Of a stretch of DNA of 64,000 nucleotides, positions 1 through 64,000 are shown in pieces (positions within the stretch are counted from its first letter, which is position 1; the number at the start of each line of letters is the position of its first letter). This DNA comes from a virus. The translations under genes were made by a program, and so were the position numbers. The notes beneath the pieces were generated by a model. That model searched no databases. It had not been told where the DNA came from and saw nothing but the letters and a program-made list of their open reading frames with translations. Location: positions 128,001 to 192,000 of IMG/VR virus record IMGVR_UViG_3300017991_000049; one strand, 5' to 3'.

Positions 1-134
1 ACGACCCTTAATCTGCTTTACGACGTCGTCCGTAGGCACAACGACCGTCAGATGATCGCCGAGTGCTTTGGCTTCGCGAAGAAATTGGACGTGACCGGCG
101 TGGATAACGTCGTACGTCCCGCTGACAAGAACCT

Positions 135-890
135 TTACTTTCCGATCTGCCATCTGTAACTCCCGTGCTGATAGTCGAAGCTCGTGAAGCGATGCCGCTG
201 CGCCATTTCCGTGTAGACACGGACGAGCAACGTATGGATCGGCGCATCGCCCCAACGCTTCGTATAGATGCCACCGTGCTTCTCGATGGCTTCCAGCGCT
301 TCTTTGCACGGGGAGGTCAACCAGAGAGACGGCTTAGCGATATGGAAATTGTTGTAGTAGATCTTCCGGTCCCACTTGTAGGTACCGAAAGCAGGATCAT
401 GCGCACGCAGCATCGCCTTCAGGCCGCGGACCGCAGTCTTGGATTCTGGACGTGTCGCGCGCCACGCGTAGACCTTGTTGCCCTCTGCCATGACCTCGAA
501 CGGGTCGTCGTGCATCTTGGAGCGGATGTACGAGTCATCGTCGAGGCGCATGTAGTAGTCGAAGTCCTTCAACATCGGGTATAGGCCCAACGAGAAGAAC
601 CGGCACATGTTGCGGTAGCCGATGCTGTGCGACTGTGACAGCGTCCACTCGTTGAACTTGCTTACGTCGATGTGCGGCGGCGGCGAGATGTCGACCTGCT
701 TGAGCACTACACGCGCGCAGCGCTCTTGCATCTGCCGCAGATGCTCATCCGTGAAGTCGCCCTCGTGGCAGACGACGACTGGGTGTGGATGCGCATCCAG
801 CAGATTCTTCTGGAGCAGCTTCAGGCTTCTGAGCAGCTTGTCCAGTCTACGAGTCTGTGCCAAGTAGATGATCACTGTATTCATGGGCAT
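135..890 (-). CDS. Kre2/Mnt1-like (GT15-like) alpha-mannosyltransferase-type glycosyltransferase
   Basis: The translation has the motif '[18 protein letters not shown]', which resembles the 'SYRHMCRF' signature of GT15 mannosyltransferases. I chose the start at 890 (MPMNTVII) because a GAGGAG ribosome-binding site lies 5 nt upstream. Confidence 0.45.
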
Positions 891-1000
891 ACCACTCCTC
901 ACCACATACGGTCGCCCCAACCGCTCGATCCCCTGGAACGCCGCCTGGTGCCGATCGTTGAGTCAAGTCTAGCCGCGTGTACTTCGCAAGCAGAGGAACT

Positions 1001-1016
1001 TTGATCACATGATCAA
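1001..1016 (-). promoter_or_regulatory. Conserved 16-bp inverted repeat TTGATCA-N2-TGATCAA (copy 1)
   Basis: The plus strand reads ttgatcacatgatcaa. It belongs to a motif family of at least 10 copies and sits in an intergenic spacer. Confidence 0.45.
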
Positions 1017-1018
1017 AG

Positions 1019-1228
1019 TTAGACTACCGTCACGTTCTCCGCCTTGGGCCGTCCGCCCTTGCCCTCTCCCTCGGTGAAGTCGACCTGCTGGCCCTCGATG
1101 AGCGCATCAAAGTCCGACTTCTGGGGGAGCCCTGAACAGTGAAAGAATATGTCGGATCCGCCGGCGTCCGGCTGGATGAATCCAAAACCACGCTCCATCA
1201 CCAACTTCTTGATGGTGCCTCTTGCCAT
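1019..1228 (-). CDS. Cold-shock protein (CspA family)
   Basis: The 69-aa product starts 'MARGTIKKLVMERGFGFIQPD', with the RNP1-like GFGFI motif. An AGGAGAAG ribosome-binding site lies upstream. Confidence 0.85.
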   Translation of the reverse strand: MARGTIKKLVMERGFGFIQPDAGGSDIFFHCSGLPQKSDFDALIEGQQVDFTEGEGKGGRPKAENVTVV

Positions 1229-1266
1229 CTTCTTCTCCTAACGCTATCTAACGTGTTGTGCTGCGC

Positions 1267-1569
1267 TTAGTTAAGAATCGCGTACAGATCGGATTCCTTA
1301 GCCAGCACGTAATCAACTCCGTCAAGTGTAACGGTTTCCGCGTACGCTGAGAAGAGCACGCGGCTACCTACTGTCACCTGCTTGCAGTCGATTCCGACCG
1401 CTACAGCGGTGCCCGTCTGCGGCTTCTCGGTCGAGCCCTCGGGCAGTGTAATGCCACCAGGCGACATCGTTTCCCGCGGATCGGGCGTGATCAGCACGCG
1501 CTCTCCAATCGGCTTGCAGTCCACAGGATTGCACTTACACTTGTCATCACAAGCACATCCACTAGCCAT
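1267..1569 (-). CDS. GroES-like co-chaperonin with Cys-rich N-terminal extension
   Basis: The C-terminal two thirds carry GroES hallmarks: 'ITLPEGSTEKPQTGTAVAVG' and 'VLFSAYAETVTLDGVDYVLAKESDLYAILN'. The likely start at 1569 gives 'MASGCACDDKCKCNPVDCKPIG'. Confidence 0.6.
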   Translation of the reverse strand: MASGCACDDKCKCNPVDCKPIGERVLITPDPRETMSPGGITLPEGSTEKPQTGTAVAVGIDCKQVTVGSRVLFSAYAETVTLDGVDYVLAKESDLYAILN

Positions 1570-1571
1570 CT

Positions 1572-2453
1572 CTACTCTCCTTTGTGGTGGAAGACCTCTT
1601 CCATAGGTGCCCAGACTTCGCCTGGGGGTAATTCGCTGACGGGCTGCTGCAACGGTGTGCATAGCTTCCACCAGCGCTGTGTTTCCTCGTCCGCAGCCAT
1701 CTTGGCCATGTCAGCCTCGTAGTCGTCGCCGACGTACTCGTAGTAGCTGAACAGGTAATCGTTCCCATCCGGCAGACGCGCCGCAAAGATCGAGTAGTTG
1801 CGGATGTTGCACTCCTCGATCTTACTCAGAACGGTTGCCCACACTTCGGCATGCAGCCGCCGATACTCGGCAAGCTTGCCCGGCGTGACCTGCACGACCA
1901 TGCCGTAGCGGTTTGCAAGGCCCTTAGGCCAGATCGACTGTGCTAGGCTGCACCGCAGCTCGTCGACATCGAATACGACGTTGACGCCGAACACACGCCC
2001 CTGCACCAGGAAACCCCTGCGTGTCACCCACTCAACCTCGACCACTGCACGGTTCTCTGGGATCTCTGGTACCTTTTCATCGCCGTATGCGCGTGCTATG
2101 CGCTTGAATACAGGCGACAGGATGCAGAAGCCCTTGTTAAGGTCCGACACGCTTATGGTGCGCCCTTCTGGCTCAGCTGCGAATACCAGCAGGTCGGGGT
2201 GAGCATCCAGTACGATGCAGCGCTTCTCCGTGTCAACCTGGCGGTCGAGTTCGATCACGATATCGGGGTCGTCGCCAAAGTCCCACGGCAAGAACATCCG
2301 TACGCGGCTTTCCTTGTCGGTGAACGCCATGGGTAGCCCGGTGACACCCTCCGCCTCGATTGCCGCGGCCACGTTGGGCCGGCGCGGGCGCAGCCAGTTC
2401 ATAAACTCCGGCGTGATCTTGTATACATCGGTCGGCATCTTTGTACCTCGCAA
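1572..2453 (-). CDS. Protein with C-terminal L-rhamnose mutarotase (RhaM)-like domain
   Basis: The C-terminus reads 'NIRNYSIF...YLFSYYEYVGDDYEADMAKMAADEETQRWW', which matches the RhaM/DUF718 pattern. The N-terminal ~150 aa are unknown. An alternative start lies at 2438. Confidence 0.45.
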   Translation of the reverse strand: MRGTKMPTDVYKITPEFMNWLRPRRPNVAAAIEAEGVTGLPMAFTDKESRVRMFLPWDFGDDPDIVIELDRQVDTEKRCIVLDAHPDLLVFAAEPEGRTISVSDLNKGFCILSPVFKRIARAYGDEKVPEIPENRAVVEVEWVTRRGFLVQGRVFGVNVVFDVDELRCSLAQSIWPKGLANRYGMVVQVTPGKLAEYRRLHAEVWATVLSKIEECNIRNYSIFAARLPDGNDYLFSYYEYVGDDYEADMAKMAADEETQRWWKLCTPLQQPVSELPPGEVWAPMEEVFHHKGE

Positions 2454-2474
2454 CTACAAACTAAAGTGCGACTT

Positions 2475-2900
2475 TCACTCGTCGCCCAGTAGCTCCTCCC
2501 ATTTGTCAATACGACGTACGTCACTGTCGTCGTGGTATGTGCTGGACTCGTAGGCCCACGTGTCGTGTTCGGCGCTCAGCCGATGCCAGTCGCCAGGATG
2601 CAGCATGATCGACCAGCCGGGCTGCAGCCTAGCGATCTGCAATGCCACCATCGAGTGGATGCCGGTGCGCATCAGCTGTTCTGGGTCGCCCTGCAAATAC
2701 TCTACGACCAAACAGCCCGATTCGCAAGTAATTACCTCGGCCTTGATCGGATGCTTGTGAATGCTCGACTTCTTGCCCGCCTTGACGAACAGCGTCTTCT
2801 GGCACAGGTTGTGATTGACGTCATTGAGATGCCACGACTCGTAGCCCCAATCCTTCGGCACAAACTTCGCGGTTTGCACGGGAATGACTTCAGCTGCCAT
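2475..2900 (-). CDS. Cupin-domain protein (sugar isomerase/epimerase-like)
   Basis: The product has 'PKDWGYESW' and a later 'HPGDWHRL' His-containing cupin motif. A strong GAGGAGGAGG ribosome-binding site lies upstream. Confidence 0.45.
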   Translation of the reverse strand: MAAEVIPVQTAKFVPKDWGYESWHLNDVNHNLCQKTLFVKAGKKSSIHKHPIKAEVITCESGCLVVEYLQGDPEQLMRTGIHSMVALQIARLQPGWSIMLHPGDWHRLSAEHDTWAYESSTYHDDSDVRRIDKWEELLGDE

Positions 2901-3216
2901 CTTCCTCTTCCTCCTCCTCGGGGTCGCCGTATATCTGTTTAACGTCGGTCTTGAACTCAGTCTTACAGTGTGCGCAGGTCACAATGCAAGGGGCCATGAC
3001 CGGAAAACCCTCGTCGGGCTCGATATCGAGCGCGTGGTACACGAGGTTTTCCTCAATGAGCGAGCGGTAAGGCGGCATGATCGCACAGACGAAGTTCTGC
3101 CGTCCACACTCGTCACAATCCCACGCAAACGCGGGGTGTAGTTCGACTTCGATCACACCAGTAGCCCTGCACAGGTCAATATGATTAAGAGCGCCGCGCC
3201 GATGCCTGCTATCCAC
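2890..3216 (-). CDS. Small Cys-rich, acidic-tailed protein
   Basis: The product has CxxC-type pairs ('WDCDECG', 'CAHCK') and a poly-Glu C-terminus. It overlaps the start of the cupin gene. Confidence 0.3.
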   Translation of the reverse strand: MDSRHRRGALNHIDLCRATGVIEVELHPAFAWDCDECGRQNFVCAIMPPYRSLIEENLVYHALDIEPDEGFPVMAPCIVTCAHCKTEFKTDVKQIYGDPEEEEEEDGS

Positions 3217-3256
3217 ATCGCAATGGCGAATTCGCTTGGAAACAGATCGTTCATGG

Positions 3257-3907
3257 TTACTTAGGCGGCTTGGCGGCGCGTTCGACAGCCAAGCAGACCT
3301 CTCCGTCTTTCTCGATGAGTGTGTTCATGTCGTCGAACGGGATATACGCTCGGCCGTTTTTGCCCCAGTTTTGGCCCCATGAGTTCTTGATCCGGAACAG
3401 CCCGCGCTCCTTGGATACGCCAGTGACGAGGTAGGCATGCCCGCCGTAGTTTGGCCCTGTGGCCGACAGGACAGCGTCGGCGCCTGGCCGATCCATGCCC
3501 TTGTACCAGTTGGTGCCCACAACGACCGGTCCGCGCTCCAGCACGGCGTCGAGCAGCGTGTCCACGTCCCAGGCCCACTCGTATCGGTCGATCAGGCCGA
3601 GCATCTTGAGCACCTTGGCGCCTGCACGCACCGACGTGCCGTCGTAGTTGGTGCCCTTCCACTCGTCGTACTTCTTGCAGATCGTGTATAGGCCGTCGGG
3701 GTTGAGCCAGTGGCGGATCGGCGCGCTGGCCAGCCAGTGCGACCATGCAAAGCCCACACAATGCGGGGTGGCCTTCTGGTCCTGCCAGCAGCGATGATCC
3801 TGCCAGAAGCGATAGACGCGTTCGCTCGCTGTGCGTGGGATGCGGAATCGTCTGTCGCGGGCGTCGGGCTTGTAGCGCCGACCGTAGTTACGCTTGGGCA
3901 TTGTCAT
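3257..3907 (-). CDS. Papain-like (C1 family) cysteine peptidase
   Basis: The active-site Cys sits in 'HCVGFAWSHW', the His in 'GGHAYLVTG' and the Asn/Trp in 'NSWGQNWGKNGRAYIPF'. An AAGGAG ribosome-binding site lies upstream. Confidence 0.65.
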   Translation of the reverse strand: MTMPKRNYGRRYKPDARDRRFRIPRTASERVYRFWQDHRCWQDQKATPHCVGFAWSHWLASAPIRHWLNPDGLYTICKKYDEWKGTNYDGTSVRAGAKVLKMLGLIDRYEWAWDVDTLLDAVLERGPVVVGTNWYKGMDRPGADAVLSATGPNYGGHAYLVTGVSKERGLFRIKNSWGQNWGKNGRAYIPFDDMNTLIEKDGEVCLAVERAAKPPK

Positions 3908-4523
3908 GCTCCTTGTCTGGGTTTTGCCAACTTAGATCGTACCCGAAACGGCGATCGGCGTGAAACCAGGGCCTTACTGTGTTCCACAGCTCTGGCGTAT
4001 ACACCTGCCGAAAAGGTGGGTGCGCTGTATTGTAGTTGTCTTCCTGTATCGGCACCTGTGCGGCACCCACGTGCGCCATTACCTCATCGAATCCGCGCTG
4101 CATGTCCTCGAACGGTACGACGAATGACACGATCGTACGTCCGTACCCGGCGCCTGCCGATGCGCTCGTCCAATGCGCGTTGGGCAACCTGCCATAAGCA
4201 TGCGGCTGCAAGCCACGCACCCATTGTTCGAAGGATTTTCTACGAACACGTGAAGCCTGCATACGCTTTAAGAACCAGTAGAGCGACACCAAACGCGCCA
4301 TAGGGTGGCGCACGGTCGTAAACCACGTATAGTCACGACACTGCGCATACTGCGGCATCTTCTTGAACTCTGCCGGCGATGTGTGTTGATCAGCCTGACG
4401 CGGCCACCGCGGCATAAACCAACGCTCGGCGCCCAACTCGTCCTGCAGCGTCCGCCCTATCGACGAACTGGCGCAGCGCGGATTACAGAAGAACAACAGC
4501 TTGTAGTCGTGCGCAACTATCAC
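3888..4523 (-). CDS. Sulfotransferase-family protein
   Basis: The 5'-PSB-like motif is 'LLFFCNPRCASSSI' and the 3'-PB-like motif is 'TVRHPMARLVSLYWF'. Confidence 0.5.
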   Translation of the reverse strand: MIVAHDYKLLFFCNPRCASSSIGRTLQDELGAERWFMPRWPRQADQHTSPAEFKKMPQYAQCRDYTWFTTVRHPMARLVSLYWFLKRMQASRVRRKSFEQWVRGLQPHAYGRLPNAHWTSASAGAGYGRTIVSFVVPFEDMQRGFDEVMAHVGAAQVPIQEDNYNTAHPPFRQVYTPELWNTVRPWFHADRRFGYDLSWQNPDKEHDNAQA

Positions 4524-4855
4524 TGGACTAACACCTTGGAGATGTCGAGCAGTGCGTGACAGACGCGCAGGGCGTACTGGTTGGTATTGATCAGATCAGG
4601 CTCGAGGGCGTGGTCCTCTTCCAGCTCATCGTCGTCCTTCATGGTCTTGACGATCTCGTCCAGGTGCGCAATGCAGTCCTTGGCCGCACAGCTGCGGATG
4701 AACTCGCCATAGCGGGCAGTCAGCTCAGGTACGGTGGCGCCAGCGTCGCGCTCGGTGCGCAGCTTCGTGAGAAACTCCTCCAGCTCCTCGGCTGCTTCGC
4801 GCAACTCAACGGCCAGCTGGGACAACTGGTGCATGTATCGGACGCTACGTGACAT
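4520..4855 (-). CDS. Hypothetical acidic coiled-coil protein
   Basis: The ORF has a GGAGGAA ribosome-binding site upstream of the MSRSVRYM start. It packs tightly against its neighbours. Confidence 0.35.
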   Translation of the reverse strand: MSRSVRYMHQLSQLAVELREAAEELEEFLTKLRTERDAGATVPELTARYGEFIRSCAAKDCIAHLDEIVKTMKDDDELEEDHALEPDLINTNQYALRVCHALLDISKVLVQ

Positions 4856-5555
4856 GAAGTTCCTCCACGAGGTCTGCAACCTCTTCGCCAACTGGATAAC
4901 CGAACTCCTCGAACCATGCAAGGTACTTTTCTTCGATATGCTGGATATCGAAGTACGGCAGCCGCTGGTGGTAGCCGCCGATACCGACGTGCTGCCGGTG
5001 GCGCTGTTTGCCGTACAGGAAGCCCTGTTCCGGCTCGTATTCAGTGTTCAGCTCAGGTAGAATCTCGAGCTTGATTGCTATGTCTTCCAGCTGCCGATAG
5101 TCGAAGCTGTGGTCTGGGAACAGGTGCCTGGCCAGCATATCCAGCGTACCCACCTTGTTGACCATCATGCTCTCGAATCGGAGCCCCTTGGTCGCGCACG
5201 CCGTCCATTCGAACGCAGGCTCGACAAGCAGCGCCTCCATACCGACGAATACGCCATCGCAGAGTCCACGGCGCTTGTACGACTCGACTTCCAAGAGCTG
5301 GGCAGCTACAGCGCTGCAGAACGCGTCTCGCAGGTCGCGGACGATGGTGATGACTTTGTCGGCCGGGCGCCAGTCCACTGAGATGTCGTGGGTCTTGATA
5401 ACCTCGATGAACCCGGCCGGCGGCGGCTCATACGACTGAATATCGGTGGCATAGACGATGCCTGGGAACAGCTTCTCCGCCAGCATGCGCACGGCGTTGA
5501 ACGTCCACGTGGAGCCCGAACGGGCCATTGCCCCGACAACGATCCTGGTCATCAT
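4845..5555 (-). CDS. Sulfotransferase-domain protein
   Basis: The N-terminal 'GAMARSGSTW' is a PAPS-binding 5'-PSB motif of the PKSGTTW type. 'IVRDLRDAFCS' is 3'-PB-like. The start is ATGATG, directly after conserved motif copy 2. Confidence 0.6.
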   Translation of the reverse strand: MMTRIVVGAMARSGSTWTFNAVRMLAEKLFPGIVYATDIQSYEPPPAGFIEVIKTHDISVDWRPADKVITIVRDLRDAFCSAVAAQLLEVESYKRRGLCDGVFVGMEALLVEPAFEWTACATKGLRFESMMVNKVGTLDMLARHLFPDHSFDYRQLEDIAIKLEILPELNTEYEPEQGFLYGKQRHRQHVGIGGYHQRLPYFDIQHIEEKYLAWFEEFGYPVGEEVADLVEELHVT

Positions 5556-5556
5556 T

Positions 5557-5572
5557 TTGTTCCTGTGATCAA
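5557..5572 (-). promoter_or_regulatory. Conserved 16-bp motif (copy 2)
   Basis: The plus strand reads ttgttcctgtgatcaa. It fills the 19-nt gap between a stop codon and the ATGATG start. Confidence 0.45.
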
Positions 5573-5574
5573 AA

Positions 5575-6228
5575 TCAGCGTTCCATCATCTTCACCCGGT
5601 GCTGCGGGCCAGCAAGCGCCATCAGGTCGTCCTCCTGCTCTGGCGTAAGCCATTGCGGGATACCGACTAACGACGCGGCCACCAAGCTCTGCGCAGCGTC
5701 CTCGACGATCTGGCAGCGGAAGAACGCCTGTCGCATAGTCGTACCCAAGGCACAGAAGCCATGGTTGACCATGAAGATCGACTCGGCTTCCTTGGCAGCC
5801 TCCGCCATCCGGTCGGCTAGTTCCTGTGTGGTAGGCGTGACATACGGCACCGTGGCACGCCGGCCCAGATCATTGACTACCTCAGCGAACATCGCCCGTT
5901 GCGCCATATCTAGGCCTGAGCTGATCACGCCACACAGCCAAGGCGAATGTACGTGGAACACGGCGTGGATGTCTGGACGCGCTCGATAGATGGCCAGATG
6001 CATCTGGGTCTCAGACGTCGGCTTGTAGGTGCGCGTACGCGGCTTGCCGCTGTCGATCGCCACGGGGCACAGCTGACGTATGTGCAACTCACCCAGGGAC
6101 AACCCGCTCGGCGACAGCCAGGCGGTGTCGCCGTCGCGCGCACTGATGTTGCCGCCAGAGCCAACAACCAAGTGTGCGTCGTAGAGCTTCTTGCCGTATC
6201 GGACTAGGGCGTGTGTGATAGCACTCAT
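5575..6228 (-). CDS. Class II aldolase/adducin-family protein
   Basis: The product has 'GSGGNISARDGD', 'HVHSPW' and 'NHGFCALG'. The start at 6228 gives a TAATG overlap with the upstream stop codon. Confidence 0.6.
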   Translation of the reverse strand: MSAITHALVRYGKKLYDAHLVVGSGGNISARDGDTAWLSPSGLSLGELHIRQLCPVAIDSGKPRTRTYKPTSETQMHLAIYRARPDIHAVFHVHSPWLCGVISSGLDMAQRAMFAEVVNDLGRRATVPYVTPTTQELADRMAEAAKEAESIFMVNHGFCALGTTMRQAFFRCQIVEDAAQSLVAASLVGIPQWLTPEQEDDLMALAGPQHRVKMMER

Positions 6229-6989
6229 TAGCAATAGTTCTCGTACTGCAGGCCACCAGGAATTTCCACGATGGCCGACTGTTCGATCACGTGGCACCAG
6301 GAGAAGAGTTCGATCATGTAGGCTTCCTTCTTCACGTGGCAGTGCAGGCCGTCCACAGCGAGTTCCAGCGACACAGGAACGTCCTTGTGCATCATGCGGA
6401 TCTCGTGGACCGGTCCCATCGTAGAGCAGGCCAGCGCAATCATTACGCGCCGCTCGTGTGTGTTATCGAAGGACGCCTCGTCCCAGTCCCACGTCCATTT
6501 GGGCGACACGATGCGCCGCGGCATGTGCGGTAGGCCGCCAGCAGGGAACGGTCGCGGCTCGCACCAGCGAGGTAGCGCATCCACCATGGCGTAGCGCATG
6601 CCAACGGACAGCAGGGAGCTGAAATGCTCGTCATTCGCTGCCTGGTCTACCAACCAGCCCAGCGGATGCTTAGGCTCAGGCAGCCCGTCGAGCTTCTCTC
6701 CGCGGGACATGTGCATGCTAAGCGGTATCGTAGAGAACGGTACTGCCACAGCGCGCGTCCCCGTGGCTATGCCGTGCTTCTTCAGCACCTTGGCGTACTC
6801 GAGGATCTGCGTGGCGACCATGTCCGGTACGTCCGCAGTCTTGTCCGACTTGAGCTGGGACGCCATGCGCTCCTGTTCGGTCTTCATCAGTGCCTGCTCG
6901 GTTTCCATGTCACAGCCGTTGGCTGCCATCAGCGTGGACTGAGAGATCAGGCCGGCGCCTGCCAGCCCTAGAAAGCTTCTGCGTTTCAT
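6228..6989 (-). CDS. Tat-signal secreted protein of unknown function
   Basis: The N-terminus reads 'MKRRSFLGLAGAGLISQSTLMAANG', which contains the twin-arginine RRxFLG motif. Confidence 0.5.
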   Translation of the reverse strand: MKRRSFLGLAGAGLISQSTLMAANGCDMETEQALMKTEQERMASQLKSDKTADVPDMVATQILEYAKVLKKHGIATGTRAVAVPFSTIPLSMHMSRGEKLDGLPEPKHPLGWLVDQAANDEHFSSLLSVGMRYAMVDALPRWCEPRPFPAGGLPHMPRRIVSPKWTWDWDEASFDNTHERRVMIALACSTMGPVHEIRMMHKDVPVSLELAVDGLHCHVKKEAYMIELFSWCHVIEQSAIVEIPGGLQYENYC

Positions 6990-7024
6990 CGGTCCGCTCC
7001 AAATGGGTAGGTTTCACTCTAAGC

Positions 7025-7053
7025 ATTGTTGCCCGGGCCGGGTTGTATGTCAA
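7025..7053 (-). promoter_or_regulatory. Candidate sigma70-type promoter
   Basis: The sense strand reads TTGACA, then a 17-nt spacer, then AACAAT. It lies about 40 nt upstream of the Tat-protein gene, inside the only longer spacer of the 0-7 kb cluster. Confidence 0.3.
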
Positions 7054-7140
7054 GAAACCGGGCGACCGCCAGAGAGTAAAGGAAGGGAAACCTCTCCGGG
7101 GCCGCCCGGCGGACCGATGGCTCGTGTGAGCACCCGACTG

Positions 7141-9762
7141 CTATTGAAGCATCTGTAGCATTTGTTGACGGCGCGGCTCGCCTGGCCCGACAAACGGTAT
7201 GGTAAAGCCCTTCTCCGCCTTGATGCCTTCGATGGCCTTCTGGCGCATCTCTGGCGGGAGCTGCGCGATGAGCTGCGCCATCTGCTGGTCTGGGATCTTC
7301 TTGTAAGCCCACGCCTTGATCAGGTCTTTGACGTCAGCTTGGGAGTCCAAGATGCCTTTCTTGCCGCCCTTATCGCCGTACTTGTTCACCCAGCCGAACT
7401 GTTGTCGTAGATCGGCCATGGCCTGTTCGGGCGTCTGCGGCTCAGGCGGTCCCTGGCGGACGCCAGCCGGTACGTTGGCCTCGTTACGCATTCCAGGAGG
7501 CCCTTGTAACGCCGGATCGGCCGCTGGTATCTCATTAGGCGGCTCTTCGGGCGGAAGCTCCGGAACTGGCGCTGCGGCTGCTGGCGGCGGCACAGGGCCA
7601 GCAGGCTCTACGCCAGGAATCTCAGGCGGCCCTTCGGGCATTGTTGGCCCAGCCGGGGGCTGTTCAGCGCCCTCAGGCGCTGCCTGGTCGCCTCCACCGC
7701 CGAACTGGTTCATCACCCAGTCGCCACCTCCGAAGGCCCATCCGAGCCCACCGAGACCGAGCGCGCCGCCGAGCATGGTCATCATGCCGTCGCCGCCCAT
7801 CAGGCCGTTGATGAGCCCCATGACAGCGCCACCGACGCCGACGATGAGACCGAGCTTCTCGTGCCAATCCGAGTTCTTCCACCAATCGATGGCCTGCTCG
7901 ATGTAGCCCGGATCCTGCTTTAGCTGCTCAGGATCAGCGCCCATCTGGGCCGCGTCCTGCTCGGCTTTGTACTCGAACGCCTTGCTGAGGTCGTCGGCAT
8001 CGTATTCACCGTCAGCCCACTGGCGGGCGATCTTGCCCATGGCCTGCTCAACAGGGATGCCCTGCTCATAGGCCAGCTTGTGCGCCTTCTCGATACTGCG
8101 GTTCGCAATGACCTGCTGCACGGCACGTGGCACCTGCTCCTGTGGCACCTGCCCGGAGTTGATGGCGGCCGTCAGCTGCTCGATCTGTTGCGGCTGCATC
8201 GGATTGCTCATGGCGCGCTGGAAGGCGTCGTCGCCTACAGGGCCCTCGTAGATCATCTGGGCGACCGCTGGGTCCAACGGCTGCTGTGGTGCTGCAGGAG
8301 GCTGTCCAGGGGCCTCAGCGGCCGGAGGCGGCTGTTGTGGTGCTGCGGCCGGAGGCGGCTGTTGTGGTGCTGCGCCCGGTTCTGGTTGCGCTGGTGGCGC
8401 TCCAGTAGCCGCTCCTGGAGCCTGAACGGTCCCAGAGGCCGATGGTGTTGCAGGAGCGCCCTGAGCGCCCTGAGGGCCGCCCATCTCTGGGATCGGTCCT
8501 GTGGGCGGCAGCTCTGTAGCAGCGCTTGGCTGCGTAGCGGCAGGCGGGTTGGCCTGTGCTGCTGCCGCGCCAGCCTGTTGGCCAGCGGCAAACGATTCGG
8601 TCGGTGCGCTGGGCGCTGCTGGCGTTAGCGGCGCTGGTTTCGGTCTGTTGCCCTGCATGAGGCTTTCCATGTGCTTCACGAGTATGGATTGCTGTGTTGG
8701 ATATGCTTCGACCGCTGGTGGCCCTTGTTCGCCGAAAGACTGTTCCCACTTCTCGTACTCGGCTTGCGCTGCGTCGAAGAAGCCTTTCTTCTCTTCATCG
8801 GTGAGTCTTGCGAGCACCTGTTGCTCGGGACTGCCCTCTGGCCACATGCCAGCGCCGACCGAACCCATCTCGCCGAAGATCAGGCCCAGGAAGCCCTTGC
8901 CTTTGCCGACGACATACGGCAACGCCGTCGACGCCGTATCGAACATGATACGCCCGGTGTCGGTGAATTTGTCGCCGGGGCCCTGCTTAGCGGCTGAGCT
9001 TTCAGTGTCGTGCCACCAGTCGTCGAATCCGCGGCTGGTCCGTGGACTGAACAACTGGTGCATACCGCGCTCATACGCGTTCTGGTACGGCACACGCGCC
9101 GAGCGCATTGCTTCCACGCCGTGATCAGTGATGCCTAGAGCATCAGTGCCGTAGGCACCGAGCTGTCCGATACCACCAATCACGTCGCCCCAGAAGCCGC
9201 CTGCGCCGCCCAGTGCGCCTTTCGTTGCAGCTACAACTGGCGCGATGAAGCCTGGGTTACGAATTTGACGCCCGCCGGGGGCGTTGAAACCCTGCTCAGC
9301 ACTGATCTGGTCCTGTGTGGCCCAGCCTGGCCCTTCATCGATTCCAGGCGTATTTTGCCACTGCCATTCGTTCTTCCGGCTCGGTGTGCCTACCTTGTGT
9401 CCCGGATCCAATCCCGGCTTGGTAGCCGGATCGATACCACGAGAGATGAGGTCGGCACGCATGCGGGCCTGCTCTGCTTCGATCGACGGACGCGGCCCCG
9501 GTGCAGGGCCAGGACCGTCCCAGGCTAGCTCCGGCGGCTTGAATGCGGGCTGTTTCGCCCCACGTGCGTACATGGCCGCGCCCATACGGCCACCGATCGG
9601 GCCGGCGAGCGGGAGAGCCTGCTTCTCGAGCGCCGCACCCTCAGTGAATAAAGATGCAGGGCTGCCTGCTGACCGCTGGCGTGGTTGGTCAGCAGACAGG
9701 CCCTGCGGAGCGGATTCGATGGTCAAGGCAAAGGCTGCCTTGATTAGCTGTTCTGTGTTCAT
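7141..9762 (-). CDS. Large Pro/Ala/Gln-rich virion-associated protein with Gly-zipper segment
   Basis: The 873-aa product has long low-complexity PAQ tracts. A 'GLIVGVGGAVMGLINGLMGGDGMMTMLGGALGLGGLGWAFGGGD' segment looks like an ejection, internal or tape-measure-type protein. Confidence 0.45.
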   Translation of the reverse strand: MNTEQLIKAAFALTIESAPQGLSADQPRQRSAGSPASLFTEGAALEKQALPLAGPIGGRMGAAMYARGAKQPAFKPPELAWDGPGPAPGPRPSIEAEQARMRADLISRGIDPATKPGLDPGHKVGTPSRKNEWQWQNTPGIDEGPGWATQDQISAEQGFNAPGGRQIRNPGFIAPVVAATKGALGGAGGFWGDVIGGIGQLGAYGTDALGITDHGVEAMRSARVPYQNAYERGMHQLFSPRTSRGFDDWWHDTESSAAKQGPGDKFTDTGRIMFDTASTALPYVVGKGKGFLGLIFGEMGSVGAGMWPEGSPEQQVLARLTDEEKKGFFDAAQAEYEKWEQSFGEQGPPAVEAYPTQQSILVKHMESLMQGNRPKPAPLTPAAPSAPTESFAAGQQAGAAAAQANPPAATQPSAATELPPTGPIPEMGGPQGAQGAPATPSASGTVQAPGAATGAPPAQPEPGAAPQQPPPAAAPQQPPPAAEAPGQPPAAPQQPLDPAVAQMIYEGPVGDDAFQRAMSNPMQPQQIEQLTAAINSGQVPQEQVPRAVQQVIANRSIEKAHKLAYEQGIPVEQAMGKIARQWADGEYDADDLSKAFEYKAEQDAAQMGADPEQLKQDPGYIEQAIDWWKNSDWHEKLGLIVGVGGAVMGLINGLMGGDGMMTMLGGALGLGGLGWAFGGGDWVMNQFGGGGDQAAPEGAEQPPAGPTMPEGPPEIPGVEPAGPVPPPAAAAPVPELPPEEPPNEIPAADPALQGPPGMRNEANVPAGVRQGPPEPQTPEQAMADLRQQFGWVNKYGDKGGKKGILDSQADVKDLIKAWAYKKIPDQQMAQLIAQLPPEMRQKAIEGIKAEKGFTIPFVGPGEPRRQQMLQMLQ

Positions 9763-9770
9763 GGCTATCC

Positions 9771-10673
9771 CTAAAGCTGAATGCCGGGCCAGCGTGCAAT
9801 CTTGTCTCGGCTCGGGCTGACCTTCTTGTCGCTGAGCCCGTCAGTCGCTTCGGTGGTCGGACATGCCGGCTTGAACCCGCCAGCGGCCGGACCGTATGTG
9901 CTGTTCTGCAACACCTGCGTCACGCTGGGCACGAGCATGGCCAGCTTGTCGTAGGCATCCTTTTCCTGCGCAGCCTCCTGCTTCTTCTTTTCCTTCTCTG
10001 CCCGCTGGTTCTCGTACTGCTGTTCGTAGTTGTTGCCGGGCAGCCACTTGTCGAGCAACATCGAGGTCGGTAGGCCGGCAGCCAATCCGCCGATGCCCAT
10101 ACCAGCTAGACTGCCCAGCGGATGTCCAGTCATTCCACCGGCTGCGCTACCAACACCCATACCAGCAAGCAGGGGAACCACTGAGCCCCAGGTGTGCAGA
10201 CTGTTACGCTCTGTGTCTGGCATTTCACCGCTTTCCCAGCTAGGCGCCTTCTGCCGCCCGCCAAGCGCATAACCGGCAACGCCGCCTGCGCCCATACCGC
10301 CGAGCGCGCCGAGGCCAGCACCAGCGCCGATGTCTTCACCCATGAGATGTGCGATAAGCGCACCTAGGCCAGCGCCACCGGCGCCGCCACCGAGCATACC
10401 AAGACCGGTCTTAGCGCCACGCCGTGCACCTCTCGCATAGCCCTCAGTGCGGTTGCCGGACGGCGCAAACATCGCACCAAGTCCGCCGCCGATGAGGCCG
10501 GTGTCCGAAATGCTCTGCTTCTCCAGTGCGAGCTTCTCCAGCCGCTCAGCACACGCCTCGGCCATCTTACGACGACCCCTGCGCTTCTTGAGCGCTTTGG
10601 CGACGATCTTGTCCTGCTCGTCGTCCTCTTCGATCGGCTTACGGACGGCCATTATGTCTTGTGGGTCAGGCAT
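9771..10673 (-). CDS. Glycine-zipper membrane protein
   Basis: The product has GxxxG-rich repeats such as 'GIGGLAAGL' and 'GAGAGLGALGGMGAGGVAGYALGG'. An AAGGAGAG ribosome-binding site lies upstream. Confidence 0.45.
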   Translation of the reverse strand: MPDPQDIMAVRKPIEEDDEQDKIVAKALKKRRGRRKMAEACAERLEKLALEKQSISDTGLIGGGLGAMFAPSGNRTEGYARGARRGAKTGLGMLGGGAGGAGLGALIAHLMGEDIGAGAGLGALGGMGAGGVAGYALGGRQKAPSWESGEMPDTERNSLHTWGSVVPLLAGMGVGSAAGGMTGHPLGSLAGMGIGGLAAGLPTSMLLDKWLPGNNYEQQYENQRAEKEKKKQEAAQEKDAYDKLAMLVPSVTQVLQNSTYGPAAGGFKPACPTTEATDGLSDKKVSPSRDKIARWPGIQL

Positions 10674-10686
10674 CGTTCTCTCCTTG

Positions 10687-12138
10687 TTATGCGTATGACG
10701 ACAAGCGGCCGGCCTGGTCGAGCTGGTCTCGTAGGCCGCTGTGCAGGATATCCGCGCTCTGGTCGCTCATGGCGGTGTTGAACGCGTTGGGGTCATGCCC
10801 GGTCTCGAACTGGTCGCGCCGGGCCAGGTAGTTCTGCTGCGGCAAGCTGACGTCAGCACCGCCACGCAAGCCAGCACGCGCCTTGGAAGCGATCATGTCG
10901 CCCCGGCGCTCTAGGCCGCTGTAGTAATCCATCATCTTCTGGGCGTTGGCCTTCTGGCCCTCGCCGATCACGCTGCCACGGCTGGACAGTCCACCAACGT
11001 CGCCCTGTCGGAGCGAATCGTAGTATTCCATCTGTTCGCGGAATCGGCTGTCGGCCCACGGTGACTTCTGTTCCGGTACCGCACCACCGCCACCGGTGGC
11101 CTCGAAGCGCGCTGTGGCGTCAGGGAGATCCATGCTATCGGGCGGAGGGCTTTCCATCGTGCCCGACGCCATCGCATCACCAGGCGTACCAGGCTCAGCA
11201 GGCGCGTTCATGCCATCCATCCTGGCAATCTCAGCCTCGAAGCCTGGGCCACGAGGATTGGGCGGCTCGTTCATGCCATCCATCCTGGCGATCTCTGCCT
11301 CGAAGCCTGGGCCACGAGGGTTCGGTCCAGGCCCGCTCTCTGGCATGCGCGCGTTCATGTCGGCCACGGCCGCCTCAAAACCAGGGCCACGAGGGTTGCC
11401 AGGCTCAGGCGGCGCATTCATGCCGTCCATACGTGCAATCTCTGCTTCGAAGCCTGGACCACGTGGATTGGGCACAGGACCACTCTCAGGCATCCTGGCG
11501 TTCATGTCGGCCACAGCAGCATCGAAACCAGGGCCACGAGGGCTGTCCGGCTGTTGCCAGTTGATCTCCGGAAGCGGAGGCCCAGGGTACTTGTCCTTGG
11601 CGAGGTCAGGCGCACCAGGCTTAGGCGCATTGCCTGTAGGCTCACCGACAGTATCCCAGTTGACGTCCGGGAGCGGACCGCCAGGCGGCTGGTCGTAGGC
11701 TGCATCAACAGGCCCGCCCATGGCCGGGCTGATCGGCTGCTGCGGTGCTTGCGGAGTTGCAGGCTGCTGTGCTGCTACAGGCTTAGGCGCAGGACGCCGG
11801 CCGCTCGAATAGAACGAGTAATCGGCTGTTCTGTTGGGGTTGGCCGGGCCGCTGAGTGTTGCGCCCGGTGCGCCACCAGCGCCGACACCGCTGGCAGCAA
11901 GCGCCTTGGGTATGTCCTGAAAGCCCTTGTTGGCCATCATGGGCAGCTTAGCGGGCGGACGGGTAGGCGGCTTCAGCCCACCGACGCCACCTGCCATTGG
12001 CTTGGGGCCTACTGGATTGAGCGCCTTGAGACCGGCGCCTCCGACGCCACCAGCGCCACCAAGAGTCTTAGGTGGCTCAATAGGGGCAGCTTCCTTGAAC
12101 AGGCCCACGCCGGCCTGCAGAAGTTCTTGAGAGTTCAT
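10687..12138 (-). CDS. Repeat protein (about 5 copies of NPRGPGFEAEIARMDGMN)
   Basis: The product has tandem ~30-aa repeats and a Pro-rich linker. An AAGGAG ribosome-binding site lies upstream. Confidence 0.5.
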   Translation of the reverse strand: MNSQELLQAGVGLFKEAAPIEPPKTLGGAGGVGGAGLKALNPVGPKPMAGGVGGLKPPTRPPAKLPMMANKGFQDIPKALAASGVGAGGAPGATLSGPANPNRTADYSFYSSGRRPAPKPVAAQQPATPQAPQQPISPAMGGPVDAAYDQPPGGPLPDVNWDTVGEPTGNAPKPGAPDLAKDKYPGPPLPEINWQQPDSPRGPGFDAAVADMNARMPESGPVPNPRGPGFEAEIARMDGMNAPPEPGNPRGPGFEAAVADMNARMPESGPGPNPRGPGFEAEIARMDGMNEPPNPRGPGFEAEIARMDGMNAPAEPGTPGDAMASGTMESPPPDSMDLPDATARFEATGGGGAVPEQKSPWADSRFREQMEYYDSLRQGDVGGLSSRGSVIGEGQKANAQKMMDYYSGLERRGDMIASKARAGLRGGADVSLPQQNYLARRDQFETGHDPNAFNTAMSDQSADILHSGLRDQLDQAGRLSSYA

Positions 12139-12183
12139 TGTCCGCTCCTTGGACTTGTGTTCCGCTCCTCTAATTTACCAGCT

Positions 12184-12822
12184 TTACCCCTCTGGGACAT
12201 AGAGACCTTCGAACAACTTCCAGTCGATCTGGTCGGTGATCTGGCGGATGTGTTCGGGCTTCAGTAGCTCCAAATACTGCTTTTCCGTGTAGTATTGGCG
12301 CTTGAACTTGTACTGAGGCATCCCTCCAGGGGTACTGCCTGGCCGTACAATCGTCTCCGGCAGCGCGTCCCAGCGCTTCTTCGGCGGGCCCAGCAGCTCG
12401 GTCATCGGCGCGTAGAGCGCGTCCAGCGACTCCAGCACGTCCTCGTACCGAACGATGGCCTTGTCGTACTTCGTCTTGAACCAGGCCCGGTAGAAGTTGT
12501 TGTACTGCCCGATGCGGTAGCCCAACTTCGCTGGCCCGTACGAAAACGGAATCTTGGTGTCGGGGATCTTGGTGCCCTGATGGCCTGCCTGCACTGCCCA
12601 TGCATGCCAACTGACGATCCACGCATAGGGATCCTTCAAATTGATCAGCAGAACAGTATTGAGCGGCCAATCTCTCGAGTCCTGTACTGTGCGGTGCTTG
12701 GTAGTACGCCCGCGCTTACCGCGGCGACCGACCAGGTGATTGTATCCCCAACCATCTTCCACCATCTTGCCACACATGGTCGTGCCAGAGCGTGGCAATC
12801 CTCGCTGTTGTACCTTACGCAT
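12184..12822 (-). CDS. Sulfotransferase-domain protein
   Basis: The N-terminal 'RGLPRSGTTM' is a 5'-PSB motif. Confidence 0.45.
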   Translation of the reverse strand: MRKVQQRGLPRSGTTMCGKMVEDGWGYNHLVGRRGKRGRTTKHRTVQDSRDWPLNTVLLINLKDPYAWIVSWHAWAVQAGHQGTKIPDTKIPFSYGPAKLGYRIGQYNNFYRAWFKTKYDKAIVRYEDVLESLDALYAPMTELLGPPKKRWDALPETIVRPGSTPGGMPQYKFKRQYYTEKQYLELLKPEHIRQITDQIDWKLFEGLYVPEG

Positions 12823-12830
12823 ATCGGTCC

Positions 12831-13517
12831 TTACGTCTTGGAGAACTTGTTCAGTGTGCTGTCTATCAACGTGGACGGTAACGGCTTGCCGAGCGCTTGC
12901 TCAGTGGCAGCGAATTGGTCCGGTCGTGACATCATGTTCCACGTGGTGCTGCCTGCAGCCTCTCCAGCGCGCTGACCGAAGTTCTTAGCCCAGTCAGGCG
13001 ACCAGTCTGGCAGGTAGCTCTGCGCCTTGTTGGCACCTACGCTAGGCGCTGCAAGACCAGCGAAGTACCGCGGAAGCTCCTGCGCTGCCACGCCTAGTCC
13101 GCCGCCTAGTGCACCACCACCGAGCATGCCCTTGGATATGCCGCTGAGCATATTCGACATGTAACCGGCCTTGGGCGCAACCTGATCGTAGTCAACGCCC
13201 ATTGACTGCAGCATCTGGATCTCTTCGGGATCCAGCTCGCCCGCTTCCTCGACGTTGACCATCTTCATGACGATCTGCGGGTCGATACCGGCTGACAAGA
13301 GCTGCTGCGCCATGTCCTGATCGATCGGTTCGCGGTAGCCGCCGCTGATGTTGCTCAGACCGCCAGCAAGGCCACCAGCAAGGCCACCAAGGCCAGCGCC
13401 CACGATACCGCTCTTGAGCGTCGGATCCCAGCCAGACATAGCTTCCTGGGCCTTGGAGGCCAGGTTGGCCATCCAAGGCGCTACGGCGACTTTCTCTAGG
13501 GTTGCGTACTTGTTCAT
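12831..13517 (-). CDS. Gly-rich (glycine-zipper) protein
   Basis: The product has 'GIVGAGLGGLAGGLAGGLSNISGG' and 'MLGGGALGGGLGVAA'. Confidence 0.4.
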   Translation of the reverse strand: MNKYATLEKVAVAPWMANLASKAQEAMSGWDPTLKSGIVGAGLGGLAGGLAGGLSNISGGYREPIDQDMAQQLLSAGIDPQIVMKMVNVEEAGELDPEEIQMLQSMGVDYDQVAPKAGYMSNMLSGISKGMLGGGALGGGLGVAAQELPRYFAGLAAPSVGANKAQSYLPDWSPDWAKNFGQRAGEAAGSTTWNMMSRPDQFAATEQALGKPLPSTLIDSTLNKFSKT

Positions 13518-13527
13518 TGTCTTGTCC

Positions 13528-14691
13528 TTATAGCCACGGCACAGGATCGCCGATGTCTGGGAACTCCGACAGGTCTACGGGCGACAAAGAATAGCCGACC
13601 GGCAACGTTGCAGCGATCAGATCGTATTGACCATTGACTGCGCACGAGCCGCTCACCTTCTCTCCATAGTTGGCAACAGCCCAGTGCTGCGATACCCACA
13701 CCAACTCGTTGTTGACGATGATGAACTGCGGATCCCCCGAATCGCCGGTATAGATCTGTTTGTCTGGCGGATAGAAAGCCGCACGCTGCGCATCGCCCGA
13801 AACGAACTCTGGATCTCGTGTACGGAAGCTTTGCCACTTGGAGGTGCCGTAGCACCCGGTTATGTCCATCACCAATGCGTCTTCGCGGTTGTTGCGACTG
13901 TTCTGGCAGAACGTCGGTATGCCGTAGGCTTTAACATCAGGGTCTTCGAAGCTGATGTAGCTCTTGCCAGTGAACTTCACGGCGTCTTCAGGCCGCAGGA
14001 ACTTGCACGGCGTGATCGTGCCCGGTAAGTCTAAGTTCAGCTCGCACACTGTTATGTCAAGCGTATGTCCGCCATCCTCCGGCGGCCTGAAGAGCGATGT
14101 CTTCGACTGAATTGTGCGCTTCTCTACGGCGTTGGCCATCGTTATGAAGTGCAACTCAGCGCCGACTGGTGGATCCCAATGCGTTGCGGCTATCACGTGC
14201 TTGGGCGTGATCAACGTACATGCCTGTTGGCGGTTATTCGTGTTGTACGGCGAGATGCACGTCATATCGATGTCCGCTGCCCAGCAGTTGACATTGCGCA
14301 CGTACGTGTCGGTCTCCTCGACACGGGTCGTGTACATTGGGAGCGCCACATCGGGATCAAGCCCACGGATCCGATCGTCGACCATGGCCGAGGCGTGCTC
14401 AAACAACGTGATAGGCGCCTGCGACGAGGACGATGACGACTCCACGACAACAGGCTCAGGGCTGACCGTACGAGGTGTCTCCTCGCCAAGGTGCCAGGGG
14501 TCGTTCTCTGTGGAGGCTCTGTCTGGCGCAGGGTAGCCGTCAGGGATGCCAGAGGCGCGCGGCTGTGGCCGCCACACAGGGTAGACGTGGATCAGGCTGT
14601 CCTGGGGCACAACGGTAGCGTTAGGGCGCCGATACGTGGTTCGGATACCCTCCCGCTCTAGGAATCGTCGTGCGTCGCCTGTGATTGCCAT
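13528..14691 (-). CDS. S1 (trypsin)-like serine peptidase-fold protein, paralog 1
   Basis: 'LITPKHVIAATHW' resembles the TAAHC motif and 'TGDSGDPQFIIVNNELVW' resembles GDSGGP. The N-terminal 100 aa are shared with the adjacent paralog. Confidence 0.5.
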   Translation of the reverse strand: MAITGDARRFLEREGIRTTYRRPNATVVPQDSLIHVYPVWRPQPRASGIPDGYPAPDRASTENDPWHLGEETPRTVSPEPVVVESSSSSSQAPITLFEHASAMVDDRIRGLDPDVALPMYTTRVEETDTYVRNVNCWAADIDMTCISPYNTNNRQQACTLITPKHVIAATHWDPPVGAELHFITMANAVEKRTIQSKTSLFRPPEDGGHTLDITVCELNLDLPGTITPCKFLRPEDAVKFTGKSYISFEDPDVKAYGIPTFCQNSRNNREDALVMDITGCYGTSKWQSFRTRDPEFVSGDAQRAAFYPPDKQIYTGDSGDPQFIIVNNELVWVSQHWAVANYGEKVSGSCAVNGQYDLIAATLPVGYSLSPVDLSEFPDIGDPVPWL

Positions 14692-15858
14692 TTATGCCTC
14701 CGATGCGCGCCATGCGCACATTGGGCCGACGTCTGGAAACCCGGATATGTCAATCGACCCCAATTCGTAGCCTACCGGTAACAGCGCATTGATGTCTGCT
14801 GCCATTCCGCTTAGAAACGGTCGGCCGGTGCCGCCGTCCCGCTGGGTGAGGATGCTCGTATGCATGTTTATGAGCGCCAACTCGCCGTTGACGATAGCAC
14901 ACGTCACGTCGCCCGAGTCGCCGGAGTTGATCTTGTTCGGATAGAACGCGTCGCGCGTTGGATCGTAGGAACGGTAATACCACGCTGTACGGTACTTGAC
15001 CTCCGGATACAGCCCGCCAATATCCATCACTTGGCCATCTTCGCGAGCGCTGCGGCTGTTCCCTACGAACACTGGCATACCAACGGCTTTGTTCTCCTCG
15101 GTGATGGGCGCAAACAGATAGCCAGGTCCAGCAAACTTCACATCGGCCTCCGCCGGCAATAGCTTGGCCGGCGTGATCGTCCCTGGGAGATCAGAGCTCA
15201 ACTCGCCGATACGCATATCAGCCGTCTGTGGCCCAGTGCTCGGGTCGATGTACGTCACGTCGGTCCAAGACATGAGCGTACGCTTCTCGACCACGTTGCC
15301 CATAGTGACAAAGTGGAGCACGCTCCCGATAGGAGGATACCAGCCAAGGTGCGTCACCGATATCACATGCTTGGGCGTGATTAGCGTAGCGCTCTTCATG
15401 TGGTTATCGTCGTTCCACGGAACGAGGCAGGTCATATCGACATCTGCGGCCCAGAAGCTGGTATTCCGTACGTACGTCTCGGTCGCACCATCTCGGACGG
15501 TGAACATGGGCACGGCGACATTCGGATCCAGTCCTCGGATACGGTCGTCGATCTGCGCTGTGGCATGCTCTAACAACGTAGTGGTCTGCACCGACGACGA
15601 AGATGAACTCTCCTCAGGCACCACGGGCACGACAGTGCGCGGCGTGACTGGGCCAAGATGCCAGGGGTCGTTCTGCGTGGAAGCTCTGTCGGGGTTAGGC
15701 GCGCCGTTGAGGATGCCAGAGGCACGTGGGAACGGCCGATCCACAGGATAGTCGTGGATGGCGCTGTCACCAGGCACAACGGTCCCGATCGGTCGCCTGT
15801 ACGTTGACCGCATCTTCGCGCGCTCCAAGAAGCGCCTAGCGTCCATGGTGACAGTCAT
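14692..15858 (-). CDS. S1 (trypsin)-like serine peptidase-fold protein, paralog 2
   Basis: The product has 'LITPKHVISVTHL' and 'NSGDSGDVTCAIVNGELALINMH'. Its N-terminus, 'MTVTMDARRFLERAKMRSTYRRP', is highly similar to that of paralog 1. Confidence 0.5.
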   Translation of the reverse strand: MTVTMDARRFLERAKMRSTYRRPIGTVVPGDSAIHDYPVDRPFPRASGILNGAPNPDRASTQNDPWHLGPVTPRTVVPVVPEESSSSSSVQTTTLLEHATAQIDDRIRGLDPNVAVPMFTVRDGATETYVRNTSFWAADVDMTCLVPWNDDNHMKSATLITPKHVISVTHLGWYPPIGSVLHFVTMGNVVEKRTLMSWTDVTYIDPSTGPQTADMRIGELSSDLPGTITPAKLLPAEADVKFAGPGYLFAPITEENKAVGMPVFVGNSRSAREDGQVMDIGGLYPEVKYRTAWYYRSYDPTRDAFYPNKINSGDSGDVTCAIVNGELALINMHTSILTQRDGGTGRPFLSGMAADINALLPVGYELGSIDISGFPDVGPMCAWRASEA

Positions 15859-15866
15859 TGGCGCCC

Positions 15867-16142
15867 CTAGATCTTAGCGACGATACCCCAGTCAGCGTCA
15901 CATGCAGCACCGCTGCCCTTGATCGTGACTTTGGTGATCCCTGACCGCTTACGGCGGAAGACCAGCGTAGCACCAGGGCGCATGGTAATGAAGTCGGCAG
16001 CGTCGTGCAGACCTTCGATGTTCACCATGCCCGGGTTAGCCGAGCTGGACAGGATGTGCACCATGAACGACGTGCAGCCCTGCTTATCTGAGTAGACGAC
16101 CGTGCCGCCCGTACCGTAGTTTCCAGTTCCTGCTGTGGCCAT
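15867..16142 (-). CDS. Small hypothetical protein
   Basis: An AAGGAG ribosome-binding site lies before MATAGTGNYG. Confidence 0.35.
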   Translation of the reverse strand: MATAGTGNYGTGGTVVYSDKQGCTSFMVHILSSSANPGMVNIEGLHDAADFITMRPGATLVFRRKRSGITKVTIKGSGAACDADWGIVAKI

Positions 16143-16153
16143 TCGTTGGCTCC

Positions 16154-17836
16154 TTACAGTGAAAGTCCTAGTCCGCTCGCTTCGCCCCACTCCGGGAGAT
16201 CCTCTGCGCTGCCGTCAGCGGGCACGAGCGTTTCGTAGCATCCCATGCAGTACCCTGCGCCTCTGGGCCGTGACCGCTCCAGGATGTCGTGCCGTATGTA
16301 CTCATTGAAGTATCCGACCGGGGTGCTGTAGATGTTGTTGCCTACGTCCTGGCCCACAGACCCGTCGAACAGCGTGAAGTCGCCGCCCGGTGCATCAGTG
16401 AAGATGTTGGCCGGCGTTGCCTCTGAGAGGTTCCCCGAGCCACCCAGCACGCTTTGCGCTGTCCCGTCTCCGTCGTCCATGTTGTAACCGGCCGTGATCG
16501 ATGCTGGCGGGCTGCCACTGAAGCTGTAGCAATTGCTACCTATCGCTGAGCTGATATTGTTCTGGGCGTAGAGTACGGGGATGTCGCTGAAGATCTGCCA
16601 GTCGAGGAAGGCCCCAGTGACGTCGTATGCCGTGTTGTTGTAGAACCAGAGACTGACATACGCACCCGACACGCAGTGGAACACATCAATTCCGATGTCG
16701 TAAAACAGGCAGTTGGCGAACGAGATGAAATGTGGCGAAGAGCCCGCGAACAAGTTCAGCCCGTTAGACAAGCCATGGAACGTGCAGCGATCGAACGCCC
16801 AGAACGTGTACGAGTTGCCAGGTGATACACCGTTCGACATGTCCTTGAACTCGATGCCGGTGACGCGGAGGAACTCTCCATTGCCTTGGCCGTTGACACC
16901 GCCGTTATTCACTTGCGTGGCAATGTACGGTGACTCGCCATCTGCCGGCTCAATAAAGGCATTCTGCGACGCCCAAGGCGCCCCGAACTCCACACCACCA
17001 AGGTCGCCACCGCCGTAGCAAATGGCGTACTCGTCGTCTCCACTACCACCGCGCGCAGCTGACCAGGCAGCCAACGTCGTGTAGTCGCCCACGGTGACGA
17101 GGTTCGTAGGCACGTCGTCAGCCAAGGCCATGCCGCTCTGCGAGACGGTCAGCGTGCCAGGAAGCTCATCGTCGTACCCTACACCGGTGAAGTACCAGGC
17201 CAACGAGAGCGTTGCCACCTCGTCCGGAGGCACCGGACTGCCTGCATAGGCGCCGGTGCCGGACAGCTGTGCCCGCTCATCTGCGGTGAACACACGGCCC
17301 GTGATCTTACACCAGTGGGACATCTTGTTGCCACTGTTGATGTAGTTTGTGTCGCCCTCCTCCCTCCGTCCGAAGTTCACGTAGTCAGTGCAGTAGACAG
17401 AGACCGGCGCCTGCATGTACGTCATGTACGACTGCTCCACGCCATCAACGTAGATCCTCGCACGGTAATCGCCGGACAAGTACTCCACAGTAATGTGCCG
17501 CCATCCAGGATTACCGTTGAACGGGGCGGTACTGGTTAGAGTCGTACCGCCACCGAACTCTCCAGTGTCTATATCGACTTTTACATTCCCTGCCTGGATG
17601 AACACGCTGTCTTCCGGTATCGTGATGGCGAACAGCATCCCGGAACCGCCATCGTTCCACTCCAGCAGCGTTTGGAAACCACTGCCGGCGTTGCTGTCCA
17701 TGAACACCCATCCCGCTATCGCCCAACCATCCTGCGGCAGGTCGAACACCGAGTTCTGGTTCACGCGGACGTACGACGATCCACTGAACTCCCAGCTCCG
17801 GGCTGCAGGCGTGATTGTCTTGGTTGTGGTTCCCAT
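16154..17836 (-). CDS. Tailspike/tail-fibre-like protein (LamG-like N-terminal domain plus right-handed beta-helix)
   Basis: The N-terminal lectin-like region reads 'WAIAGWVFMD...WRHITVEY...YVDGVEQ'. The C-terminal region has periodic beta-helix signatures such as 'NNTAYDVTGAF' and 'GNNIYST', with aromatic and Asn ladders. Confidence 0.5.
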   Translation of the reverse strand: MGTTTKTITPAARSWEFSGSSYVRVNQNSVFDLPQDGWAIAGWVFMDSNAGSGFQTLLEWNDGGSGMLFAITIPEDSVFIQAGNVKVDIDTGEFGGGTTLTSTAPFNGNPGWRHITVEYLSGDYRARIYVDGVEQSYMTYMQAPVSVYCTDYVNFGRREEGDTNYINSGNKMSHWCKITGRVFTADERAQLSGTGAYAGSPVPPDEVATLSLAWYFTGVGYDDELPGTLTVSQSGMALADDVPTNLVTVGDYTTLAAWSAARGGSGDDEYAICYGGGDLGGVEFGAPWASQNAFIEPADGESPYIATQVNNGGVNGQGNGEFLRVTGIEFKDMSNGVSPGNSYTFWAFDRCTFHGLSNGLNLFAGSSPHFISFANCLFYDIGIDVFHCVSGAYVSLWFYNNTAYDVTGAFLDWQIFSDIPVLYAQNNISSAIGSNCYSFSGSPPASITAGYNMDDGDGTAQSVLGGSGNLSEATPANIFTDAPGGDFTLFDGSVGQDVGNNIYSTPVGYFNEYIRHDILERSRPRGAGYCMGCYETLVPADGSAEDLPEWGEASGLGLSL

Positions 17837-17843
17837 GATACGG

Positions 17844-18320
17844 CTATCCCTGCGGTGCTAGTGGTTCGACATCTCCGCCTATGTCTACAGCAGTCACCTT
17901 CACCTCACTAGGCCGACGTGTCGGCCGTGTCACCCCTGTGGTGATCTTCGGCACGTACTCGTTCTCGTCGAGGATCTTCCGGCGAGTATCGGCGTCCAGG
18001 CCGGTCAGGTCGCAATACTTCGAGCACGCGTTTTCGTAGACCTTATGGCCGTCGACCTCGCCCACTTCCTCAAGCACAGGCAGGTCCATTGTTGGCGCCT
18101 GGGCGAACGGCTTACGCTGCTCCGTCTTTGTGTACGGATGCACGACCACGGGGTCAGGCGCCTTCGAGCCGTTCAACTGCGCCTCGATAGCCCTGTCCTC
18201 GGTAGTCATGGGCTTCCAGTCGACGATCTGCAGTAGCCGCTTCTCCTCGCGGCCCCATCTCGCACCGTCCTTCTTGATGCAGATGACCTCACCGGTCTTT
18301 GGGTTGACTAGCGCTTCCAT
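17844..18320 (-). CDS. Hypothetical protein
   Basis: The ORF has an AGGGAG ribosome-binding site and is tightly spaced with its neighbours. Confidence 0.4.
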   Translation of the reverse strand: MEALVNPKTGEVICIKKDGARWGREEKRLLQIVDWKPMTTEDRAIEAQLNGSKAPDPVVVHPYTKTEQRKPFAQAPTMDLPVLEEVGEVDGHKVYENACSKYCDLTGLDADTRRKILDENEYVPKITTGVTRPTRRPSEVKVTAVDIGGDVEPLAPQG

Positions 18321-18323
18321 GCG

Positions 18324-19121
18324 TTACTCCCTGATAAGGTCAAGCGTTGTCTTCCACCACTCCCAACGTGGATTCCACTCACGGTAGCGCCCGCCGTCCC
18401 ACCAGAGGAACACGCCGTCCGTGTGCTTAAAGGCGTAGGACAGCAACGTGCGCCAGGCAATGCCCGACATCGGCTCCGGCCGTCCCTTGTCCAGCCACCA
18501 TGGCCAGATAATCGGCATGATCGGCGTGGTGGGCGCCACGAAGCGCAGGGCCTGGAAATGACGCTCCATCCACAACAACGACTGCTCCAAGCCGACTGGC
18601 CGGCCAGGCTGATGCACGCCATCTCGGTAACCGTGGTCGAAGTAGCATTGCGGGGAAATGTAGTCCTGCAGCTCAAGCATCGGCTTGAGTGGGCGCACCA
18701 CGTTATCGAACCAGTGGTCAGGATCGTTCAATACTGGTCCGGCCCAGCACGCTGGCTCCTTGTAGTATCCGTACATCAGGTCGGGCCTGATCCGCCTGCA
18801 CCAGTTGAGCAAGCGGATGCGCTTCTGCATGGCATCCGGCCGAAACTCCATGCCGCCCGTTGGCACCGGCACGGCAGTCCGCCAGGACCCTCCGTTGTTA
18901 CCAGACTCGATATTCAGGTACATCAAACGACCGGCGGGCTGCTGCATCAGCCGCGCCTCCATACGCTCCTCATCGATCCACCCCGAAGCATCGATCTCGC
19001 CATCGACCTTCGGGAAGATGATCCCATGTCCCATGAAGTGGACATTCTCACTAATACCAAACAGCGCCGGGTCGGGCTGATTGTTGAACCGTAGGTTCGG
19101 AAACGCGTAGAGGGGCGGCAT
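18324..19121 (-). CDS. Hypothetical protein (possible TIM-barrel glycoside hydrolase)
   Basis: The Trp-rich product has an 'MYLNIESGNNGGSW' segment. A GGTAGGAGA ribosome-binding site lies upstream. The hydrolase call is only a guess. Confidence 0.35.
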   Translation of the reverse strand: MPPLYAFPNLRFNNQPDPALFGISENVHFMGHGIIFPKVDGEIDASGWIDEERMEARLMQQPAGRLMYLNIESGNNGGSWRTAVPVPTGGMEFRPDAMQKRIRLLNWCRRIRPDLMYGYYKEPACWAGPVLNDPDHWFDNVVRPLKPMLELQDYISPQCYFDHGYRDGVHQPGRPVGLEQSLLWMERHFQALRFVAPTTPIMPIIWPWWLDKGRPEPMSGIAWRTLLSYAFKHTDGVFLWWDGGRYREWNPRWEWWKTTLDLIRE

Positions 19122-19130
19122 TCTTGTCTC

Positions 19131-19496
19131 CTACCAGCGGAAGTGGAATTGGTATCCGTACGGGCGGTACTGTTGGCCGTAGGGCTGTGTGTTGTAGTGA
19201 GGGCCAAAGTACAGCTGCAGGCTCTGCGATCGGTAGTTATGTGGGCAGCGCTGCTGTGGCGCGTACTGTGGGCGCGCTCTGGGCGGCCGTTGGTACGTGG
19301 GCCGCGGCCGGTACTGGCGGTACTGCCGCTGGTACTGCTGTCCGTACATCGGGCGCTGGCCGATCTGCACCTGCACGCCTACCTGCGGGCCCATGCCACG
19401 CTTCTGGGGATGGTTGTCGGCCATACGCCACGACTGTGCGCTACACATGGCAGTCACGGCGAAGAACAGTGCGATAGTGAGTAGAACGCGTTTCAT
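19131..19496 (-). CDS. Sec-signal secreted Gln/Tyr/Arg-rich protein
   Basis: The signal peptide reads 'MKRVLLTIALFFAVTAMCSAQ'. The mature part is Q/Y/R/P-rich. A GAGGAGAG ribosome-binding site lies upstream. Confidence 0.45.
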   Translation of the reverse strand: MKRVLLTIALFFAVTAMCSAQSWRMADNHPQKRGMGPQVGVQVQIGQRPMYGQQYQRQYRQYRPRPTYQRPPRARPQYAPQQRCPHNYRSQSLQLYFGPHYNTQPYGQQYRPYGYQFHFRW

Positions 19497-19510
19497 CAGT
19501 CTCTCCTCGG

Positions 19511-20698
19511 TTAGTTGGTCAGACGCTCCAGCCAATTTTGATCAGCTGAACAAGATTCGGCTGCTTTCCTGTGCCCTGCCAGCACATTGGTACTCAGTTT
19601 GCCCTGTGGGTACTTTTTCTGGAGCCAGTCGAGCATACCCAGCTCGCCGCCCTGTGTGAGGAACATCAGCTTCTTGTCGCCGGCTGTACGCTGGTGGAAG
19701 TCTACGCCCAGGTCGCCTCGATCCTTCACGGTGAGGTCGCCACAGTTGTAGTCGGCCAGCTCGGCATACTTGTCCATGGCCACCTTACCAGCCATGCCGT
19801 TGAAACCGCCCACTCCCACTCCTTTACCCAAAGCCCCAGTGGCGATCGGGAAGCCCAGGCCGCTGGCGCTGCCTACACCCATATGGGCCATTGAAAAGTC
19901 CCCTGGAGCCCCTTGCCAGCTCTGCGGTTGCTGCTGTTGTACAGGCATCGGGGCCTCGTGTTTCTCCATACCGGCGAGGTTCTGCCCGGCCGCGGCCATC
20001 ACTCTTGGATCGTCGGACGGAGCAACCGTAGGTGCTTGCTGTGCTGGCACTTGGGCCACGCCAGGGGGCATAGCGATGGATGGCCGCGCTGATTTTTCAA
20101 GGCTTCGCGTCCCCAGCTCGGAGGGTGCCGACGGGGGCGCATCCGCAGTAATCCCCTCTTTTGGGAACACAGAGGTAGCCACAACGGCTGCATCCACGGC
20201 CTTTTTGATGCCACTGATAGCAGCGACCATGCGCGCGGTTTGGACATCATCAGGTAAGAAATCACAGAGTGCTATCGGTGCTGCCACTCCCGACGCAGCC
20301 TTGTCGCAGCCCCCAGACTCCATCACTTCGAGCTTGTCGTAGTATTTTCTGTCCTCTTGTAGGTGATCTTTGGCGATCTCCTCGGCCAGCTCCTCGTCGT
20401 TGACATGCTCCATCTCCACTTCTTCGCCCTTGTCAAGCTGGTCCTCTGGGTATGCGGAGTCGGGTTTGCCGTCAGCCAAACCACCAGTCAGCCGATCGGG
20501 ACCAGAGGCCATTTTGCCCACGATAGCGTGCATCCAGGGGGCGTACGCCTCCTTCTTGCGCCCCTTTTTCTTAGCGCGCTCAGGTAGGTCTTTGCCCTTG
20601 GACTCCTCGTTCCATTCGTCCACGTCAACGCCCTCAGCCTCAAGCTCGGCCTTGTTGGCATTGAAGTAACGCCGCTGAGCGTCGCTAGCGTATGGCAT
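19511..20698 (-). CDS. Hypothetical protein (possible virion or scaffold protein)
   Basis: The product has an acidic N-terminal third and a Gly/Met-rich C-terminus. A TAGGAG ribosome-binding site lies before MPYASDAQ. Confidence 0.4.
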   Translation of the reverse strand: MPYASDAQRRYFNANKAELEAEGVDVDEWNEESKGKDLPERAKKKGRKKEAYAPWMHAIVGKMASGPDRLTGGLADGKPDSAYPEDQLDKGEEVEMEHVNDEELAEEIAKDHLQEDRKYYDKLEVMESGGCDKAASGVAAPIALCDFLPDDVQTARMVAAISGIKKAVDAAVVATSVFPKEGITADAPPSAPSELGTRSLEKSARPSIAMPPGVAQVPAQQAPTVAPSDDPRVMAAAGQNLAGMEKHEAPMPVQQQQPQSWQGAPGDFSMAHMGVGSASGLGFPIATGALGKGVGVGGFNGMAGKVAMDKYAELADYNCGDLTVKDRGDLGVDFHQRTAGDKKLMFLTQGGELGMLDWLQKKYPQGKLSTNVLAGHRKAAESCSADQNWLERLTN

Positions 20699-20790
20699 CG
20701 TGCCGCTCCTAGAAGGTTCCAATCCGTTGTTCCACGCCACTCACTAGTATGGCGCATCTACACAGGGCTGGCAATGCGTGTCTGATAGCT

Positions 20791-20815
20791 AAAGAAAAGG
20801 CCCCAAAGTGGGGCC
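20791..20815 (-). terminator. Rho-independent terminator
   Basis: The sense strand reads GGCCCCACTTTGGGGCC followed by TTTTCTTT. Confidence 0.5.
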
Positions 20816-20857
20816 TAGATTAGTTCAGATGATCGGCTAGCATGGTTGGCTTCTTGC

Positions 20858-21532
20858 TCAGCTGAGCGATAGGCCCATGCGCGCCAGTGCCTCGACAACG
20901 TATCGACAGCGTGTCTTGCCCATACCGGCTACCTTGCGCAGGCCCGCTTCCGAGTATGACAGAAGCGCGTCGATCGTAAGGATGCTTGCCTGGTGGAGCA
21001 CATCTAACGTACGTGGATCCAAACCGTCCAGCGTAAAAACTGGCAGACGCGCCGGATCCTGCTTGTCCGCGGCCATTGGGTTGTTTAGATATGTGTGAGC
21101 GTGAAAATGTCCAGGATCAACGCACACCTCATGCGCATCTGCTGGATAATTAGCCCGCGTCAACAGCTCCAGCAGCCAGTTATGCATATGGGCTGCCCAT
21201 ACGTTGGTGAATGCTGTAGGACTATCCACGTAGCTGTTCACGGACACGTATACCTGCAACCGTGGCGGCGGTGGCTTGTCGGCAACACTCATCCGTGTGA
21301 ACATGTTGACTTTCGGCGCCCAGCACGCACGCGCATCTACGAGCTCGTGTAGAACCAGCTGCAAAGCCTGTTCGTCGACCGCGCTGAGCGCAGCTATCAT
21401 CCGTGACTCGATGTGTGTCAGCGCGCCCAACAGCATCGTACCGACGAACGAGTCGGTAGCCAGCTTCATCTTGCCCGTAGCTTCGGGCATATCGCCGTCC
21501 AGCAGGTCTATAGTCGTCTCGTACTTTTCCAT
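20858..21532 (-). CDS. Hypothetical protein
   Basis: An AAAGGAGGAT ribosome-binding site lies upstream, and conserved motif copy 3 is 20 nt upstream of the start. Confidence 0.45.
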   Translation of the reverse strand: MEKYETTIDLLDGDMPEATGKMKLATDSFVGTMLLGALTHIESRMIAALSAVDEQALQLVLHELVDARACWAPKVNMFTRMSVADKPPPPRLQVYVSVNSYVDSPTAFTNVWAAHMHNWLLELLTRANYPADAHEVCVDPGHFHAHTYLNNPMAADKQDPARLPVFTLDGLDPRTLDVLHQASILTIDALLSYSEAGLRKVAGMGKTRCRYVVEALARMGLSLS

Positions 21533-21552
21533 CCTATCCTCCTTTCAAATCT

Positions 21553-21568
21553 TGTTCATGTGATCAAA
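21553..21568 (-). promoter_or_regulatory. Conserved 16-bp motif (copy 3)
   Basis: The sense strand reads TTGATCACATGAACAA, followed by GATTTGAAAGGAG and then the ATG. Confidence 0.5.
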
Positions 21569-21591
21569 AAGAAGGGCGCCCGAAGGCGCCC
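21566..21591 (-). terminator. Rho-independent terminator
   Basis: The sense strand reads GGGCGCC-TTCG-GGCGCCC followed by TTCTTTTT. Confidence 0.5.
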
Positions 21592-21623
21592 CAGGTCAAA
21601 GGTCACCAGGCAACGCCTGCTCG

Positions 21624-21986
21624 TTAGTTGTTGCTTGGATCTGGCCCTCGGTGACAACGCGCCTGTTGAAGTGCACGCACGGCAAGCGTTACATACCCTT
21701 CTGGGGGTGTTAGCTTGCTGTTGAGCCCACTAAGCATTTCGTGCAGCGTGAAAGCCATGTTACCCAGCATGGCAAGATCGTCACTGCTACGGCTCCACAC
21801 CGTGACTTCCAGCTGCGTATCTGTAAGCTCATCCACAAATACGCGATAGCCATTTTCGTGCGCATGGCACAACGCCTGCAGTGTGTCCTGCAAGCTCTCG
21901 TGATCGTGGTCGGCCAAGCAGTGGACTACCAGCAACAGGAACGCCTCGCGCTGCCGGCTTGACGGACTGAGCGGGTCGCCGCCCAT
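21624..21986 (-). CDS. Small hypothetical protein, paralog family A
   Basis: The product shares the pattern 'AFLL.V......D...LQ..L...C.....GYRV......LEVT.W.R' with gene 23249..23617. Confidence 0.45.
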   Translation of the reverse strand: MGGDPLSPSSRQREAFLLLVVHCLADHDHESLQDTLQALCHAHENGYRVFVDELTDTQLEVTVWSRSSDDLAMLGNMAFTLHEMLSGLNSKLTPPEGYVTLAVRALQQARCHRGPDPSNN

Positions 21987-22006
21987 TGGAAAGCTCCTTT
22001 CAAATC

Positions 22007-22022
22007 TTGTTCATGTGATCAA
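22007..22022 (-). promoter_or_regulatory. Conserved 16-bp motif (copy 4)
   Basis: The context is identical to copy 3, an exact duplication of terminator plus motif plus ribosome-binding site. Confidence 0.5.
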
Positions 22023-22043
22023 AAAGGGCGCCCGAAGGCGCCC
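22021..22043 (-). terminator. Rho-independent terminator
   Basis: The hairpin is GGGCGCC-TTCG-GGCGCCC followed by a T-run. Confidence 0.5.
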
Positions 22044-22054
22044 CAGGTCAAAGG

Positions 22055-22630
22055 TCACCAGGCATCAGGCATCTCAGGATACCCGTCCTCCACTTCTTCC
22101 TCGACGTCGAGGTCATCGTCCAGATACCACTTCTTGCCCTCCTCGATATGCGGGTCGAGCGACTTGGTATCTACACGTACCGAGCGCATCAGCGCCTCGA
22201 TCAGCTGGCGGACGATAGCGCCTTCGCCGTCTGGGTCTCGAGCGATTTCACGCCCGATGTCCTTGAGTATCTCAGGGTTCTCCATCAGCTTCTTGATGAA
22301 GTATTGGCCCTCGGACTCAAGGCGGTTGAGCTGAGGATCGACGCTGCGCGTGACCTTCAGCAGGGAGTTGCACAGCTCGGCCTTCTGCATCTCGTTGTAT
22401 GCCAAGGCGAGCCTGTGCAGCTCGGAGCCAGCGCCCATCTGCTTGTTCGGCCCAACGCGGGCCTTGGCTCTGAGCAAGATCTCGTCCAGCAAGACCTCCT
22501 GGGTCCGCTGGATCTTGGCCGTCCGGTGGGCCGGTACCGGCCTGAATAGCTTGACTGCGGTAATTCCAGCGCCTGCGCCTACGACGACGCAAAGCACGGC
22601 ACACAATAGCATTACGATACGCTTACTCAT
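22055..22630 (-). CDS. N-terminally membrane-anchored protein
   Basis: The N-terminus reads 'MSKRIVMLLCAVLCVVVGAGAG'. The gene is preceded by a 30-nt element, TCTTTAACCCGCTCTTGAAAGGAGCAACCC, that also precedes gene 22664..23197. Confidence 0.45.
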   Translation of the reverse strand: MSKRIVMLLCAVLCVVVGAGAGITAVKLFRPVPAHRTAKIQRTQEVLLDEILLRAKARVGPNKQMGAGSELHRLALAYNEMQKAELCNSLLKVTRSVDPQLNRLESEGQYFIKKLMENPEILKDIGREIARDPDGEGAIVRQLIEALMRSVRVDTKSLDPHIEEGKKWYLDDDLDVEEEVEDGYPEMPDAW

Positions 22631-22663
22631 GGGGTTGCTCCTTTCAAGAGCGGGTTAAAGAAA

Positions 22664-23197
22664 TCAACCGTGCCACTGCTGTGACACGGCTTGTGGGTCG
22701 TTCGGCGCGAGATGATAGCGCTCAACTAGGGACGCCAAGTCCTCATGGGTCGTACGCAAATCCGTACCGCCTTCGGTATCTGTCGCGTGGTAGCGTGTGA
22801 CACTGACCTCATGGCAACGCCCTTGACGATGGACGAAGCGCATCGCATAGGACAGCCAAATGAAGAGATCATCTGTGAACTTGGCCCGCTGCGCTGCGCT
22901 GAACACGCCAACCGCATCGTTAAAGATCACATAGACCCACACGTCACGGCACAGTACCTCAACGAGAATCTTGGTGCCATGGTCGACATCGCCGAACACA
23001 TCCATGAGCAGCGTCTGCGCACGGGCACTGTCGTCTTGATTGACAGCCTCAATAAATGCATTACGCAGATGCGCGGCGGACATGCAAAACAGGGTACGCC
23101 AAAAGCCATCATCCAGTTCATTCAACGCTGCGCCCGCCGGGTCGATAAAATCGACCTCGCTGGGTGGTGGTCGGTCGTGAAAATCATCAGACGCCAT
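22664..23197 (-). CDS. Hypothetical protein
   Basis: The gene has the same duplicated 30-nt upstream element. Confidence 0.4.
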   Translation of the reverse strand: MASDDFHDRPPPSEVDFIDPAGAALNELDDGFWRTLFCMSAAHLRNAFIEAVNQDDSARAQTLLMDVFGDVDHGTKILVEVLCRDVWVYVIFNDAVGVFSAAQRAKFTDDLFIWLSYAMRFVHRQGRCHEVSVTRYHATDTEGGTDLRTTHEDLASLVERYHLAPNDPQAVSQQWHG

Positions 23198-23248
23198 GGG
23201 TTGCTCCTTTCAAGAGCGGGTTAAAGAGCTATGGCTTGTGCCATAGTG

Positions 23249-23617
23249 TCATTCACGAGCGGCAATAAGAGCTGCCGGAAGCTGTCTGCGCTGCAGCACA
23301 CGCACATCGATATCATCGAAGCCCTCGGACTCATCGTCCTCGTAGCGCTTGTCGTTGAGGTCGTTGAGCATCTGATACATCTGGATGGCCAGCTTGCACA
23401 TCTCCTCGAAGTCCCCGTCGTCGCGATCCCAGATCGTGACTTCCAAATGGTTGGCAACGGGTGTCTCCAAGTGTACTCGATAGCCGGGGGCACAGACCTG
23501 ACACCGTGTCGACAGCGCGTGCTGCAGCAAACGCACGTCTCGATCGAGCACTCCGTTTATGACCATCAGCAAGAAAGCTCGGCGATCATTATCCTCCGGG
23601 GTGAATTGCTTACACAT
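23249..23617 (-). CDS. Small hypothetical protein, paralog family A
   Basis: This is a paralog of 21624..21986 and ends in an acidic C-terminus. Confidence 0.45.
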   Translation of the reverse strand: MCKQFTPEDNDRRAFLLMVINGVLDRDVRLLQHALSTRCQVCAPGYRVHLETPVANHLEVTIWDRDDGDFEEMCKLAIQMYQMLNDLNDKRYEDDESEGFDDIDVRVLQRRQLPAALIAARE

Positions 23618-23635
23618 ACGTCTTCCTTTCGTGGG

Positions 23636-23971
23636 TCAGAACGGCCTGACCTTGGAACGGGGCCTGCCACGGGCAGGCCAGGGTTTAGGCACCGTACGGT
23701 GCCAGTGGACAATGTCATGCAGGGTCACGCTGTGCTGCTCCCGGGCGCGGTGGATACGATGCGCCAGGTACTGACAGATCTTGTGACTGATTCCGAACTG
23801 CGTAAGGGCGGCAGCATGCTCGCCTAGGGCGACTAGCTGCGCCAGGGCGGCCCTGCTCGCGTCGCTGACCTCTTGGCCAGCGTCTTCCAGGGCCTGGTTG
23901 ATCGCGTAGCAGACATCCACTACGGCTGTATCGTGGTACTTATCGGTCGTCACTCCATCGGGTAGTGGCAT
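23636..23971 (-). CDS. Hypothetical protein
   Basis: The ORF is well defined and tightly spaced with its neighbours. Confidence 0.4.
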   Translation of the reverse strand: MPLPDGVTTDKYHDTAVVDVCYAINQALEDAGQEVSDASRAALAQLVALGEHAAALTQFGISHKICQYLAHRIHRAREQHSVTLHDIVHWHRTVPKPWPARGRPRSKVRPF

Positions 23972-23973
23972 GT

Positions 23974-24336
23974 TTACTCCCTTGTGACCTCAAGCACGCG
24001 CTTCTCAGCGGTCTTGCGGGTGGTGAACAGCACCACGGCATGGATCTTGGCCGGGCACCGTAGGATCAGCTCGTGGAACCAGACGGCCACGTTCGAGGCA
24101 TACGCCTCTGCCAGTGGCTGGTGCTTTCGTGCGACGTCGTCGCCGAAGACGACAACGATTGTCAGCGCGGTAGCGGAATACTCGCCACACTCCGACAAAC
24201 GGGTGTCGAAGCTTCCGGTGGCAAACGTCTCCTCGCCATCGAAGATCACGTCCAGGATGGCATTCAGTGACGGGACGTGCTGATCCATCAGCGCCTGGGT
24301 GGCGGGGATGTTCAGCGAGTCAGATAACTTGTCCAT
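23974..24336 (-). CDS. Hypothetical protein
   Basis: An AAAGGAGG ribosome-binding site lies upstream, and motif copy 5 is 20 nt upstream of the start. Confidence 0.4.
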   Translation of the reverse strand: MDKLSDSLNIPATQALMDQHVPSLNAILDVIFDGEETFATGSFDTRLSECGEYSATALTIVVVFGDDVARKHQPLAEAYASNVAVWFHELILRCPAKIHAVVLFTTRKTAEKRVLEVTRE

Positions 24337-24354
24337 CGTTCCTCCTTTTGAACT

Positions 24355-24370
24355 TTGTTCATGTGATCAA
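24355..24370 (-). promoter_or_regulatory. Conserved 16-bp motif (copy 5)
   Basis: The sense strand reads TTGATCACATGAACAA. Confidence 0.5.
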
Positions 24371-25230
24371 GATTCGTCCTCTGCGGCCTCCTCTTCGCGC
24401 AACTTGCGCAGTCTGCGGTGTTGTTTCTGTCGCTCCGCAACAGTGGGCTGAGAACCGAATATCCTCCGCTTCCGCGGGGGTGGCGGTTCGGCACCGGGCT
24501 TGTCGCTCGAATCGCTCAAGCTGCTTCGAGCTATGAGCTTCGTGCGGGTGGAATCCTCAGGCGCGATAAACCAGTCGCGCATCCAGCGACACAGCTTGGC
24601 CATCTGCTTGTCCTGGCCCTTGCCCATACGTGAGCCGATATTGGTATCTTTGCCGTATTGCATGCCCGGCACCTCGATACCAACAGGTATGCCGATCATA
24701 GCCATCAGGGCGACAAACATTCCGAGGGTGTTGTAGTCGTAGCCCTCCTGCTTGAACAGCACGTCGTGCAACCGTACTTCGTAGTATTTGCCCGCCCTGG
24801 AGAATCCACTGGTAGGCGGTGCCCAACGTAGACGGCGACGCACTTCCTTAGAGAGATTCACAAACCACATGCTATCGAAGGTCATCTCGACAGCAGGGTG
24901 TTTGGGTTCCAGCTCGGCCTGCAGCCTTGCCTGCTCTTTGAGTAGCCGCGTTTTGTCGGCGGTTATCTGCGTGAGCTTCTGGGTCAGCTTGCCCAGCTCA
25001 GCTTCCAGCTCAGCGATACGGGCATTCGTCGGAGCCAGCGCAGCAACTGCTTTCTTGGCACGCTCATCGGCCTCGGCTGCCTGCGTGCGCAGCTCCGCGT
25101 TCGTACGGCGTAACTGCGCCTGTAAGTCTTGTACCTTCGTTAGATACGACATGGCCGTCTCGTCGTGCGCAACGTACTTTTGTAGATCGGCCATAGCCGC
25201 CTTAGCTTCTCGTCTGAGTTTCGACGCCAT
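24367..25230 (-). CDS. Coiled-coil protein
   Basis: The N-terminal ~110 aa show heptad-like Ala/Leu/Gln/Glu periodicity. The C-terminus is basic. Confidence 0.4.
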   Translation of the reverse strand: MASKLRREAKAAMADLQKYVAHDETAMSYLTKVQDLQAQLRRTNAELRTQAAEADERAKKAVAALAPTNARIAELEAELGKLTQKLTQITADKTRLLKEQARLQAELEPKHPAVEMTFDSMWFVNLSKEVRRRLRWAPPTSGFSRAGKYYEVRLHDVLFKQEGYDYNTLGMFVALMAMIGIPVGIEVPGMQYGKDTNIGSRMGKGQDKQMAKLCRWMRDWFIAPEDSTRTKLIARSSLSDSSDKPGAEPPPPRKRRIFGSQPTVAERQKQHRRLRKLREEEAAEDES

Positions 25231-25251
25231 GTCGATCTCCTTTCGTTAGGT

Positions 25252-25277
25252 AAAAAGAAAGGCCCCGTGAAGGGGCC
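25252..25277 (-). terminator. Rho-independent terminator
   Basis: The sense strand reads GGCCCC-TTCAC-GGGGCC followed by TTTCTTTTT. Confidence 0.5.
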
Positions 25278-25291
25278 TTGAGTAATCAGGC

Positions 25292-25498
25292 CTACTCGGC
25301 CATTGCCGCCATGGCAAATCCGTCGGCCAACCGTTGGCCGTACGTGGGCGTCTCATCCGTCTCCGCTTGCAGGAACGTGTCCGGCGCAGCCTGTACACGG
25401 ATATCGCGCTTGCGTGGGCGCGAGTCACGTACACGCAGTACGGACATGTCGCATCGGTGATGAACGCCGCGGTGACAGCCACAAATCTTGCAGTACAT
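25292..25498 (-). CDS. Small Cys/His-rich (zinc-binding?) protein
   Basis: The N-terminus reads 'MYCKICGCHRGVHHRCD'. Confidence 0.35.
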   Translation of the reverse strand: MYCKICGCHRGVHHRCDMSVLRVRDSRPRKRDIRVQAAPDTFLQAETDETPTYGQRLADGFAMAAMAE

Positions 25499-25569
25499 AG
25501 TAAGGTTCCTTGTAAAGAGGGAGGGGTAAGCTACTGGTCCAACATATTAGACTGCCGCGTTTTCGCATT

Positions 25570-25585
25570 TTGTTCACATGATCAA
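25570..25585 (-). promoter_or_regulatory. Conserved 16-bp motif (copy 6)
   Basis: The sense strand reads TTGATCATGTGAACAA and is preceded by terminator 25605..25628. Confidence 0.45.
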
Positions 25586-25604
25586 GATAGCTGATGGCTA
25601 AAAG

Positions 25605-25628
25605 AAAGGCCCAGAATAGGGCCCTTCC
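25605..25628 (-). terminator. Rho-independent terminator
   Basis: The hairpin is GGCCC-TATTCT-GGGCC followed by TTTCTTTT. Confidence 0.45.
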
Positions 25629-25770
25629 TTGAATTGGTCGCTCGCCAGAACCCGCACAGAAAGTCCGGGGAGGTACGCCTAGCAGCCAACTGGCTACTGC
25701 CCTACGCGCATGTGTTACGCAGGACTTCGATGTTCTGGGCGTTGCACCCAGCACTCCCTGGACCCGCAGG

Positions 25771-27120
25771 TTATGCCGTAATCTCCTCGGGGTCGTGCAT
25801 CTTGTCTGGTGCAGTCTCCGCGGGGAGAGGCATCTGCTCTGAGATGTCAGCCCGGAACGTCAACGCCTCTGTTCCCGGCTTCTTCTCCGGCTTGACCTGT
25901 TCGTGGAAACGCCGCATGGCGCTCGTAGTCAGGCCGTAGCGCCGCTTGTTGTCCTTCTCGGTGTTCCTGGTGATCTTACGCAGCCGATTGGCCAACACTG
26001 CGGCATTCGCCTCGTATGTGTCAGCCTGCGCTTCGGCGTTGTTCATCAGACACTCGATGAAGCGTTCGATCGTTGCCGCCGGATAGTGGTACTGTGCACG
26101 CACCAGAGCGGCGCGAACAGGTGCCACACTCACATGCTTTTCGTGAGTGAACCGGTTGAACACAGAACAGGTCTCGCCGAAAGCCTCAGCGTGATCCTCA
26201 AAGAAGCACAACTGTGCCGGCTTGGACGGAGTTTCGCTCGGATGACGCATGCCGCGCATCGTCCAAGTGATGATGGGCGAAGAGCCATTCAAGTCGATCT
26301 TGCAGAAGCCTGCAGCGTTCTCAACCGTACGCTGCCGCCCAAGGTCCATCATCCGCACTGCCGCTTCGCTGAGCCCGACGAAAACGAGCGTCCTGAACGC
26401 AACGTCCTCTTCGATGCCGGCACGCAGCCGCGTCTGCCCATCGCCCAAGAACGGCTCCGGGAAGACGACGAACGAAATACCTTGTGGGGTATCCGCCCAA
26501 TTGTTGCTCGCCATGTCACTGGCGAACTGGCGCATGGTCGAATGCCCGATGGGCCGGTTGCGGCTGTTGTAGTGCTCCAGCCAATCGCGCCCGATAGTGG
26601 GAGCGACAGTCATCGGCGCTACCATCATGCCGAGACCGCACGGGACCAGCCGGGGCAGTCCCAGCTGCTTACCGAACGACTGCATCTGACGCTCTTCCGC
26701 CACCGTGATCTCGGGATCGAAATCCAGATCCAGCTCGATACGCTTGCCGCGCATCGGTGCCGGTAGCGTTGCCGGCTTGAACGCCTTGGTCGCCACAACC
26801 GATTCGGCAGACTTCAGACCCTTCAGGATGTCCATGACATCTTCTAGGTCCGTACGCACGCCGACAGGCTGCATCGTGTACAACATGCGGCAGTTCTCGC
26901 TCTTCTGTGGCTTAATGAAGAGCTCAATGCCGCTACCATCTTCGGCGAGACCCTGAACAAGCACCGGCTTGCCCTTGGCTGCGGGTGCCGGCGCCACGGG
27001 CGTCAACAACCACTTGCCGTCGATAGACTTCGCACGCAGGGCATTTTCGAGTCTTGCACGCGCTTGGCGGTGCACTCGCACGGATCCCACGCCATCCGTT
27101 AGGGTGAGTGAAAGTGACAT
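25771..27120 (-). CDS. Hypothetical protein, possibly ParB-like nuclease domain
   Basis: I chose the start at 27120 (MSLSLTLT) because a GGAGGAGG ribosome-binding site precedes it. 'FLGDGQTRLRAG' loosely resembles the ParB-N motif 'DGHHRLAA'. Confidence 0.35.
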   Translation of the reverse strand: MSLSLTLTDGVGSVRVHRQARARLENALRAKSIDGKWLLTPVAPAPAAKGKPVLVQGLAEDGSGIELFIKPQKSENCRMLYTMQPVGVRTDLEDVMDILKGLKSAESVVATKAFKPATLPAPMRGKRIELDLDFDPEITVAEERQMQSFGKQLGLPRLVPCGLGMMVAPMTVAPTIGRDWLEHYNSRNRPIGHSTMRQFASDMASNNWADTPQGISFVVFPEPFLGDGQTRLRAGIEEDVAFRTLVFVGLSEAAVRMMDLGRQRTVENAAGFCKIDLNGSSPIITWTMRGMRHPSETPSKPAQLCFFEDHAEAFGETCSVFNRFTHEKHVSVAPVRAALVRAQYHYPAATIERFIECLMNNAEAQADTYEANAAVLANRLRKITRNTEKDNKRRYGLTTSAMRRFHEQVKPEKKPGTEALTFRADISEQMPLPAETAPDKMHDPEEITA

Positions 27121-27198
27121 ACTTTCCTCCTCCTCTATTGGACAATACCCGGGCATAACGACTAGCCCGTACATCTTCTAATGCCGTGTTTCAGCACT

Positions 27199-27214
27199 TT
27201 GTTCACATGATCAA
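27199..27214 (-). promoter_or_regulatory. Conserved 16-bp motif (copy 7)
   Basis: The sense strand reads TTGATCATGTGAACAA and is preceded by terminator 27230..27272. Confidence 0.45.
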
Positions 27215-27229
27215 GATCGGCTGAGGGCT

Positions 27230-27272
27230 AAAGAAAAGAGGCAGGGCCCTGGGCTTGCGCCCAGAGCCCTGC
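27230..27272 (-). terminator. Rho-independent terminator
   Basis: A 13-bp stem, CAGGGCTCTGGGC-GCAA-GCCCAGGGCCCTG, is followed by CTCTTTTCTTT. Confidence 0.5.
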
Positions 27273-27290
27273 GGGATCGGAGCCTCTGTG

Positions 27291-27788
27291 TCATGCGCCA
27301 CGCATGGCCTTGGCTTGTCGTTCAAGCTCCCAGTCCATCGCGTAGCCTTGATCGCCTTCCTCGTACTCCCGGTACGCAGCGTCCCATGCGCGGCGTTCGG
27401 CGCTGTCGCTGTCGAGGAAGCCGGCGTGGACCTTGGCCCACTCGTATGCGTGTACGTCGTCGGGTTCGACGATCCACCAGTGTTCGGTGTCGTCGTGGTG
27501 CGGTGTCATAGTCCAGTGCTGCCCATCGACGTTGATCCTGAGGCCGACGCATCGGCTCTCAACCAACCTATCGCCGTCGAGATCCAAACGCGCGTCGAAC
27601 AGTGACGGACTGCAGCCAATGGTGTTGTCGAGCAGCTCGATCTGCACGTGCTCTCCCGGCTCGATCGAAGGGCTCGACGGATGGCCTGCTTGCTGTATGA
27701 CAACAACCAGGCGGTTAATCCACACGGATCTGTCGCTCAAGCCGAAAGCCCGAGCAAGGTCCGCCATCTTGGTGAACGAGAAGTACAT
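27291..27788 (-). CDS. Hypothetical protein
   Basis: The ORF is well defined. An AT-rich stretch upstream at 27841-27900 carries possible TTAAAA…TATAAG elements. Confidence 0.4.
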   Translation of the reverse strand: MYFSFTKMADLARAFGLSDRSVWINRLVVVIQQAGHPSSPSIEPGEHVQIELLDNTIGCSPSLFDARLDLDGDRLVESRCVGLRINVDGQHWTMTPHHDDTEHWWIVEPDDVHAYEWAKVHAGFLDSDSAERRAWDAAYREYEEGDQGYAMDWELERQAKAMRGA

Positions 27789-27955
27789 GGTGAGTTCCTT
27801 TCGAGAACTAAAGAAGGATTGGACAAGAGCGTTAGCTCTCTACCTTATATTGCCCCGTTTTATGTCGTTTTTAAGCAGCGTAGCGGGATGATACGACGGA
27901 TAATGAAGAACGCCCCGATTGAGTATGAGACCTCGGGGCCACGGTCCCAGCACAT

Positions 27956-28711
27956 TCACGTGTAGGCCACGTGTTTCTCCTTTCTGTGTCTATGCGCCAA
28001 CAGCACGCAGGTGCCGATGATCAGCATGGTGATCGTGGATGGTTCAGGCGTAATCGCAAAGCCTCCTGTGCCATGATCGAAAGAGCCTACGAACGACGCC
28101 TCGACTGTGTCCACGTCGATGGTCCACAGCGTACCGTTGTTCCAGGCATACAGCCCGTCGGGACCGTAATCGAACGCCCAGAACGTGTGACCGGGTAGCT
28201 GGCCAAGCGGGGTCGTTGAGCCAGACAGCATATCGACCTCGACCAGCCACTTGGATGCCTGATCCCAAATGAACGCCCGGCTGTCTGGCGCAATCGCAAA
28301 CGCCTCGATACTGACATACGGGAAGAGCGTGTGCATGACCCAGTAGCCGCCGTGCTCGGTATCGATCATGACCAGTTCGTTGTCATAATTGATGCCAAAC
28401 AGGTTATCCATTGGATCGAACGCTATGCTCCTGCATGTCCGGGGCGTCGTGCCGATGTACGTGCCGAGGCCAGACACGGGATCGATAGTCCACAGCTTCT
28501 CGTGCATGCTGGTGGCGTACAGCGTGCCGTCTGAGCTGCTATCGAGTGCGCGCACAGCCGCTATGCCGCTAGGGCCGCGTTGTGACTGTACGCCGGTTGA
28601 AAAGTCGGTGAGGTACAGAACAGAGTTGGCTGTACTGTCAACGACGTAGCCGACAGTCTCCGCGCTAGCAAAGCACGGAGTCAACAGAATCAGCAGCAAT
28701 GCGTACCGCAT
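27956..28711 (-). CDS. Secreted beta-propeller-like protein with PEP-CTERM sorting signal
   Basis: The signal peptide is 'MRYALLLILLTPCFASA'. The C-terminus, 'FAITPEPSTITMLIIGTCVLLAHRHRKEK', shows the PEP motif, a TM helix and a basic tail. Confidence 0.6.
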   Translation of the reverse strand: MRYALLLILLTPCFASAETVGYVVDSTANSVLYLTDFSTGVQSQRGPSGIAAVRALDSSSDGTLYATSMHEKLWTIDPVSGLGTYIGTTPRTCRSIAFDPMDNLFGINYDNELVMIDTEHGGYWVMHTLFPYVSIEAFAIAPDSRAFIWDQASKWLVEVDMLSGSTTPLGQLPGHTFWAFDYGPDGLYAWNNGTLWTIDVDTVEASFVGSFDHGTGGFAITPEPSTITMLIIGTCVLLAHRHRKEKHVAYT

Positions 28712-29051
28712 CGTCGAACTCCTCCTCTTCATAGGGGAGCATTAGCGTCTGCCAGTAATCGTCTTGTGCCATTTCTGCCATCCAGCCTTCAACGCCAAGA
28801 CGGTGCAGCCGCGAGTAATGCTTCCTGATGTAAGGAACACGGGGGTCTTCCTCCCTGTCCAAACGCTCCAGCTCCGCTATCGCTTCGTCCGTCTCAAGCA
28901 GCAGTAGCCGCTTGAGCCAGGACAACGTGTACTTCGCGTCGCGCACAAGCTGCGCATTCAACGCGCTACTGGCCGCCGACGACGTCCGTGTGGACGCTGT
29001 CCGCCAGTAGTCAGTGACGATCTGCAACACTCTGTCGCGGGTATACGACAT
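28665..29051 (-). CDS. Hypothetical protein
   Basis: The ORF has an Arg-rich N-terminus. It overlaps the upstream end of the PEP-CTERM gene. Confidence 0.35.
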   Translation of the reverse strand: MSYTRDRVLQIVTDYWRTASTRTSSAASSALNAQLVRDAKYTLSWLKRLLLLETDEAIAELERLDREEDPRVPYIRKHYSRLHRLGVEGWMAEMAQDDYWQTLMLPYEEEEFDDAVRIAADSVDSVLC

Positions 29052-29069
29052 CGCATACTCCTTTCTGGG

Positions 29070-29510
29070 TTAGCGTCGCCTGCCGAAGAAATAGATGCCG
29101 TGGTGAGTTGCGGCAATGGGCTCGTCGGTCGCTGACATGCCGCCTCTGCGCACAGTCTCGCCCGCCAGCGGGTTGAACTTGAGGATCGGTGGCGCATGTG
29201 CGCGCCATACATCGATGCTCCCGGGCAGTTTGACTTCCCGCCCTTCTGATAAGAGGTTCGCCCACTCGCTGTGATAGGCGGGGATGATATACCACGTACC
29301 GTCCGGCGCGACCATGTACTTGCGGTACTTGGTCGTCTCGTCGTTCTCGGCGACCGTGGTCTCAACAACAGCCCAGCGCTCATAGGTGGGCAGCTCCGAG
29401 ACCAGTGTCATACCGTCACTGCGCTCTCCTACGCCGCCGACGCTGTAAATCAGCACGAAAGCGATGGCCACGATGGCCACGATGGCCACAATGAAATCCT
29501 GTGTACGCAT
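29070..29510 (-). CDS. N-terminally membrane-anchored protein
   Basis: The N-terminus reads 'FIVAIVAIVAIAFVLIY'. This stretch is encoded by a 3x tandem 9-bp repeat. Confidence 0.4.
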   Translation of the reverse strand: MRTQDFIVAIVAIVAIAFVLIYSVGGVGERSDGMTLVSELPTYERWAVVETTVAENDETTKYRKYMVAPDGTWYIIPAYHSEWANLLSEGREVKLPGSIDVWRAHAPPILKFNPLAGETVRRGGMSATDEPIAATHHGIYFFGRRR

Positions 29511-29534
29511 GGGTTAGATTCCTTTCGTAGGGAT

Positions 29535-29569
29535 GAAAAGCGGAGGGGCGGCGACAAGCCGCCCCTCCA
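29535..29569 (-). terminator. Rho-independent terminator
   Basis: The hairpin is GGAGGGGCGGC-TTGTC-GCCGCCCCTCC followed by GCTTTTCAT. Confidence 0.45.
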
Positions 29570-29824
29570 GGGCCAGTACCTCCCTCATCGGGAAGTTCAA
29601 TGTGTACGAAAAACGCGGCCGAGAGCTCAATGAGCACCCGGCCGCGATGGTCCGTTTCCGCATACTGCAGGCGAGATTTGAATAAAGACTCCTGCAGGCC
29701 AGTCGTGACCGCAAGGCTGTCGAGGCAAGGATCTTCGCCTCGGTGGGTACGGGCGCAAGGCTCATGTCAACCGTGCGCTAACGGACAACCTTTACACCAC
29801 CGTCCTCCACGACACTCACCAACC

Positions 29825-30178
29825 TTATGCGGGAACGGCACGCGCGATCTCGTCCAGCTCTTCCAGCAGATCAGAGACCTCGATCACGTCCGGCAGCATT
29901 GTCGCATGCTCGCTCGGATCAGCGTACTCGTAGATATTCACGTCGCCCTCGCGCTCCTCGGCCATGATGAACTCATGGGCCAGCGCGTCGGGGCTTTCGG
30001 GGTACTCACGAACGCGTACGACGAGCACCCGGCAGTTGTCTCGTCGTCGCCTGCGCCTCTCCACGTAGTAGAAGCGCACGGAACCGCAGAGCGTACTGTC
30101 TGCAGTCGTCAGAAAATTGATCACCGGGACACCAGGCGGCAGGCCTTCAAGCCAAGCCTGTGTTTCTTGAATGGTCAT
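29825..30178 (-). CDS. Hypothetical acidic protein
   Basis: The ORF is well defined. Confidence 0.35.
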   Translation of the reverse strand: MTIQETQAWLEGLPPGVPVINFLTTADSTLCGSVRFYYVERRRRRRDNCRVLVVRVREYPESPDALAHEFIMAEEREGDVNIYEYADPSEHATMLPDVIEVSDLLEELDEIARAVPA

Positions 30179-30201
30179 GGGTCGTTCCTTTCGGGGGAAG
30201 G

Positions 30202-30429
30202 TTACTTATGGCAGCCCTTCAGGGCATGACGCTCGGCCAGCTCTATATCGATAAAGCCGACGCGGGTACTACCGATCGTCATCTGCCAGTCAATGTCATT
30301 CTCTATGTCGAGATGACGTTTGTTTAATCGCCAGCCCCTGCCTTCGTTGAAGAGCTTGATGGGGCCGTCAGGTAGCGTTTGCGTTACAGTCTCCTTTCCT
30401 TGTGGGACTGGGTTGTTTCCTACTAACAC
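30202..30429 (-). CDS. Small hypothetical protein
   Basis: Support is weak: this is an ORF between two neighbouring genes. Confidence 0.3.
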   Translation of the reverse strand: MLVGNNPVPQGKETVTQTLPDGPIKLFNEGRGWRLNKRHLDIENDIDWQMTIGSTRVGFIDIELAERHALKGCHK

Positions 30430-30497
30430 ACTGTCCTCCTTTCACAGGGAGACCCGCTGGGCGCCCCACCGCGGGTACGCCCAGCGGGCACAACTCA

Positions 30498-30707
30498 TTA
30501 TTTCATGCGGAGCAGACACCACGGCATCCTGACGCCCAGCAGATACCAGCTAGGCGACCAGATGAAAATGGCAGCTAGCAGCAATCCGAATTCGCTGCGC
30601 GTCCATTCGGCGGTATGCATAGCCCAATCACACACGTGGTAGGCGAGTATACCGCCCATGAACCACAGCACAGCTGCCAACGCGGTGACAGCTATCAGCG
30701 CCCTCAT
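30498..30707 (-). CDS. Small two-TM membrane protein (holin-like topology)
   Basis: The product 'MRALIAVTALAAVLWFMGGILAYHVCDWAMHTAEWTRSEFGLLLAAIFIWSPSWYLLG' starts in an ATGA overlap with the stop codon of the HD gene. Confidence 0.4.
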   Translation of the reverse strand: MRALIAVTALAAVLWFMGGILAYHVCDWAMHTAEWTRSEFGLLLAAIFIWSPSWYLLGVRMPWCLLRMK

Positions 30708-31351
30708 ACGCTCTGACATACGTAGCCCTCCTGCCGTAATAGCCTGCGCATCCCGTCCAGATCGTCTGCAACCCGGAGGTCGAAGATCGGCTGCATGACT
30801 TCTTGAATACGCGCCTCGGTCTCGGGGAAATACGTGCGCCGTCCGTATCCGTCTGGGCCGTACTTCAGCCACAGATGGTTTGCCGCCCGCCGCAGCTGCG
30901 CTACTTCGCTCAGCTCTGGATGGTGGCGCTCGCCGTGGGCGTATGCACGCAAATATGCGTGCGCCGTGTCCACTGGCGTACGATCGGCGTCCGCAACAAT
31001 TTGCTCCAACACGGTCTCCGGCTTGCCGGTCGACGCTCTGTGTTGGCGTACTGCGCCTGCAATGGCATTGAGTCCTTTTTCGTTGAACTCGCGCTGCAGC
31101 ACTTCGTCATTGAGCACGATCTGCGCTCCCACGTTCTCGTGGTCCTCACGGCCTTCCGCCAACCCGACGTCGTGGTAGATGGCTGCGATCTCAGCCAGCA
31201 TCACTTGGTCGGGCGCGTGGATACGCGCAAGGTAGGCCGCCTGACGTCGGACGGCCCGCATGTGTCTTTGGTCATGGCCCAAGTCGAACCCGTCGTATAG
31301 CCGGGCGACTTCGAACAACCTGCGGTGCAGGCTGGTCGTACACTGCGACAT
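30704..31351 (-). CDS. HD-domain phosphohydrolase
   Basis: The first His sits in 'LGHDQRHMRAV' and the HD dyad in 'LAEIAAIYHDVGLAEG'. Confidence 0.6.
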   Translation of the reverse strand: MSQCTTSLHRRLFEVARLYDGFDLGHDQRHMRAVRRQAAYLARIHAPDQVMLAEIAAIYHDVGLAEGREDHENVGAQIVLNDEVLQREFNEKGLNAIAGAVRQHRASTGKPETVLEQIVADADRTPVDTAHAYLRAYAHGERHHPELSEVAQLRRAANHLWLKYGPDGYGRRTYFPETEARIQEVMQPIFDLRVADDLDGMRRLLRQEGYVCQSV

Positions 31352-31477
31352 GAACTACCCTCCTTAGCTAAGGGGAAAGAAATGATAAACGTCTCCACGT
31401 GATAATGCCCTACACATGGTAGTTTTTAAGGGCTAAAGAAAGGCCCACGAACGCGGACCTTTCCCAAATGATAAGGC

Positions 31478-32233
31478 TCATTTGGTCAGACGTGCAGCAC
31501 GCCGCGCCTGTTCGGCAGCGTCATACTCGTCCAACCGTATGAGTGTTTGGATGTTCTCTGGCAGATGCGCACGGAGTCGGCGCATCGTCGCTTCGTGGTA
31601 GTCGAAGTTAGGGTCATAGCCTTTCGGCGTTTCCTTGTTTCCGACTACCGCCCACAACATTGGGGTTTCCACCCACGGCTCTAAGAACTCGCCGTTGGCA
31701 GCCAACCGGTTGAGGGACGTTATGATACCCTCGCGGGCATCGTGGTCGCCGATCCAGACGAGATCGTCCTCGTCCTTGGCGAAATGACCACTGGACGTGT
31801 ACTCCCAGTGATTGTCTGTAGAATCCGGTCGCCAATTGTACCAGCACTTTGCATTGTTCACGCACATGGATGGCTCTGCACCGCGTTCGCCGATCCAATC
31901 GAGATATTCGCAAAGCAACAACTGACCGGGGGATCTCCAGTATGCATGCCAGTAGAGCCAGCACCTGTCTGACTCCACTAGTTCCGCACCTACGGGCTCG
32001 AAGCCGTTACTACGCAGTATGTGGTCAAACTTGATCATAGAGCAGCTGAAGTCGGTGTCTCCAGCGTTTTCCATGACCCTGCGTTTGTTTTGCACATGTG
32101 CGAAATGCAGTTGCAAGCCCAGTGCCTCCGTGTCCTTATCCTCCTTGTAAGACTTGCCCGTGATCCGCTCGGCTTCTGCCAATGGATCAAAGCGCATGGC
32201 CTCCTCTGGAGTCTTGGGCAACTCAGGTAGCAT
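31478..32233 (-). CDS. Hypothetical protein
   Basis: The Trp-rich product contains 'DRCWLYWHAYW'. Confidence 0.4.
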   Translation of the reverse strand: MLPELPKTPEEAMRFDPLAEAERITGKSYKEDKDTEALGLQLHFAHVQNKRRVMENAGDTDFSCSMIKFDHILRSNGFEPVGAELVESDRCWLYWHAYWRSPGQLLLCEYLDWIGERGAEPSMCVNNAKCWYNWRPDSTDNHWEYTSSGHFAKDEDDLVWIGDHDAREGIITSLNRLAANGEFLEPWVETPMLWAVVGNKETPKGYDPNFDYHEATMRRLRAHLPENIQTLIRLDEYDAAEQARRAARLTK

Positions 32234-32247
32234 CCGTTCTCCTAACC

Positions 32248-33231
32248 CTACATAAGGTGGACGGGAGTGTTTTTGTCGTAGACCACAAAGTCACGCGCAA
32301 TCAACTGCATGATCTGTTCGGTACTCAGTGGATCGCTCATCACGCCGCTCACCAACGCGATGCGCTCATCGCCTTTGACGATGAACAAGCGCTCTGGATG
32401 CGTAGCCCATTCGATAGCCTTCCGCGGGTCGTCCTTATGCGACTGTAGCGCAGCTGCGTGAATACGCTCTCTGGCTTCCAGCTCGTCGGGGTGGGTGTCA
32501 GCGTCAGGCTTGGGCCGCGTCTCTGCCTGTCGCTGCTTGACCATCTCCACCAACAGCTCTGGCGCACCTAGGCGCTCCAACATCTCGGGATTAGCGAGGT
32601 CGCTGAGCATTTCCACGATAGCACCACGGCTGGCGTACAACGTGTGCAATGCCAACGCGGCGTCGATGCGCTTTTGCGTGTAGCTTACCAGCGCTTGCAC
32701 GAACTCGTCGCGCGCCGCCTCGATTACGTCCGCAGGCATACCATCGCGTTCTTGATCGATTTGCTCCAGTATGTTCGCGAGCACGTCCTTCGGGTCGTGA
32801 ACAGTGTCTGTAGCAAGGTCACCGTGTATCGCTCCGAAGATGGACACCATCGTGCCATCGTGCTGTATCTGATCCAGCACTTCGCTCTTGTGCATAAGCC
32901 CAACAGCGTAGAGCTCGAACGCGATGTCCGGCCAGACCCGATCCAGCACGTACATGGTCAACACCCAGCGGTCAGCCAGGTTGCGCAGGTCCAGCTTCGA
33001 CAGAAAGCGCTCTTCCAGCTTGTCGTGCTGCTCTGGCGGCACCATCTCTTTCAGCATCGCCTCCATCGGCTCCAAAGCCTCATCGACCGCGGCGGGCGTA
33101 GCCTCCAGTATGTTGCGTGCGGACCGCAGCAGGCTAACGTAGGCTTTCGACGCTTCCGGCGTCATCATCGGCATAACTGTCTCCTTACAGACCCCTACAA
33201 TGAAAAAGCGGCTGTGCCCGGGGTTGAGCAC
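32248..33231 (-). CDS. Hypothetical protein
   Basis: The ORF is well defined and ends at terminator 33201..33239. Confidence 0.4.
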   Translation of the reverse strand: MLNPGHSRFFIVGVCKETVMPMMTPEASKAYVSLLRSARNILEATPAAVDEALEPMEAMLKEMVPPEQHDKLEERFLSKLDLRNLADRWVLTMYVLDRVWPDIAFELYAVGLMHKSEVLDQIQHDGTMVSIFGAIHGDLATDTVHDPKDVLANILEQIDQERDGMPADVIEAARDEFVQALVSYTQKRIDAALALHTLYASRGAIVEMLSDLANPEMLERLGAPELLVEMVKQRQAETRPKPDADTHPDELEARERIHAAALQSHKDDPRKAIEWATHPERLFIVKGDERIALVSGVMSDPLSTEQIMQLIARDFVVYDKNTPVHLM

Positions 33232-33239
33232 AGCCGCTT
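33201..33239 (-). terminator. Rho-independent terminator
   Basis: A 12-bp stem, AAGCGGCTGTGC…GCACAGCCGCTT, is followed by TTTTCATT. Confidence 0.5.
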
Positions 33240-33258
33240 TGTATATGGTTACTGCCCG

Positions 33259-33816
33259 CTACTTCGTATTCGTGATCGTGCCGTATCCCTCGAAGTCGGC
33301 CGACTTGCTGACGGCATGACGTGTCTTGGGCGTGTTACTCACTGCCGGCTCGGCAGACGATGATCGGTAAGATCCGTAATGCGCCCATGGCATACGATAC
33401 GGGTCACCACGCCGCTGAGGCGGCACATACCGGTCGGGCGGTTGCGTATCGGGCACGCTGATCGGCGGTGGTAGCGCTTCACGCGCCCGCCGCTGTTCCC
33501 GTGTCACCTCGTCGAGATGCCGTCGAAGGTCCTCGAGGATCGCGTCGTTGACGTCCAGCTCCTCCTGTGGCGGCGAGTGGTCCTCCGTGAGCTCTTCGTC
33601 GGCAGCGAACCGCATCAGCGTCTCACAGGCACAGTTCTCGCACTTGGCCAGCCGGTCAAGCGCGGTCTCGTACGGCACGGGCGTACCACGCGGAATCTCC
33701 ACGTCGCCCTGCCAATCGCAATTGGTACAGAAACACTCGATTGTGTACGTACCTTCCGGCTTTTCAGCCTTGCCGTCTCTCAGACGTATACCGCGGGGTG
33801 CTCGATCTTCAGCCAT
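33259..33816 (-). CDS. Zinc-ribbon protein
   Basis: The product has 'CFCTNCDWQG…CENCACE'. Motif copy 8 lies 4 nt upstream of the ATG. Confidence 0.4.
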   Translation of the reverse strand: MAEDRAPRGIRLRDGKAEKPEGTYTIECFCTNCDWQGDVEIPRGTPVPYETALDRLAKCENCACETLMRFAADEELTEDHSPPQEELDVNDAILEDLRRHLDEVTREQRRAREALPPPISVPDTQPPDRYVPPQRRGDPYRMPWAHYGSYRSSSAEPAVSNTPKTRHAVSKSADFEGYGTITNTK

Positions 33817-33820
33817 GATT

Positions 33821-33836
33821 TTGTTCTTGTGATCAA
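33821..33836 (-). promoter_or_regulatory. Conserved 16-bp motif (copy 8)
   Basis: The sense strand reads TTGATCACAAGAACAA and contains the upstream gene's TGA stop codon. Confidence 0.45.
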
Positions 33837-34366
33837 AGTTCGCCGCCGTTGCGAGTCTCGTCCTCCTTCGGACAAGCGCCGCTTATTGGGCATTCGTCGC
33901 AATCACACTCGCCGTCCTCAAGCATCTGGGCGATAGGCCCCAGCTGCGTGGTTGGCTGCATAGCCGGTGATGGCGGTTGCGTCGGCGGGCAGAAGTGTTT
34001 CTGGTAAGCCAGCGCATACTCTGCGCTTACCTCCATCAACTCCATTGTACGGACATCGCGCCTGATGCCAGTCGGCGAGTAGCGCCCACCGTAGGGCACC
34101 ATAGCAAATGGCCCCGTGTTTTGCACATGGGGTACGTCGCCGATGCGGTCAAGCGGTTCCAGGATGATCCATGGCGGGCAGTACACCTCGATGCGGAATA
34201 CACGCCCGTGGAGGCTCTTATCCTCCTCTAGCTGCGGACCATCATCACCATACATAGCAGGCGGAAACTGCATTGATGGCGGGTTGAACGGACCCTTTGT
34301 GACGGTCACCATCTTTCCTGGGGTGTAGTCGTCAGGTTTTAGTGTGCGCACGTTTGGTACCTCCAT
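33833..34366 (-). CDS. Hypothetical protein
   Basis: The ORF is well defined. Its C-terminus reads 'CDCDECPISGACP'. Confidence 0.4.
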   Translation of the reverse strand: MEVPNVRTLKPDDYTPGKMVTVTKGPFNPPSMQFPPAMYGDDGPQLEEDKSLHGRVFRIEVYCPPWIILEPLDRIGDVPHVQNTGPFAMVPYGGRYSPTGIRRDVRTMELMEVSAEYALAYQKHFCPPTQPPSPAMQPTTQLGPIAQMLEDGECDCDECPISGACPKEDETRNGGEL

Positions 34367-34407
34367 GCAACATTATGACAGAATCCGGGCAGAGGCGTAA
34401 TAGACGC

Positions 34408-34614
34408 CTAGCCCACCTCGTGGGTGACGAGCGTACGCCCGCTACTCACTTCGACGACCGCGCCGCGGACAGCATCAGGACGCTTTGAGACGCTCCTGGC
34501 CAACTGCTCTGCCTCGTCAAAGTCATCCGTGTAGTCGACGATGATGTCGTTCTCACCTTCCGGACGTTCGACGAGTATTTGATACGCGCCGGCTCGTTTG
34601 GGGTAATGCGTCAT
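34408..34614 (-). CDS. Small hypothetical protein
   Basis: This is a short ORF. Confidence 0.3.
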   Translation of the reverse strand: MTHYPKRAGAYQILVERPEGENDIIVDYTDDFDEAEQLARSVSKRPDAVRGAVVEVSSGRTLVTHEVG

Positions 34615-34839
34615 TGAACACCTCCCTGTAGAGATCTGAAACGCGGCGGGTAGCGTTCCCGCCGCCGTTTGGGAGATGCAACCAGATAGATTGCGACCCT
34701 GCCGCTGTCCTCCGAGGCTGCATCTTGCTCCATTTATCCCGGACTAGTTGCCATACGGTCCCAGACCGGTCGATGGCGTAACCAGGCCAGTCCGGCAGTT
34801 GCCGGATTTCCACGGACAGCTTCGGCAGCTTCGTGGCCA

Positions 34840-35436
34840 TTATCGCGCTCGTAGTTTGATGTTCCTCGGGCGTCTGTTTTCGCGCTGCTCAAGCCGGGCG
34901 TTCCAGCCGAGCGGGTCGTCATCAGATTCCTTTGGCTTCTCTGCTACGCGTTTGCTTGCCGCTTCTCGGTCGCGGCCTATCTCTTCAACAAGGCCGGCTA
35001 CACGATCGAACAGCGTGGTGCTGCCGGTGCTGGCGCCTGCGATCAGCGGCTCCCGCGCTGGGTCTGCCTGCTGCAGCACCTCTTCCGTCGTGACGCCTTC
35101 TGCGGGCGGGTGATGCGAAACCTCAACCTCGTGGGTGCTGGTGATCTCCTGCCATATCTCGTCTATGTGTCGACGCTGCGCGTCTGCCATCCGATCGAAG
35201 AAGTCGCTGTTGTCCAGCTCTCCGCCAGACCGCGGCGGCGGTGGTGGTAGCAACGACGTAGGTAGTCGCGACGGACGCGACTGTATACGCGGTACACCGG
35301 ATAGGTCCAGCGGATCACGCCTCCAAACGCCGCCACCCCTGCGCACCTTCCAGGCAAGGACAGCCGCGACTACGATGGTCCCCAGGAAACAAATGCCGAA
35401 GACCATCAACGTGGTGAGCTGTCCGGCCGTGAACAT
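34840..35436 (-). CDS. N-terminally membrane-anchored protein
   Basis: The N-terminus reads 'LMVFGICFLGTIVVAAVLAW'. Confidence 0.35.
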   Translation of the reverse strand: MFTAGQLTTLMVFGICFLGTIVVAAVLAWKVRRGGGVWRRDPLDLSGVPRIQSRPSRLPTSLLPPPPPRSGGELDNSDFFDRMADAQRRHIDEIWQEITSTHEVEVSHHPPAEGVTTEEVLQQADPAREPLIAGASTGSTTLFDRVAGLVEEIGRDREAASKRVAEKPKESDDDPLGWNARLEQRENRRPRNIKLRAR

Positions 35437-35898
35437 CTATGTCGCAGGTCCACGCATGAACGGCTCGGGCTGGTCGCCAGTTACGGCTACCGCCTCGGTC
35501 GACGTTACGCCCTGTTGACCCCGTACGCTGCGGCCTTGTGTCACATGGTACGTATCGGTCTGTTCTAGTGCGCCAGGTGCCTCAACCGTCTGGGGCACCA
35601 GCGCTACGTCGAAACCGCCGGCCAACGTCACACCAAAGCCCTGTGCAAGCATGATATGTGTCTGCGGCGGATGATCGAGCAGGAACTGGCGACTGGCTTC
35701 GAGGAAGTGCTTGATACCGGCACGCGCCGCCATCTTCTCCTCGTGCGTCTCCAGCGTGGCGTCGAGTTCGTCCAGTGGCGCTTCGCGCGCTGGCTCACCC
35801 GGGGCTCCCAGCTCCTTCTTCTGGTACTGATCCAGCAAGAACTCCAGCAACTCCTTCGGTTCGCTCGTTGGCATCGGATGCCTCCTGATATTCTGCAA
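35437..35898 (-). CDS. Hypothetical protein
   Basis: The ORF overlaps the 3' end of the next gene, so its start is uncertain. Confidence 0.35.
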   Translation of the reverse strand: MQNIRRHPMPTSEPKELLEFLLDQYQKKELGAPGEPAREAPLDELDATLETHEEKMAARAGIKHFLEASRQFLLDHPPQTHIMLAQGFGVTLAGGFDVALVPQTVEAPGALEQTDTYHVTQGRSVRGQQGVTSTEAVAVTGDQPEPFMRGPAT

Positions 35899-36364
35899 CG
35901 GTAGCGTCCCACTCTTCCACCTCTTCCGGTGTGATGAGACACTGATTCTTAGGCGTGACCAGCCGACCGAGTTTGTCGACGGCGTAGATGAACTTGGGTT
36001 CGGCCTTAATGTTGGCCATGCCCTGCAAGACTGTCGTCTTGAGCTCGTCCGGGTCGCCTTCCATGAAGGCCATCAGTTGTGACGGATTGGGGGTGAAACC
36101 CCACTGCTTGACGAATGCCACAACAGCAGCCTTCTGTTCGTCGGTGTACTGTGACGCCAACGTCTTGTACGGATTCACGACGGGCGGTGGCGGCGGTTCT
36201 GGCCGTCCACAGCAGCGCTTGAACTTCTGGCCGGAACCACAAGGGCAGCGTGCGTTCCTGCGTGTAGCTGGCGCCTGATTACGGATAGGCGCCAGCTTGG
36301 TCCGTTCGGGCTTGCGCCCAGGCTTACGACCGTAGGTGGCCGTATTTCGACGTTTCGACATCAC
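35795..36364 (-). CDS. SEC-C motif (CPCGSGxKxKxCCG) zinc-binding protein
   Basis: The product contains 'RNARCPCGSGQKFKRCCG'. Confidence 0.45.
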   Translation of the reverse strand: MMSKRRNTATYGRKPGRKPERTKLAPIRNQAPATRRNARCPCGSGQKFKRCCGRPEPPPPPVVNPYKTLASQYTDEQKAAVVAFVKQWGFTPNPSQLMAFMEGDPDELKTTVLQGMANIKAEPKFIYAVDKLGRLVTPKNQCLITPEEVEEWDATVAEYQEASDANERTEGVAGVLAGSVPEEGAGSPG

Positions 36365-37014
36365 TACAGCAGGTCGGGTTCCTGCTCCTCCTCGGGCTCG
36401 TCGTCCTGGGTATCGACACCCGTCGTGTCAGGATCGACATTGACTTCTGGTACCTCGACCGGCGTACCCCACGGACGGGGGAACTCAGCTGTTTCTTCAG
36501 CCTCGTCGACTGTCACCGCATTGGCGGCGGCGCCGCGAACACTATCGGCCGCCTGCTCAGCGTCGACCTCGGCTACCGGACGGTTCGACTCGATGGCCCG
36601 GTCAAAGCCGACTGGGGCCAGTTCGCCGTCGCCGACCAATGGATCGACCTCGACCGGCGGCTCGGCTGTCTCGGGGACGTTGGCTGTGGCCGGCGGGACC
36701 AGTGGCGTGAGTGGTTCGGCCTGCTTACCCAGCGGCACGCGGTCCTTATCCGGTATGTCGATACCGAGCTTGTCCGCGAGCGAGAGCACCTCACCAGGTG
36801 CTGGGCGCTTTGGGCGTAACACCTTGGGGCGGCGCGCTGCGGGTCTTCCGCGACCGTGGCGGCCAGCTGTGGCGTCGGTGATGCGGCCCTCGGCCTTCTG
36901 TTTGGCGTAATCTAAGCGATGATCGATCTGATTCTTGATAGGCATTTCAGTGGTCTCTCTGAACAAGGAAGACGGAGGGCCCGCCAATCGGGCCCTCCGT
37001 AGGTCTCCCATCAT
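36364..37014 (-). CDS. Hypothetical acidic protein
   Basis: The ORF is well defined. Confidence 0.4.
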   Translation of the reverse strand: MMGDLRRARLAGPPSSLFRETTEMPIKNQIDHRLDYAKQKAEGRITDATAGRHGRGRPAARRPKVLRPKRPAPGEVLSLADKLGIDIPDKDRVPLGKQAEPLTPLVPPATANVPETAEPPVEVDPLVGDGELAPVGFDRAIESNRPVAEVDAEQAADSVRGAAANAVTVDEAEETAEFPRPWGTPVEVPEVNVDPDTTGVDTQDDEPEEEQEPDLL

Positions 37015-37045
37015 CCTCTTACATTACACATCTGGCGTCAACCGC

Positions 37046-37363
37046 TTACTCGAGGAGAACGCGCACGCGCGGCCGGACGACAATGACTTGCCGCGGCACT
37101 CGTACGACAGGCGTCCGTACGACGACTCCAGGCCTTGTGATTACTCTGTACACACATCGCGGGGCTACTGTAACAATACGGCGCGGCGCAACCACAACGC
37201 CGCCGACAGCCACCTCCGCAGGCTGCTGTGGGGCTCGGAATTGAGGCGCTACGATCACATTGGGTACAGTCACTTCGACCTCTGCGGACTGCGCTGGCGG
37301 CGCGCATGCCACGGCGCACAGCCCAGTCAGCAACACAACGAAAACGAGGGTCCAAAAACGCAT
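37046..37363 (-). CDS. Sec-signal secreted Val/Pro/Arg-rich small protein
   Basis: The N-terminus reads 'MRFWTLVFVVLLTGLCAVACAPPAQSAE'. Confidence 0.35.
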   Translation of the reverse strand: MRFWTLVFVVLLTGLCAVACAPPAQSAEVEVTVPNVIVAPQFRAPQQPAEVAVGGVVVAPRRIVTVAPRCVYRVITRPGVVVRTPVVRVPRQVIVVRPRVRVLLE

Positions 37364-37375
37364 CGAGATCTCCTT

Positions 37376-38425
37376 CTAGCGTTGGAGTTCCGTCCATCCT
37401 GCCGCAAATTGCTTTCTGCGGTTCAACAGTCCGATGGACGCTTGCTTCTTCATCTTGACGATAAGTGCTCGGTCCTGCAAGGTGGACACGAGCGTATCCG
37501 CGAATTCCCTATAACCGGATATCACCTCCGGCACGCCAAGCCAGTTCTCCTTGGTCTTGGCTGGTACGAGCACGGAGTTCTTCCAGGATTTCAGGAATTC
37601 GTTTTGTGGGCGCATGTCCCACGAGAGCACGGGCGCACCCATGCACAACGAGTTCAGGCCGATAAGCCCGAAGCTCTCAAATCTGGACGCCCAAACGGTC
37701 AGGTCAGCCCGTGCGAACAGCATAAGCCTGTGCAAGATATTCGGATGGAGGACAAGCACGACTCTGTCACCGAACTGCTTACGTAGGTCTTTCACTATAC
37801 GCTTGGAAGACAATGACCATTTGCGTCCACAGGCAATCATCACGTTCGCGTGCGGTACCTCCGCCAATGTCCTGTGCATCATGTCGAATATCGCCTGATC
37901 GCTTCTTTGCGGTTGCGTATCATAGAGCGGGAAGTAGACACACAGGTTGTTGTGCGGTTCGTCGGTGTTCCTGCGAGAGATTGGGACAGGCACGTCCCAG
38001 GGCATCATGATCGGTGTAGTGCTGTCTAGCTGCCAATGCCGCTGGAGCGCATGACCGACACAACGATACGGGATGATGATCTTATCGAATGCGAGCACCG
38101 TGGCTGCGTCATTGGGTGTGAGTCGCTCCCACTCGATAAGCAGCGCGGTTTCAACGTCCAGGTGCTTGATGCGCCGCAGTTCGCGCTTCCTGGGCACGTG
38201 TGTCCAGATGATACGGCTGCAACGCTGTGCCCACTTGAGCAAGCGCTGTTGCCGCGCGCTGACTACTGCAGAATCCCAGACGCGGGCTACTTCACGACGT
38301 ACGACGCCCTTACCGTAGATGGTAGACGGCAGACCTTGATCCCTGGCCCTCTCGGCCAAATGGACCGCAGCATGCGCAACTTCGTGCTGCTGGTATCGGG
38401 TTATGATCCCGAGCCTGTCTGCCAT
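37376..38425 (-). CDS. GT-B fold (GT4-like) glycosyltransferase
   Basis: The C-terminal 'LTVWASRFESFGLIGLNSLCMGAPVLSWD' resembles the GT4 E-x7-E region. Confidence 0.5.
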   Translation of the reverse strand: MADRLGIITRYQQHEVAHAAVHLAERARDQGLPSTIYGKGVVRREVARVWDSAVVSARQQRLLKWAQRCSRIIWTHVPRKRELRRIKHLDVETALLIEWERLTPNDAATVLAFDKIIIPYRCVGHALQRHWQLDSTTPIMMPWDVPVPISRRNTDEPHNNLCVYFPLYDTQPQRSDQAIFDMMHRTLAEVPHANVMIACGRKWSLSSKRIVKDLRKQFGDRVVLVLHPNILHRLMLFARADLTVWASRFESFGLIGLNSLCMGAPVLSWDMRPQNEFLKSWKNSVLVPAKTKENWLGVPEVISGYREFADTLVSTLQDRALIVKMKKQASIGLLNRRKQFAAGWTELQR

Positions 38426-38470
38426 GTGGATTGTCCGATAGGTCGTCGTTCATCGTCCTTGAGCCTTAGG

Positions 38471-40486
38471 TTACATCATGGGCATGCCACCCATGGGCTG
38501 ACCGCCCATCGGCGGTGGGGCCATGCTTCCTTGCTGGCCCGCCATTGCAGCCTCCTGGCCCATCTGCCTGCCACGAGCTTCGGACTGCGAGTCCATCTGC
38601 TCCAGCAGCGACTTGACCAGGCTGTGGATCGTCGGATTACGCTGCTTGAGCTGTCGCAGCGCAGATTGCCGCTGGCCGCCAGGCATAGCGTAAATCTGCT
38701 GAGCAATGGTCTGTGCAATGGATTCCAGTTCTGGCGGGGTGAGCCCCTGCTCGTTGCCCATAGGCAGCTGCGCCATGACCGCCTGGACCGGATCCATCGG
38801 CATCGCTGCCTGATCCGGTGACGGTGCCTCGCCACCCATAGGTGCGGCACCACCGGCTGCTCCGGGCTGGACCGGCGGCACCACGCCACCAGCACCTGGC
38901 CCAGGCATAGCGCCCATGGCCGCAGGATCGCCCCCAGCGGCTCCTGGGCCGCCTGCGCCCATTGCCAGTTGATCGCCCAGTCCGCTCGCTTCGAGCTCCT
39001 CCTGGGCCTTCTGGGACTCCTCAGCGACGAATTTCTGCTCCTCCAGCATGCGCTTCTGCTCGTCCTCGAATACCAGGCCCACGCCTCTGCGAAGGCCGGT
39101 AGTCTGGGAGACCTGGCCACCCATCATCAGCTGCAGGACAGCCAACTGACGGTTCAGGTCGTCTGCGTGGCTCGGGCGCGCTAGCCGGGCGGTCACCTCG
39201 TCCCAGCTGAGCGCCACCGAGATCTTGTTGCAGATCCACTGGAGGTAGTTGTTCAGCATGTAGGTCAGGTGGCTCCAGTGACTCTCCATGAGCCGCAGGG
39301 CCGCGGGCGCAGCCTGTACAGTGAGATCGCCCTTGTAGAACTGCACAGGGATACCTACCGAAGACAGCAGCGTGTCGAGCGCCTGGTCCATGAGCTGGTA
39401 GGGTGCCAACTGGCTGGCCTCACCACCGAGCGCCTGGTAGCGCACCGGGAACGGCAGCGTGAACCACGTGGTCGGGTCTTGCCGCCGCTGCCGCAGCATG
39501 GAATTGACCTGCCCAGTGAAACCGCCGAGATCGGCAGTGAACAGCGGGTCTGTCATCTCACCGCCGCCTGCTCCGCCGCCCGGCCGAGGCTCGGGGGTCA
39601 GCACGCGGAACGGGATGATATAGTCGAGGCCGATTGCCTCGTTGTATCGGTGCAGTACCTGGAGATACCAGGCCTGCCGGAAGTTGGTCAGCACGCGGCT
39701 GATGCCCCAGCCTTTGTTCAGTACACCAGCAAGGGTATCCTCCTTGCCATGGTAGATCACGTCCTTGTTGAACTCGATGTGCGTGTTGTTCTTGACAGCC
39801 TGCACAACCTCCCACGGAGCGCGCTCCAAATGGAAGAGGGTACCTCTGGTGATGTACTGCTTGTAATGCTGCGGGATGCGCCAGATGTGTCCGACCTCGT
39901 CGGTATACGGATCCCAGGCGAGTTCCATCTCGTGCGGGCTCCAGCGCTTGATGATCAGATCGTCTTCCTCGTGGGAGCGGCGGTCGATGTGCGTCCACTT
40001 GCCGTGGTAGTTGCAGAATGGGCAATGCGCACGGAACTCTGAGCCCTGCCACGTGTAGCTGAACTTCTCGTTGCCGTGGATCTGGCGCAGGGGCGCCTCG
40101 AACCCACAGCCCGGGCACGAGAGGTTGCGCCGGAACGGGATCACGACCGATCCGAAGAAGTTGCCGTAGGTGCAGTAGTCGAGCGCGGCCTGCCGCAGCT
40201 CTGTATGGATTCCCAACGTGTTGTTCAGGAAGTCGAGATACTTCTCCTTCCCGTCACGGTCAGTGCCGTCGATTTCGACCTCAGTGATGAAGTACGAGAT
40301 CACCCGGTCTACTGCAGACCGGTAGACACCGTTTGCCAACATGATGTATTCGCACCACCGCATAGCGTTCTGCAGTGAGCTGGGCATCGCTGTCGAGGCA
40401 TAGTCACAGAATGGGTCCGGGAATGGCTCGACGTTTTGCGAACCGAGATTGGCCCCACCCGTGAAGTTGGGAATCAGATACGACAT
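38471..40486 (-). CDS. Large virion-morphogenesis protein (portal candidate) with zinc ribbon and disordered Gly/Ala/Pro/Met tail
   Basis: The 671-aa product has 'CPGCGF…CPFCNYHG'. The C-terminal 200 aa are low-complexity. Its position is downstream of a possible terminase. Confidence 0.35.
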   Translation of the reverse strand: MSYLIPNFTGGANLGSQNVEPFPDPFCDYASTAMPSSLQNAMRWCEYIMLANGVYRSAVDRVISYFITEVEIDGTDRDGKEKYLDFLNNTLGIHTELRQAALDYCTYGNFFGSVVIPFRRNLSCPGCGFEAPLRQIHGNEKFSYTWQGSEFRAHCPFCNYHGKWTHIDRRSHEEDDLIIKRWSPHEMELAWDPYTDEVGHIWRIPQHYKQYITRGTLFHLERAPWEVVQAVKNNTHIEFNKDVIYHGKEDTLAGVLNKGWGISRVLTNFRQAWYLQVLHRYNEAIGLDYIIPFRVLTPEPRPGGGAGGGEMTDPLFTADLGGFTGQVNSMLRQRRQDPTTWFTLPFPVRYQALGGEASQLAPYQLMDQALDTLLSSVGIPVQFYKGDLTVQAAPAALRLMESHWSHLTYMLNNYLQWICNKISVALSWDEVTARLARPSHADDLNRQLAVLQLMMGGQVSQTTGLRRGVGLVFEDEQKRMLEEQKFVAEESQKAQEELEASGLGDQLAMGAGGPGAAGGDPAAMGAMPGPGAGGVVPPVQPGAAGGAAPMGGEAPSPDQAAMPMDPVQAVMAQLPMGNEQGLTPPELESIAQTIAQQIYAMPGGQRQSALRQLKQRNPTIHSLVKSLLEQMDSQSEARGRQMGQEAAMAGQQGSMAPPPMGGQPMGGMPMM

Positions 40487-40739
40487 GGATCCGTCCTTGG
40501 ACTAGAGACTTGTCGACTTGCGGCAGACACGGCTCATCTTGACGACGGGGTCTTGGCTTTCGAGCCGCTCGATCTCCTCCTCTTCGGTACGGTCACTGGC
40601 CGTCTTCTCCGCCGGCTCAAGGTCCGGGGTCACCCCGGGCTTCACAACGGCTTGTTTTTCCATGGCAGCCCATCTCCTTATATCTGCGAGCGTCTGCTCG
40701 TTCAGTAACACGTCGTTCAACCCCATGATAGCAGTCTTT

Positions 40740-41813
40740 CTACGGCATGCCACCTGCAATCTCTGGCGTGGCAGCATTGGCAGCATACGGGGCCTCGCCC
40801 TTGATCAGGAATACTTGGAATTCCTGATCACCCAGCGGAAAGATGATATTCGGGTCCTGCACGAAGTAGATCGAGTCGCTTCCGGCGATGTGGACGGCGA
40901 TGTCCTTATCGGTAGACTGCAGCCTCGATCGTGGGTAGCCGACACAGCTGGTGTCGTAGACCAGCACCAACACGTGCTCCTCGCGCACCACGTCGTGATA
41001 CCAAGTCTCGATGGCTATCGGCGAGCCCGAAACCTCCAACGTTACCTTGAACGTCGGCGCGCCGCTGGCCTTAGCGTTGCCGACAGGGCGCATAGCCTGC
41101 GGCTGAGACCGCTGGTTGAACAGCGATGCCGGCGCCGTCTGTGGCTGCGGTGGTGGCGCAGGGGCGGGCGCTGGGGCCGGTGCGGGCGCGGCAGGCTGCG
41201 CAAACGCCGCCTGCTTCACAGGGCCCTGATGTGGATTTGGTGCGACAGGCGTCTGTACGACGGCGCGTGGTGCGGCATCCTGCGGACTAGGCGGCGCGCC
41301 TGGCGGTGCTACTGGTGGCGCGGGCGCGGCTATGTTTTGGTCCAACACTGCGTGCATCCCATCTTGCATGTTCGCTTCTCCTTGTGGCGCCAGCTGCTGG
41401 ACCTGATCGATCGCCACACGGCGATAGACCGAAGAGGCGCGATCGCGCAGGTCGTCGATCGAGACAGCTTGGCGTATCTGTGCGTTATTTGTGGCCTGGC
41501 TGACGACATCAGCCGATATCTTGGACATGTCAACGACGAATCCACCACCAGGTGCGTCGGGATCGATGTGCACTTCCTTCGCAGAGGCGTCACGCTCCCA
41601 GTTAGGCGGCGCACCGTCGATCGTGGAGCGTCCGACGACGAAGCCGGGGATCGTCTGCGGCAGTGCCACGGCCATTGTGGAGCCGCGGCCGACATGCTGC
41701 TGGGCTGCAAGATCGCGATATGCCGTTTCGGTGGGTGTCCCAAGCACGCTTGCCTGGTTCCAGAAATTGTTATCCATGATGTTCCTAGTGTAGCCGTCGG
41801 CCAGTGCTATCAT
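40740..41813 (-). CDS. Hypothetical protein with central Pro/Ala-rich linker
   Basis: An ATG at 41813 follows a GAGG ribosome-binding site. Confidence 0.4.
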   Translation of the reverse strand: MIALADGYTRNIMDNNFWNQASVLGTPTETAYRDLAAQQHVGRGSTMAVALPQTIPGFVVGRSTIDGAPPNWERDASAKEVHIDPDAPGGGFVVDMSKISADVVSQATNNAQIRQAVSIDDLRDRASSVYRRVAIDQVQQLAPQGEANMQDGMHAVLDQNIAAPAPPVAPPGAPPSPQDAAPRAVVQTPVAPNPHQGPVKQAAFAQPAAPAPAPAPAPAPPPQPQTAPASLFNQRSQPQAMRPVGNAKASGAPTFKVTLEVSGSPIAIETWYHDVVREEHVLVLVYDTSCVGYPRSRLQSTDKDIAVHIAGSDSIYFVQDPNIIFPLGDQEFQVFLIKGEAPYAANAATPEIAGGMP

Positions 41814-41832
41814 CAATAGCTAAATGAACCTC

Positions 41833-41852
41833 GGGGGCGCCGAAGCGCCCCC
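41833..41852 (-). other. Strong GC hairpin GGGGGCGC-TTCG-GCGCCCCC directly upstream of gene start
   Basis: This is a perfect 8-bp stem with no T-run. It is followed by the GAGG ribosome-binding site. Confidence 0.4.
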
Positions 41853-41892
41853 AAGGATCAATTTACACGGCTACAGAGCCCATTACCAGCAT

Positions 41893-42153
41893 CTACGCCA
41901 AGACGGCGTCGACATCGGCGGGGCACAGTTCCAGTTCGCGCAGATCCCATTCGCTGAGATCAGCTTTCAGAATCTCGTATTCCGTGACACTCTCTTGGAG
42001 CGCGTCAGGGTCTTCAGTTGCCCGCAGAGCAAGGACGGCCTCGCATACTGGGGTAAACTCGCAGGGTAAGTCAGGTATACGCCGCAGCGCCGCTTCACGT
42101 TCCGTTTCGTGCATAGCCGCAAGCGTCTCTTCCGTACTGACAAAGAGGCACAT
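41893..42153 (-). CDS. Small acidic hypothetical protein
   Basis: This is a short ORF. Confidence 0.3.
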   Translation of the reverse strand: MCLFVSTEETLAAMHETEREAALRRIPDLPCEFTPVCEAVLALRATEDPDALQESVTEYEILKADLSEWDLRELELCPADVDAVLA

Positions 42154-42157
42154 CCCA

Positions 42158-42442
42158 TTATCCTCCTGAGAACCAGGACGCGTCAGCGTCCGTATTAGCG
42201 AGTAAGTCTTCTAAGCTGATGTGGCAGAACCACAGATAGTCGGGAGCGCGCGCAGCTAGCATGGCCTTGCGAGACAGGGCCACTACCAGTTCGCCGTCAA
42301 CTGATGCGCGTATAGGCGCATGGACAGGAAAGTCCTTAGGCCAAAGTGGGAAGATCAGTGGCGCAGCGCTGTTTGCGTTCTCCAACCAGACGGTGACATC
42401 TCCGTCACCTACGAACGAGATTTTCCGGACTTCTTCGGGCAT
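42158..42442 (-). CDS. Small hypothetical protein
   Basis: This is a short ORF. Confidence 0.3.
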   Translation of the reverse strand: MPEEVRKISFVGDGDVTVWLENANSAAPLIFPLWPKDFPVHAPIRASVDGELVVALSRKAMLAARAPDYLWFCHISLEDLLANTDADASWFSGG

Positions 42443-43968
42443 GACTGGAACCGTGGGTTGATATCGTCGAACGAAACGTTCCAGGTGACGCCATCGCGGA
42501 TGCCTTGCAGGTCTTCTGCGAAGATACGCCGCCGTTGAAAATTGACGACCATGGGCACGAAGCGCACCGAGGTCTTCCGGAGAAACTCCGCAAGCGGCAT
42601 TTCCGCCGGCTCACGGCCAGTGAGCGTGTACTGCATGAACTCAGCGCCTTCCAGCGCCTCGTTACCTGCCGCATCGCGGGTGATCAGACCCATGTCTTCG
42701 ACACGCTTGCCATTGAGCGTCGACACTCCGCAAACGTCGATGACTGGGGTCAGGTCTTCAACCTCCGGTAAGGACGCCGGGTGCGTCTTCAACGCCTCCA
42801 CGTCGTACCGCTTGACCAGGTAGTCAGCACCGACGGCTACACCGGATACGCCGGTCAACTCGGTCCGTGCTTCGGTCGGAATATGGTCGGGGATGCCCAT
42901 TTCCGCAAACACCATGTAACCCTGCGGCCATGCGAAAGATCCACACGGACGCAGATGACGGTTAGCTCGGTGTCGTCTCTCCAAGTGGTACCTGAACGCC
43001 TCCTCCTCGCGGCCAGCGATGGTAGGATCGTCGATCAGGTCTGCCTTGGTGTGTCCAGCGCGTCCTGCGATATCGTCGAGCATCGCATCCTCGCGATACA
43101 CAACTATCTGCGCAAGCAACGCACGAATGGACGCAAGTGCCGTCCCCATAATGGCTTTATTCTCGAGATCGAGCCGTGCTCCGTGTGCAGCGCCGAAGTT
43201 CTCTGCCTTCAGGCCGGCGGCCGCACGCGACTCCTCGAGCTTCTTGCGATGGGCTTTGCAGATCTGATGCGCGTTACGCGAGTCCCGTGCTGACATTTTG
43301 ACACCGTGTGCTGGCATAAGCTTCCGCTTCTTTGCCGCGACCAACGAGTCGACTGTCTGCAGACCGGGCGTAAGCCATAGATCCTTCAGCCATCTGTTAC
43401 CCTCTGGTCCTCCCAGCTTCCATTGACCATCCTTGGTGAATGTCAACGCGTATCCGCGACACATGAATCGTTCCCCGAACAGATGGGTGACCACGTAATG
43501 GGTCTTACCGACATTGTCTGCGGGGCGATTCATTTTGACTGATCCCTTTGGAGGCATAGGGACCATCGCGACGAGGCCAAGAAGGTCCCGCTGCAGCTTG
43601 CGCACGCCGACCCGCACTAGGGCGGTCCAGCGGCACAAGTTCTGCAACGGCAGCGCCAACGAGACCGCCTGCTTTTCAACAACCTCTTCGAGTTCGAGGA
43701 TGTTGAGCAGCGGGAGTTGCGCCTCGCTTCGCGCGTGATTCACCTTCTGACAGAACAGGCGCACGGCCTGTAGGATTTCGGGACAACCGCGCTCGAAGAA
43801 TAGCTCCTTCGACCAGGCTGTGCCGTTGTTATAGGCGTCGAGCAGCTGGTCAGCCATACCTATGGCAGGCGCCGTAAACGTCTGTTCCTTAGGGGCCGCT
43901 GCTGTTTCTCGCACCTCTACGGCGGCTGTGTTGCCGCCCAGATTAAGCGTTTTGAGATCTTTTATCAC
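42409..43968 (-). CDS. Hypothetical large protein (terminase large subunit candidate)
   Basis: The 519-aa product has a possible deviant P-loop, 'PADNVGKT'. Its position is upstream of the portal candidate. Confidence 0.3.
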   Translation of the reverse strand: MIKDLKTLNLGGNTAAVEVRETAAAPKEQTFTAPAIGMADQLLDAYNNGTAWSKELFFERGCPEILQAVRLFCQKVNHARSEAQLPLLNILELEEVVEKQAVSLALPLQNLCRWTALVRVGVRKLQRDLLGLVAMVPMPPKGSVKMNRPADNVGKTHYVVTHLFGERFMCRGYALTFTKDGQWKLGGPEGNRWLKDLWLTPGLQTVDSLVAAKKRKLMPAHGVKMSARDSRNAHQICKAHRKKLEESRAAAGLKAENFGAAHGARLDLENKAIMGTALASIRALLAQIVVYREDAMLDDIAGRAGHTKADLIDDPTIAGREEEAFRYHLERRHRANRHLRPCGSFAWPQGYMVFAEMGIPDHIPTEARTELTGVSGVAVGADYLVKRYDVEALKTHPASLPEVEDLTPVIDVCGVSTLNGKRVEDMGLITRDAAGNEALEGAEFMQYTLTGREPAEMPLAEFLRKTSVRFVPMVVNFQRRRIFAEDLQGIRDGVTWNVSFDDINPRFQSCPKKSGKSRS

Positions 43969-44281
43969 TCGGGCTCCAGTTGTCTGACTCTACTGGAATT
44001 CTGAACGTAGGTCTTCTGCGCCTGGCGACGAAACGACGACGGGCAGTGCCCGCCTTGTCGTCGCGTACAAAGGTGTGCATACCAAAGATGCGTAGATGCG
44101 GGCGCATGACCTGCCATAACTCAGCAGAGACTAGCTCGTAAGGACGCCCACTGGGCGTATGGGCCAGTCTCTCCGTGCCGGGGAAATCGTACTCGTAGAC
44201 TATCTTGCGTCCGCCATTTGGCAACGCAGGTGTCTTGTGTACGAGACCACGGCGCACATTCAATGGGAGATGATCAAGCAT
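43943..44281 (-). CDS. Small basic protein
   Basis: This is a short ORF. Confidence 0.3.
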   Translation of the reverse strand: MLDHLPLNVRRGLVHKTPALPNGGRKIVYEYDFPGTERLAHTPSGRPYELVSAELWQVMRPHLRIFGMHTFVRDDKAGTARRRFVARRRRPTFRIPVESDNWSPSDKRSQNA

Positions 44282-44378
44282 TCATTAGGGTCCTCCCTCT
44301 ACAGCAGTCAACAGAAAAAGGCGCCAAGACCACATAGTCTTGACACCTTATAATGCCGCGTTCTGCAGTAGCGTAAAG

Positions 44379-44996
44379 CTACGCTATTTCCGGGTCTTCG
44401 CCCGGAGGCGCAGCCTCCTCGCCTACGATCGGCGGGACGACTTCCACTTCGGCATCTTCTGCCGGTGGTGCGAGCGTGTCTTCCGGCTCGGCGTCTTCCT
44501 CAGGCGGGCCTGTGTCGTAGGCGTCATCAGGACGGCCGATCACGACGTCGTCGAGATTCGGTCTGTCGTCCATCAGGCCAGTTTGATCGAGATACGGTTC
44601 GATTTCGCCGCCCTCGATCGGGGTGAGCTGGCGTCCGTCGAACAGCTGCCATGTACGCCCCTTCTGGATCTGATAGCGCTGTCCGCAGAACATATGCAAG
44701 AAGTACGTGTTATCCCGCTCTGCGTTATGCTTGGCGCGGATGTCAGCGATCAGCTTGCACAGCTCATCTACAGATTCAAACTCCGAAACGGTAGGCGCAG
44801 CACCGCCTACGACGCCCCAGACAGCCCAGATTCGGCCGCGGAAGTCGCTTTTCAGCATGTCGTCAATGAGTGTGAAGACATGCTTCAAGCGCCCGACGAT
44901 GGCCATTGTTGCTGCAGGCGTCATCTGGTCGGCCGTAGGTTGTTGGGGCGCAGACGGAGTCTCAGTCGTCACGAGTTTGTCTGGTTGTTCGGTCAT
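44379..44996 (-). CDS. Hypothetical protein with acidic C-terminus
   Basis: The ORF is well defined. Confidence 0.4.
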   Translation of the reverse strand: MTEQPDKLVTTETPSAPQQPTADQMTPAATMAIVGRLKHVFTLIDDMLKSDFRGRIWAVWGVVGGAAPTVSEFESVDELCKLIADIRAKHNAERDNTYFLHMFCGQRYQIQKGRTWQLFDGRQLTPIEGGEIEPYLDQTGLMDDRPNLDDVVIGRPDDAYDTGPPEEDAEPEDTLAPPAEDAEVEVVPPIVGEEAAPPGEDPEIA

Positions 44997-44999
44997 CGA

Positions 45000-45335
45000 T
45001 TACTCCGCTGGTTTGATTGGCTTGGGCGGCGGCTGCTTCGAAGGGCTCGCCTTGTCGAACGACGGCTCGACAGGCTTTGGGGCCTTGTCCACCGACTCAG
45101 CTGACACCTTGCCGGCCGCTGCCGATACCTTGACGGTTTGGCGCACCTTGCGGCCCCGCTTACCGACGACGTGCGTTCGCAGCAATGACTGCGAATACTG
45201 GCCGCGGTAGAAGTACGGGCTGACCACCAGCGTAGCGCCAGGGTGCTGCTCGCTGTTGGCAATTGTCTTGCCGTCAGCGTCGAGGAGCGCCCAGGTACCC
45301 TCTACCGCAGAGGGTGTTTCCATTTTGACTTCCAC
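45000..45335 (-). CDS. Hypothetical protein
   Basis: The ORF is well defined. Confidence 0.35.
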   Translation of the reverse strand: MEVKMETPSAVEGTWALLDADGKTIANSEQHPGATLVVSPYFYRGQYSQSLLRTHVVGKRGRKVRQTVKVSAAAGKVSAESVDKAPKPVEPSFDKASPSKQPPPKPIKPAE

Positions 45336-45336
45336 G

Positions 45337-46098
45337 TTACAGTCCTCTCAGTGATTTGAATTTGTCCAACATGGATTGGTAATCCGGGTTGTCCTTGTGC
45401 TTGAGACGTCCGATATCGCCAGCAATGACGGCATGACCCATCTCGACAACCGGCGGACGCGCTGGGCGCTCAACGAAATGCGGGCGCCCGCCCTGCGCTT
45501 TGGCTGGGCGGATCTCCCAGCGCCCCTTGTTCGTGTCGGCGCAGAACACCGTCACGGAGATGCGGGCTATGTCCGGTTTCAGGATACTGAAACGTTCCAC
45601 TAGCACTGGGTCGAGCATATCGACCGTGCCGGTGAACGTCTGCGCGTACAGCTTCTTCCTATGATCCACCGTTGCCACGCCGTCGAGGAAGCTCTTGAGA
45701 GAGTCCCAATACTCGTGGCGACAGGCGCAGATCACGTGGCCCCAGGTGAGCGGGCCAACATGGATAGGAGAGTTCAGCCCGTCGAACAGCAGCGTCTTGA
45801 ACGGCTGCTGGATGATCTCAGTGCCGATCGGCTGGGCTGCATACCAATCAGCTACAGGGTCGTTCTTGGGGTACTCCATCCCGCAGTACGTGAACAGCGC
45901 GCCGTGGTTGAAGAAGTGCCAATCATCGACCAGCTCGCTCAGCGCGAATTTGGACACGTCCGTAGGTACGGGCGTGCCTTCCGCGCTTACGATACGTGTG
46001 CTGCCAGCCGGTACGGGCAGGTCGCCTTTGTGCGTTACCTTGCCAGTCGGCTTGATCTGGGCACCGCCCATGATCCGTTGCATCTCGTCTTCTAGCAT
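45337..46098 (-). CDS. Hypothetical protein
   Basis: A GGAGGA ribosome-binding site lies upstream and overlaps the 3' end of the tRNA-like element. Confidence 0.45.
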   Translation of the reverse strand: MLEDEMQRIMGGAQIKPTGKVTHKGDLPVPAGSTRIVSAEGTPVPTDVSKFALSELVDDWHFFNHGALFTYCGMEYPKNDPVADWYAAQPIGTEIIQQPFKTLLFDGLNSPIHVGPLTWGHVICACRHEYWDSLKSFLDGVATVDHRKKLYAQTFTGTVDMLDPVLVERFSILKPDIARISVTVFCADTNKGRWEIRPAKAQGGRPHFVERPARPPVVEMGHAVIAGDIGRLKHKDNPDYQSMLDKFKSLRGL

Positions 46099-46112
46099 TT
46101 AGCTGTCCTCCA

Positions 46113-46185
46113 AAGGCACCAGCAGGGTATCGAACCCTGACAGTTGGGGCTATGTAACCCCTGTCGCCACCACCATGGTGCAGAT
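46113..46185 (-). other. tRNA-like structured element (T-arm GGGTTCGATACCC plus acceptor-like 3' end); non-canonical
   Basis: The minus strand reads GCACCATGGTGGTGGCGACAGGGGTTACATAGCCCCAACTGTCAGGGTTCGATACCCTGCTGGTGCC. The T-loop consensus is clear, but the D-arm is too short for a canonical cloverleaf. Confidence 0.3.
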
Positions 46186-46228
46186 GCCCGGCCACCGGGT
46201 TGGCCTAGAAAGCGGAGTCTGACGACAT

Positions 46229-46951
46229 TTACACCAACTGAGCGCGCTCAACCAGCGTCTTGACCGTTTCGGCCTGTCGCAGGGAGCTGGTCGCCAACTC
46301 CTCCGCAGTCGTCTCCACATTGTAGTATCGAAGGAGACTGTAAAGGTCCAAGTCCTTCTGATCGTTGGATGGCAAAAGGACGTCGAACGGATCATATACA
46401 CCAACAGGATTATGCCAGAGCTTGACGGGCACTACAACCCGCTCGGCGTCCGTAACCTGTGTATTCCGATGGAGTACCTCGGCCGCTGCGATGCGCAGGA
46501 CCTGCTTCAAGTTGAACCCGAACAACGAGGCGTCGGGGTCTGCGTCTCCGTACCGAAGCGACGTGGCGAATTGCCGCGGATACGCTTCACGGAGGAAATT
46601 GATGAGCGGCAGCGCCACTCGCGCGCGGCTGAGTTCCCCGGTCTTCAGCACCTGCGTGTACACACATGTGCCGTCCTTGTCGAGGATGACTGCCGAGGCC
46701 AACACGCCGACCATTGGCCGATGCGCATGATTCTCATAGGCGTCGTCGCTTGGGACGACACTGCCCGCAAATCCGAGCGGCGGGAACTTCATGTGTTCCT
46801 CGCGCTCGCCACGTACCTTGGCGATGTGGTTGTCGATAGTCGCTTGCTTCGACATCGTGCCAGGTACTTTGATTGGCCCGAAGAAGGTCGAGCCGTCCTT
46901 GGCGCCCACTATGGTCGCCCCGAAATAGAGTGCTTCGCTAGGCAAGTTCAT
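46229..46951 (-). CDS. Hypothetical protein
   Basis: A GAGGAGG ribosome-binding site lies upstream, and motif copy 9 is about 12 nt upstream of the start. Confidence 0.45.
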   Translation of the reverse strand: MNLPSEALYFGATIVGAKDGSTFFGPIKVPGTMSKQATIDNHIAKVRGEREEHMKFPPLGFAGSVVPSDDAYENHAHRPMVGVLASAVILDKDGTCVYTQVLKTGELSRARVALPLINFLREAYPRQFATSLRYGDADPDASLFGFNLKQVLRIAAAEVLHRNTQVTDAERVVVPVKLWHNPVGVYDPFDVLLPSNDQKDLDLYSLLRYYNVETTAEELATSSLRQAETVKTLVERAQLV

Positions 46952-46963
46952 GCCTCCTCAATC

Positions 46964-46979
46964 TTGATCATGAGATCAA
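46964..46979 (-). promoter_or_regulatory. Conserved 16-bp motif (copy 9)
   Basis: The sense strand reads TTGATCTCATGATCAA. Confidence 0.45.
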
Positions 46980-46986
46980 ATTCCGT

Positions 46987-47463
46987 TTAGGTGTCGAACA
47001 CCGACAGCGCAACTTCTGGCGCTTCTGGCATATGCGTACGGTGGGCGTCCAGCGCGCTCTTCTCGAGGTTGAAACGCGCGCACAGATCGCTGATGATGCT
47101 CTGCCGTACGAGTTCAAACGTGTCCTCAGGCACCAACAATAAATGTCCGGTCTCGTTGCATTTCGGACACGGGACAGCGGCATTACGGTCGTCCGGATCG
47201 TCCACAAGCGCGTGACCGTCGCAGTGTTCACACATACGTAGAAGCGGACCCAAGCGCTTTTCGACCAGCCTGCGCGCAGCACCCATTTGCTCTGTGGCAA
47301 ACTTGGCGTTGATACCGTAACGGCTCTTCCAGCGACTAACTAAGTACCAGATGCCGCCACCTGACCAATAGTAGCTGGCGGCGTCTGCACCACAGTCCGG
47401 GCAATTACGGCCAGCCGACACGACGCCACACGCACAATCATATTCAAACATCCGTATGCTCAT
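46987..47463 (-). CDS. Zinc-ribbon protein
   Basis: The product has 'CACG…CPDCG' and 'CEHCDGH…CPKCNETGH'. Confidence 0.4.
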   Translation of the reverse strand: MSIRMFEYDCACGVVSAGRNCPDCGADAASYYWSGGGIWYLVSRWKSRYGINAKFATEQMGAARRLVEKRLGPLLRMCEHCDGHALVDDPDDRNAAVPCPKCNETGHLLLVPEDTFELVRQSIISDLCARFNLEKSALDAHRTHMPEAPEVALSVFDT

Positions 47464-47484
47464 CGCACGCTCCTTCGTACAGGG

Positions 47485-48102
47485 TTAGATTCCGTCCTTG
47501 TAATGGCTGATTGCCATGTCACAGATATGCATCGCGTCCGCGATGTTGTCGGCGCCCGACTTCTCGTAGTCCACCGGGTCCAGCTTAACACCGAACCTCT
47601 CATTGGCAGCCTCGATCATCTGTACCTTGTTGGCATTGCCTTTGCCCGTTGCGTGCTTTTTGATCGTACCGATCGCATAGCCCGTAGCCGGGACGTCGTG
47701 CTCTTCCGCCCAGGTGCAGAGCGTGATCTTGAAACCGCCTAGAAGCTCGGCTGCCGTGGCGATGCGCGCCACGATCATGCCGATACGCTTGCCGCCGAAA
47801 CCCTTGATGTCCGGCGAAAACTTCACGTCCTCGAATGCTAGCAGGTCGGGTTTGAGCACCGACAAGAACTGCTTGAGGCGGACGTGGCGCAGAGGCCCTG
47901 TGTCGTAGGGCCCTACAGATAGGTCCAGCTGGCCCGCCACGATGCGGGCCTTGCGTGCTGGATCCTTTGGGTCGATATCCGCCCAAGCCACGCCGCAGTT
48001 GGTGCCTAGGTCGACACCAACGATACGGCGTTTATGGGCTGGAAGACCCCTGACGGCCTCAGTGAGATCGTCGGGGTCGTGGTACTGCTGAATCTTAGGC
48101 AT
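47485..48102 (-). CDS. RuvC-like Holliday-junction resolvase
   Basis: 'RIVGVDLGTNCGVAWADID' resembles the RuvC 'ILGIDPGSRVTGYGV' motif. The C-terminal 'ADNIADAMHICDMAISHY' resembles RuvC 'ADAADALA'. The start is at 48102. Confidence 0.6.
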   Translation of the reverse strand: MPKIQQYHDPDDLTEAVRGLPAHKRRIVGVDLGTNCGVAWADIDPKDPARKARIVAGQLDLSVGPYDTGPLRHVRLKQFLSVLKPDLLAFEDVKFSPDIKGFGGKRIGMIVARIATAAELLGGFKITLCTWAEEHDVPATGYAIGTIKKHATGKGNANKVQMIEAANERFGVKLDPVDYEKSGADNIADAMHICDMAISHYKDGI

Positions 48103-49021
48103 TGCCTGCAGATACGCCCTTTCGCGCACAACAGCGCGCTGCGTGCGCGTCGTACAACTCACGAAACATATCGCGAAGCACAGGACCGGTGTTCCTCTCG
48201 TCGATGGCCTTCGCCCTGTCGCGCAGTTTCCTCGGATCATGCGCACATAGCGCAGTAACGAGCATATCGCGCTTCGCTTTCTCGGCGAATACGAATGGTT
48301 GCTCCTGCAACACACCGCCGATAGCCGAGAATATGACGCCTGGCACCTCGCCTTTGAGTTTCGGCCACGCGCCGCGCAGAACCTCGACGGTATATCGCAA
48401 CAGTTTCGGCGAACCGCCGTTTGGTTTCAAATCGAAGAGCTTCTCGATGTAGCTGAGCGCGTTGATCCGCACCCAACCTTTTCCGAGATTCAGCCGGGGC
48501 GCGTTGATGACGCACCGCTGTTTAGCCAAGATCCTATGGATGGCTACGCAGCGCATATTACCCGCACGCACCTGTTCGTGGAACCACTTGCCGTCCCGCT
48601 TCGCGCCGGTCGACGCCGCTTGGTCTTCACACGCAACAGCCGCAGTCGCGTACTGCTCATCGGCCTCCTGCAACAGCCGACAAAGACTTTCCTCGTAGGC
48701 ACGGCCTGTAGACGTGTACATAATGCACGGCAATTGTAGGCCCTCGGCGCGTGCTGCTAACACAGCCTCAGGATGCCGCACCACATGGGCCGAAACGTCG
48801 GCGCGCAGACATACAGCCGGCAACGGCCAGGCTGTTACATCCAGTGTGCGCAGCACGTCGACCGCACTCTGTGGTACCTCCGGTAGATAGTCGTCCAGCT
48901 GCAACGCCGAAGCGTCGAAACTGTGCACTAGGCGATCAAGCCATAGCTTGCTTGCTACAGCGGCGGGTGCCGCCGCTTTGTCAGCTACTGATTGCGCCGA
49001 CCCGTTACACGAATCGCTCAT
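48095..49021 (-). CDS. Hypothetical protein
   Basis: The ORF is well defined. Confidence 0.4.
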   Translation of the reverse strand: MSDSCNGSAQSVADKAAAPAAVASKLWLDRLVHSFDASALQLDDYLPEVPQSAVDVLRTLDVTAWPLPAVCLRADVSAHVVRHPEAVLAARAEGLQLPCIMYTSTGRAYEESLCRLLQEADEQYATAAVACEDQAASTGAKRDGKWFHEQVRAGNMRCVAIHRILAKQRCVINAPRLNLGKGWVRINALSYIEKLFDLKPNGGSPKLLRYTVEVLRGAWPKLKGEVPGVIFSAIGGVLQEQPFVFAEKAKRDMLVTALCAHDPRKLRDRAKAIDERNTGPVLRDMFRELYDAHAARCCARKGVSAGNA

Positions 49022-49027
49022 CTTGTC

Positions 49028-49780
49028 TCACTTCATTGCGCGGGGCGCTACTCCCGCTAGCTTCTTGTGCTCTTCCATCAGATGGTAGAGCAACAAACTG
49101 TCCACGCCTGCGCTGTGCGCCTGCGAACGATCCACCCCAGCTTTTTCGAACAGCTGATACTGTTCGTCGCAGTAACGATCCAATGCCCACATGACGCCCT
49201 TCCGGCGTAGTGCCCCTATCCGCCATGCAAACTGCTGCAGGGTCTCGCCCGGCAGCGGTAGCGGATCGTCATAGTCTTCCAGCTGACTTGCCTTCTCAGC
49301 GATGCCGGTGTCGTACACCAGCTCCGGGTCGAAGACGAACGGAATGTTGAGCCAGTTATGGAAGTGCGCCTGGAGCAGCTCGATGTCGAACTTCCAGCCG
49401 TTGTGCGCCACGAGGATCTCGCGACGCTCTTCCATGGTCTCGAACATGTCCAGATAGCGCTTGAGCACCTCTAGCGGAGGGCGCCCGAGCGCTTGCAGCC
49501 GGTCCCACGTATGGTAGAACGATTTGCCCTGCGCCTCCATGCCACGCTGTGCGGCCTGGAGTTGCTGCTGGAACTGCAGATGGTCGATGTCCGGGAAGTC
49601 TGGCCAATTCAGCAAGACCTCCGCGTTCTCGACTACCTGACCATCACGAACGATCGTATGCCCGATAACGCAGATTGCGCTACTCTCAGGCCGCAGACCG
49701 TTCGTTTCCAGGTCGACGCAGGTGTAGTTATTCGGGAAACCGAAGCGTCCCGCAAATCGTTCAAACCAATGTGCTGACAT
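49028..49780 (-). CDS. DEDDh 3'-5' exonuclease (DnaQ-like)
   Basis: Exo I is 'CVDLETNGL', Exo II is 'VAHNGWKFDIELL' and Exo III is 'HSAGVDSLLLYHL'. Confidence 0.7.
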   Translation of the reverse strand: MSAHWFERFAGRFGFPNNYTCVDLETNGLRPESSAICVIGHTIVRDGQVVENAEVLLNWPDFPDIDHLQFQQQLQAAQRGMEAQGKSFYHTWDRLQALGRPPLEVLKRYLDMFETMEERREILVAHNGWKFDIELLQAHFHNWLNIPFVFDPELVYDTGIAEKASQLEDYDDPLPLPGETLQQFAWRIGALRRKGVMWALDRYCDEQYQLFEKAGVDRSQAHSAGVDSLLLYHLMEEHKKLAGVAPRAMK

Positions 49781-49802
49781 GATTGATAGCCGCCTAAGCC
49801 GC

Positions 49803-50393
49803 TCAGTCAAAATGTATTGGGTCGTATTGATCCCGTTCCGGGCTGGTGGGCCCTGCAGTGCCGTTCCCAAGAGGGTGGCTGTCTGCTGCATGTCCGTCTT
49901 TCTGGCCGAAAAAGCCTTGGACTGCCTCGTTTACATCGTCCAGGAACTCCTGGAACGCAACTGGAGGATCGGAGTCCGGTCGGGCGACGTCCTTAGCGCC
50001 CGCCCATACAGCAGACAACAAAACCTGACCCAGTCGCGCGTAGAAAAGCATCTGCAACGCGGGCGGCAATTTGTCAAAGCCGACCTTCTCCATCGCGGCG
50101 GGCGGGCTCTCGAGCTTGATGACGAGGTTTAGCGCCTGCGCCAGCATTTTCGGAGCACCGCTCTCCATGATGGATTCATAGGTGATGTCGTGGTCGGCAA
50201 GGAAGTCCTTGAGCCACGGCTCCCACGTATCAGGTTCGAGCGCGTACATCGCGCCCAGAATCATGTTGGGTCCGACGTGTGCGAAATCGCGTTCTGGGTT
50301 GTAGAACGGATCGCGCCCGCCCGCACGGGGCTCCTTACGCCGGATCTGCAACATGTGCCGATGTGGCTTTTTGTTCGCTGGTTCTTCACTCAT
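49803..50393 (-). CDS. Hypothetical protein
   Basis: The ORF is well defined. Confidence 0.4.
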   Translation of the reverse strand: MSEEPANKKPHRHMLQIRRKEPRAGGRDPFYNPERDFAHVGPNMILGAMYALEPDTWEPWLKDFLADHDITYESIMESGAPKMLAQALNLVIKLESPPAAMEKVGFDKLPPALQMLFYARLGQVLLSAVWAGAKDVARPDSDPPVAFQEFLDDVNEAVQGFFGQKDGHAADSHPLGNGTAGPTSPERDQYDPIHFD

Positions 50394-50403
50394 GTGTCTA
50401 ATC

Positions 50404-51132
50404 CTACATAGTGCGATTACCGGTTACAAGCGCCAGCCGCTCAAGCAGCACTTTGTCGACGGTGCGTGGCTGTTTATCCACCACCTCGAAACGTGCCGCG
50501 AACATGTAAGCGCCGCTGTCGCTAGTATACGGCTCAGCGTATCGCAATGAAAGTACACACGTAGGTAACGACAGCCGTGTCAAGGCAGCGAGTGTAGCGC
50601 AGATCTGCGTGACCTCCCCGTCGTACACGTCGCGGATCATGTCTAACGTACCTGTGCGGAAGTTTGTACCCCGGAACAGCGAGGAATCCCGCACATGAGC
50701 CATCAGGCGATTACGACGGAATTGCCGCAGAAATGTTACAGAAACATGTCCGCCGATGCGCATAGCACGCGATAGCTCGCGTTGCATCCACACGCACAGC
50801 GGCGATGTCAAAGCCGTGCACATGTCAAGATAGGCAAACTGTAAAGACCCGGGTCCGCCAAGCTCCAGCCGTTCGAGCTCCATACAGCGCACATCCCAAC
50901 GCGTAAGCCGCATATCTGCAAGCCTCCTACGAATGTGCGGTATGTGCATGCCGAAATGCTCGACGGCCACGCCAGACGTAGCCGAATCTATCCGACCAGT
51001 CCGTAATAAATGCTGTATATCCAGGCATTCAGGGCCCGGCAACGTCAGCATTGCATCCACCTTGTACGGGAGCGCGAGCTGCTCAGCTCGTATGCGCTGC
51101 TTGACTGGGGTGTCCCAGTCCGTCCGTGTCAT
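50404..51132 (-). CDS. Hypothetical protein
   Basis: The start is uncertain. The listed ORF extends to 51255 and overlaps the upstream gene. Confidence 0.3.
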   Translation of the reverse strand: MTRTDWDTPVKQRIRAEQLALPYKVDAMLTLPGPECLDIQHLLRTGRIDSATSGVAVEHFGMHIPHIRRRLADMRLTRWDVRCMELERLELGGPGSLQFAYLDMCTALTSPLCVWMQRELSRAMRIGGHVSVTFLRQFRRNRLMAHVRDSSLFRGTNFRTGTLDMIRDVYDGEVTQICATLAALTRLSLPTCVLSLRYAEPYTSDSGAYMFAARFEVVDKQPRTVDKVLLERLALVTGNRTM

Positions 51133-51904
51133 GATCGACACGCGTGCGCTCCTCGAAGACGTGTGACCAATATCGGGTATCGGTCTTGTCGTGCTCTTGG
51201 TCCCAGATGACATGCCTTGCCATCGCTGACGGTACACCGTATTTGGCGCACGCATTCAACCAGTGATCTTCGATCTCGTGGTAGCGTGTGGCCGTCAGCT
51301 TGCCTTTGCCAATACCGTACCATCGCGCTACGTGCGTATCGATCGCCACAACTTCGCACTCGCGCGGCCAGCACATCTCATGGGCGAACGAGATCGTCTT
51401 CAATCCCATCCACGTCATCCGCTTGTTGTTGTCGTTGTCGGTGATCTCCTCCAGGCGGTCGCGCCAGCCTGTCCACGGCAAGTGTGAGCGCCCCACCTCA
51501 GCGGGGCTGCCCAGAACACGTGGACCGCATTCGTCGCGCGCCAACGTAGTGATGCACCAGGCAGCCTGTGCCTTGGCGCTATGAAGACCGATACCGCCAG
51601 CAACCAGCAACTCCTCCAGCTCCGACAACGACGACCACGGCATAGACATCACGAGCTTGTAGGCTCTGACGTTCTGCTCCCAACCAGTATTGATCGCCAT
51701 AGTGGCGAACACCCACCGCTGCCAGCGTTCGTGGAGCGTCTGCGGCGCAATGGATTCCCAGTATTCGAGATAGCGGGCTACGACCTGCGGGTCGAGGTTT
51801 TTGATGCGGTCAGCTACTGCTGCCTTACTCCCCAATTCCATATCCGGCCTCCGGGTGTCGCTCGCGCCATATTTCGAGAAGCTGCTCGTCCGTATAGCCG
51901 CCAA
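51083..51904 (-). CDS. HhH-GPD superfamily DNA glycosylase (EndoIII/AlkA-like)
   Basis: The HhH-like motif is 'MGLKTISFAHEMCWPRECEVVAIDTHVARWYG'. The downstream 'EIEDHWL' resembles the catalytic Asp region of EndoIII. Confidence 0.5.
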   Translation of the reverse strand: MAAIRTSSFSKYGASDTRRPDMELGSKAAVADRIKNLDPQVVARYLEYWESIAPQTLHERWQRWVFATMAINTGWEQNVRAYKLVMSMPWSSLSELEELLVAGGIGLHSAKAQAAWCITTLARDECGPRVLGSPAEVGRSHLPWTGWRDRLEEITDNDNNKRMTWMGLKTISFAHEMCWPRECEVVAIDTHVARWYGIGKGKLTATRYHEIEDHWLNACAKYGVPSAMARHVIWDQEHDKTDTRYWSHVFEERTRVDHDTDGLGHPSQAAHTS

Positions 51905-52712
51905 TCTTGGTGTCGTACTGCTGCATCTTCATGCCCTTGATCTCGAGCAATCCGTCGACTTCTTCCTCAACGGCGTCGGCGACCAACAGCGGGTACCGCT
52001 GTTTCATGATGCGGTAGACGTCGTTGAACACCAGGCGGATTTCCCGCTCGGCGTACCGCGACGTGCGCATCATTAGGATATGTCGCAATGCCCGTAGATT
52101 GGCCGACCAGCCGATCTCGTTGGCTTGGCCGTTCGGGGCGATTCTGCGCAGCGCAGATGTGATCTTCTTCTTCAACGCGAACGCCATCGTGTCGTCGGTC
52201 GACAGCCCTGTCTTATTGGCCATACGCTTATAGGCCTTCTGGATCTTCTTGACGATCGCCTTGATCTCGTCCTCGACGCACTCCAACAGCGGATCGCTGA
52301 TGAAGTCGATCTTGTCGATCCGGCAGTAACGCCCCGACGTCTGGCTGAAAGCCACGCCGATGCGGTGACGGACGAACTCGTGGGTCATTACCCGGCTGCA
52401 ATTCGTGGTGACGAAGTTGAACCAGATATGCTCGAAGACCGACCCGTGGCCCGTCTCGAAGCAGTTCTCGATGTTGTTCTTGACGTCGCGGACACGGGAG
52501 ACATTCGCGTTCTTCCCTAGTACCAGTGACTTGTAGCACAACTTCGCGTAGAAGGCGATCATCGCCTCTTCGGGGGTCAAGCCGTCGTGTACGGCTTCGT
52601 TGTATGACTTCAGAAAGTCTTCCTGACCAGTGGCCTGCAGATAAGCATGCAGCCCCTCCTCGTCGACCGATGTGTGGCCGATAAGGAAGGTCTGCGGGGT
52701 TACGAACTTCAA
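51825..52712 (-). CDS. thyX: Flavin-dependent thymidylate synthase ThyX
   Basis: The product carries 'FVRHRIGVAFSQTSGRY', which is the RHRxxxxxxxS ThyX signature. Confidence 0.75.
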   Translation of the reverse strand: MKFVTPQTFLIGHTSVDEEGLHAYLQATGQEDFLKSYNEAVHDGLTPEEAMIAFYAKLCYKSLVLGKNANVSRVRDVKNNIENCFETGHGSVFEHIWFNFVTTNCSRVMTHEFVRHRIGVAFSQTSGRYCRIDKIDFISDPLLECVEDEIKAIVKKIQKAYKRMANKTGLSTDDTMAFALKKKITSALRRIAPNGQANEIGWSANLRALRHILMMRTSRYAEREIRLVFNDVYRIMKQRYPLLVADAVEEEVDGLLEIKGMKMQQYDTKIGGYTDEQLLEIWRERHPEAGYGIGE

Positions 52713-53165
52713 CTAGTCCTCCATTTTGTCAATGAACAGTATTCCGTCGAGATGGTCGATCTCGTGCTGGATGACCCTGGCGGCCATACCAGTCAACGAC
52801 CCCACGAAGCGGACGCCGTTTAGCTGCCAGGCTGTAACGTGCACCTTGGCGGCACGGCGCACCATACCGAATTCGTGTGGCACGCTCAGGCAGCCCTCCA
52901 TCTCTCTTGTTATGCCGCCTCGGCGGCGTTCGATAACTGGGTTGATGAGTATCAGCTCACATTCCGTGCTTCGCGGATTGGCTTCGCTGTTCATCACCAG
53001 CACGCGCTCGGTGAGCCCGACCTGTGGGGCAGAGACCCCGTAGGCCTTCTTCTCGTACATCAGCTCGCGCATTTCTTCGAGCTGTTCGCGCAGCTTCATC
53101 GTAACTGTCTCCACGGGAGTACACACGACACGTAGCGCTTCATTCGGATGGATTAGGATTTCCAT
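52713..53165 (-). CDS. def: Peptide deformylase
   Basis: Motif 1 is 'GVSAPQVG', motif 2 is 'EGCLSVP' and motif 3 is 'QHEIDHLDG'. Confidence 0.85.
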   Translation of the reverse strand: MEILIHPNEALRVVCTPVETVTMKLREQLEEMRELMYEKKAYGVSAPQVGLTERVLVMNSEANPRSTECELILINPVIERRRGGITREMEGCLSVPHEFGMVRRAAKVHVTAWQLNGVRFVGSLTGMAARVIQHEIDHLDGILFIDKMED

Positions 53166-53656
53166 TAGCTGGCGGCCTCCGCTGCTTCTGATTCTTCTTC
53201 GCGCAGTTTGATACGCCGAGGCGCACGCTCCGCTAGCTCGGGCGGTGGCGTTTCGCCTGCGGCCACGTACAGATCGGCGTCACGCAACGCCGTCACTTCG
53301 TCGACGTAATCCTGCAGCGTTTCGAGCATGTACTGCGTGATATGCGCCTCCGCCTGCTCGCGAAAACGATCCCATATTTCTTTGGCGCGCTCGCCGAAAC
53401 TGTCGACGCGGTACCGCGCTTTAGTTTCGATGGCGCCGCTGGCATAGAAGCGCATAATATCGGAGCCATCGGTACGGCAGATCGACGTAGCTTTGCCCGG
53501 ATCCTTCCAGCGCGCCAGGAGCCGCGTGAATACGTCGAGCAGCTCCTCGTCCCAGTGGTACAGCTCCTGCTCAGCCTTGCGCGCCTTAATCTCCTCGTTA
53601 AGCCTTTCGTGCTCTTCGCTTGTCATAGGCATTATACATGCGGTCCCTCGGGACAC
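53165..53656 (-). CDS. Hypothetical acidic protein
   Basis: The ORF is well defined. Confidence 0.4.
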   Translation of the reverse strand: MSRGTACIMPMTSEEHERLNEEIKARKAEQELYHWDEELLDVFTRLLARWKDPGKATSICRTDGSDIMRFYASGAIETKARYRVDSFGERAKEIWDRFREQAEAHITQYMLETLQDYVDEVTALRDADLYVAAGETPPPELAERAPRRIKLREEESEAAEAAS

Positions 53657-54405
53657 TCCTCCTCTGCGAGAACCTCGTACATGTCACGGCCCCAGAAACT
53701 CGGAGTAAAGGGCCACAAGTTACACGTATCCGGCACACGGTCTTTGACCATCTCCGGACGCGTACGTGAGAGCGGTTTCTCGGCACCCGTCCATTCGGTG
53801 CCTAGGAACTCGCACACTTTCTGCATCGTACCCTGGTAATCGAGCATCAGCTCTTGGTACGTCACGATGGCGCGTGCCCATGGCATCCCGGTCACCATCT
53901 GCCAGAACGCGCCAGTCCGATTCACAAACTCAGCGCAGTTCTTCTCGTTGAAGATCGGTGTCTGTGACGCCAGCGGCCCCTCATCTAGCGTGCGCACCCA
54001 CACGTTGTCCGCCATGCAGACGCAGTTGGAGATGTACACAGCCATCGGGTTGCGCGACATGACCACTACTTTCATGTCAGTGTCGCCCAACGCCAGCGGT
54101 ACGATTTCCGGGCGCTTATAGAACGACGCGTCGATGATCTTGTAGCCATAGTGCGTCTCGCAGTCCTGTGCGAGTGCAGGCAGCACCTTGTCGTTGAACC
54201 ATGCAGACTCCGCTTGCGGCGCCAGCGGTACGCCGCCCTCTAACGGTACGCCTTCTTGCTCACACGCGACAATACGGTGGGTGTTGTTCGGGTTGAACAG
54301 CTCACGCCAGCACATGCGTACGCCCGGGACCTGATTCAGCGATGCTGCCATCAGCGTCGTCCCCGACCTCGCCATCCCGATCACCGCTATCTTCTGCTTC
54401 GGCAT
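53632..54405 (-). CDS. Sulfotransferase-domain protein
   Basis: The N-terminal 'IAVIGMARSGTTLM' is a 5'-PSB motif. Confidence 0.5.
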   Translation of the reverse strand: MPKQKIAVIGMARSGTTLMAASLNQVPGVRMCWRELFNPNNTHRIVACEQEGVPLEGGVPLAPQAESAWFNDKVLPALAQDCETHYGYKIIDASFYKRPEIVPLALGDTDMKVVVMSRNPMAVYISNCVCMADNVWVRTLDEGPLASQTPIFNEKNCAEFVNRTGAFWQMVTGMPWARAIVTYQELMLDYQGTMQKVCEFLGTEWTGAEKPLSRTRPEMVKDRVPDTCNLWPFTPSFWGRDMYEVLAEEECPEGPHV

Positions 54406-55162
54406 CTACCGTCTCCTTATGGGTTGCAGCCGGACATTCCAGATATCCGACATGACATTTGTAACAGCGGTGGTCATAGTTGTACGGACACTCCCAGTCC
54501 CGTCGGAACCGCTGCTTGATAATGACTCGGTTCCAATTGTTGGGGCCGGACGTGAAGCCGACGTCGGTAAAGCCGGGCTCGCCGGGCCTGCAGCACTCTG
54601 GGTCGATAAGAGCCCAGAGGCGCAGGCTCACCAGTTCGGATATGTGACTCAGTGGATAGTCGCCGCTAGAACGGGAGTAGCCCATCTTGGTGGCGATATG
54701 CCTACAGAATCGCGTCGTCCAGAACTTAGTAATGCGACAAGGGCATGCAGTACCGGCGAGTACGCGCAGCACGAAGCTGCCGCCAGGCTTGCCATACTTG
54801 GTAGTGGCATGTTCATACGAGATGACCTGAATCGGCACCCACTCTTTCTCCTGCTGTAGGTGCCATACTGGTACGGGCACACCACTGCGCAAGAGGTCGA
54901 GATTGCCGGCCAAGCGCCACGACATGTCCTTGATGTCATCATTGGTCAATGTCACCCCGGCCAGGTCGCGGACACTGTCCCATACCGCCTGACGCTTGAC
55001 GCGTCGCAACGCTTTACAGATCGCCGTGACGAACTCCTCGAAGTGGTCACCGCACGGAGCAAATCCGCAGAACTCGGTGAGATCGTCGTTGGTCATCTTG
55101 TCCCGTAGCTTGAGCACACGGGCCAAGTCGTACCGGCGGGATGCGACAGTGAAGTCGTTCAT
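54302..55162 (-). CDS. Hypothetical Cys-rich protein
   Basis: The ORF overlaps the sulfotransferase start by about 100 nt, so its 3' end is uncertain. Confidence 0.35.
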   Translation of the reverse strand: MNDFTVASRRYDLARVLKLRDKMTNDDLTEFCGFAPCGDHFEEFVTAICKALRRVKRQAVWDSVRDLAGVTLTNDDIKDMSWRLAGNLDLLRSGVPVPVWHLQQEKEWVPIQVISYEHATTKYGKPGGSFVLRVLAGTACPCRITKFWTTRFCRHIATKMGYSRSSGDYPLSHISELVSLRLWALIDPECCRPGEPGFTDVGFTSGPNNWNRVIIKQRFRRDWECPYNYDHRCYKCHVGYLECPAATHKETVDAEAEDSGDRDGEVGDDADGSIAESGPGRTHVLA

Positions 55163-55182
55163 TAGACAAGCCTCCGTTAGGC

Positions 55183-55725
55183 TTAGGAAGTTCCGAGAGC
55201 CTTGCGCACGGGCTGCGCAGGCGCGTGTACCACGGGTGCGTCGACGTCCATCAGCGCCTCTAGCTCCGCATCCAGGTCCTCCTGCGTCATTTCCCAGGCG
55301 CCAAGTCCGTGCTTCACCTCGAATAGTCGGCCATCGTTATGCTGGTAGTAGGACACCCACTCCACCGTGCCGTATGATCCAAGGATCGTGTAATCGTCTG
55401 GTGATATCTGTGGAAGGTCCACGATCACCTCCATCATCGACATCAAGCGCTGCGGCGAGCCGCCACTGTTCAGGAAGCCCAGTATAGCTTCCAACACTGA
55501 CTCGTCGCGCGACGGACATGCGTCGTCGAGTGTCAACGCCGTTTGCTCGATGGTGCGCTGGCCGGTCATCAACGAGATATGCGCTAACGTAGCGCCCATC
55601 TCTACGGGCTCTACCCGCAAGTGATAGCCGTCCAGCGCCAGCCTGTGCTCCTCTTTGAGCACATCAGCGGCCTGAATCACTTCGTCGTCAGACATGCGCC
55701 GCTTTGGCTTCCTTGGCAGCCGCAA
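55183..55725 (-). CDS. Hypothetical protein
   Basis: The ORF is well defined. Confidence 0.35.
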   Translation of the reverse strand: MRLPRKPKRRMSDDEVIQAADVLKEEHRLALDGYHLRVEPVEMGATLAHISLMTGQRTIEQTALTLDDACPSRDESVLEAILGFLNSGGSPQRLMSMMEVIVDLPQISPDDYTILGSYGTVEWVSYYQHNDGRLFEVKHGLGAWEMTQEDLDAELEALMDVDAPVVHAPAQPVRKALGTS

Positions 55726-56140
55726 TGATCGGGCGCGTGGAATCGGTCACTCGGTGGAGCCCGTCCCAGGCCTCCACGAGCGCGTCACCAGCGGAGGCCG
55801 TCAAGCTGCGGAACAGCGGCAGGAACTGCAGCAGCTCTGCCTGTGACAGCGTGTTCATGTCCAGCTTCATCTCGCCGGGCGTCGGGCCGTTCTGCGGGAA
55901 CCGTACGATCACGAACGGCAACGACGGCAGGTTCATGGTGTCGTCTACGCCGGTCGCCTCTAACGCCTCCAACGTTGCCAGGACGTCACGGAAATGGCCA
56001 TATGCGGCGCTCTGCCGCTGCAGCTCGATGTTGAGCTGGCCTACGCCAACGGCGTAGTCCTCTAACGTAGCCTGCTGCTGTTGCGCGGGCTGCTGCACAG
56101 GTTGCTGCACAGGCTGTTGCGGCGCCTGCGGCGCTGCCAT
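55688..56140 (-). CDS. Hypothetical Gln/Pro-rich protein
   Basis: The start is uncertain. The long ORF extends to 56374, but the MAAPQAPQQ start at 56140 is more plausible. Confidence 0.3.
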   Translation of the reverse strand: MAAPQAPQQPVQQPVQQPAQQQQATLEDYAVGVGQLNIELQRQSAAYGHFRDVLATLEALEATGVDDTMNLPSLPFVIVRFPQNGPTPGEMKLDMNTLSQAELLQFLPLFRSLTASAGDALVEAWDGLHRVTDSTRPIIAAAKEAKAAHV

Positions 56141-56168
56141 CGGGTTCTGTGGTTGATCCACGATTACC

Positions 56169-56582
56169 TCATTGAATACGTGCAGCGAAGCCGAGCCAGA
56201 AACGGAAGTCTCCGTCGACCTCCTGGATCGGGTCGCCGATGATGATGTGGGTGCGCAGCGCATTGGGCACTGCTTCAATGTAGCGCTGGATTGCATCCAT
56301 CGCACCGAGCATCGCCTTGACCGGATCTTGACTGGTCCGATAAGGCAACAACGGGATGCGAACAAGGTCGCCATCCCTGGTTAGGCTCCACGCCAATGGG
56401 CCGTCTGGCCTCGAGAACTGTAGCGGCTCAGCGCGCGCTTTCCAAATCTCGTTCTCACCGCGGCGAAGCACCTGCTGGATTAGCGGGTTGCCCGTGTGCG
56501 GATCGGTGGGGAGCTCCTCCGCTTCAAGGAACGGAGTCATGTCGAATATTTGTGCAGTGTAGTCACGGGACATGTTTGCCAT
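56169..56582 (-). CDS. Hypothetical protein
   Basis: The ORF is well defined. Confidence 0.35.
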   Translation of the reverse strand: MANMSRDYTAQIFDMTPFLEAEELPTDPHTGNPLIQQVLRRGENEIWKARAEPLQFSRPDGPLAWSLTRDGDLVRIPLLPYRTSQDPVKAMLGAMDAIQRYIEAVPNALRTHIIIGDPIQEVDGDFRFWLGFAARIQ

Positions 56583-57387
56583 CCAGTACGTCGAAGAGTG
56601 TTGGGTGGTTACGGATACGCGGTGCGGGCGCTTCGGGCGGTTCGCACCTGTAAGTTACACCGATCGGCTGTTGAGAAAAACCGCGCCGGGACGCTGTTGA
56701 GCATTTTCCGCTCTCGTTGGCGTTGATGGCCAACCCCGTAGTGAACTTGCCCATCTTGTAGCCATGCTGATGGCACAGGGCGCCAAGCATCACGTCGCCG
56801 CCGTTGTGTTCGAAGTCCTTCGGCGGCCAGTCATGCCGTTTCAGGATATCCGTCCGGATGCACCACCACCCGCCTGTGATGAACGAAATACGGGCATGCT
56901 GCGGCACCGGCTTGCCATTGAACCACGGCTGATCCCTGATGTACTGCGCCTGATGCCCCCGAAGGTTCATCAGGTACGGCGCGCCCACCATGGCATGATT
57001 CTGCATCTTGTCGTCAAGTATGCCGAACCACAGTTGCGGGTCTCGATTGCTGTCCAATAGCCACGAGTCATCGTCGAACCAGATGGTGTACTTCGTATCG
57101 ATGCCTGGGTGCCCGTCGTTCAACGTCGCATCTGGTGTACCGTGGAACATGCGCCGCATCAGCGGATACTTGTAGTACGGCTGCTCTCCACGATACACGT
57201 CGGTGATCGGGACATATATGTGCCGGCGCAGCACAGTCTCAGTATCCCTGCAGACGTTGTTCAACCCGACACGCATGTCGAAGTAGTCGGCCCACCCCGC
57301 ACGACCGAGCGACTCTAAGAGCCGCTCGGCCAAGTCGGGATGTTTGCCGTAGAACAGAGCACAAATTGTGAACTGCTTGTTTGCCAT
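56563..57387 (-). CDS. GT-A fold glycosyltransferase (DxD-type)
   Basis: The DxD motif sits in 'TIWFDDDSWLL'. The N-terminus reads 'FTICALFYG'. Confidence 0.45.
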   Translation of the reverse strand: MANKQFTICALFYGKHPDLAERLLESLGRAGWADYFDMRVGLNNVCRDTETVLRRHIYVPITDVYRGEQPYYKYPLMRRMFHGTPDATLNDGHPGIDTKYTIWFDDDSWLLDSNRDPQLWFGILDDKMQNHAMVGAPYLMNLRGHQAQYIRDQPWFNGKPVPQHARISFITGGWWCIRTDILKRHDWPPKDFEHNGGDVMLGALCHQHGYKMGKFTTGLAINANESGKCSTASRRGFSQQPIGVTYRCEPPEAPAPRIRNHPTLFDVLDGKHVP

Positions 57388-58361
57388 TAGCGATTGACGC
57401 CTACACGGCCCTTGCGTTTCTTGGCTGCCTCTCGCTTCTTTTTGGCCGCAGCGCGCTTCTCACGTGCCTTGCGGTTGCGCTCCTCGTTGAGCGCGACGCT
57501 GTCGTCCTCAGGCTCCTCGCCCGATTCCGTGGCAGCGTCCTCCAGCTCGGCAGCGTTCTGCTCAGCCATTTCGGCCTGCGCAGCCATACGCGCCTCGATG
57601 TCTGCCTCGGTGCCCGCCAGGACCTGAGCCATGGCCGCAGCACGCGTCTGCATGCCTACGACCTGCTCCTTGGTCTCGCGCACGGCGGTGAGCAGCTTGT
57701 CGTTCAGCTTATCGGCCGGGATCTCGTGGATCGTCTTGTGCAGGTCGAAGTTGTCACCAGTCCACGCGTCGTCGTAGTTGGTATTGAACTTCATGGCCTG
57801 CGACTGCACATGCGTCAGACAGCCGCGTGCGGACTGAGGAACCTTGACCTTCGGCTTGTTGGTGCCGCGCTTGGTGCGCTCGCACAGATCACGTACCTTG
57901 GCCCACAGCTCCTCTGCCGTCCACGCCTGTTCGAGGCACGCGGCAGCAAGCTGCATACGGGTATCGAGATCGCCCACGCCGGCAAGGTAAACCAGATGCG
58001 ACCAGCTCAGCATGTTGCCAGCTTCGCCCTGCATCTTGATGTATTCGGTGAACGCCTTCTTCGTGCCGAACGCCTTGCAGACGTTCATGGAGTTACGAAG
58101 CTGGGCGTCCGTCTTGAAGCCCAAGCCCACAGCGAGGCGCGTCAGCACCTTGTTGCCATAGAGCTCTTTCTTACTGGCGGCCTTCCTGTGGACGGCAGCC
58201 ACTTTCTGTCCCAAATCCCAGTACCACAAACTGCTGTCCTTCGTGCGCTGCTGGATGTAGGTATGCAGCTCCTTGAAGGCGGCCTTCTCGGCGTCGGTGT
58301 AGGTGGACTGGGCCTGCAGAGGAGTGTAGTCCTCTATCTTCGCAGGAAGCGTTGTACTCAT
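57387..58361 (-). CDS. Hypothetical protein with Lys/Arg-rich C-terminus
   Basis: The C-terminus reads 'KAREKRAAAKKKREAAKKRKGRVGVNR'. Confidence 0.4.
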   Translation of the reverse strand: MSTTLPAKIEDYTPLQAQSTYTDAEKAAFKELHTYIQQRTKDSSLWYWDLGQKVAAVHRKAASKKELYGNKVLTRLAVGLGFKTDAQLRNSMNVCKAFGTKKAFTEYIKMQGEAGNMLSWSHLVYLAGVGDLDTRMQLAAACLEQAWTAEELWAKVRDLCERTKRGTNKPKVKVPQSARGCLTHVQSQAMKFNTNYDDAWTGDNFDLHKTIHEIPADKLNDKLLTAVRETKEQVVGMQTRAAAMAQVLAGTEADIEARMAAQAEMAEQNAAELEDAATESGEEPEDDSVALNEERNRKAREKRAAAKKKREAAKKRKGRVGVNR

Positions 58362-58369
58362 TTCAACTC

Positions 58370-59473
58370 CTAGAGCTGAACTCTCTTGGCGAGAACGTCG
58401 AACGCCGTGCGCTCTAACTTCTCGCGTATTTCAGGATATTGGCCATCGGCGTCACGCATCAGCATGATCACCACGTCGCGTACCTGGCGCTTGGCGATGT
58501 CGGCAGCTGTTACACTATTGGGTACGAACGTACCCTCAACTCCCATGAAAATCGCCTTCCGCAGCACGTCTTCTGCAAGACTCTTGTCGATGTACTTGGT
58601 CAGCTTGGTTTGCATCCGCGTGCGCTTCGCCTTGTTCAGCTTATCGTCCGCGTTCAGCAAATCAAGTGGCTTAGCCATAACTTCGGCTGCTTGTTTGGCC
58701 ACAAGCGCTGTGGACTCCCAGCTATGAAGCACGCCCGCGAGGGTCGAACCTAGTCGCTTGATGAAGTCTTTGCCGGAGTGCGCCAGATGGCGCAGCTTGT
58801 TCATACACCGTAACGTATGCCCTATCTGTAGGATGGTCGCTCCACGGACGCCACATTCACCGGCTTCGCTGTTGGAGAAATAGGCTCCTCCATACAGCGG
58901 TCCGTCGTCGAGTTCGACGAGTGGTTCTTCCGTCAGGAACGTGACCGCCATGCGGCGGCCAACCAACAGTCCTTCATAGAACTGCATGGGCACTTCGTGC
59001 GAGTCCATCATCTCCTTGACCGCCTCCAGTAGCTGGTGGTTGGGCAGGAGCTGATAGCGTGGGCCAACAATACCGTCGACAACGCCTGATTTATGGTTCT
59101 GGATTATGTCCCGGCCACAAAGGCCATCGGGAGCCCTGAAACGCAGCTCAAGGCAGTCATTGATGATCCCGATCGCTTGGTGTATCGAGGTCGCCGAATC
59201 GTATGCATTGGCGCTGCGGTGTACTCCGGCGATGTCCGCCGCGAGTGACCACAGGCCTTTGGATACGTGACTGCAGAGCTGCCTTATAGCCAGCGGAGAG
59301 AAAGCCGCGCCGTTCGCAAGCAGACGAAAATGTATGGAATCGCCGTCAAGCTTGACAGAATCGACGTGGCTTATCAGCGTCCGCGTGGTGTGCTGGTCAA
59401 TGTCGCGCAGCAGCTCGATGAAGGCATCGAACTCGTGCGCTAGGAATTCATGTCTCTCTGGGATCGCCAGCAT
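58370..59473 (-). CDS. Hypothetical protein
   Basis: The ATG lies 1 nt downstream of motif copy 10. Confidence 0.4.
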   Translation of the reverse strand: MLAIPERHEFLAHEFDAFIELLRDIDQHTTRTLISHVDSVKLDGDSIHFRLLANGAAFSPLAIRQLCSHVSKGLWSLAADIAGVHRSANAYDSATSIHQAIGIINDCLELRFRAPDGLCGRDIIQNHKSGVVDGIVGPRYQLLPNHQLLEAVKEMMDSHEVPMQFYEGLLVGRRMAVTFLTEEPLVELDDGPLYGGAYFSNSEAGECGVRGATILQIGHTLRCMNKLRHLAHSGKDFIKRLGSTLAGVLHSWESTALVAKQAAEVMAKPLDLLNADDKLNKAKRTRMQTKLTKYIDKSLAEDVLRKAIFMGVEGTFVPNSVTAADIAKRQVRDVVIMLMRDADGQYPEIREKLERTAFDVLAKRVQL

Positions 59474-59474
59474 T

Positions 59475-59490
59475 TTGATCTCATGATCAA
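59475..59490 (-). promoter_or_regulatory. Conserved 16-bp motif (copy 10)
   Basis: The sense strand reads TTGATCATGAGATCAA. Confidence 0.45.
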
Positions 59491-59493
59491 AGT

Positions 59494-59976
59494 TTACCAG
59501 TCCTCTGCTGGGCCCAGTCTCTCGATGAAACTGTCGATAGGCTCCAGCAGGTAGTAACCGTCGCGTAGGCGCCAGAAGCGCCCGCTCGCGCCTACCGTGT
59601 AGGGTAGACGATCACCGTACGTGAACACGTGCAAGCCTCCGCGACCGCGCCACGGAAACACCATGCCCACGACCTGGACGTCCTCGTGGGGGTATAGATC
59701 CACGATCTCGTCCATCGCCATCATCAACGCTGACTTTGACGGCCAACGCAACATGGCAACTTCGAGGTCGTCCAGCGCCTTCGGTCCGAACTTATGCGCC
59801 ACCAACTGATACGGTATCGAAGTGTGTGCCACCAGTTGGTCAAAGGTCGTACACGACGCCGCGTCTGGGAGCGCGGCCTTGATTACGATGCGGCGCACTG
59901 CCTCGCGCTCGATCATCGCTGTCTCTCCCAGCTTGGACGCGTCCTCGCCGGGCATCAGGTCTTGCCAATCGGGCAT
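59494..59976 (-). CDS. Hypothetical protein
   Basis: The ORF is well defined. Confidence 0.35.
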   Translation of the reverse strand: MPDWQDLMPGEDASKLGETAMIEREAVRRIVIKAALPDAASCTTFDQLVAHTSIPYQLVAHKFGPKALDDLEVAMLRWPSKSALMMAMDEIVDLYPHEDVQVVGMVFPWRGRGGLHVFTYGDRLPYTVGASGRFWRLRDGYYLLEPIDSFIERLGPAEDW

Positions 59977-60123
59977 TCTCGCTCCTTCTTGGTGTTACCG
60001 GCACAACCTCCACGGCCTTGTCGACGCTGGCGATATGATCCGCCCGCTCTTTGTCGACATAGACCGTCAGAGGATAGCCGTTGTCCTTCCTTGTGACCAC
60101 GTACCAGGTCTCTTCTTTAGCCA

Positions 60124-61536
60124 TTACAGCTCTTCTGGATTCTCGACGGACGAGGTAGGCCACGCTGTGGGTGCCTCAGTCACTGGCTGTGGATACTGCT
60201 CGGGCGTCGGGCCGAGCGCCTCTTGCTCTTCTTGGAGCGACTTCAACTGGCTCACCGTCACGGCGATCGCATCAGCCTGGGCCTCGATATGCTCGTTGCC
60301 CGCCTGCTGCTTCATGTAGTCCACGCCAGGCTGGAAGTACGGCTGCTGCGTGATCTCGCACAGTTCGTACAGATCGGTCAGCACGTCAGGACGCAACTCA
60401 AGCTGCATACCAAGATCGTGCGCAGGCATGGCATCGCTGGACGGCACGCCAAGGCGCTTAGACCAGTAGAGCTTGCCGGCGCTTCCGCCAGACTTCTCGT
60501 GGATGTCGCAGACCTCACGCGCCCGCGGTACGAACGCCTTAGCCTTAGCCTGTGTCATGCCCTGACCGGACGCCAGGAACAGGATGCCAGCCTCCCACCA
60601 TTCGAAGCGGCTGTGGAGCCTGTGGATGCCTGGGGCATCCTCCTGATACCACGTCTTGAACCGTACGTTGATGCGGATGTTGTCCGCGCCGTACGAGTTC
60701 TTGATCGTCTTGAGCATGACCGTGCCGGCCTTGTAGGTGGCGAAGTCCTTGATCTGGCCGATCTTGTCCATCTGGAGAATGGCAGCGCACTGGAACTTCA
60801 GTGCCCACCCGCCAGGGATGTTGTAGTCGATCTGGCCGGTGATCTTGTCTTCGGCGATCTTCATGTGGTTCACGCCCACGAAGGTTATCGGCCATCCGAG
60901 AAGCTTCTGTGGATAGGCGCGCATGAAGTCGGCAATGAGCTTGGCTTCCACCGGGAAGTGCATCCCAGCGTGGCCCTCCTTGTCGATATTGGCCAGCGTC
61001 TTCTCACTAGCCTTACCGGTCAACGAGTCGACGATCATGCAGAACGGATGCTTACGGCCGATATGCGCGTACTTCTCGCAATCCTTCTGCCACTGGGCAG
61101 TGCCCATCAACGTCTTGCGCTGCCAGTCCTCGAGCGTAGCACAGTCCTCTACTTTGACGGCACCGGTGTCCCAGTTCAGCACAGCGTTGCGCATCTCAGG
61201 TGTGGGCTTCGTCTCAGCCTCGTTGAGTTGACCCAGACCACCGCACAAGCGATGCCAACGTAGCATCTCTATGGCGAGCGTGGACTTGTAGCAGCCCTGC
61301 GGGCCAACTACTTGATAGACGCAGCTCATGGGCAAGCCCGTGTTCTGCAGCAAATACCGGATGATGAACGCCGGCACGGGCAGCACTGTAAGCGTATCGT
61401 TGTGACCGACCAGCACGCCCTTCTTCAACAGCTTCTCCTGGACGGTTTCCATCGAACGCGCGAACACCTGGTCCACGGTGATCTCTTCGCCAGTGAGCTT
61501 GTTCTTGACTTCCGTCTTAGACTTACGTTTCGCCAT
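60124..61536 (-). CDS. RecA-superfamily ATPase (UvsX/Sak4-like recombinase candidate) with deviant Walker A
   Basis: 'VVGPQGCYKSTLAIEM' is a deviant Walker A, where RecA has GPESSGKTT. 'MIVDSLTGKASE' matches the RecA 'VVDSVAAL' Walker B region. Confidence 0.5.
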   Translation of the reverse strand: MAKRKSKTEVKNKLTGEEITVDQVFARSMETVQEKLLKKGVLVGHNDTLTVLPVPAFIIRYLLQNTGLPMSCVYQVVGPQGCYKSTLAIEMLRWHRLCGGLGQLNEAETKPTPEMRNAVLNWDTGAVKVEDCATLEDWQRKTLMGTAQWQKDCEKYAHIGRKHPFCMIVDSLTGKASEKTLANIDKEGHAGMHFPVEAKLIADFMRAYPQKLLGWPITFVGVNHMKIAEDKITGQIDYNIPGGWALKFQCAAILQMDKIGQIKDFATYKAGTVMLKTIKNSYGADNIRINVRFKTWYQEDAPGIHRLHSRFEWWEAGILFLASGQGMTQAKAKAFVPRAREVCDIHEKSGGSAGKLYWSKRLGVPSSDAMPAHDLGMQLELRPDVLTDLYELCEITQQPYFQPGVDYMKQQAGNEHIEAQADAIAVTVSQLKSLQEEQEALGPTPEQYPQPVTEAPTAWPTSSVENPEEL

Positions 61537-61550
61537 GATAGATCCTATGA

Positions 61551-61584
61551 AAGAGGCCCCCGCCCGGGACGAACCCGGGCGGGG
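61551..61584 (-). terminator. GC hairpin CCCCGCCCGGG-TTCGT-CCCGGGCGGGG (terminator or attenuator)
   Basis: An 11-bp stem is followed by CCTCTTTCAT. Confidence 0.4.
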
Positions 61585-61601
61585 CGGTGTTTACAAGCCT
61601 C

Positions 61602-63011
61602 TTAGCCGCCTTGCTGGGCGGCTGCGGCTGCAGCACGGTCACGAGCTCGCTGGAGCGCGTCCACTGTGGACTGCGCGCGATTCGTGTCGGCGTGCGTTGG
61701 CTGCGGATCAAAACCCTGGGCCTCGGGAGTAGGCTGAGGCGCAGTGGTTTCCTGTGGCGGCGCCTGCGCAGGCTCCGTGGGCGCAGTGCCCATGGGGTTC
61801 CCAGCTGGCTGCTCCGCAGGCGGTTGGGCCTGCGGGGGCGGCTGCTGTGCAGGCGGCTGGACGGCCGGCATACCGGGATCCGGTTGTGTGGCCGTCGGTG
61901 CAGCGCCCATCGGGTTTCCACCCGCAGGCGCTTGTGGTTCGGTTGCCTGAGCCATCGGGTTTGTGTTCCCGACGCTCTGGAATGGCGTCGTGTTCGGCTG
62001 CGATTGCGCCATGGCCTGATCGCGAATGTGCTCCGGAATCGCTTCCGAGTACACATCGCTCAAGGCGTACATGATCGCCGAAGCCGGGATGCCAGCGCTA
62101 CAGAGCATCTTCACCTGCTCTTCGATGGTGGGGATGCGGATGATCTCATCCCACGGCTTGACGTGAGCAGCGGCCACCTCGCGGACGAGGTCGGACGTCG
62201 GTGCAATACCGTTGTAGGTCGGCATGATCTCGACCTCGTAGGTGTTGTTTACCGGCGCATTACCGCCGCCAACAGCCATGTTGGCGCCCATCTGGATCGG
62301 TGCCGCGTTCTGCGCCGCCTGATTCTGGGTGCCTGCTTGGTGGAACTGGACGAACATGCCGCCGTCAAGCGACACGATGTCGGGCCAGACCCAGTTACCG
62401 TTGGCGTCCTTCTCGCTCAACTTGTCGAGAAGCGCCTCGCCAGCGGACTGGCTCATCAACAGGACGACGGGCTGATGCTCCATCAGACACCCGCGTGGCG
62501 GGTTCTGTGGATTCGACTTATGCTCCATCAGGATGCCCTGCATGACGTAACCGTCCTTCGGGGCGTTGAGTGGAGCCGCGCGGCCAGTCGCTCCAAAGAT
62601 GAGCGGGTTCCAGCTTGGGTCCCCTTGACCGCTCTTGACCGCCTGCGTGATCGACCGGTGCAGCATCCACACAGGGTTCTGCTGGTCGTCCGAGGTCTTG
62701 TCGAGAGGATCCTTCATGATGAAGGTGATCCCCGGAACGCCGAAACTGGATGCCATGTCGTAACGACGGATCCAGTCGCCGAAGTCTCTGTCCTCGTCAC
62801 TCAGACGGAACGGATCCCAGGCTTGGGGGTTATCGGGGTCCTTGCCAGGAAACGGCCGAAATACGGTCCGTGTCCCGTTCCATGTGGGCCGGTAGATTTG
62901 ACAACCGGCGTTCTCCTTCAGGATGTACATACCCTGAAGCCCACGTTGAGAAGCTTGTCCCTCTTGGGACATACGATAGCGGCCAGAAGCCGCCGCACCT
63001 TGGCGTGGCAT
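61602..63011 (-). CDS. Hypothetical protein with long Pro/Gln/Ala-rich disordered C-terminus (SSB-like candidate)
   Basis: The gene lies between the RecA-like gene and the polymerase. The C-terminal 150 aa are low-complexity. The N-terminal domain was not recognised. Confidence 0.35.
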   Translation of the reverse strand: MPRQGAAASGRYRMSQEGQASQRGLQGMYILKENAGCQIYRPTWNGTRTVFRPFPGKDPDNPQAWDPFRLSDEDRDFGDWIRRYDMASSFGVPGITFIMKDPLDKTSDDQQNPVWMLHRSITQAVKSGQGDPSWNPLIFGATGRAAPLNAPKDGYVMQGILMEHKSNPQNPPRGCLMEHQPVVLLMSQSAGEALLDKLSEKDANGNWVWPDIVSLDGGMFVQFHQAGTQNQAAQNAAPIQMGANMAVGGGNAPVNNTYEVEIMPTYNGIAPTSDLVREVAAAHVKPWDEIIRIPTIEEQVKMLCSAGIPASAIMYALSDVYSEAIPEHIRDQAMAQSQPNTTPFQSVGNTNPMAQATEPQAPAGGNPMGAAPTATQPDPGMPAVQPPAQQPPPQAQPPAEQPAGNPMGTAPTEPAQAPPQETTAPQPTPEAQGFDPQPTHADTNRAQSTVDALQRARDRAAAAAAQQGG

Positions 63012-63099
63012 GTTAATGCCTCCATGTTACGAAAGGTTACAAGTTACAAGTTATCGGTTGAAAGTTATGCCTGAATTATGGCACACTGGAGGTCGCGAT

Positions 63100-64000
63100 T
63101 CAAGCCCCTACCTTCTCGGTTTTTGGTGGCTTCCCGTACTTCCGATCGATGCCGATGGCATCGCATTCTTCCCACGATAACGTCACACCCCAGCGGGTGG
63201 CGACATCCTGATCGATGCCGAATCTGTAGACCGGGGAGTCGCTGAAAGGGACTCCGTCCAGGTCGCACGCGCGGAACGATACTGCGTCGACCATGCACTC
63301 TGGCATGATTTCGTTGTATACCGTGTCCAAGCTGCGTATTGGAACCTCCAGGATGACAGCGTCATGGATCTGGAGTACGATCTTGTAACCAAGTTCCGCT
63401 TTACGCGGATGGTTGTATAGATAGAACAGCGCGGTACTGACCGCGTCGGCTACCATACTCTGGAACGGGAAGTTCAGGAACTGGCGCTCCAGCTCTCCCA
63501 TCGCTCCACGATCGCTGGTGGTGATACACCGGCGATAACGTCCGAAACAGTTACGAATCCAACCAGGCTTCGCCACCCGGGCCCTCAACTGTTCTTGCAG
63601 TATTGGGATTCCCGGGTAGGTGGCGAAGATCGTATTGATAATCTGCTGAGCTTCAGCCTCGACGATGGGTGCGCCTTCTTCTTGGCACTGGCGCGCACAG
63701 GCTTCTGCTGTGCGGCCGTATCCCACGCCGAAGATGATGTTCTTAGCAGCCACACGCTTGCCCTTCTGTCCAATGCCTGCAAGGCCCGCTTTCGTGGGTT
63801 CACAGTCTAGTCGGAACGATTGAACAGCAATATTCGAGTGGATATCGTACTGGTTGGGGTCGTCATCCTCCAAATTGGCCCTCAGGCAGTGATCAAGCAT
63901 GGTTTTGTCGCGAGACATTACTGCCATACCCAACAACTCGGCGCCTTTATAATCCGCCTCTAGCAGAACGGTGGTTTCGCCGTAGTTGGGGTCAGTATTG
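63100..64000 (-). CDS. Family A DNA polymerase (C-terminal palm/fingers; gene continues beyond window end)
   Basis: Motif B is 'RVAAKNIIFGVGYG' and motif C is 'VLQIHDAVILEV'. The reading frame stays open to 64000 and reads '…TVLLEADYKGAELLGMAV', which matches motif A 'DYSQIELR'. Confidence 0.8.
   Translation of the reverse strand, partial: NTDPNYGETTVLLEADYKGAELLGMAVMSRDKTMLDHCLRANLEDDDPNQYDIHSNIAVQSFRLDCEPTKAGLAGIGQKGKRVAAKNIIFGVGYGRTAEACARQCQEEGAPIVEAEAQQIINTIFATYPGIPILQEQLRARVAKPGWIRNCFGRYRRCITTSDRGAMGELERQFLNFPFQSMVADAVSTALFYLYNHPRKAELGYKIVLQIHDAVILEVPIRSLDTVYNEIMPECMVDAVSFRACDLDGVPFSDSPVYRFGIDQDVATRWGVTLSWEECDAIGIDRKYGKPPKTEKVGA

Follow-up and report, generated by a model that had tools for sequence, protein, structure and literature searches.

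The window analyzed here, a 64-kb stretch of DNA from an uncultured large phage, carries on its minus strand two adjacent genes, A and B, whose products share an identical layout of an N-terminal module, a Ser-rich linker and a domain predicted to adopt the S1 peptidase fold (Table 1). The initial annotation had described a tandem pair of 387- and 388-aa paralogs, and the ORFs are found exactly where it placed them, with 52% identity over their full length (BLASTP E 6e-124). The TAA stop codon of A (14692-14694) directly abuts the ATG of B, whose ribosome-binding site is embedded in A; the two genes are translationally coupled.

Table 1. Features of the A/B locus (positions in the window)
Feature	Position	Strand	Basis
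560-aa protein upstream of A, N-terminal LamG-like and C-terminal beta-helix-like part	16154-17836	-	
91-aa ORF between the 560-aa protein and A	15867-16142	-	called in L001 and L003, conserved
Gene A, 388-aa fusion (70-aa N-terminal module, Ser-rich linker, predicted S1-fold peptidase domain)	14692-15858	-	
A residues 1-70, N-terminal module (MTVTMDARRFLER...NDPWHLGP)	15649-15858	-	homology to free-standing proteins
A residues 71-93, Pro/Ser-rich linker (VTPRTVVPVVPEESSSSSSVQTT)	15580-15648	-	translation; pLDDT below 60
A residues 94-388, predicted S1-fold peptidase domain	14695-15579	-	family HMM E 1.8e-74; hhalign to bovine trypsin; fold searches
A His170 codon CAC (chymotrypsin His57)	15349-15351	-	aligned to trypsin AAHC; codon checked
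A Asp214 codon GAT (Asp102)	15217-15219	-	aligned to trypsin NNDIML; codon checked
A Ser315 codon TCG in GDSGD (Ser195)	14914-14916	-	aligned to trypsin GDSGGP; codon checked
GGAGG Shine-Dalgarno (ribosome-binding site) of B, within the 3' end of A	14697-14701	-	sequence
Gene B, 387-aa paralog of A	13528-14691	-	
B residues 1-70, N-terminal module	14482-14691	-	homologous to the same free-standing proteins
B residues 71-94, Pro/Ser-rich linker (ETPRTVSPEPVVVESSSSSSQAPI)	14410-14481	-	translation; low pLDDT
B residues 95-387, predicted S1-fold peptidase domain	13531-14409	-	family HMM E 1.5e-79; invariant alignment columns
B His171 codon	14179-14181	-	codon checked
B Asp212 codon	14056-14058	-	codon checked
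B Ser318 codon	13738-13740	-	codon checked

The N-terminal 100 aa are the best-conserved part of the two proteins, as had been proposed, but at 69% identity (72% for residues 1-75) they fall short of the near-identity claimed for them. Residues 94-240, which make up the first barrel of the predicted fold, are 58% identical, and the second barrel, from residue 241 to the end, is 42% identical. Orthologs of both proteins, A' and B', retain the pair in locus L003, and comparison with them gives dN/dS values of 0.08-0.30 when the 18-codon linker is excluded (0.13-0.30 for the peptidase domain), indicating purifying selection, so that A and B are real genes rather than chance ORFs. It should be noted that P0003 is a form of B truncated at M103. 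No signal peptide was detected in A or B. The likeness of the N-terminal 'RRFLER' to the twin-arginine motif (S/T-R-R-x-F-L-K) led us to consider a Tat signal peptide; it was rejected since the RR directly precedes FL, which is the wrong spacing, and no hydrophobic h-region follows.

Predicted fold and catalytic triad of the peptidase domain

Neither A nor B matches any Pfam model at E values up to 1 or any model in NCBIfam or PHROGs (E 0.1-1), and no match was found among PDB sequences or in a DNA search of phage records. The predicted models are confident across the peptidase domain (the AF2 model of B has a pLDDT of 77.7 and the same order of secondary-structure elements as A) and contain the two six-stranded beta-barrels of the chymotrypsin fold that marks family S1 and the PA clan. 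Fold searches with these models retrieve S1 and PA-clan proteins only (Foldseek against the PDB: E 2e-8, probability 1.0). The initial annotation had named a non-protease beta-barrel as a refuting outcome, which is not what structure prediction returned: the predicted fold is that of S1, and the triad can be aligned.

In an hhalign comparison with trypsin (E 9e-4, with a probability of only 23%), His57, Asp102 and Ser195 pair with H170, D214 and S315 of A and with H171, D212 and S318 of B. In this alignment the triad runs in the order His, Asp, Ser and is accompanied by the GDSG motif of the oxyanion hole, as in family S1. The two motifs listed in the initial annotation are present in both proteins, each of which contains TLITPKHVI(S/A)(V/A)TH as well as GDSGD; the first motif does hold the catalytic His, although this is its second His, the one in 'TH'. 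The catalytic Asp, which had not been located previously, is D214 in A and D212 in B.

All three residues are invariant across 71 family sequences of approximately 25-33% identity, and in a larger set of 158 family domains the His is kept in 155, the Asp in 156 and the Ser in 155 (~98%). Gly313, Asp314 and Gly316 of the GDSG motif are likewise kept in 149-157 of the 158 domains, and the Pro of GDSGxP is present in 149 of 158 members, A having Val in its place. Pfam Trypsin (PF00089) is matched by 5 of the 71 family members (best E 1.8e-6), the family profile matches the bacterial trypsins 5dk1 and 4m7g (E 8e-4), and one member is labelled 'Peptidase S1 domain-containing protein' in UniRef. From alignment and modeling, an S1 fold with an intact His-Asp-Ser triad is a well-supported prediction for both A and B, which we expect to be catalytically active serine peptidases of PA clan family S1.

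A family tied to PVC bacteria and their phages

The family to which the peptidase domains belong was uncovered by exhaustive HMMER search and comprises at least 2200 clusters at 50% identity; a word-indexed protein search with A gave only 4 relatives, and one with the 71-sequence alignment returned mostly Ig-domain proteins. It is almost confined to the PVC group (Planctomycetota, Verrucomicrobiota, Kiritimatiellia, Lentisphaerae) and the phages of these bacteria, and its members are of two types: tail-module proteins of ~400 aa, often Ig-fused, and large secreted cell proteins. Members encoded by cells bear Sec signal peptides, and those of the phage type have none, with Big_2 Ig-like domains occurring in 18 of the 71 sequences.

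In several cases the phage genes around a family member are those of the virion. Prophages of one Verrucomicrobiae and one Phycisphaerae genome carry members downstream of their tape-measure genes, podovirus MW202510.1 has a member in its tail-fibre slot, directly after a beta-helix protein, and on viral contigs other members adjoin head, tail-fibre or internal-virion genes. The presence of such relatives among phage tail genes suggests, short of proof, that there are phages which cleave proteins on the host surface.

The initial annotation considered trypsin folds to be rare in phage tail proteins. This holds for isolated phages, in which the family occurs in 1 of 50,697 records and has no PHROG, but not for metagenomes, with their at least 2200 representatives. 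What this analysis adds is a catalytically intact, unnamed branch of trypsin-like peptidases of that size, without a Pfam, PHROG or NCBIfam model and tied to PVC bacteria and to their phages' tail modules. Family membership can now be given to thousands of metagenomic proteins labelled 'hypothetical', and novel proteases of unusual specificity might be found among them.

N-terminal module and genomic surroundings

The N-terminal 70 aa of A and B form a separate module, and its fusion to the peptidase domain through a Ser-rich linker was found only in this lineage, a feature that had not been recognized before. Homologs of the module (55-77% identity) are free-standing proteins of ~72 aa (range 69-87 aa) in 29 other phage contigs; they terminate right after WHLG, and the linker is absent from them. 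Small ORFs surround their genes, with DNA ligase, RNA ligase and an inverted terminase gene close by, and this setting is that of non-structural phage regions. In A the module is modelled with low pLDDT except for a helix at residues 5-13. Between A and A' it is 87% identical, versus 60-74% for the peptidase domain, and between B and B' 97%, versus 67-76%; the least conserved segment of A is the linker (56% identity to the ortholog, dN/dS 0.8). The N-terminus does not match a typical tail-fibre anchor and has no recognized anchor domain, and the idea that it is an anchor common to the tail proteins of this phage was rejected, as no other ORF in the window bears a copy of the module. The module, a small phage protein that is separately mobile and strongly conserved between phage genomes with no other relationship, merits study for its own sake.

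The pair had been placed next to a tailspike with LamG and beta-helix parts, within a virion module. For the 560-aa protein upstream of A, a putative tailspike at most, the LamG part is indicated solely by the match of the L003 ortholog (73% identical) to Pfam Laminin_G_3; the beta-helix part gives a weak match to DUF5123 only (E 0.13), and the 91-aa ORF, which has no family match in Pfam or PHROGs, intervenes. Searches with the 560-aa protein gave no PDB sequence match, no phage-record match and no signal peptide. The virion module itself could not be substantiated: no capsid, portal, terminase, sheath, tape-measure or tail gene was recognized in the window by Pfam, PHROGs or PDB searches covering at least 25 large ORFs, and because no structural hallmark gene was found the label is unproven. 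The window also contains no tRNAs. Just downstream of the pair lie genes for glycan and sulfation enzymes (Sulfotransfer_2, two Sulfotransfer_4, Glyco_transf_15, Glyco_transf_25, rhaM, Lyx_isomer and CTP_transf_like among them), Cpn10 and a cold-shock protein, and no structural genes. Near the pair, at 7141-13517, there are low-complexity proteins with similar N-termini.

Possible roles and known systems

We favor, with about even confidence, the explanation that A and B are coupled S1 peptidase fusions that act outside the cytoplasm on a host surface protein. The peptidase domain would be borne by the virion or set free at lysis, and would cleave a protein component at the surface of the host, making it a protein-directed counterpart of the polysaccharide depolymerases. 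The N-terminal module and the flexible linker would attach the enzyme to a partner, and the two copies could provide two substrate specificities, since A and B diverge most in the C-terminal barrel, where the specificity pocket of S1 enzymes is located. Within the window, what counts for an extracytoplasmic role is that the pair follows the LamG/beta-helix-like protein, itself without a signal peptide. It is only the distant relatives in tail modules that point to a tail or virion role for A and B, and against such a role stand the lack of a virion hallmark in the window, the non-structural genes downstream and the non-structural setting of the N-terminal module elsewhere.

More speculatively, and with rather low confidence, we propose that PVC phages possess virion-borne 'protein depolymerases' as a dedicated class. 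These would be active S1-fold proteases that interchangeable adaptors attach to the tail, and they would cut proteinaceous surface layers or receptors at adsorption. The adaptors would be Ig-like domains in small phages and, in this large phage, a plug-in 70-aa module with a Ser-rich tether. If this is true, the tandem pair would supply two specificities, and the occurrence of this domain in giant proteins secreted by bacteria would point to a shared extracellular proteolytic toolkit exchanged between PVC hosts and their phages. To our knowledge, the virion-borne envelope-breaching enzymes described so far target polysaccharides, teichoic acids or peptidoglycan. Proteases are absent from a 2018 review of such phage enzymes (PMC6116005), and our literature searches found no S1 or trypsin-like proteins in phage tail modules. 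That proteinaceous surfaces may be attacked by phages with proteases is a testable hypothesis.

The main alternative, which we consider unlikely, is that A and B work inside the cell as host-takeover or anti-defence proteases, with the N-terminal module binding a conserved cytoplasmic target of the host or phage and the peptidase domain cleaving that target or its partners. Such a role would fit the 29 contigs on which the module stands free, among small ORFs and nucleic-acid enzymes, and its ortholog identity of 87-97%, compared with 60-76% for the peptidase domain, which is the pattern expected of a surface that binds a conserved partner; the lack of signal peptides in A and B and surroundings that are not demonstrably structural are also in its favor. 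However, all other contexts found for the peptidase domain are extracytoplasmic (secreted cell proteins, tail modules and Ig fusions), and the adjacent LamG/beta-helix-like protein is of a type usual in surface proteins or carbohydrate-binding proteins.

A somewhat smaller likelihood attaches to envelope remodelling without the virion, in which A, B and the LamG/beta-helix protein would form, together with the sulfotransferases and glycosyltransferases, an auxiliary module that alters or strips the surface of the infected cell, leading, for instance, to receptor destruction, a block to superinfection or aid in release, and acting after lysis or by an unknown export route. The downstream sulfotransferase, glycosyltransferase and sugar-enzyme genes, a glycosyltransferase at 37376-38425, a small protein with a signal peptide at 19131-19496 and the absence of structural hallmark genes nearby are all consistent with this possibility. 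A and B themselves, however, have no signal peptides and therefore no apparent export route, and in smaller phages it is tail modules, not metabolic ones, that contain their relatives.

Improbable, in our view, is a morphogenetic function, in which A and B would process structural proteins of the phage, for example during maturation of heads, tail fibres or internal proteins, rather than act on host molecules. Many virion proteins are processed in large phages, the intact triad implies a real protease, and, speculatively, the nearby low-complexity proteins with similar N-termini could be substrates. The known prohead proteases (S77, S78, S80) have the herpesvirus-assemblin/HK97 fold and not that of S1, the only fold that the models of A and B match, and the Ig-like fusions, secreted cellular homologs and two diverged copies would suit a single maturation enzyme poorly. 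Least probable of all is that the domains are catalytically dead and serve as receptor-binding scaffolds, like haptoglobin, HGF and the UmbA/UmbB of umbrella toxins: fold searches do also return HGF, haptoglobin, protein Z, scabies SMIPPs and Umb1 particle chains, and A departs from the Pro of GDSGxP, but pseudoproteases typically lose catalytic residues, whereas here the His, Asp, Ser and GDSG glycines are kept in ~98% of the 158 domains despite the low overall identity (~25-33%).

Returning to the reading of A and B as extracytoplasmic peptidases, several known systems can be compared with them. Like chymotrypsin and trypsin, they have the triad order His, Asp, Ser, with a spacing of 44 + 101 residues (45 + 93 in chymotrypsin), and the AAH-like, D-x-x-x-x-x-L and GDSG motifs of trypsin are aligned by hhalign; the profile similarity of the family to S1 is weak but real. 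They are only 9-19% identical to the S1 relatives compared (Saccharopolyspora erythraea trypsin, 5dj7 and 5dk1; Streptomyces griseus trypsin, 2fmj; Staphylococcus V8/GluC, 1qy6), and differ from them in a conserved N-terminal extension of ~55 residues (A 94-152: a helix and YVRN..CWAAD, with a near-invariant Trp), in a second conserved His (H164) six residues ahead of the catalytic one, and in lacking both a signal peptide and an obvious zymogen-activation site. Neither A nor B, judged by eye, fits the strict PROSITE patterns for His and Ser, owing to V/T and L/W around the His and to GDSGD rather than GDSG[GS].

The trypsin-like subunits of umbrella toxins (Umb1, 8w20; UmbA4, 9oee) are Streptomyces proteins, mainly scaffolding and lectin-bearing spokes; they differ from A and B in showing no detectable sequence relationship, in belonging to other taxa and in not being phage-encoded. 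The S74 intramolecular chaperones of endosialidase and T5 tail fibres and the S77/S78/S80 proteases are, like the relatives of A and B, serine peptidases of phage structural modules, with folds and catalytic machinery that differ from those of S1 (a Ser-Lys dyad, an assemblin-like fold). Identity of A or B with a prohead protease or an S74 chaperone was considered and rejected, as there is no Pfam or PHROG match, the fold searches give the S1/PA clan only, and none of the searches brought up a member of these families. A chymotrypsin-fold protease alongside a beta-helix is also seen in the SPATE autotransporters (Hbp, 3ak5; Pet, 4om9; family S6 of the PA clan), where a surface-displayed protease and its beta-helix stalk are parts of a single secreted polypeptide that also has a beta-barrel translocator; at this locus, by contrast, the beta-helix-like protein has its own gene, and neither an autotransporter domain nor a signal peptide is present.

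Finally, beta-helix or SGNH folds characterize the known depolymerases, which act as glycanases, lyases or esterases, and the virion lysins are of the lysozyme, CHAP or M23 type, all unlike A and B, which are predicted to form S1 beta-barrels and have no parallel beta-helix catalytic domain such as that of the beta-helix tailspikes. Nevertheless, the relatives of A and B in tail modules and beside beta-helix proteins, and the combination of a conserved N-terminus with a diverged C-terminus recall the depolymerases, and the principle that we propose, an enzyme placed in the host-recognition module to cut a surface polymer, would be the one shared by tailspike and tail-fibre depolymerases and virion-associated peptidoglycan hydrolases.

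Gene pair and surroundings

The ORF listing reproduces exactly the two adjacent reading frames, A and B, of the initial annotation. They are 52% identical over a full-length alignment (E 6e-124); the ATG of B immediately follows the TAA stop of A, and a GGAGG ribosome-binding site lies within the 3' end of A. The N-terminal 100 residues, described there as near-identical, are in fact only 69% identical, followed by 58% for residues 94-240 and 42% from residue 241 to the end. The exact sequence of protein A is present on eight public contigs (largest 226 kb), and orthologs of the two genes, with their order preserved, occur on L003, a related contig of 8.6 kb (its gene calls are truncated, the complete N-termini being encoded in the contig). 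Against these orthologs, dN/dS is 0.08-0.30 in all segments but the short linker. A and B are two real genes under selection, and their duplication is older than the split between the window and L003 phages.

The initial annotation had set the pair in a virion module, a placement for which we found no structural hallmark: the 64-kb window yielded no recognisable gene for a capsid, portal, terminase, sheath or tape-measure protein. The upstream 560-aa protein is 73% identical to its L003 ortholog, which matches Laminin_G_3; its beta-helix is suggested by a weak DUF5123 match alone, and it matched nothing in the PDB or in phage records. Compared with L003 3086-4639, its C-terminal ~300 residues are nearly identical, with far greater divergence in the LamG part at the N-terminus, the reverse of the pattern in A and B. 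Downstream of the pair lie four low-complexity proteins with no family match. Glycine-zipper-like hydrophobic stretches occur in those of 873, 300 and 228 aa, the 873- and 483-aa proteins have similar N-termini (MNTEQLIKAAFAL... and MNSQELLQAGVGL...), and the 483-aa protein contains several near-repeats (NPRGPGFEAE/AIARMDGMN). Beyond them are genes for an aldolase, sulfotransferases, a rhamnose mutarotase, a lyxose isomerase, Cpn10, a cold-shock protein and glycosyltransferases. Farther along, the window encodes a UvsX-like recombinase, a thymidylate synthase and a DNA polymerase exonuclease subunit. The element resembles a large phage. One small product opens with an evident Sec-type signal peptide (MKRVLLTIALFFAVTAMCSA) and continues into a repetitive region rich in Gln, Tyr, Arg and Pro; through it, this phage-like element would code for a secreted protein. 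The rest of the window is almost unannotatable.

Features of the window and of two further loci
Feature	Position	Strand	Remarks
Gene A	14692-15858	minus	388 aa
Gene B	13528-14691	minus	387 aa
N-module of A	15649-15858	minus	residues 1-70
N-module of B	14482-14691	minus	residues 1-70
Upstream protein	16154-17836		560 aa
Four consecutive low-complexity proteins	7141-13517	minus	873, 300, 483, 228 aa; Gly/Pro/Ala/Gln-rich
Glycan/sulfation cluster	135-6297		extends past window start; = L088 10701-20571, phage-like genome
Aldolase_II			in cluster
Sulfotransfer_2	3888-4523		in cluster
Peptidase_C1	3257-3901		in cluster; weak match
Lyx_isomer	2475-2900		in cluster
rhaM	1572-2438		in cluster
Cpn10	1267-1569		in cluster
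Cold-shock protein	1019-1228		in cluster
Glyco_transf_15	135-884		in cluster
CTP_transf_like, Glyco_transf_25, two Sulfotransfer_4	beyond window start		L088
Small secreted-type protein	19131-19496	minus	
GT4-type glycosyltransferase	37376-38425		weak match to 'GT4 in conflict systems'
DUF1016 N-terminal domain protein	57387-58361		
Tail-fibre slot of MW202510.1 (L010)	10823-13376		259-aa beta-helix protein, 411-aa S1-like protein, signal-peptide-bearing FN3 protein

Fold and catalytic triad

A and B have no match in Pfam (E up to 1), PHROGs, NCBIfam or PDB sequences. An exhaustive HMMER search with a five-sequence profile against 1.84 billion cluster representatives gave a family of 2200 proteins with an E-value of 1e-3 or better, of which 1289 reached 1e-10 or better; most family members are ~400 aa long with the peptidase domain C-terminal. 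Only seven columns (W136, H170, D214, L220, D314, S315 and G316 in A) are invariant in an alignment of 71 members ~25-33% identical to A, and across 158 domains the triad is kept at His in 155, Asp in 156 and Ser in 155. hhalign places H170/D214/S315 on His57/Asp102/Ser195 of bovine trypsin, so that the catalytic Asp, left to be located by the initial annotation, is D214; both motifs cited there occur in A and B, the catalytic His being the second His of its motif. Pfam Trypsin is matched by 5 of the 71 members (best E 1.8e-6) and the family profile matches bacterial trypsins in the PDB (E 8e-4), a link to curated S1 proteases that seems weak but real. An AlphaFold2 model of A built from the 71-sequence alignment has pLDDT mostly >85 over residues 94-383, B gives an equivalent model, and this agreement with the triad and profile matches supports the proposed S1 (trypsin) fold. 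Among predicted viral structures the one close fold match is an uncharacterised phage protein, and RNA-virus polyproteins (picorna-like, calici-like and related) make up most of the other matches.

That A and B belong to a large uncurated family of predicted S1-fold serine peptidases, look active, and arose by a duplication whose copies diverged mainly in the second barrel, is well supported. In S1 enzymes the second barrel carries the specificity pocket.

Contexts of the peptidase family

No PHROG covers the domain, and a relative is present in one of 50,697 phage records, podovirus MW202510.1. There it occupies the tail-fibre slot that comes after the internal virion proteins and stands immediately behind a small protein of beta-helix type with the annotation 'rhamnogalacturonan lyase', an adjacency that echoes the arrangement in the window. 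On six IMG/VR contigs, members are fused to Big_2 Ig-like domains or C-terminal extensions; of the two whose neighbours were examined, one (L004) adjoins head and tail-fibre-like genes and the other (L008) an internal-virion gene. A scan that took one genome per species gave 60 loci (L014-L073), almost all in Verrucomicrobiota, Planctomycetota, Kiritimatiellia and Lentisphaerae; Paludibacter and other Bacteroidales account for a few. Two of the chromosomal members follow a tape-measure gene at a distance of a few genes and so belong to prophage tails. Others are cell proteins of large size (570-2343 aa) that carry Sec signal peptides and TSP3 or FG-GAP repeats and have housekeeping genes as neighbours. 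By a crude heuristic, 24 of 72 members have signal-peptide-like N-termini. Given the secreted cell proteins and the phage and prophage tails, the domain would act outside the cytoplasm wherever its context is readable. Tandem duplication is unusual in the family. Giant secreted proteins with the domain (P0005, P0077, P0118 among the proteins concerned) include one of 4782 aa on a 429-kb contig, FG-GAP repeat proteins of 2335-2343 aa and, in Pontiella sulfatireligans, one of 1327 aa that has a weak TSP3-repeat match and adjoins a PEP-CTERM protein.

N-terminal module and possible function

Residues 1-70 are the best-conserved part between orthologs, at 87% (A) and 97% (B) compared with 60-76% for the peptidase. 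This module was found in no further ORF of the window and has no PDB or PHROG match. Searches with it returned 10 metagenomic loci and 29 proteins, all of them ORFs that stand alone, with lengths of 69-87 aa and 55-77% identity to the copies in the window (consensus M.VT.NARLFLERAGIR.TYRRP.ATVVP.DS.IHSYPVDRPLP...G..DG.P.PDRSSTQNDPWHLG; loci L074-L087), which end right after WHLG, where the linker of A and B starts. A and B are therefore lineage-specific fusions of module, Pro/Ser-rich linker and peptidase. The module loci contain no S1-like domain, and BLAST of eight of them against the window detected no similarity besides the module. The free-standing gene adjoins a terminase gene of opposite orientation and is followed by a tiny membrane protein (MFDEWLK...), small ORFs, a 610-aa protein (weak HATPase_c_3 match) and an NAD-dependent DNA ligase. 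This setting is non-structural, which weakens the idea of the shared N-terminus as a tail-fibre anchor; a putative peptide that targets or tethers the protein to some partner is the alternative.

Most likely, A and B would act outside the cell on protein of the host surface, whether carried on the virion or released, with the module and linker tethering the peptidase. As a rival, they could be intracellular proteases directed by the module, envelope-remodelling enzymes outside the virion, or morphogenetic proteases. That they are catalytically dead binding domains is the least likely reading, as triad conservation counts against it.

What is new here is the peptidase family itself, which lacks a curated model and on which we found no literature, its association with PVC-group bacteria (Planctomycetota, Verrucomicrobiota, Kiritimatiellia, Lentisphaerae) and with phage tails, and the joining of the peptidase to a 70-aa module that is mobile. 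Proteases go unmentioned in a 2018 review of the phage enzymes that breach cell envelopes (PMC6116005). The predicted fold and chemistry of A and B are classical.

Follow-up and report, generated by a model that had tools for sequence, protein, structure and literature searches.

Organization of the locus

The 64-kb stretch of DNA analyzed here (the window) is part of an element of ~226.5 kb, represented by contig ERZ27256796:k141_2629452 (226,517 bp), of which it covers about 112.7-176.7 kb in reverse orientation. Within the window, two strong hairpins that resemble intrinsic terminators bracket four co-directional genes on the minus strand, the third of which encodes a predicted PEP-CTERM protein, the type of protein handled by exosortases. 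In the direction of transcription, the unit and its borders are as follows:

29541..29569, minus strand: strong intrinsic-terminator-like hairpin (12 bp, 10 of them GC, followed by a T-run), which closes the preceding transcription unit
29070..29510, minus strand: gene 1, a 146-aa protein that starts with a hydrophobic anchor and has no family match
28665..29051, minus strand: gene 2, a 128-aa protein with no match, whose last 47 nt coincide with the beginning of the PEP-CTERM gene
28719..28727, minus strand: Shine-Dalgarno-like GAGGAGGAG, read from the sequence, separated by a 7-nt spacer from the ATG at 28711
27956..28711, minus strand: gene 3, coding sequence of the predicted 251-aa PEP-CTERM five-bladed beta-propeller protein (P0001), with its stop codon at 27956-27958
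27291..27788, minus strand: gene 4, a 165-aa protein with no match
27241..27272, minus strand: strong intrinsic-terminator-like hairpin (14 bp, 11 of them GC, followed by a T-run), which ends the four-gene unit

The open frame of gene 3 extends upstream to 28732, giving an ORF of 258 aa. Because GAGGAGGAG is located 7 nt upstream of the ATG at 28711 and the public gene calls also chose this codon, it is taken as the real start, and the limits of 27956 and 28711 that had been assigned to the gene from sequence alone are correct.

The identical protein is present on nine contigs, and the gene together with its flanks is 100% identical across independent assemblies (Logan, ENA, and JGI). Given this identity of the flanks in independent contigs, the gene is a genuine resident of the genome; an assembly chimera was considered and is ruled out by the three assemblies. 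The base composition of the gene (GC 57.5%, GC3 72%) is the same as that of the neighboring genes. Neither the PEP-CTERM protein nor its three operon partners belong to a PHROGs family, and the partners are also without a Pfam match.

Signal peptide and propeller body

The first 220 residues of the protein comprise two parts:

28661..28711, minus strand: signal peptide MRYALLLILLTPCFASA, aa 1-17, assigned from homologues, the model helix, and hydrophobicity, with predicted SPase I cleavage after ASA
28052..28660, minus strand: five-bladed beta-propeller body, aa 18-220

The N-terminus has an arginine at position 2, a hydrophobic core, and an Ala-Ser-Ala site, so that by the A-x-A rule the mature protein would start as MRYALLLILLTPCFASA|ETVGY. 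In the AlphaFold2 (AF2) model, this N-terminal segment forms a helix (residues 2-14), and an equivalent signal peptide is present in all of the homologues, where it ends right before an invariant Gly-Tyr pair (G21-Y22 in the window protein). Thus, sequence features, the model, and conservation among homologues all support the Sec signal peptide that the sequence-only reading had proposed. A reading of the residues LTPC (Cys13) as a lipoprotein signal is ruled out, since a proline at position -1 is incompatible with a lipobox.

A model of the protein made from its single sequence was poor (pLDDT 53), and the one used here was instead computed by AlphaFold with an alignment of 36 sequences (pLDDT 93.7, pTM 0.85). 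Its 20 strands, flanked by the N-terminal helix and a C-terminal helix of residues 224-250, close into a ring of five four-stranded blades, and each blade has a motif resembling DG.LY...L..ID..G. Of the "repeat-rich beta-propeller-like body" described earlier from the sequence, the propeller is therefore borne out by the model, and what had appeared repeat-rich corresponds to the five blades and not to tandem sequence repeats.

The match of the 258-aa ORF to DUF4394 (PF14339) is partial (aa 24-97) and narrowly misses the gathering threshold (27.1 vs 29.6 bits), and many relatives carry precomputed matches to DUF4394 or DUF6923. The window protein is thus best described, from its sequence, as related to DUF4394 and not as a member at the Pfam threshold. 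Among known structures, the five-bladed propellers 3mbr and 3nok (glutaminyl cyclase of the bacterial/plant type) share 11-13% sequence identity with it, as do 2h2n (soluble calcium-activated nucleotidase) and 3qqz (the C-terminal domain of YjiK). Because identity is this low and there is no sign of shared catalytic or metal-binding residues, no enzymatic function can be assigned from the fold.

The C-terminal tail

The protein ends in FAITPEPSTITMLIIGTCVLLAHRHRKEKHVAYT, which can be parsed as T-PEP-STITMLIIGTCVLLA-HRHRKEK-HVAYT. The elements of this tail are:

27980..28051, minus strand: PEP-CTERM domain match, aa 221-244 (TIGR02595 positions 1-23)
28040..28048, minus strand: Pro-Glu-Pro codons CCT GAA CCA, aa 222-224, read from the sequence
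27995..28039, minus strand: predicted hydrophobic transmembrane segment STITMLIIGTCVLLA, aa 225-239, from hydropathy (within model helix 224-250)
27959..27994, minus strand: basic cluster HRHRKEK (aa 240-246) and the five-residue tail HVAYT, with which the protein ends at aa 251

The hydrophobic segment contains the highest Kyte-Doolittle window of the whole protein (2.13), and a regular expression that combines PEP with a hydrophobic run and a basic cluster is matched by this ORF alone among the 967 six-frame ORFs of the window. A search with TIGR02595, which the sequence-only reading had suggested as a check, gives a score that passes narrowly: 17.1 bits for the 258-aa ORF and 17.0 for the 251-aa protein, relative to a cut-off of 16 (E = 0.007). 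Pfam PF07589 is missed, at 17.3 bits vs a gathering score of 20.7; the original Pfam model is longer than the true PEP-CTERM signal, according to Haft et al. (PMC1569441). If these generic models were all that one had, the PEP-CTERM call would be marginal.

The relatives of the protein place the tail on firmer ground. Scanned exhaustively with HMMER, a set of 1.84 billion representatives yielded 1058 relatives at E<=1e-3, ~25 of which are close and full-length (~250 aa, 35-44% identity, aligned end to end). (When the single sequence was the query of a word-indexed protein search, only the window protein itself was matched.) The close relatives carry textbook tails of the form [IV]PEPxTLLLLGLG..RRKR in register with the window tail, as in the example IIPEPATLLLLGLGAVMLRRKR; P222 and P224 are invariant in the alignment of 36 homologues, E223 is nearly so, and 27 of the 36 family members match TIGR02595 (best E 5.6e-07). 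With a C-terminal HMM trained on the family but not on the window sequence, the window tail reaches 26.3 bits in a scan of ORFs (26.2 in the comparison within the family), while the next best of the 967 six-frame ORFs gets 9.8 and the best of 2000 shuffled tails 6.9. A chance motif was considered and is ruled out by the homology and the shuffles. Consequently, because the protein belongs to a family of canonical PEP-CTERM proteins, the call is robust, and the tail that had been recognized from sequence alone is upheld by TIGR02595, by the register of the family tails, and by the family HMM. By these sequence comparisons, the 251-aa ORF is confirmed as a predicted PEP-CTERM protein with a signal peptide, propeller, PEP motif, helix, and basic cluster.

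The tail is nonetheless a divergent one. Relative to the family consensus, it has a threonine in place of isoleucine or valine before PEP, fewer glycines, a histidine-rich HRHRKEK in place of RRKR, and five extra residues at the end; short extra residues after the RRKR-type cluster are also found in some homologues. The family median on the tail HMM is ~35 bits, which places the window tail in the lower quarter, with eight bacterial members scoring below it. Given this divergence, the position in the lower quarter, and the score below the PF07589 gathering threshold, it is not certain that an exosortase would recognize the tail.

These same observations are the basis of the main rival explanation, namely that the tail has decayed to a plain C-terminal membrane anchor, so that the exported propeller would remain attached to the inner membrane, on its outer side, and exosortase would play no part. 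Such decay would account for the missed Pfam threshold, for a TIGR02595 score just 1 bit above the cut-off, and for the departures from the consensus before PEP, in the glycine-rich helix, and in the basic cluster. It would also fit the low scores of both phage-borne copies of the gene on the tail HMM, i.e., the window copy at 26.2 and a second one, P0014 (see below), at 24.3. However, PEP, the Ser/Thr after it, the length of the helix, and the basic cluster have all been retained in a protein whose body has diverged to ~40% identity, and a mere anchor would not need PEP. Furthermore, the tail stands far above the shuffle maximum, and the lower-scoring members include bacterial ones. Thus, decay to a plain anchor is regarded as unlikely, and a tail that still serves as a sorting signal is the preferred reading.

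A family of bacterial origin

Relatives of the protein that lie on informative contigs are mostly chromosomal. One family member is found near GroES/GroEL and URO-D; another, in the uncultured Pirellulales MAG CAZICK010000012.1, is located with a complex-I-like operon, PTS EIIA, and an RCC1 protein; others have T2SSE, MgtE, and FKBP or a GFO_IDH_MocA oxidoreductase as neighbors. One member lies in a defense-island-like region of a MAG and one beside an integrase/Prim-Pol element. The only GTDB match for the family is the Pirellulales MAG just named. The chromosomal settings establish a bacterial origin for the family.

The proteins most similar in kind are the DUF4394/DUF6923-like PEP-CTERM propeller proteins of ~250 aa from planctomycete and other environmental metagenomes (P0008, P0152, P0004, and the protein of CAZICK010000012.1). 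They share with the window protein their length, the three-part architecture, the G21-Y22 pair, the blade motif, and PEP. Unlike the window copy, other members of this group on informative contigs are chromosomal, and the closest of them are only ~40-44% identical to it.

A homologue in another phage setting is P0014, encoded on a 35-kb phage contig (L006), where its gene lies inside the tail/virion module and on the opposite strand; matches on this contig include a tail fiber, an internal virion protein, and an SU10 adaptor. P0014 is 34% identical to the window protein and 44-46% identical to its own nearest relatives, and so falls in a different subclade. In addition, the GC content of its contig is 45%, compared with 59% for the window element. 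Because both subclade and genome GC differ, the two phage-borne copies look like independent captures.

Elsewhere among phages, the family is absent from PHROGs and INPHARED, and DNA and protein searches of a cultured-phage collection with the region, the protein, P0014, and two large neighboring ORFs returned nothing significant. Nor was a copy of the gene found in IMG/VR by an exact-DNA scan or by a scan for the family pattern. Since the IMG/VR relatives of the element were not found to carry it, the gene is not conserved in the phage lineage.

The element that carries the gene

Contigs of ~226.5 kb have been recovered from at least four data sets, with a size that is constant across samples. 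Within the window, 74 of the 91 ORFs are on the minus strand and tightly packed, and most are without a family match. Those PHROG and Pfam matches that exist include DNA polymerase A (PolA; phrog_17 at 8.6e-36), a UvsX-like recombinase (phrog_97), ThyX, peptide deformylase (PDF), a cold-shock protein, and an HD protein. Directly outside the window lie a 1073-aa fusion of UDG, exonuclease, and PolA, a DnaB-like helicase, a ResIII helicase, and an SMC-like ATPase. The polymerase is ~25% identical to those of T5-like and other phages, and in a variant of the element that is 99.9% identical, an HNH endonuclease is inserted in PolA. Furthermore, three viral contigs of IMG/VR (up to 153 kb) are collinear with positions 49-64 kb of the window, at 45-84% amino-acid identity. 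Thus, the phage-like genome in which the sequence-only reading had placed the gene is supported by its replication module, by the HNH insertion in the variant, and by the collinear viral relatives. The assignment to phage rests on the module and these relatives, and from such genomic comparisons the element is very likely a large phage.

Several searches returned no match. No capsid, portal, terminase, or tail gene was recognized when the window and a further ~14 kb outside it were searched (PHROGs, Pfam, PDB sequence search, and tblastn against phages). PDB sequence searches with two large ORFs gave no match, and scans of IMG/VR gave no relatives of the neighboring 467-aa and HD-domain proteins.

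That no virion gene was recognized in these ~78 kb would be expected if the element were instead a segment of a bacterial chromosome, a megaplasmid, or another mobile element, in which case the gene would be an ordinary resident PEP-CTERM gene. The failure of DNA and protein searches of the cultured-phage collection to find the gene would agree with this, as would the many metabolic-looking genes (aldolase, sugar isomerase-like protein, glycosyltransferases and sulfotransferases, GroES). However, no tRNA gene is present in the 64-kb window, there is no recognizable housekeeping gene (for example, a ribosomal one) among its family matches, and nearly all of its ORFs are co-directional orphans. 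A PolA with UDG and exonuclease domains is typical of phages, as are the UvsX-like recombinase, ThyX, PDF, and the HNH insertion, and neither the constant size across samples nor the viral cataloguing of the collinear relatives suits a bacterial replicon. A non-phage element is therefore quite improbable, and a large phage remains the preferred reading.

A third reading, in which the protein is a component of the virion, such as the receptor-binding propeller of a tail fiber, and not a protein of the host surface, could draw on the beta-propellers that occur in phage structural and fiber proteins (BFVD matches) and on the location of the P0014 gene in a tail/virion module, but it is highly improbable, given that the cleavable signal peptide and the sorting anchor direct the protein away from the cytoplasm, the compartment in which tailed phages assemble their virions, that the P0014 gene resembles an inserted moron in lying on the strand opposite the virion genes, that the window gene belongs to a small, terminator-bounded unit of orphans and not to the large structural genes, and that every relative with a readable context, except for the two phage-borne copies, is a small self-contained protein encoded on a bacterial or mobile-element contig.

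Genes for modification of glycans are prominent in the element:

135-920: GT15-like glycosyltransferase
1572-6297: rhaM-domain protein, lyxose-isomerase-like protein, and aldolase
3888-4523: sulfotransferase
37376-38425: GT1-family glycosyltransferase
53632-54351: sulfotransferase
directly outside the window: cytidylyltransferase, GT25, and two further sulfotransferases

GroES is also found among the family matches of the element.

The probable host

The class II aldolase of the phage (5575-6225 in the window) is 65-70% identical to bacterial proteins. Among its named matches, a Pirellulales MAG (68%) is followed by Lentisphaerae (58%) and Verrucomicrobia (56%); a 69% match labeled Nealsonbacteria is on a short contig. 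In the Pirellulales MAG, the aldolase locus is plainly chromosomal (GH57, RpiB, Rpe, MoaE, HU, and a tRNA synthetase; 64.6% GC). Because the aldolase and the PEP-CTERM gene both point there, the host probably belongs to the phylum Planctomycetota, order Pirellulales, and to judge from these two host-derived genes, a Pirellulales-like planctomycete is the most likely host.

Planctomycetes are among the lineages known to be positive for PEP-CTERM. Rhodopirellula baltica has 12 PEP-CTERM proteins and an EpsH homologue (RB2461), and PF07589 was first built from a family of R. baltica paralogues (PMC1569441). In Stieleria maiorica, which belongs to the Pirellulales, a PEP-CTERM gene adjoins exopolysaccharide genes (PMC7293339). 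The earlier expectation that such a cargo gene would narrow the host to an exosortase-positive lineage is therefore in keeping with the inferred host, in whose phylum PEP-CTERM proteins and an EpsH homologue have been reported. Among the Pfam matches of 83 ORFs of the window, there is no exosortase family.

A model for the PEP-CTERM cargo

Taken as a whole, these results lead to the following proposal, which we consider likely: a gene for an exosortase substrate was captured from a bacterial lineage by a phage of ~226.5 kb, probably one that infects a Pirellulales-like planctomycete, and has since been ameliorated. The amelioration is seen in the GC and GC3 of the gene, which match those of its neighbors.

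In this model, the pre-protein would be exported by the Sec system of the host, with the signal peptide cut after Ala17. The five-bladed propeller would then fold outside the cytoplasm, while the C-terminal helix, as predicted from the sequence and the structural model, would anchor the protein to the inner membrane, the basic cluster facing the cytoplasm. By analogy with PEP-CTERM proteins in general, a host exosortase of the EpsH/Xrt family would recognize Pro-Glu-Pro and remove the anchor, and the propeller would be passed to the cell surface or the exopolysaccharide layer, the destination proposed for such proteins. Thus, the sequence features suggest that the phage probably plants a protein of its own on the surface of the infected cell by way of the host exosortase.

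What the phage would gain from this is a matter of speculation. At the surface, the propeller may act as a binding module that changes the surface of the infected cell, and the most plausible benefit would be the blocking or masking of receptors against further phage adsorption. Alternatively, an altered matrix or altered aggregation, or prevention of the loss of progeny on debris, might be of use. The propeller may also act together with the glycosyltransferase and sulfotransferase genes of the phage.

A more general idea is tentative, and we hold it as possible but doubtful: phages of planctomycetes, and perhaps of other hosts with exosortase, may repeatedly capture exosortase substrates and use them, along with their own glycosyltransferases and sulfotransferases, to redecorate the cell surface or the exopolysaccharide. 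The two independent phage-borne copies, in the window and on L006, are consistent with repeated capture.

Relationship to known systems and implications

The sorting of proteins by PEP-CTERM and exosortase is widespread in environmental Gram-negative bacteria and is poorly understood, and very little is known about the phages of planctomycetes. The closest known system is that of the PEP-CTERM/exosortase substrates themselves (TIGR02595, PF07589; PMC1569441), of which the floc-forming PepA of Zoogloea (NCBIfam NF033554) is an example. Like these, the window protein has a signal peptide and, at its extreme C-terminus, PEP, a helix, and a basic cluster; furthermore, the phylum of the inferred host, Planctomycetota, is among those in which the PEP-CTERM system was first described (PMC1569441). 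Unlike substrates encoded on bacterial chromosomes, however, the window protein is encoded by a phage-like genome, with neither an exosortase nor an EPS locus evident in cis, and its tail is divergent, and whereas many PEP-CTERM proteins are of low complexity and rich in Ser/Thr, its body is predicted to be a small five-bladed propeller.

Other phages also use the sorting systems of their hosts. Llp of T5 and Cor of lambdoid phages are phage-encoded lipoproteins that follow the Lol pathway and block receptors, and SasX is a prophage-borne LPXTG sortase substrate of staphylococci. In each case, as proposed here, a phage product with an envelope-sorting signal specific to the host is delivered by host machinery. 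The window protein differs from these in its predicted sorting system (exosortase) and in the phylum of its probable host. Full-text searches of the literature turned up no account of exosortase substrates encoded by phages; apart from a passing mention of a PEP-CTERM domain in a virus-like element of Dehalococcoides, nothing related came up. Thus, the kind of protein is known, and it is its setting in a phage genome that is new with respect to the literature searched.

No general principle is changed by this, since phages are already known to reach the host envelope through other sorting systems. A phage-borne substrate does offer a compact and dispensable cargo with which the action of exosortase on its clients, and the destination of these clients, could be tested. 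In addition, the PEP-CTERM cargo provides a sequence-based clue to the host of an otherwise orphan lineage of ~226-kb phages. Together with this cargo, the unusually rich set of glycosyltransferases and sulfotransferases suggests that surface remodeling figures largely in this virus-host pair. If redecoration of the cell surface does occur, it might exclude competing phages, stop progeny from re-adsorbing, or change attachment and aggregation, and the exosortase pathway would then represent a previously unrecognized viral route for placing proteins on host surfaces.

Family members on or beside other mobile elements

Relatives of the PEP-CTERM propeller of the window are found at two public contig loci, L006 and L010 (positions count within each locus).

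L006 10001-10729, opposite strand, inside the tail module: second phage-borne PEP-CTERM propeller, on the 35-kb contig SRR31155647_135472
L010 3435-10675: another family member with an integrase / Prim-Pol / HTH_17 element

Contig SRR31155647_135472 is phage-like (45% GC), with matches to tail fibre, internal virion protein and SU10 adaptor, and its propeller belongs to the same family as the window protein. The placement of this gene is moron-like, and it seems to represent an independent acquisition. The L010 member lies at the edge of the integrase / Prim-Pol / HTH_17 element; thus, small integrative elements may also carry the family between genomes.

Other genes of the phage

window 25771-27174 (-): 467-aa protein, phrog_5931 (function unknown)
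window 7141-20740 (-): 13 co-directional ORFs
window 63463-63466 and L014 (another public contig locus) 8361-9068: PolA/HNH variation
window 1264-1566 (-): GroES-like co-chaperonin (Cpn10, 100 aa)
window 1019-1228 (-): cold-shock-domain protein

Downstream of the PEP-CTERM gene, the second gene along is that for the phrog_5931 protein, and the 'peptidase' family phrog_16701 is matched by one window ORF (3.9e-52). The products of the co-directional run are 873, 300, 483, 212, 228, 387, 388, 107, 560, 158, 265, 134 and 409 aa long. Except for the last, which matches DUF5661, none of these ORFs has a Pfam or PHROGs match; furthermore, the 873-aa and 560-aa ORFs have no match in cultured phages, and the latter has none among PDB sequences. 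The neighbouring 387-aa and 388-aa ORFs might be paralogues. Possibly, these 13 ORFs together form a virion module that has diverged strongly.

In a variant genome (a 150.7-kb contig, 99.9% identical), the PolA gene is split by an inserted gene for a 235-aa HNH endonuclease; the window's genome encodes an uninterrupted 1073-aa UDG-exo-PolA fusion. The pattern resembles a polymorphism in which the DNA polymerase A (PolA) gene either carries or lacks a homing endonuclease. The cold-shock-domain gene adjoins that of the phage-encoded Cpn10.

Glycan genes and the host

window 135-6297 (-): glycan/sulfation genes, by family matches
window 5575-6225 (-): class II (fuculose-phosphate-type) aldolase
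window 3257-3907 (-): papain-like (Peptidase_C1) protein, located amid sugar genes
window 37376-38425 and 53632-54351: further glycan/sulfation genes
L023 (public contig locus) 15345-20471, ~4.4 kb outside the window's low end: further glycan/sulfation genes

Bacterial proteins, including that of a chromosomal Pirellulales MAG gene, are 65-70% identical to the phage aldolase. On sequence grounds, the aldolase gene appears to be an auxiliary gene recently acquired from the host, and no other gene in the window marks the host as well. The phage also encodes a rhaM-domain protein, a lyxose-isomerase-like cupin, a cytidylyltransferase, GT15-like (a eukaryote-type alpha-mannosyltransferase family), GT1 and GT25 glycosyltransferases, and at least four sulfotransferases (Sulfotransfer_1/3, Sulfotransfer_2 and two Sulfotransfer_4). 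This set of glycan and sulfation genes is unusually dense and suggests that the phage modifies a surface polysaccharide of its host.
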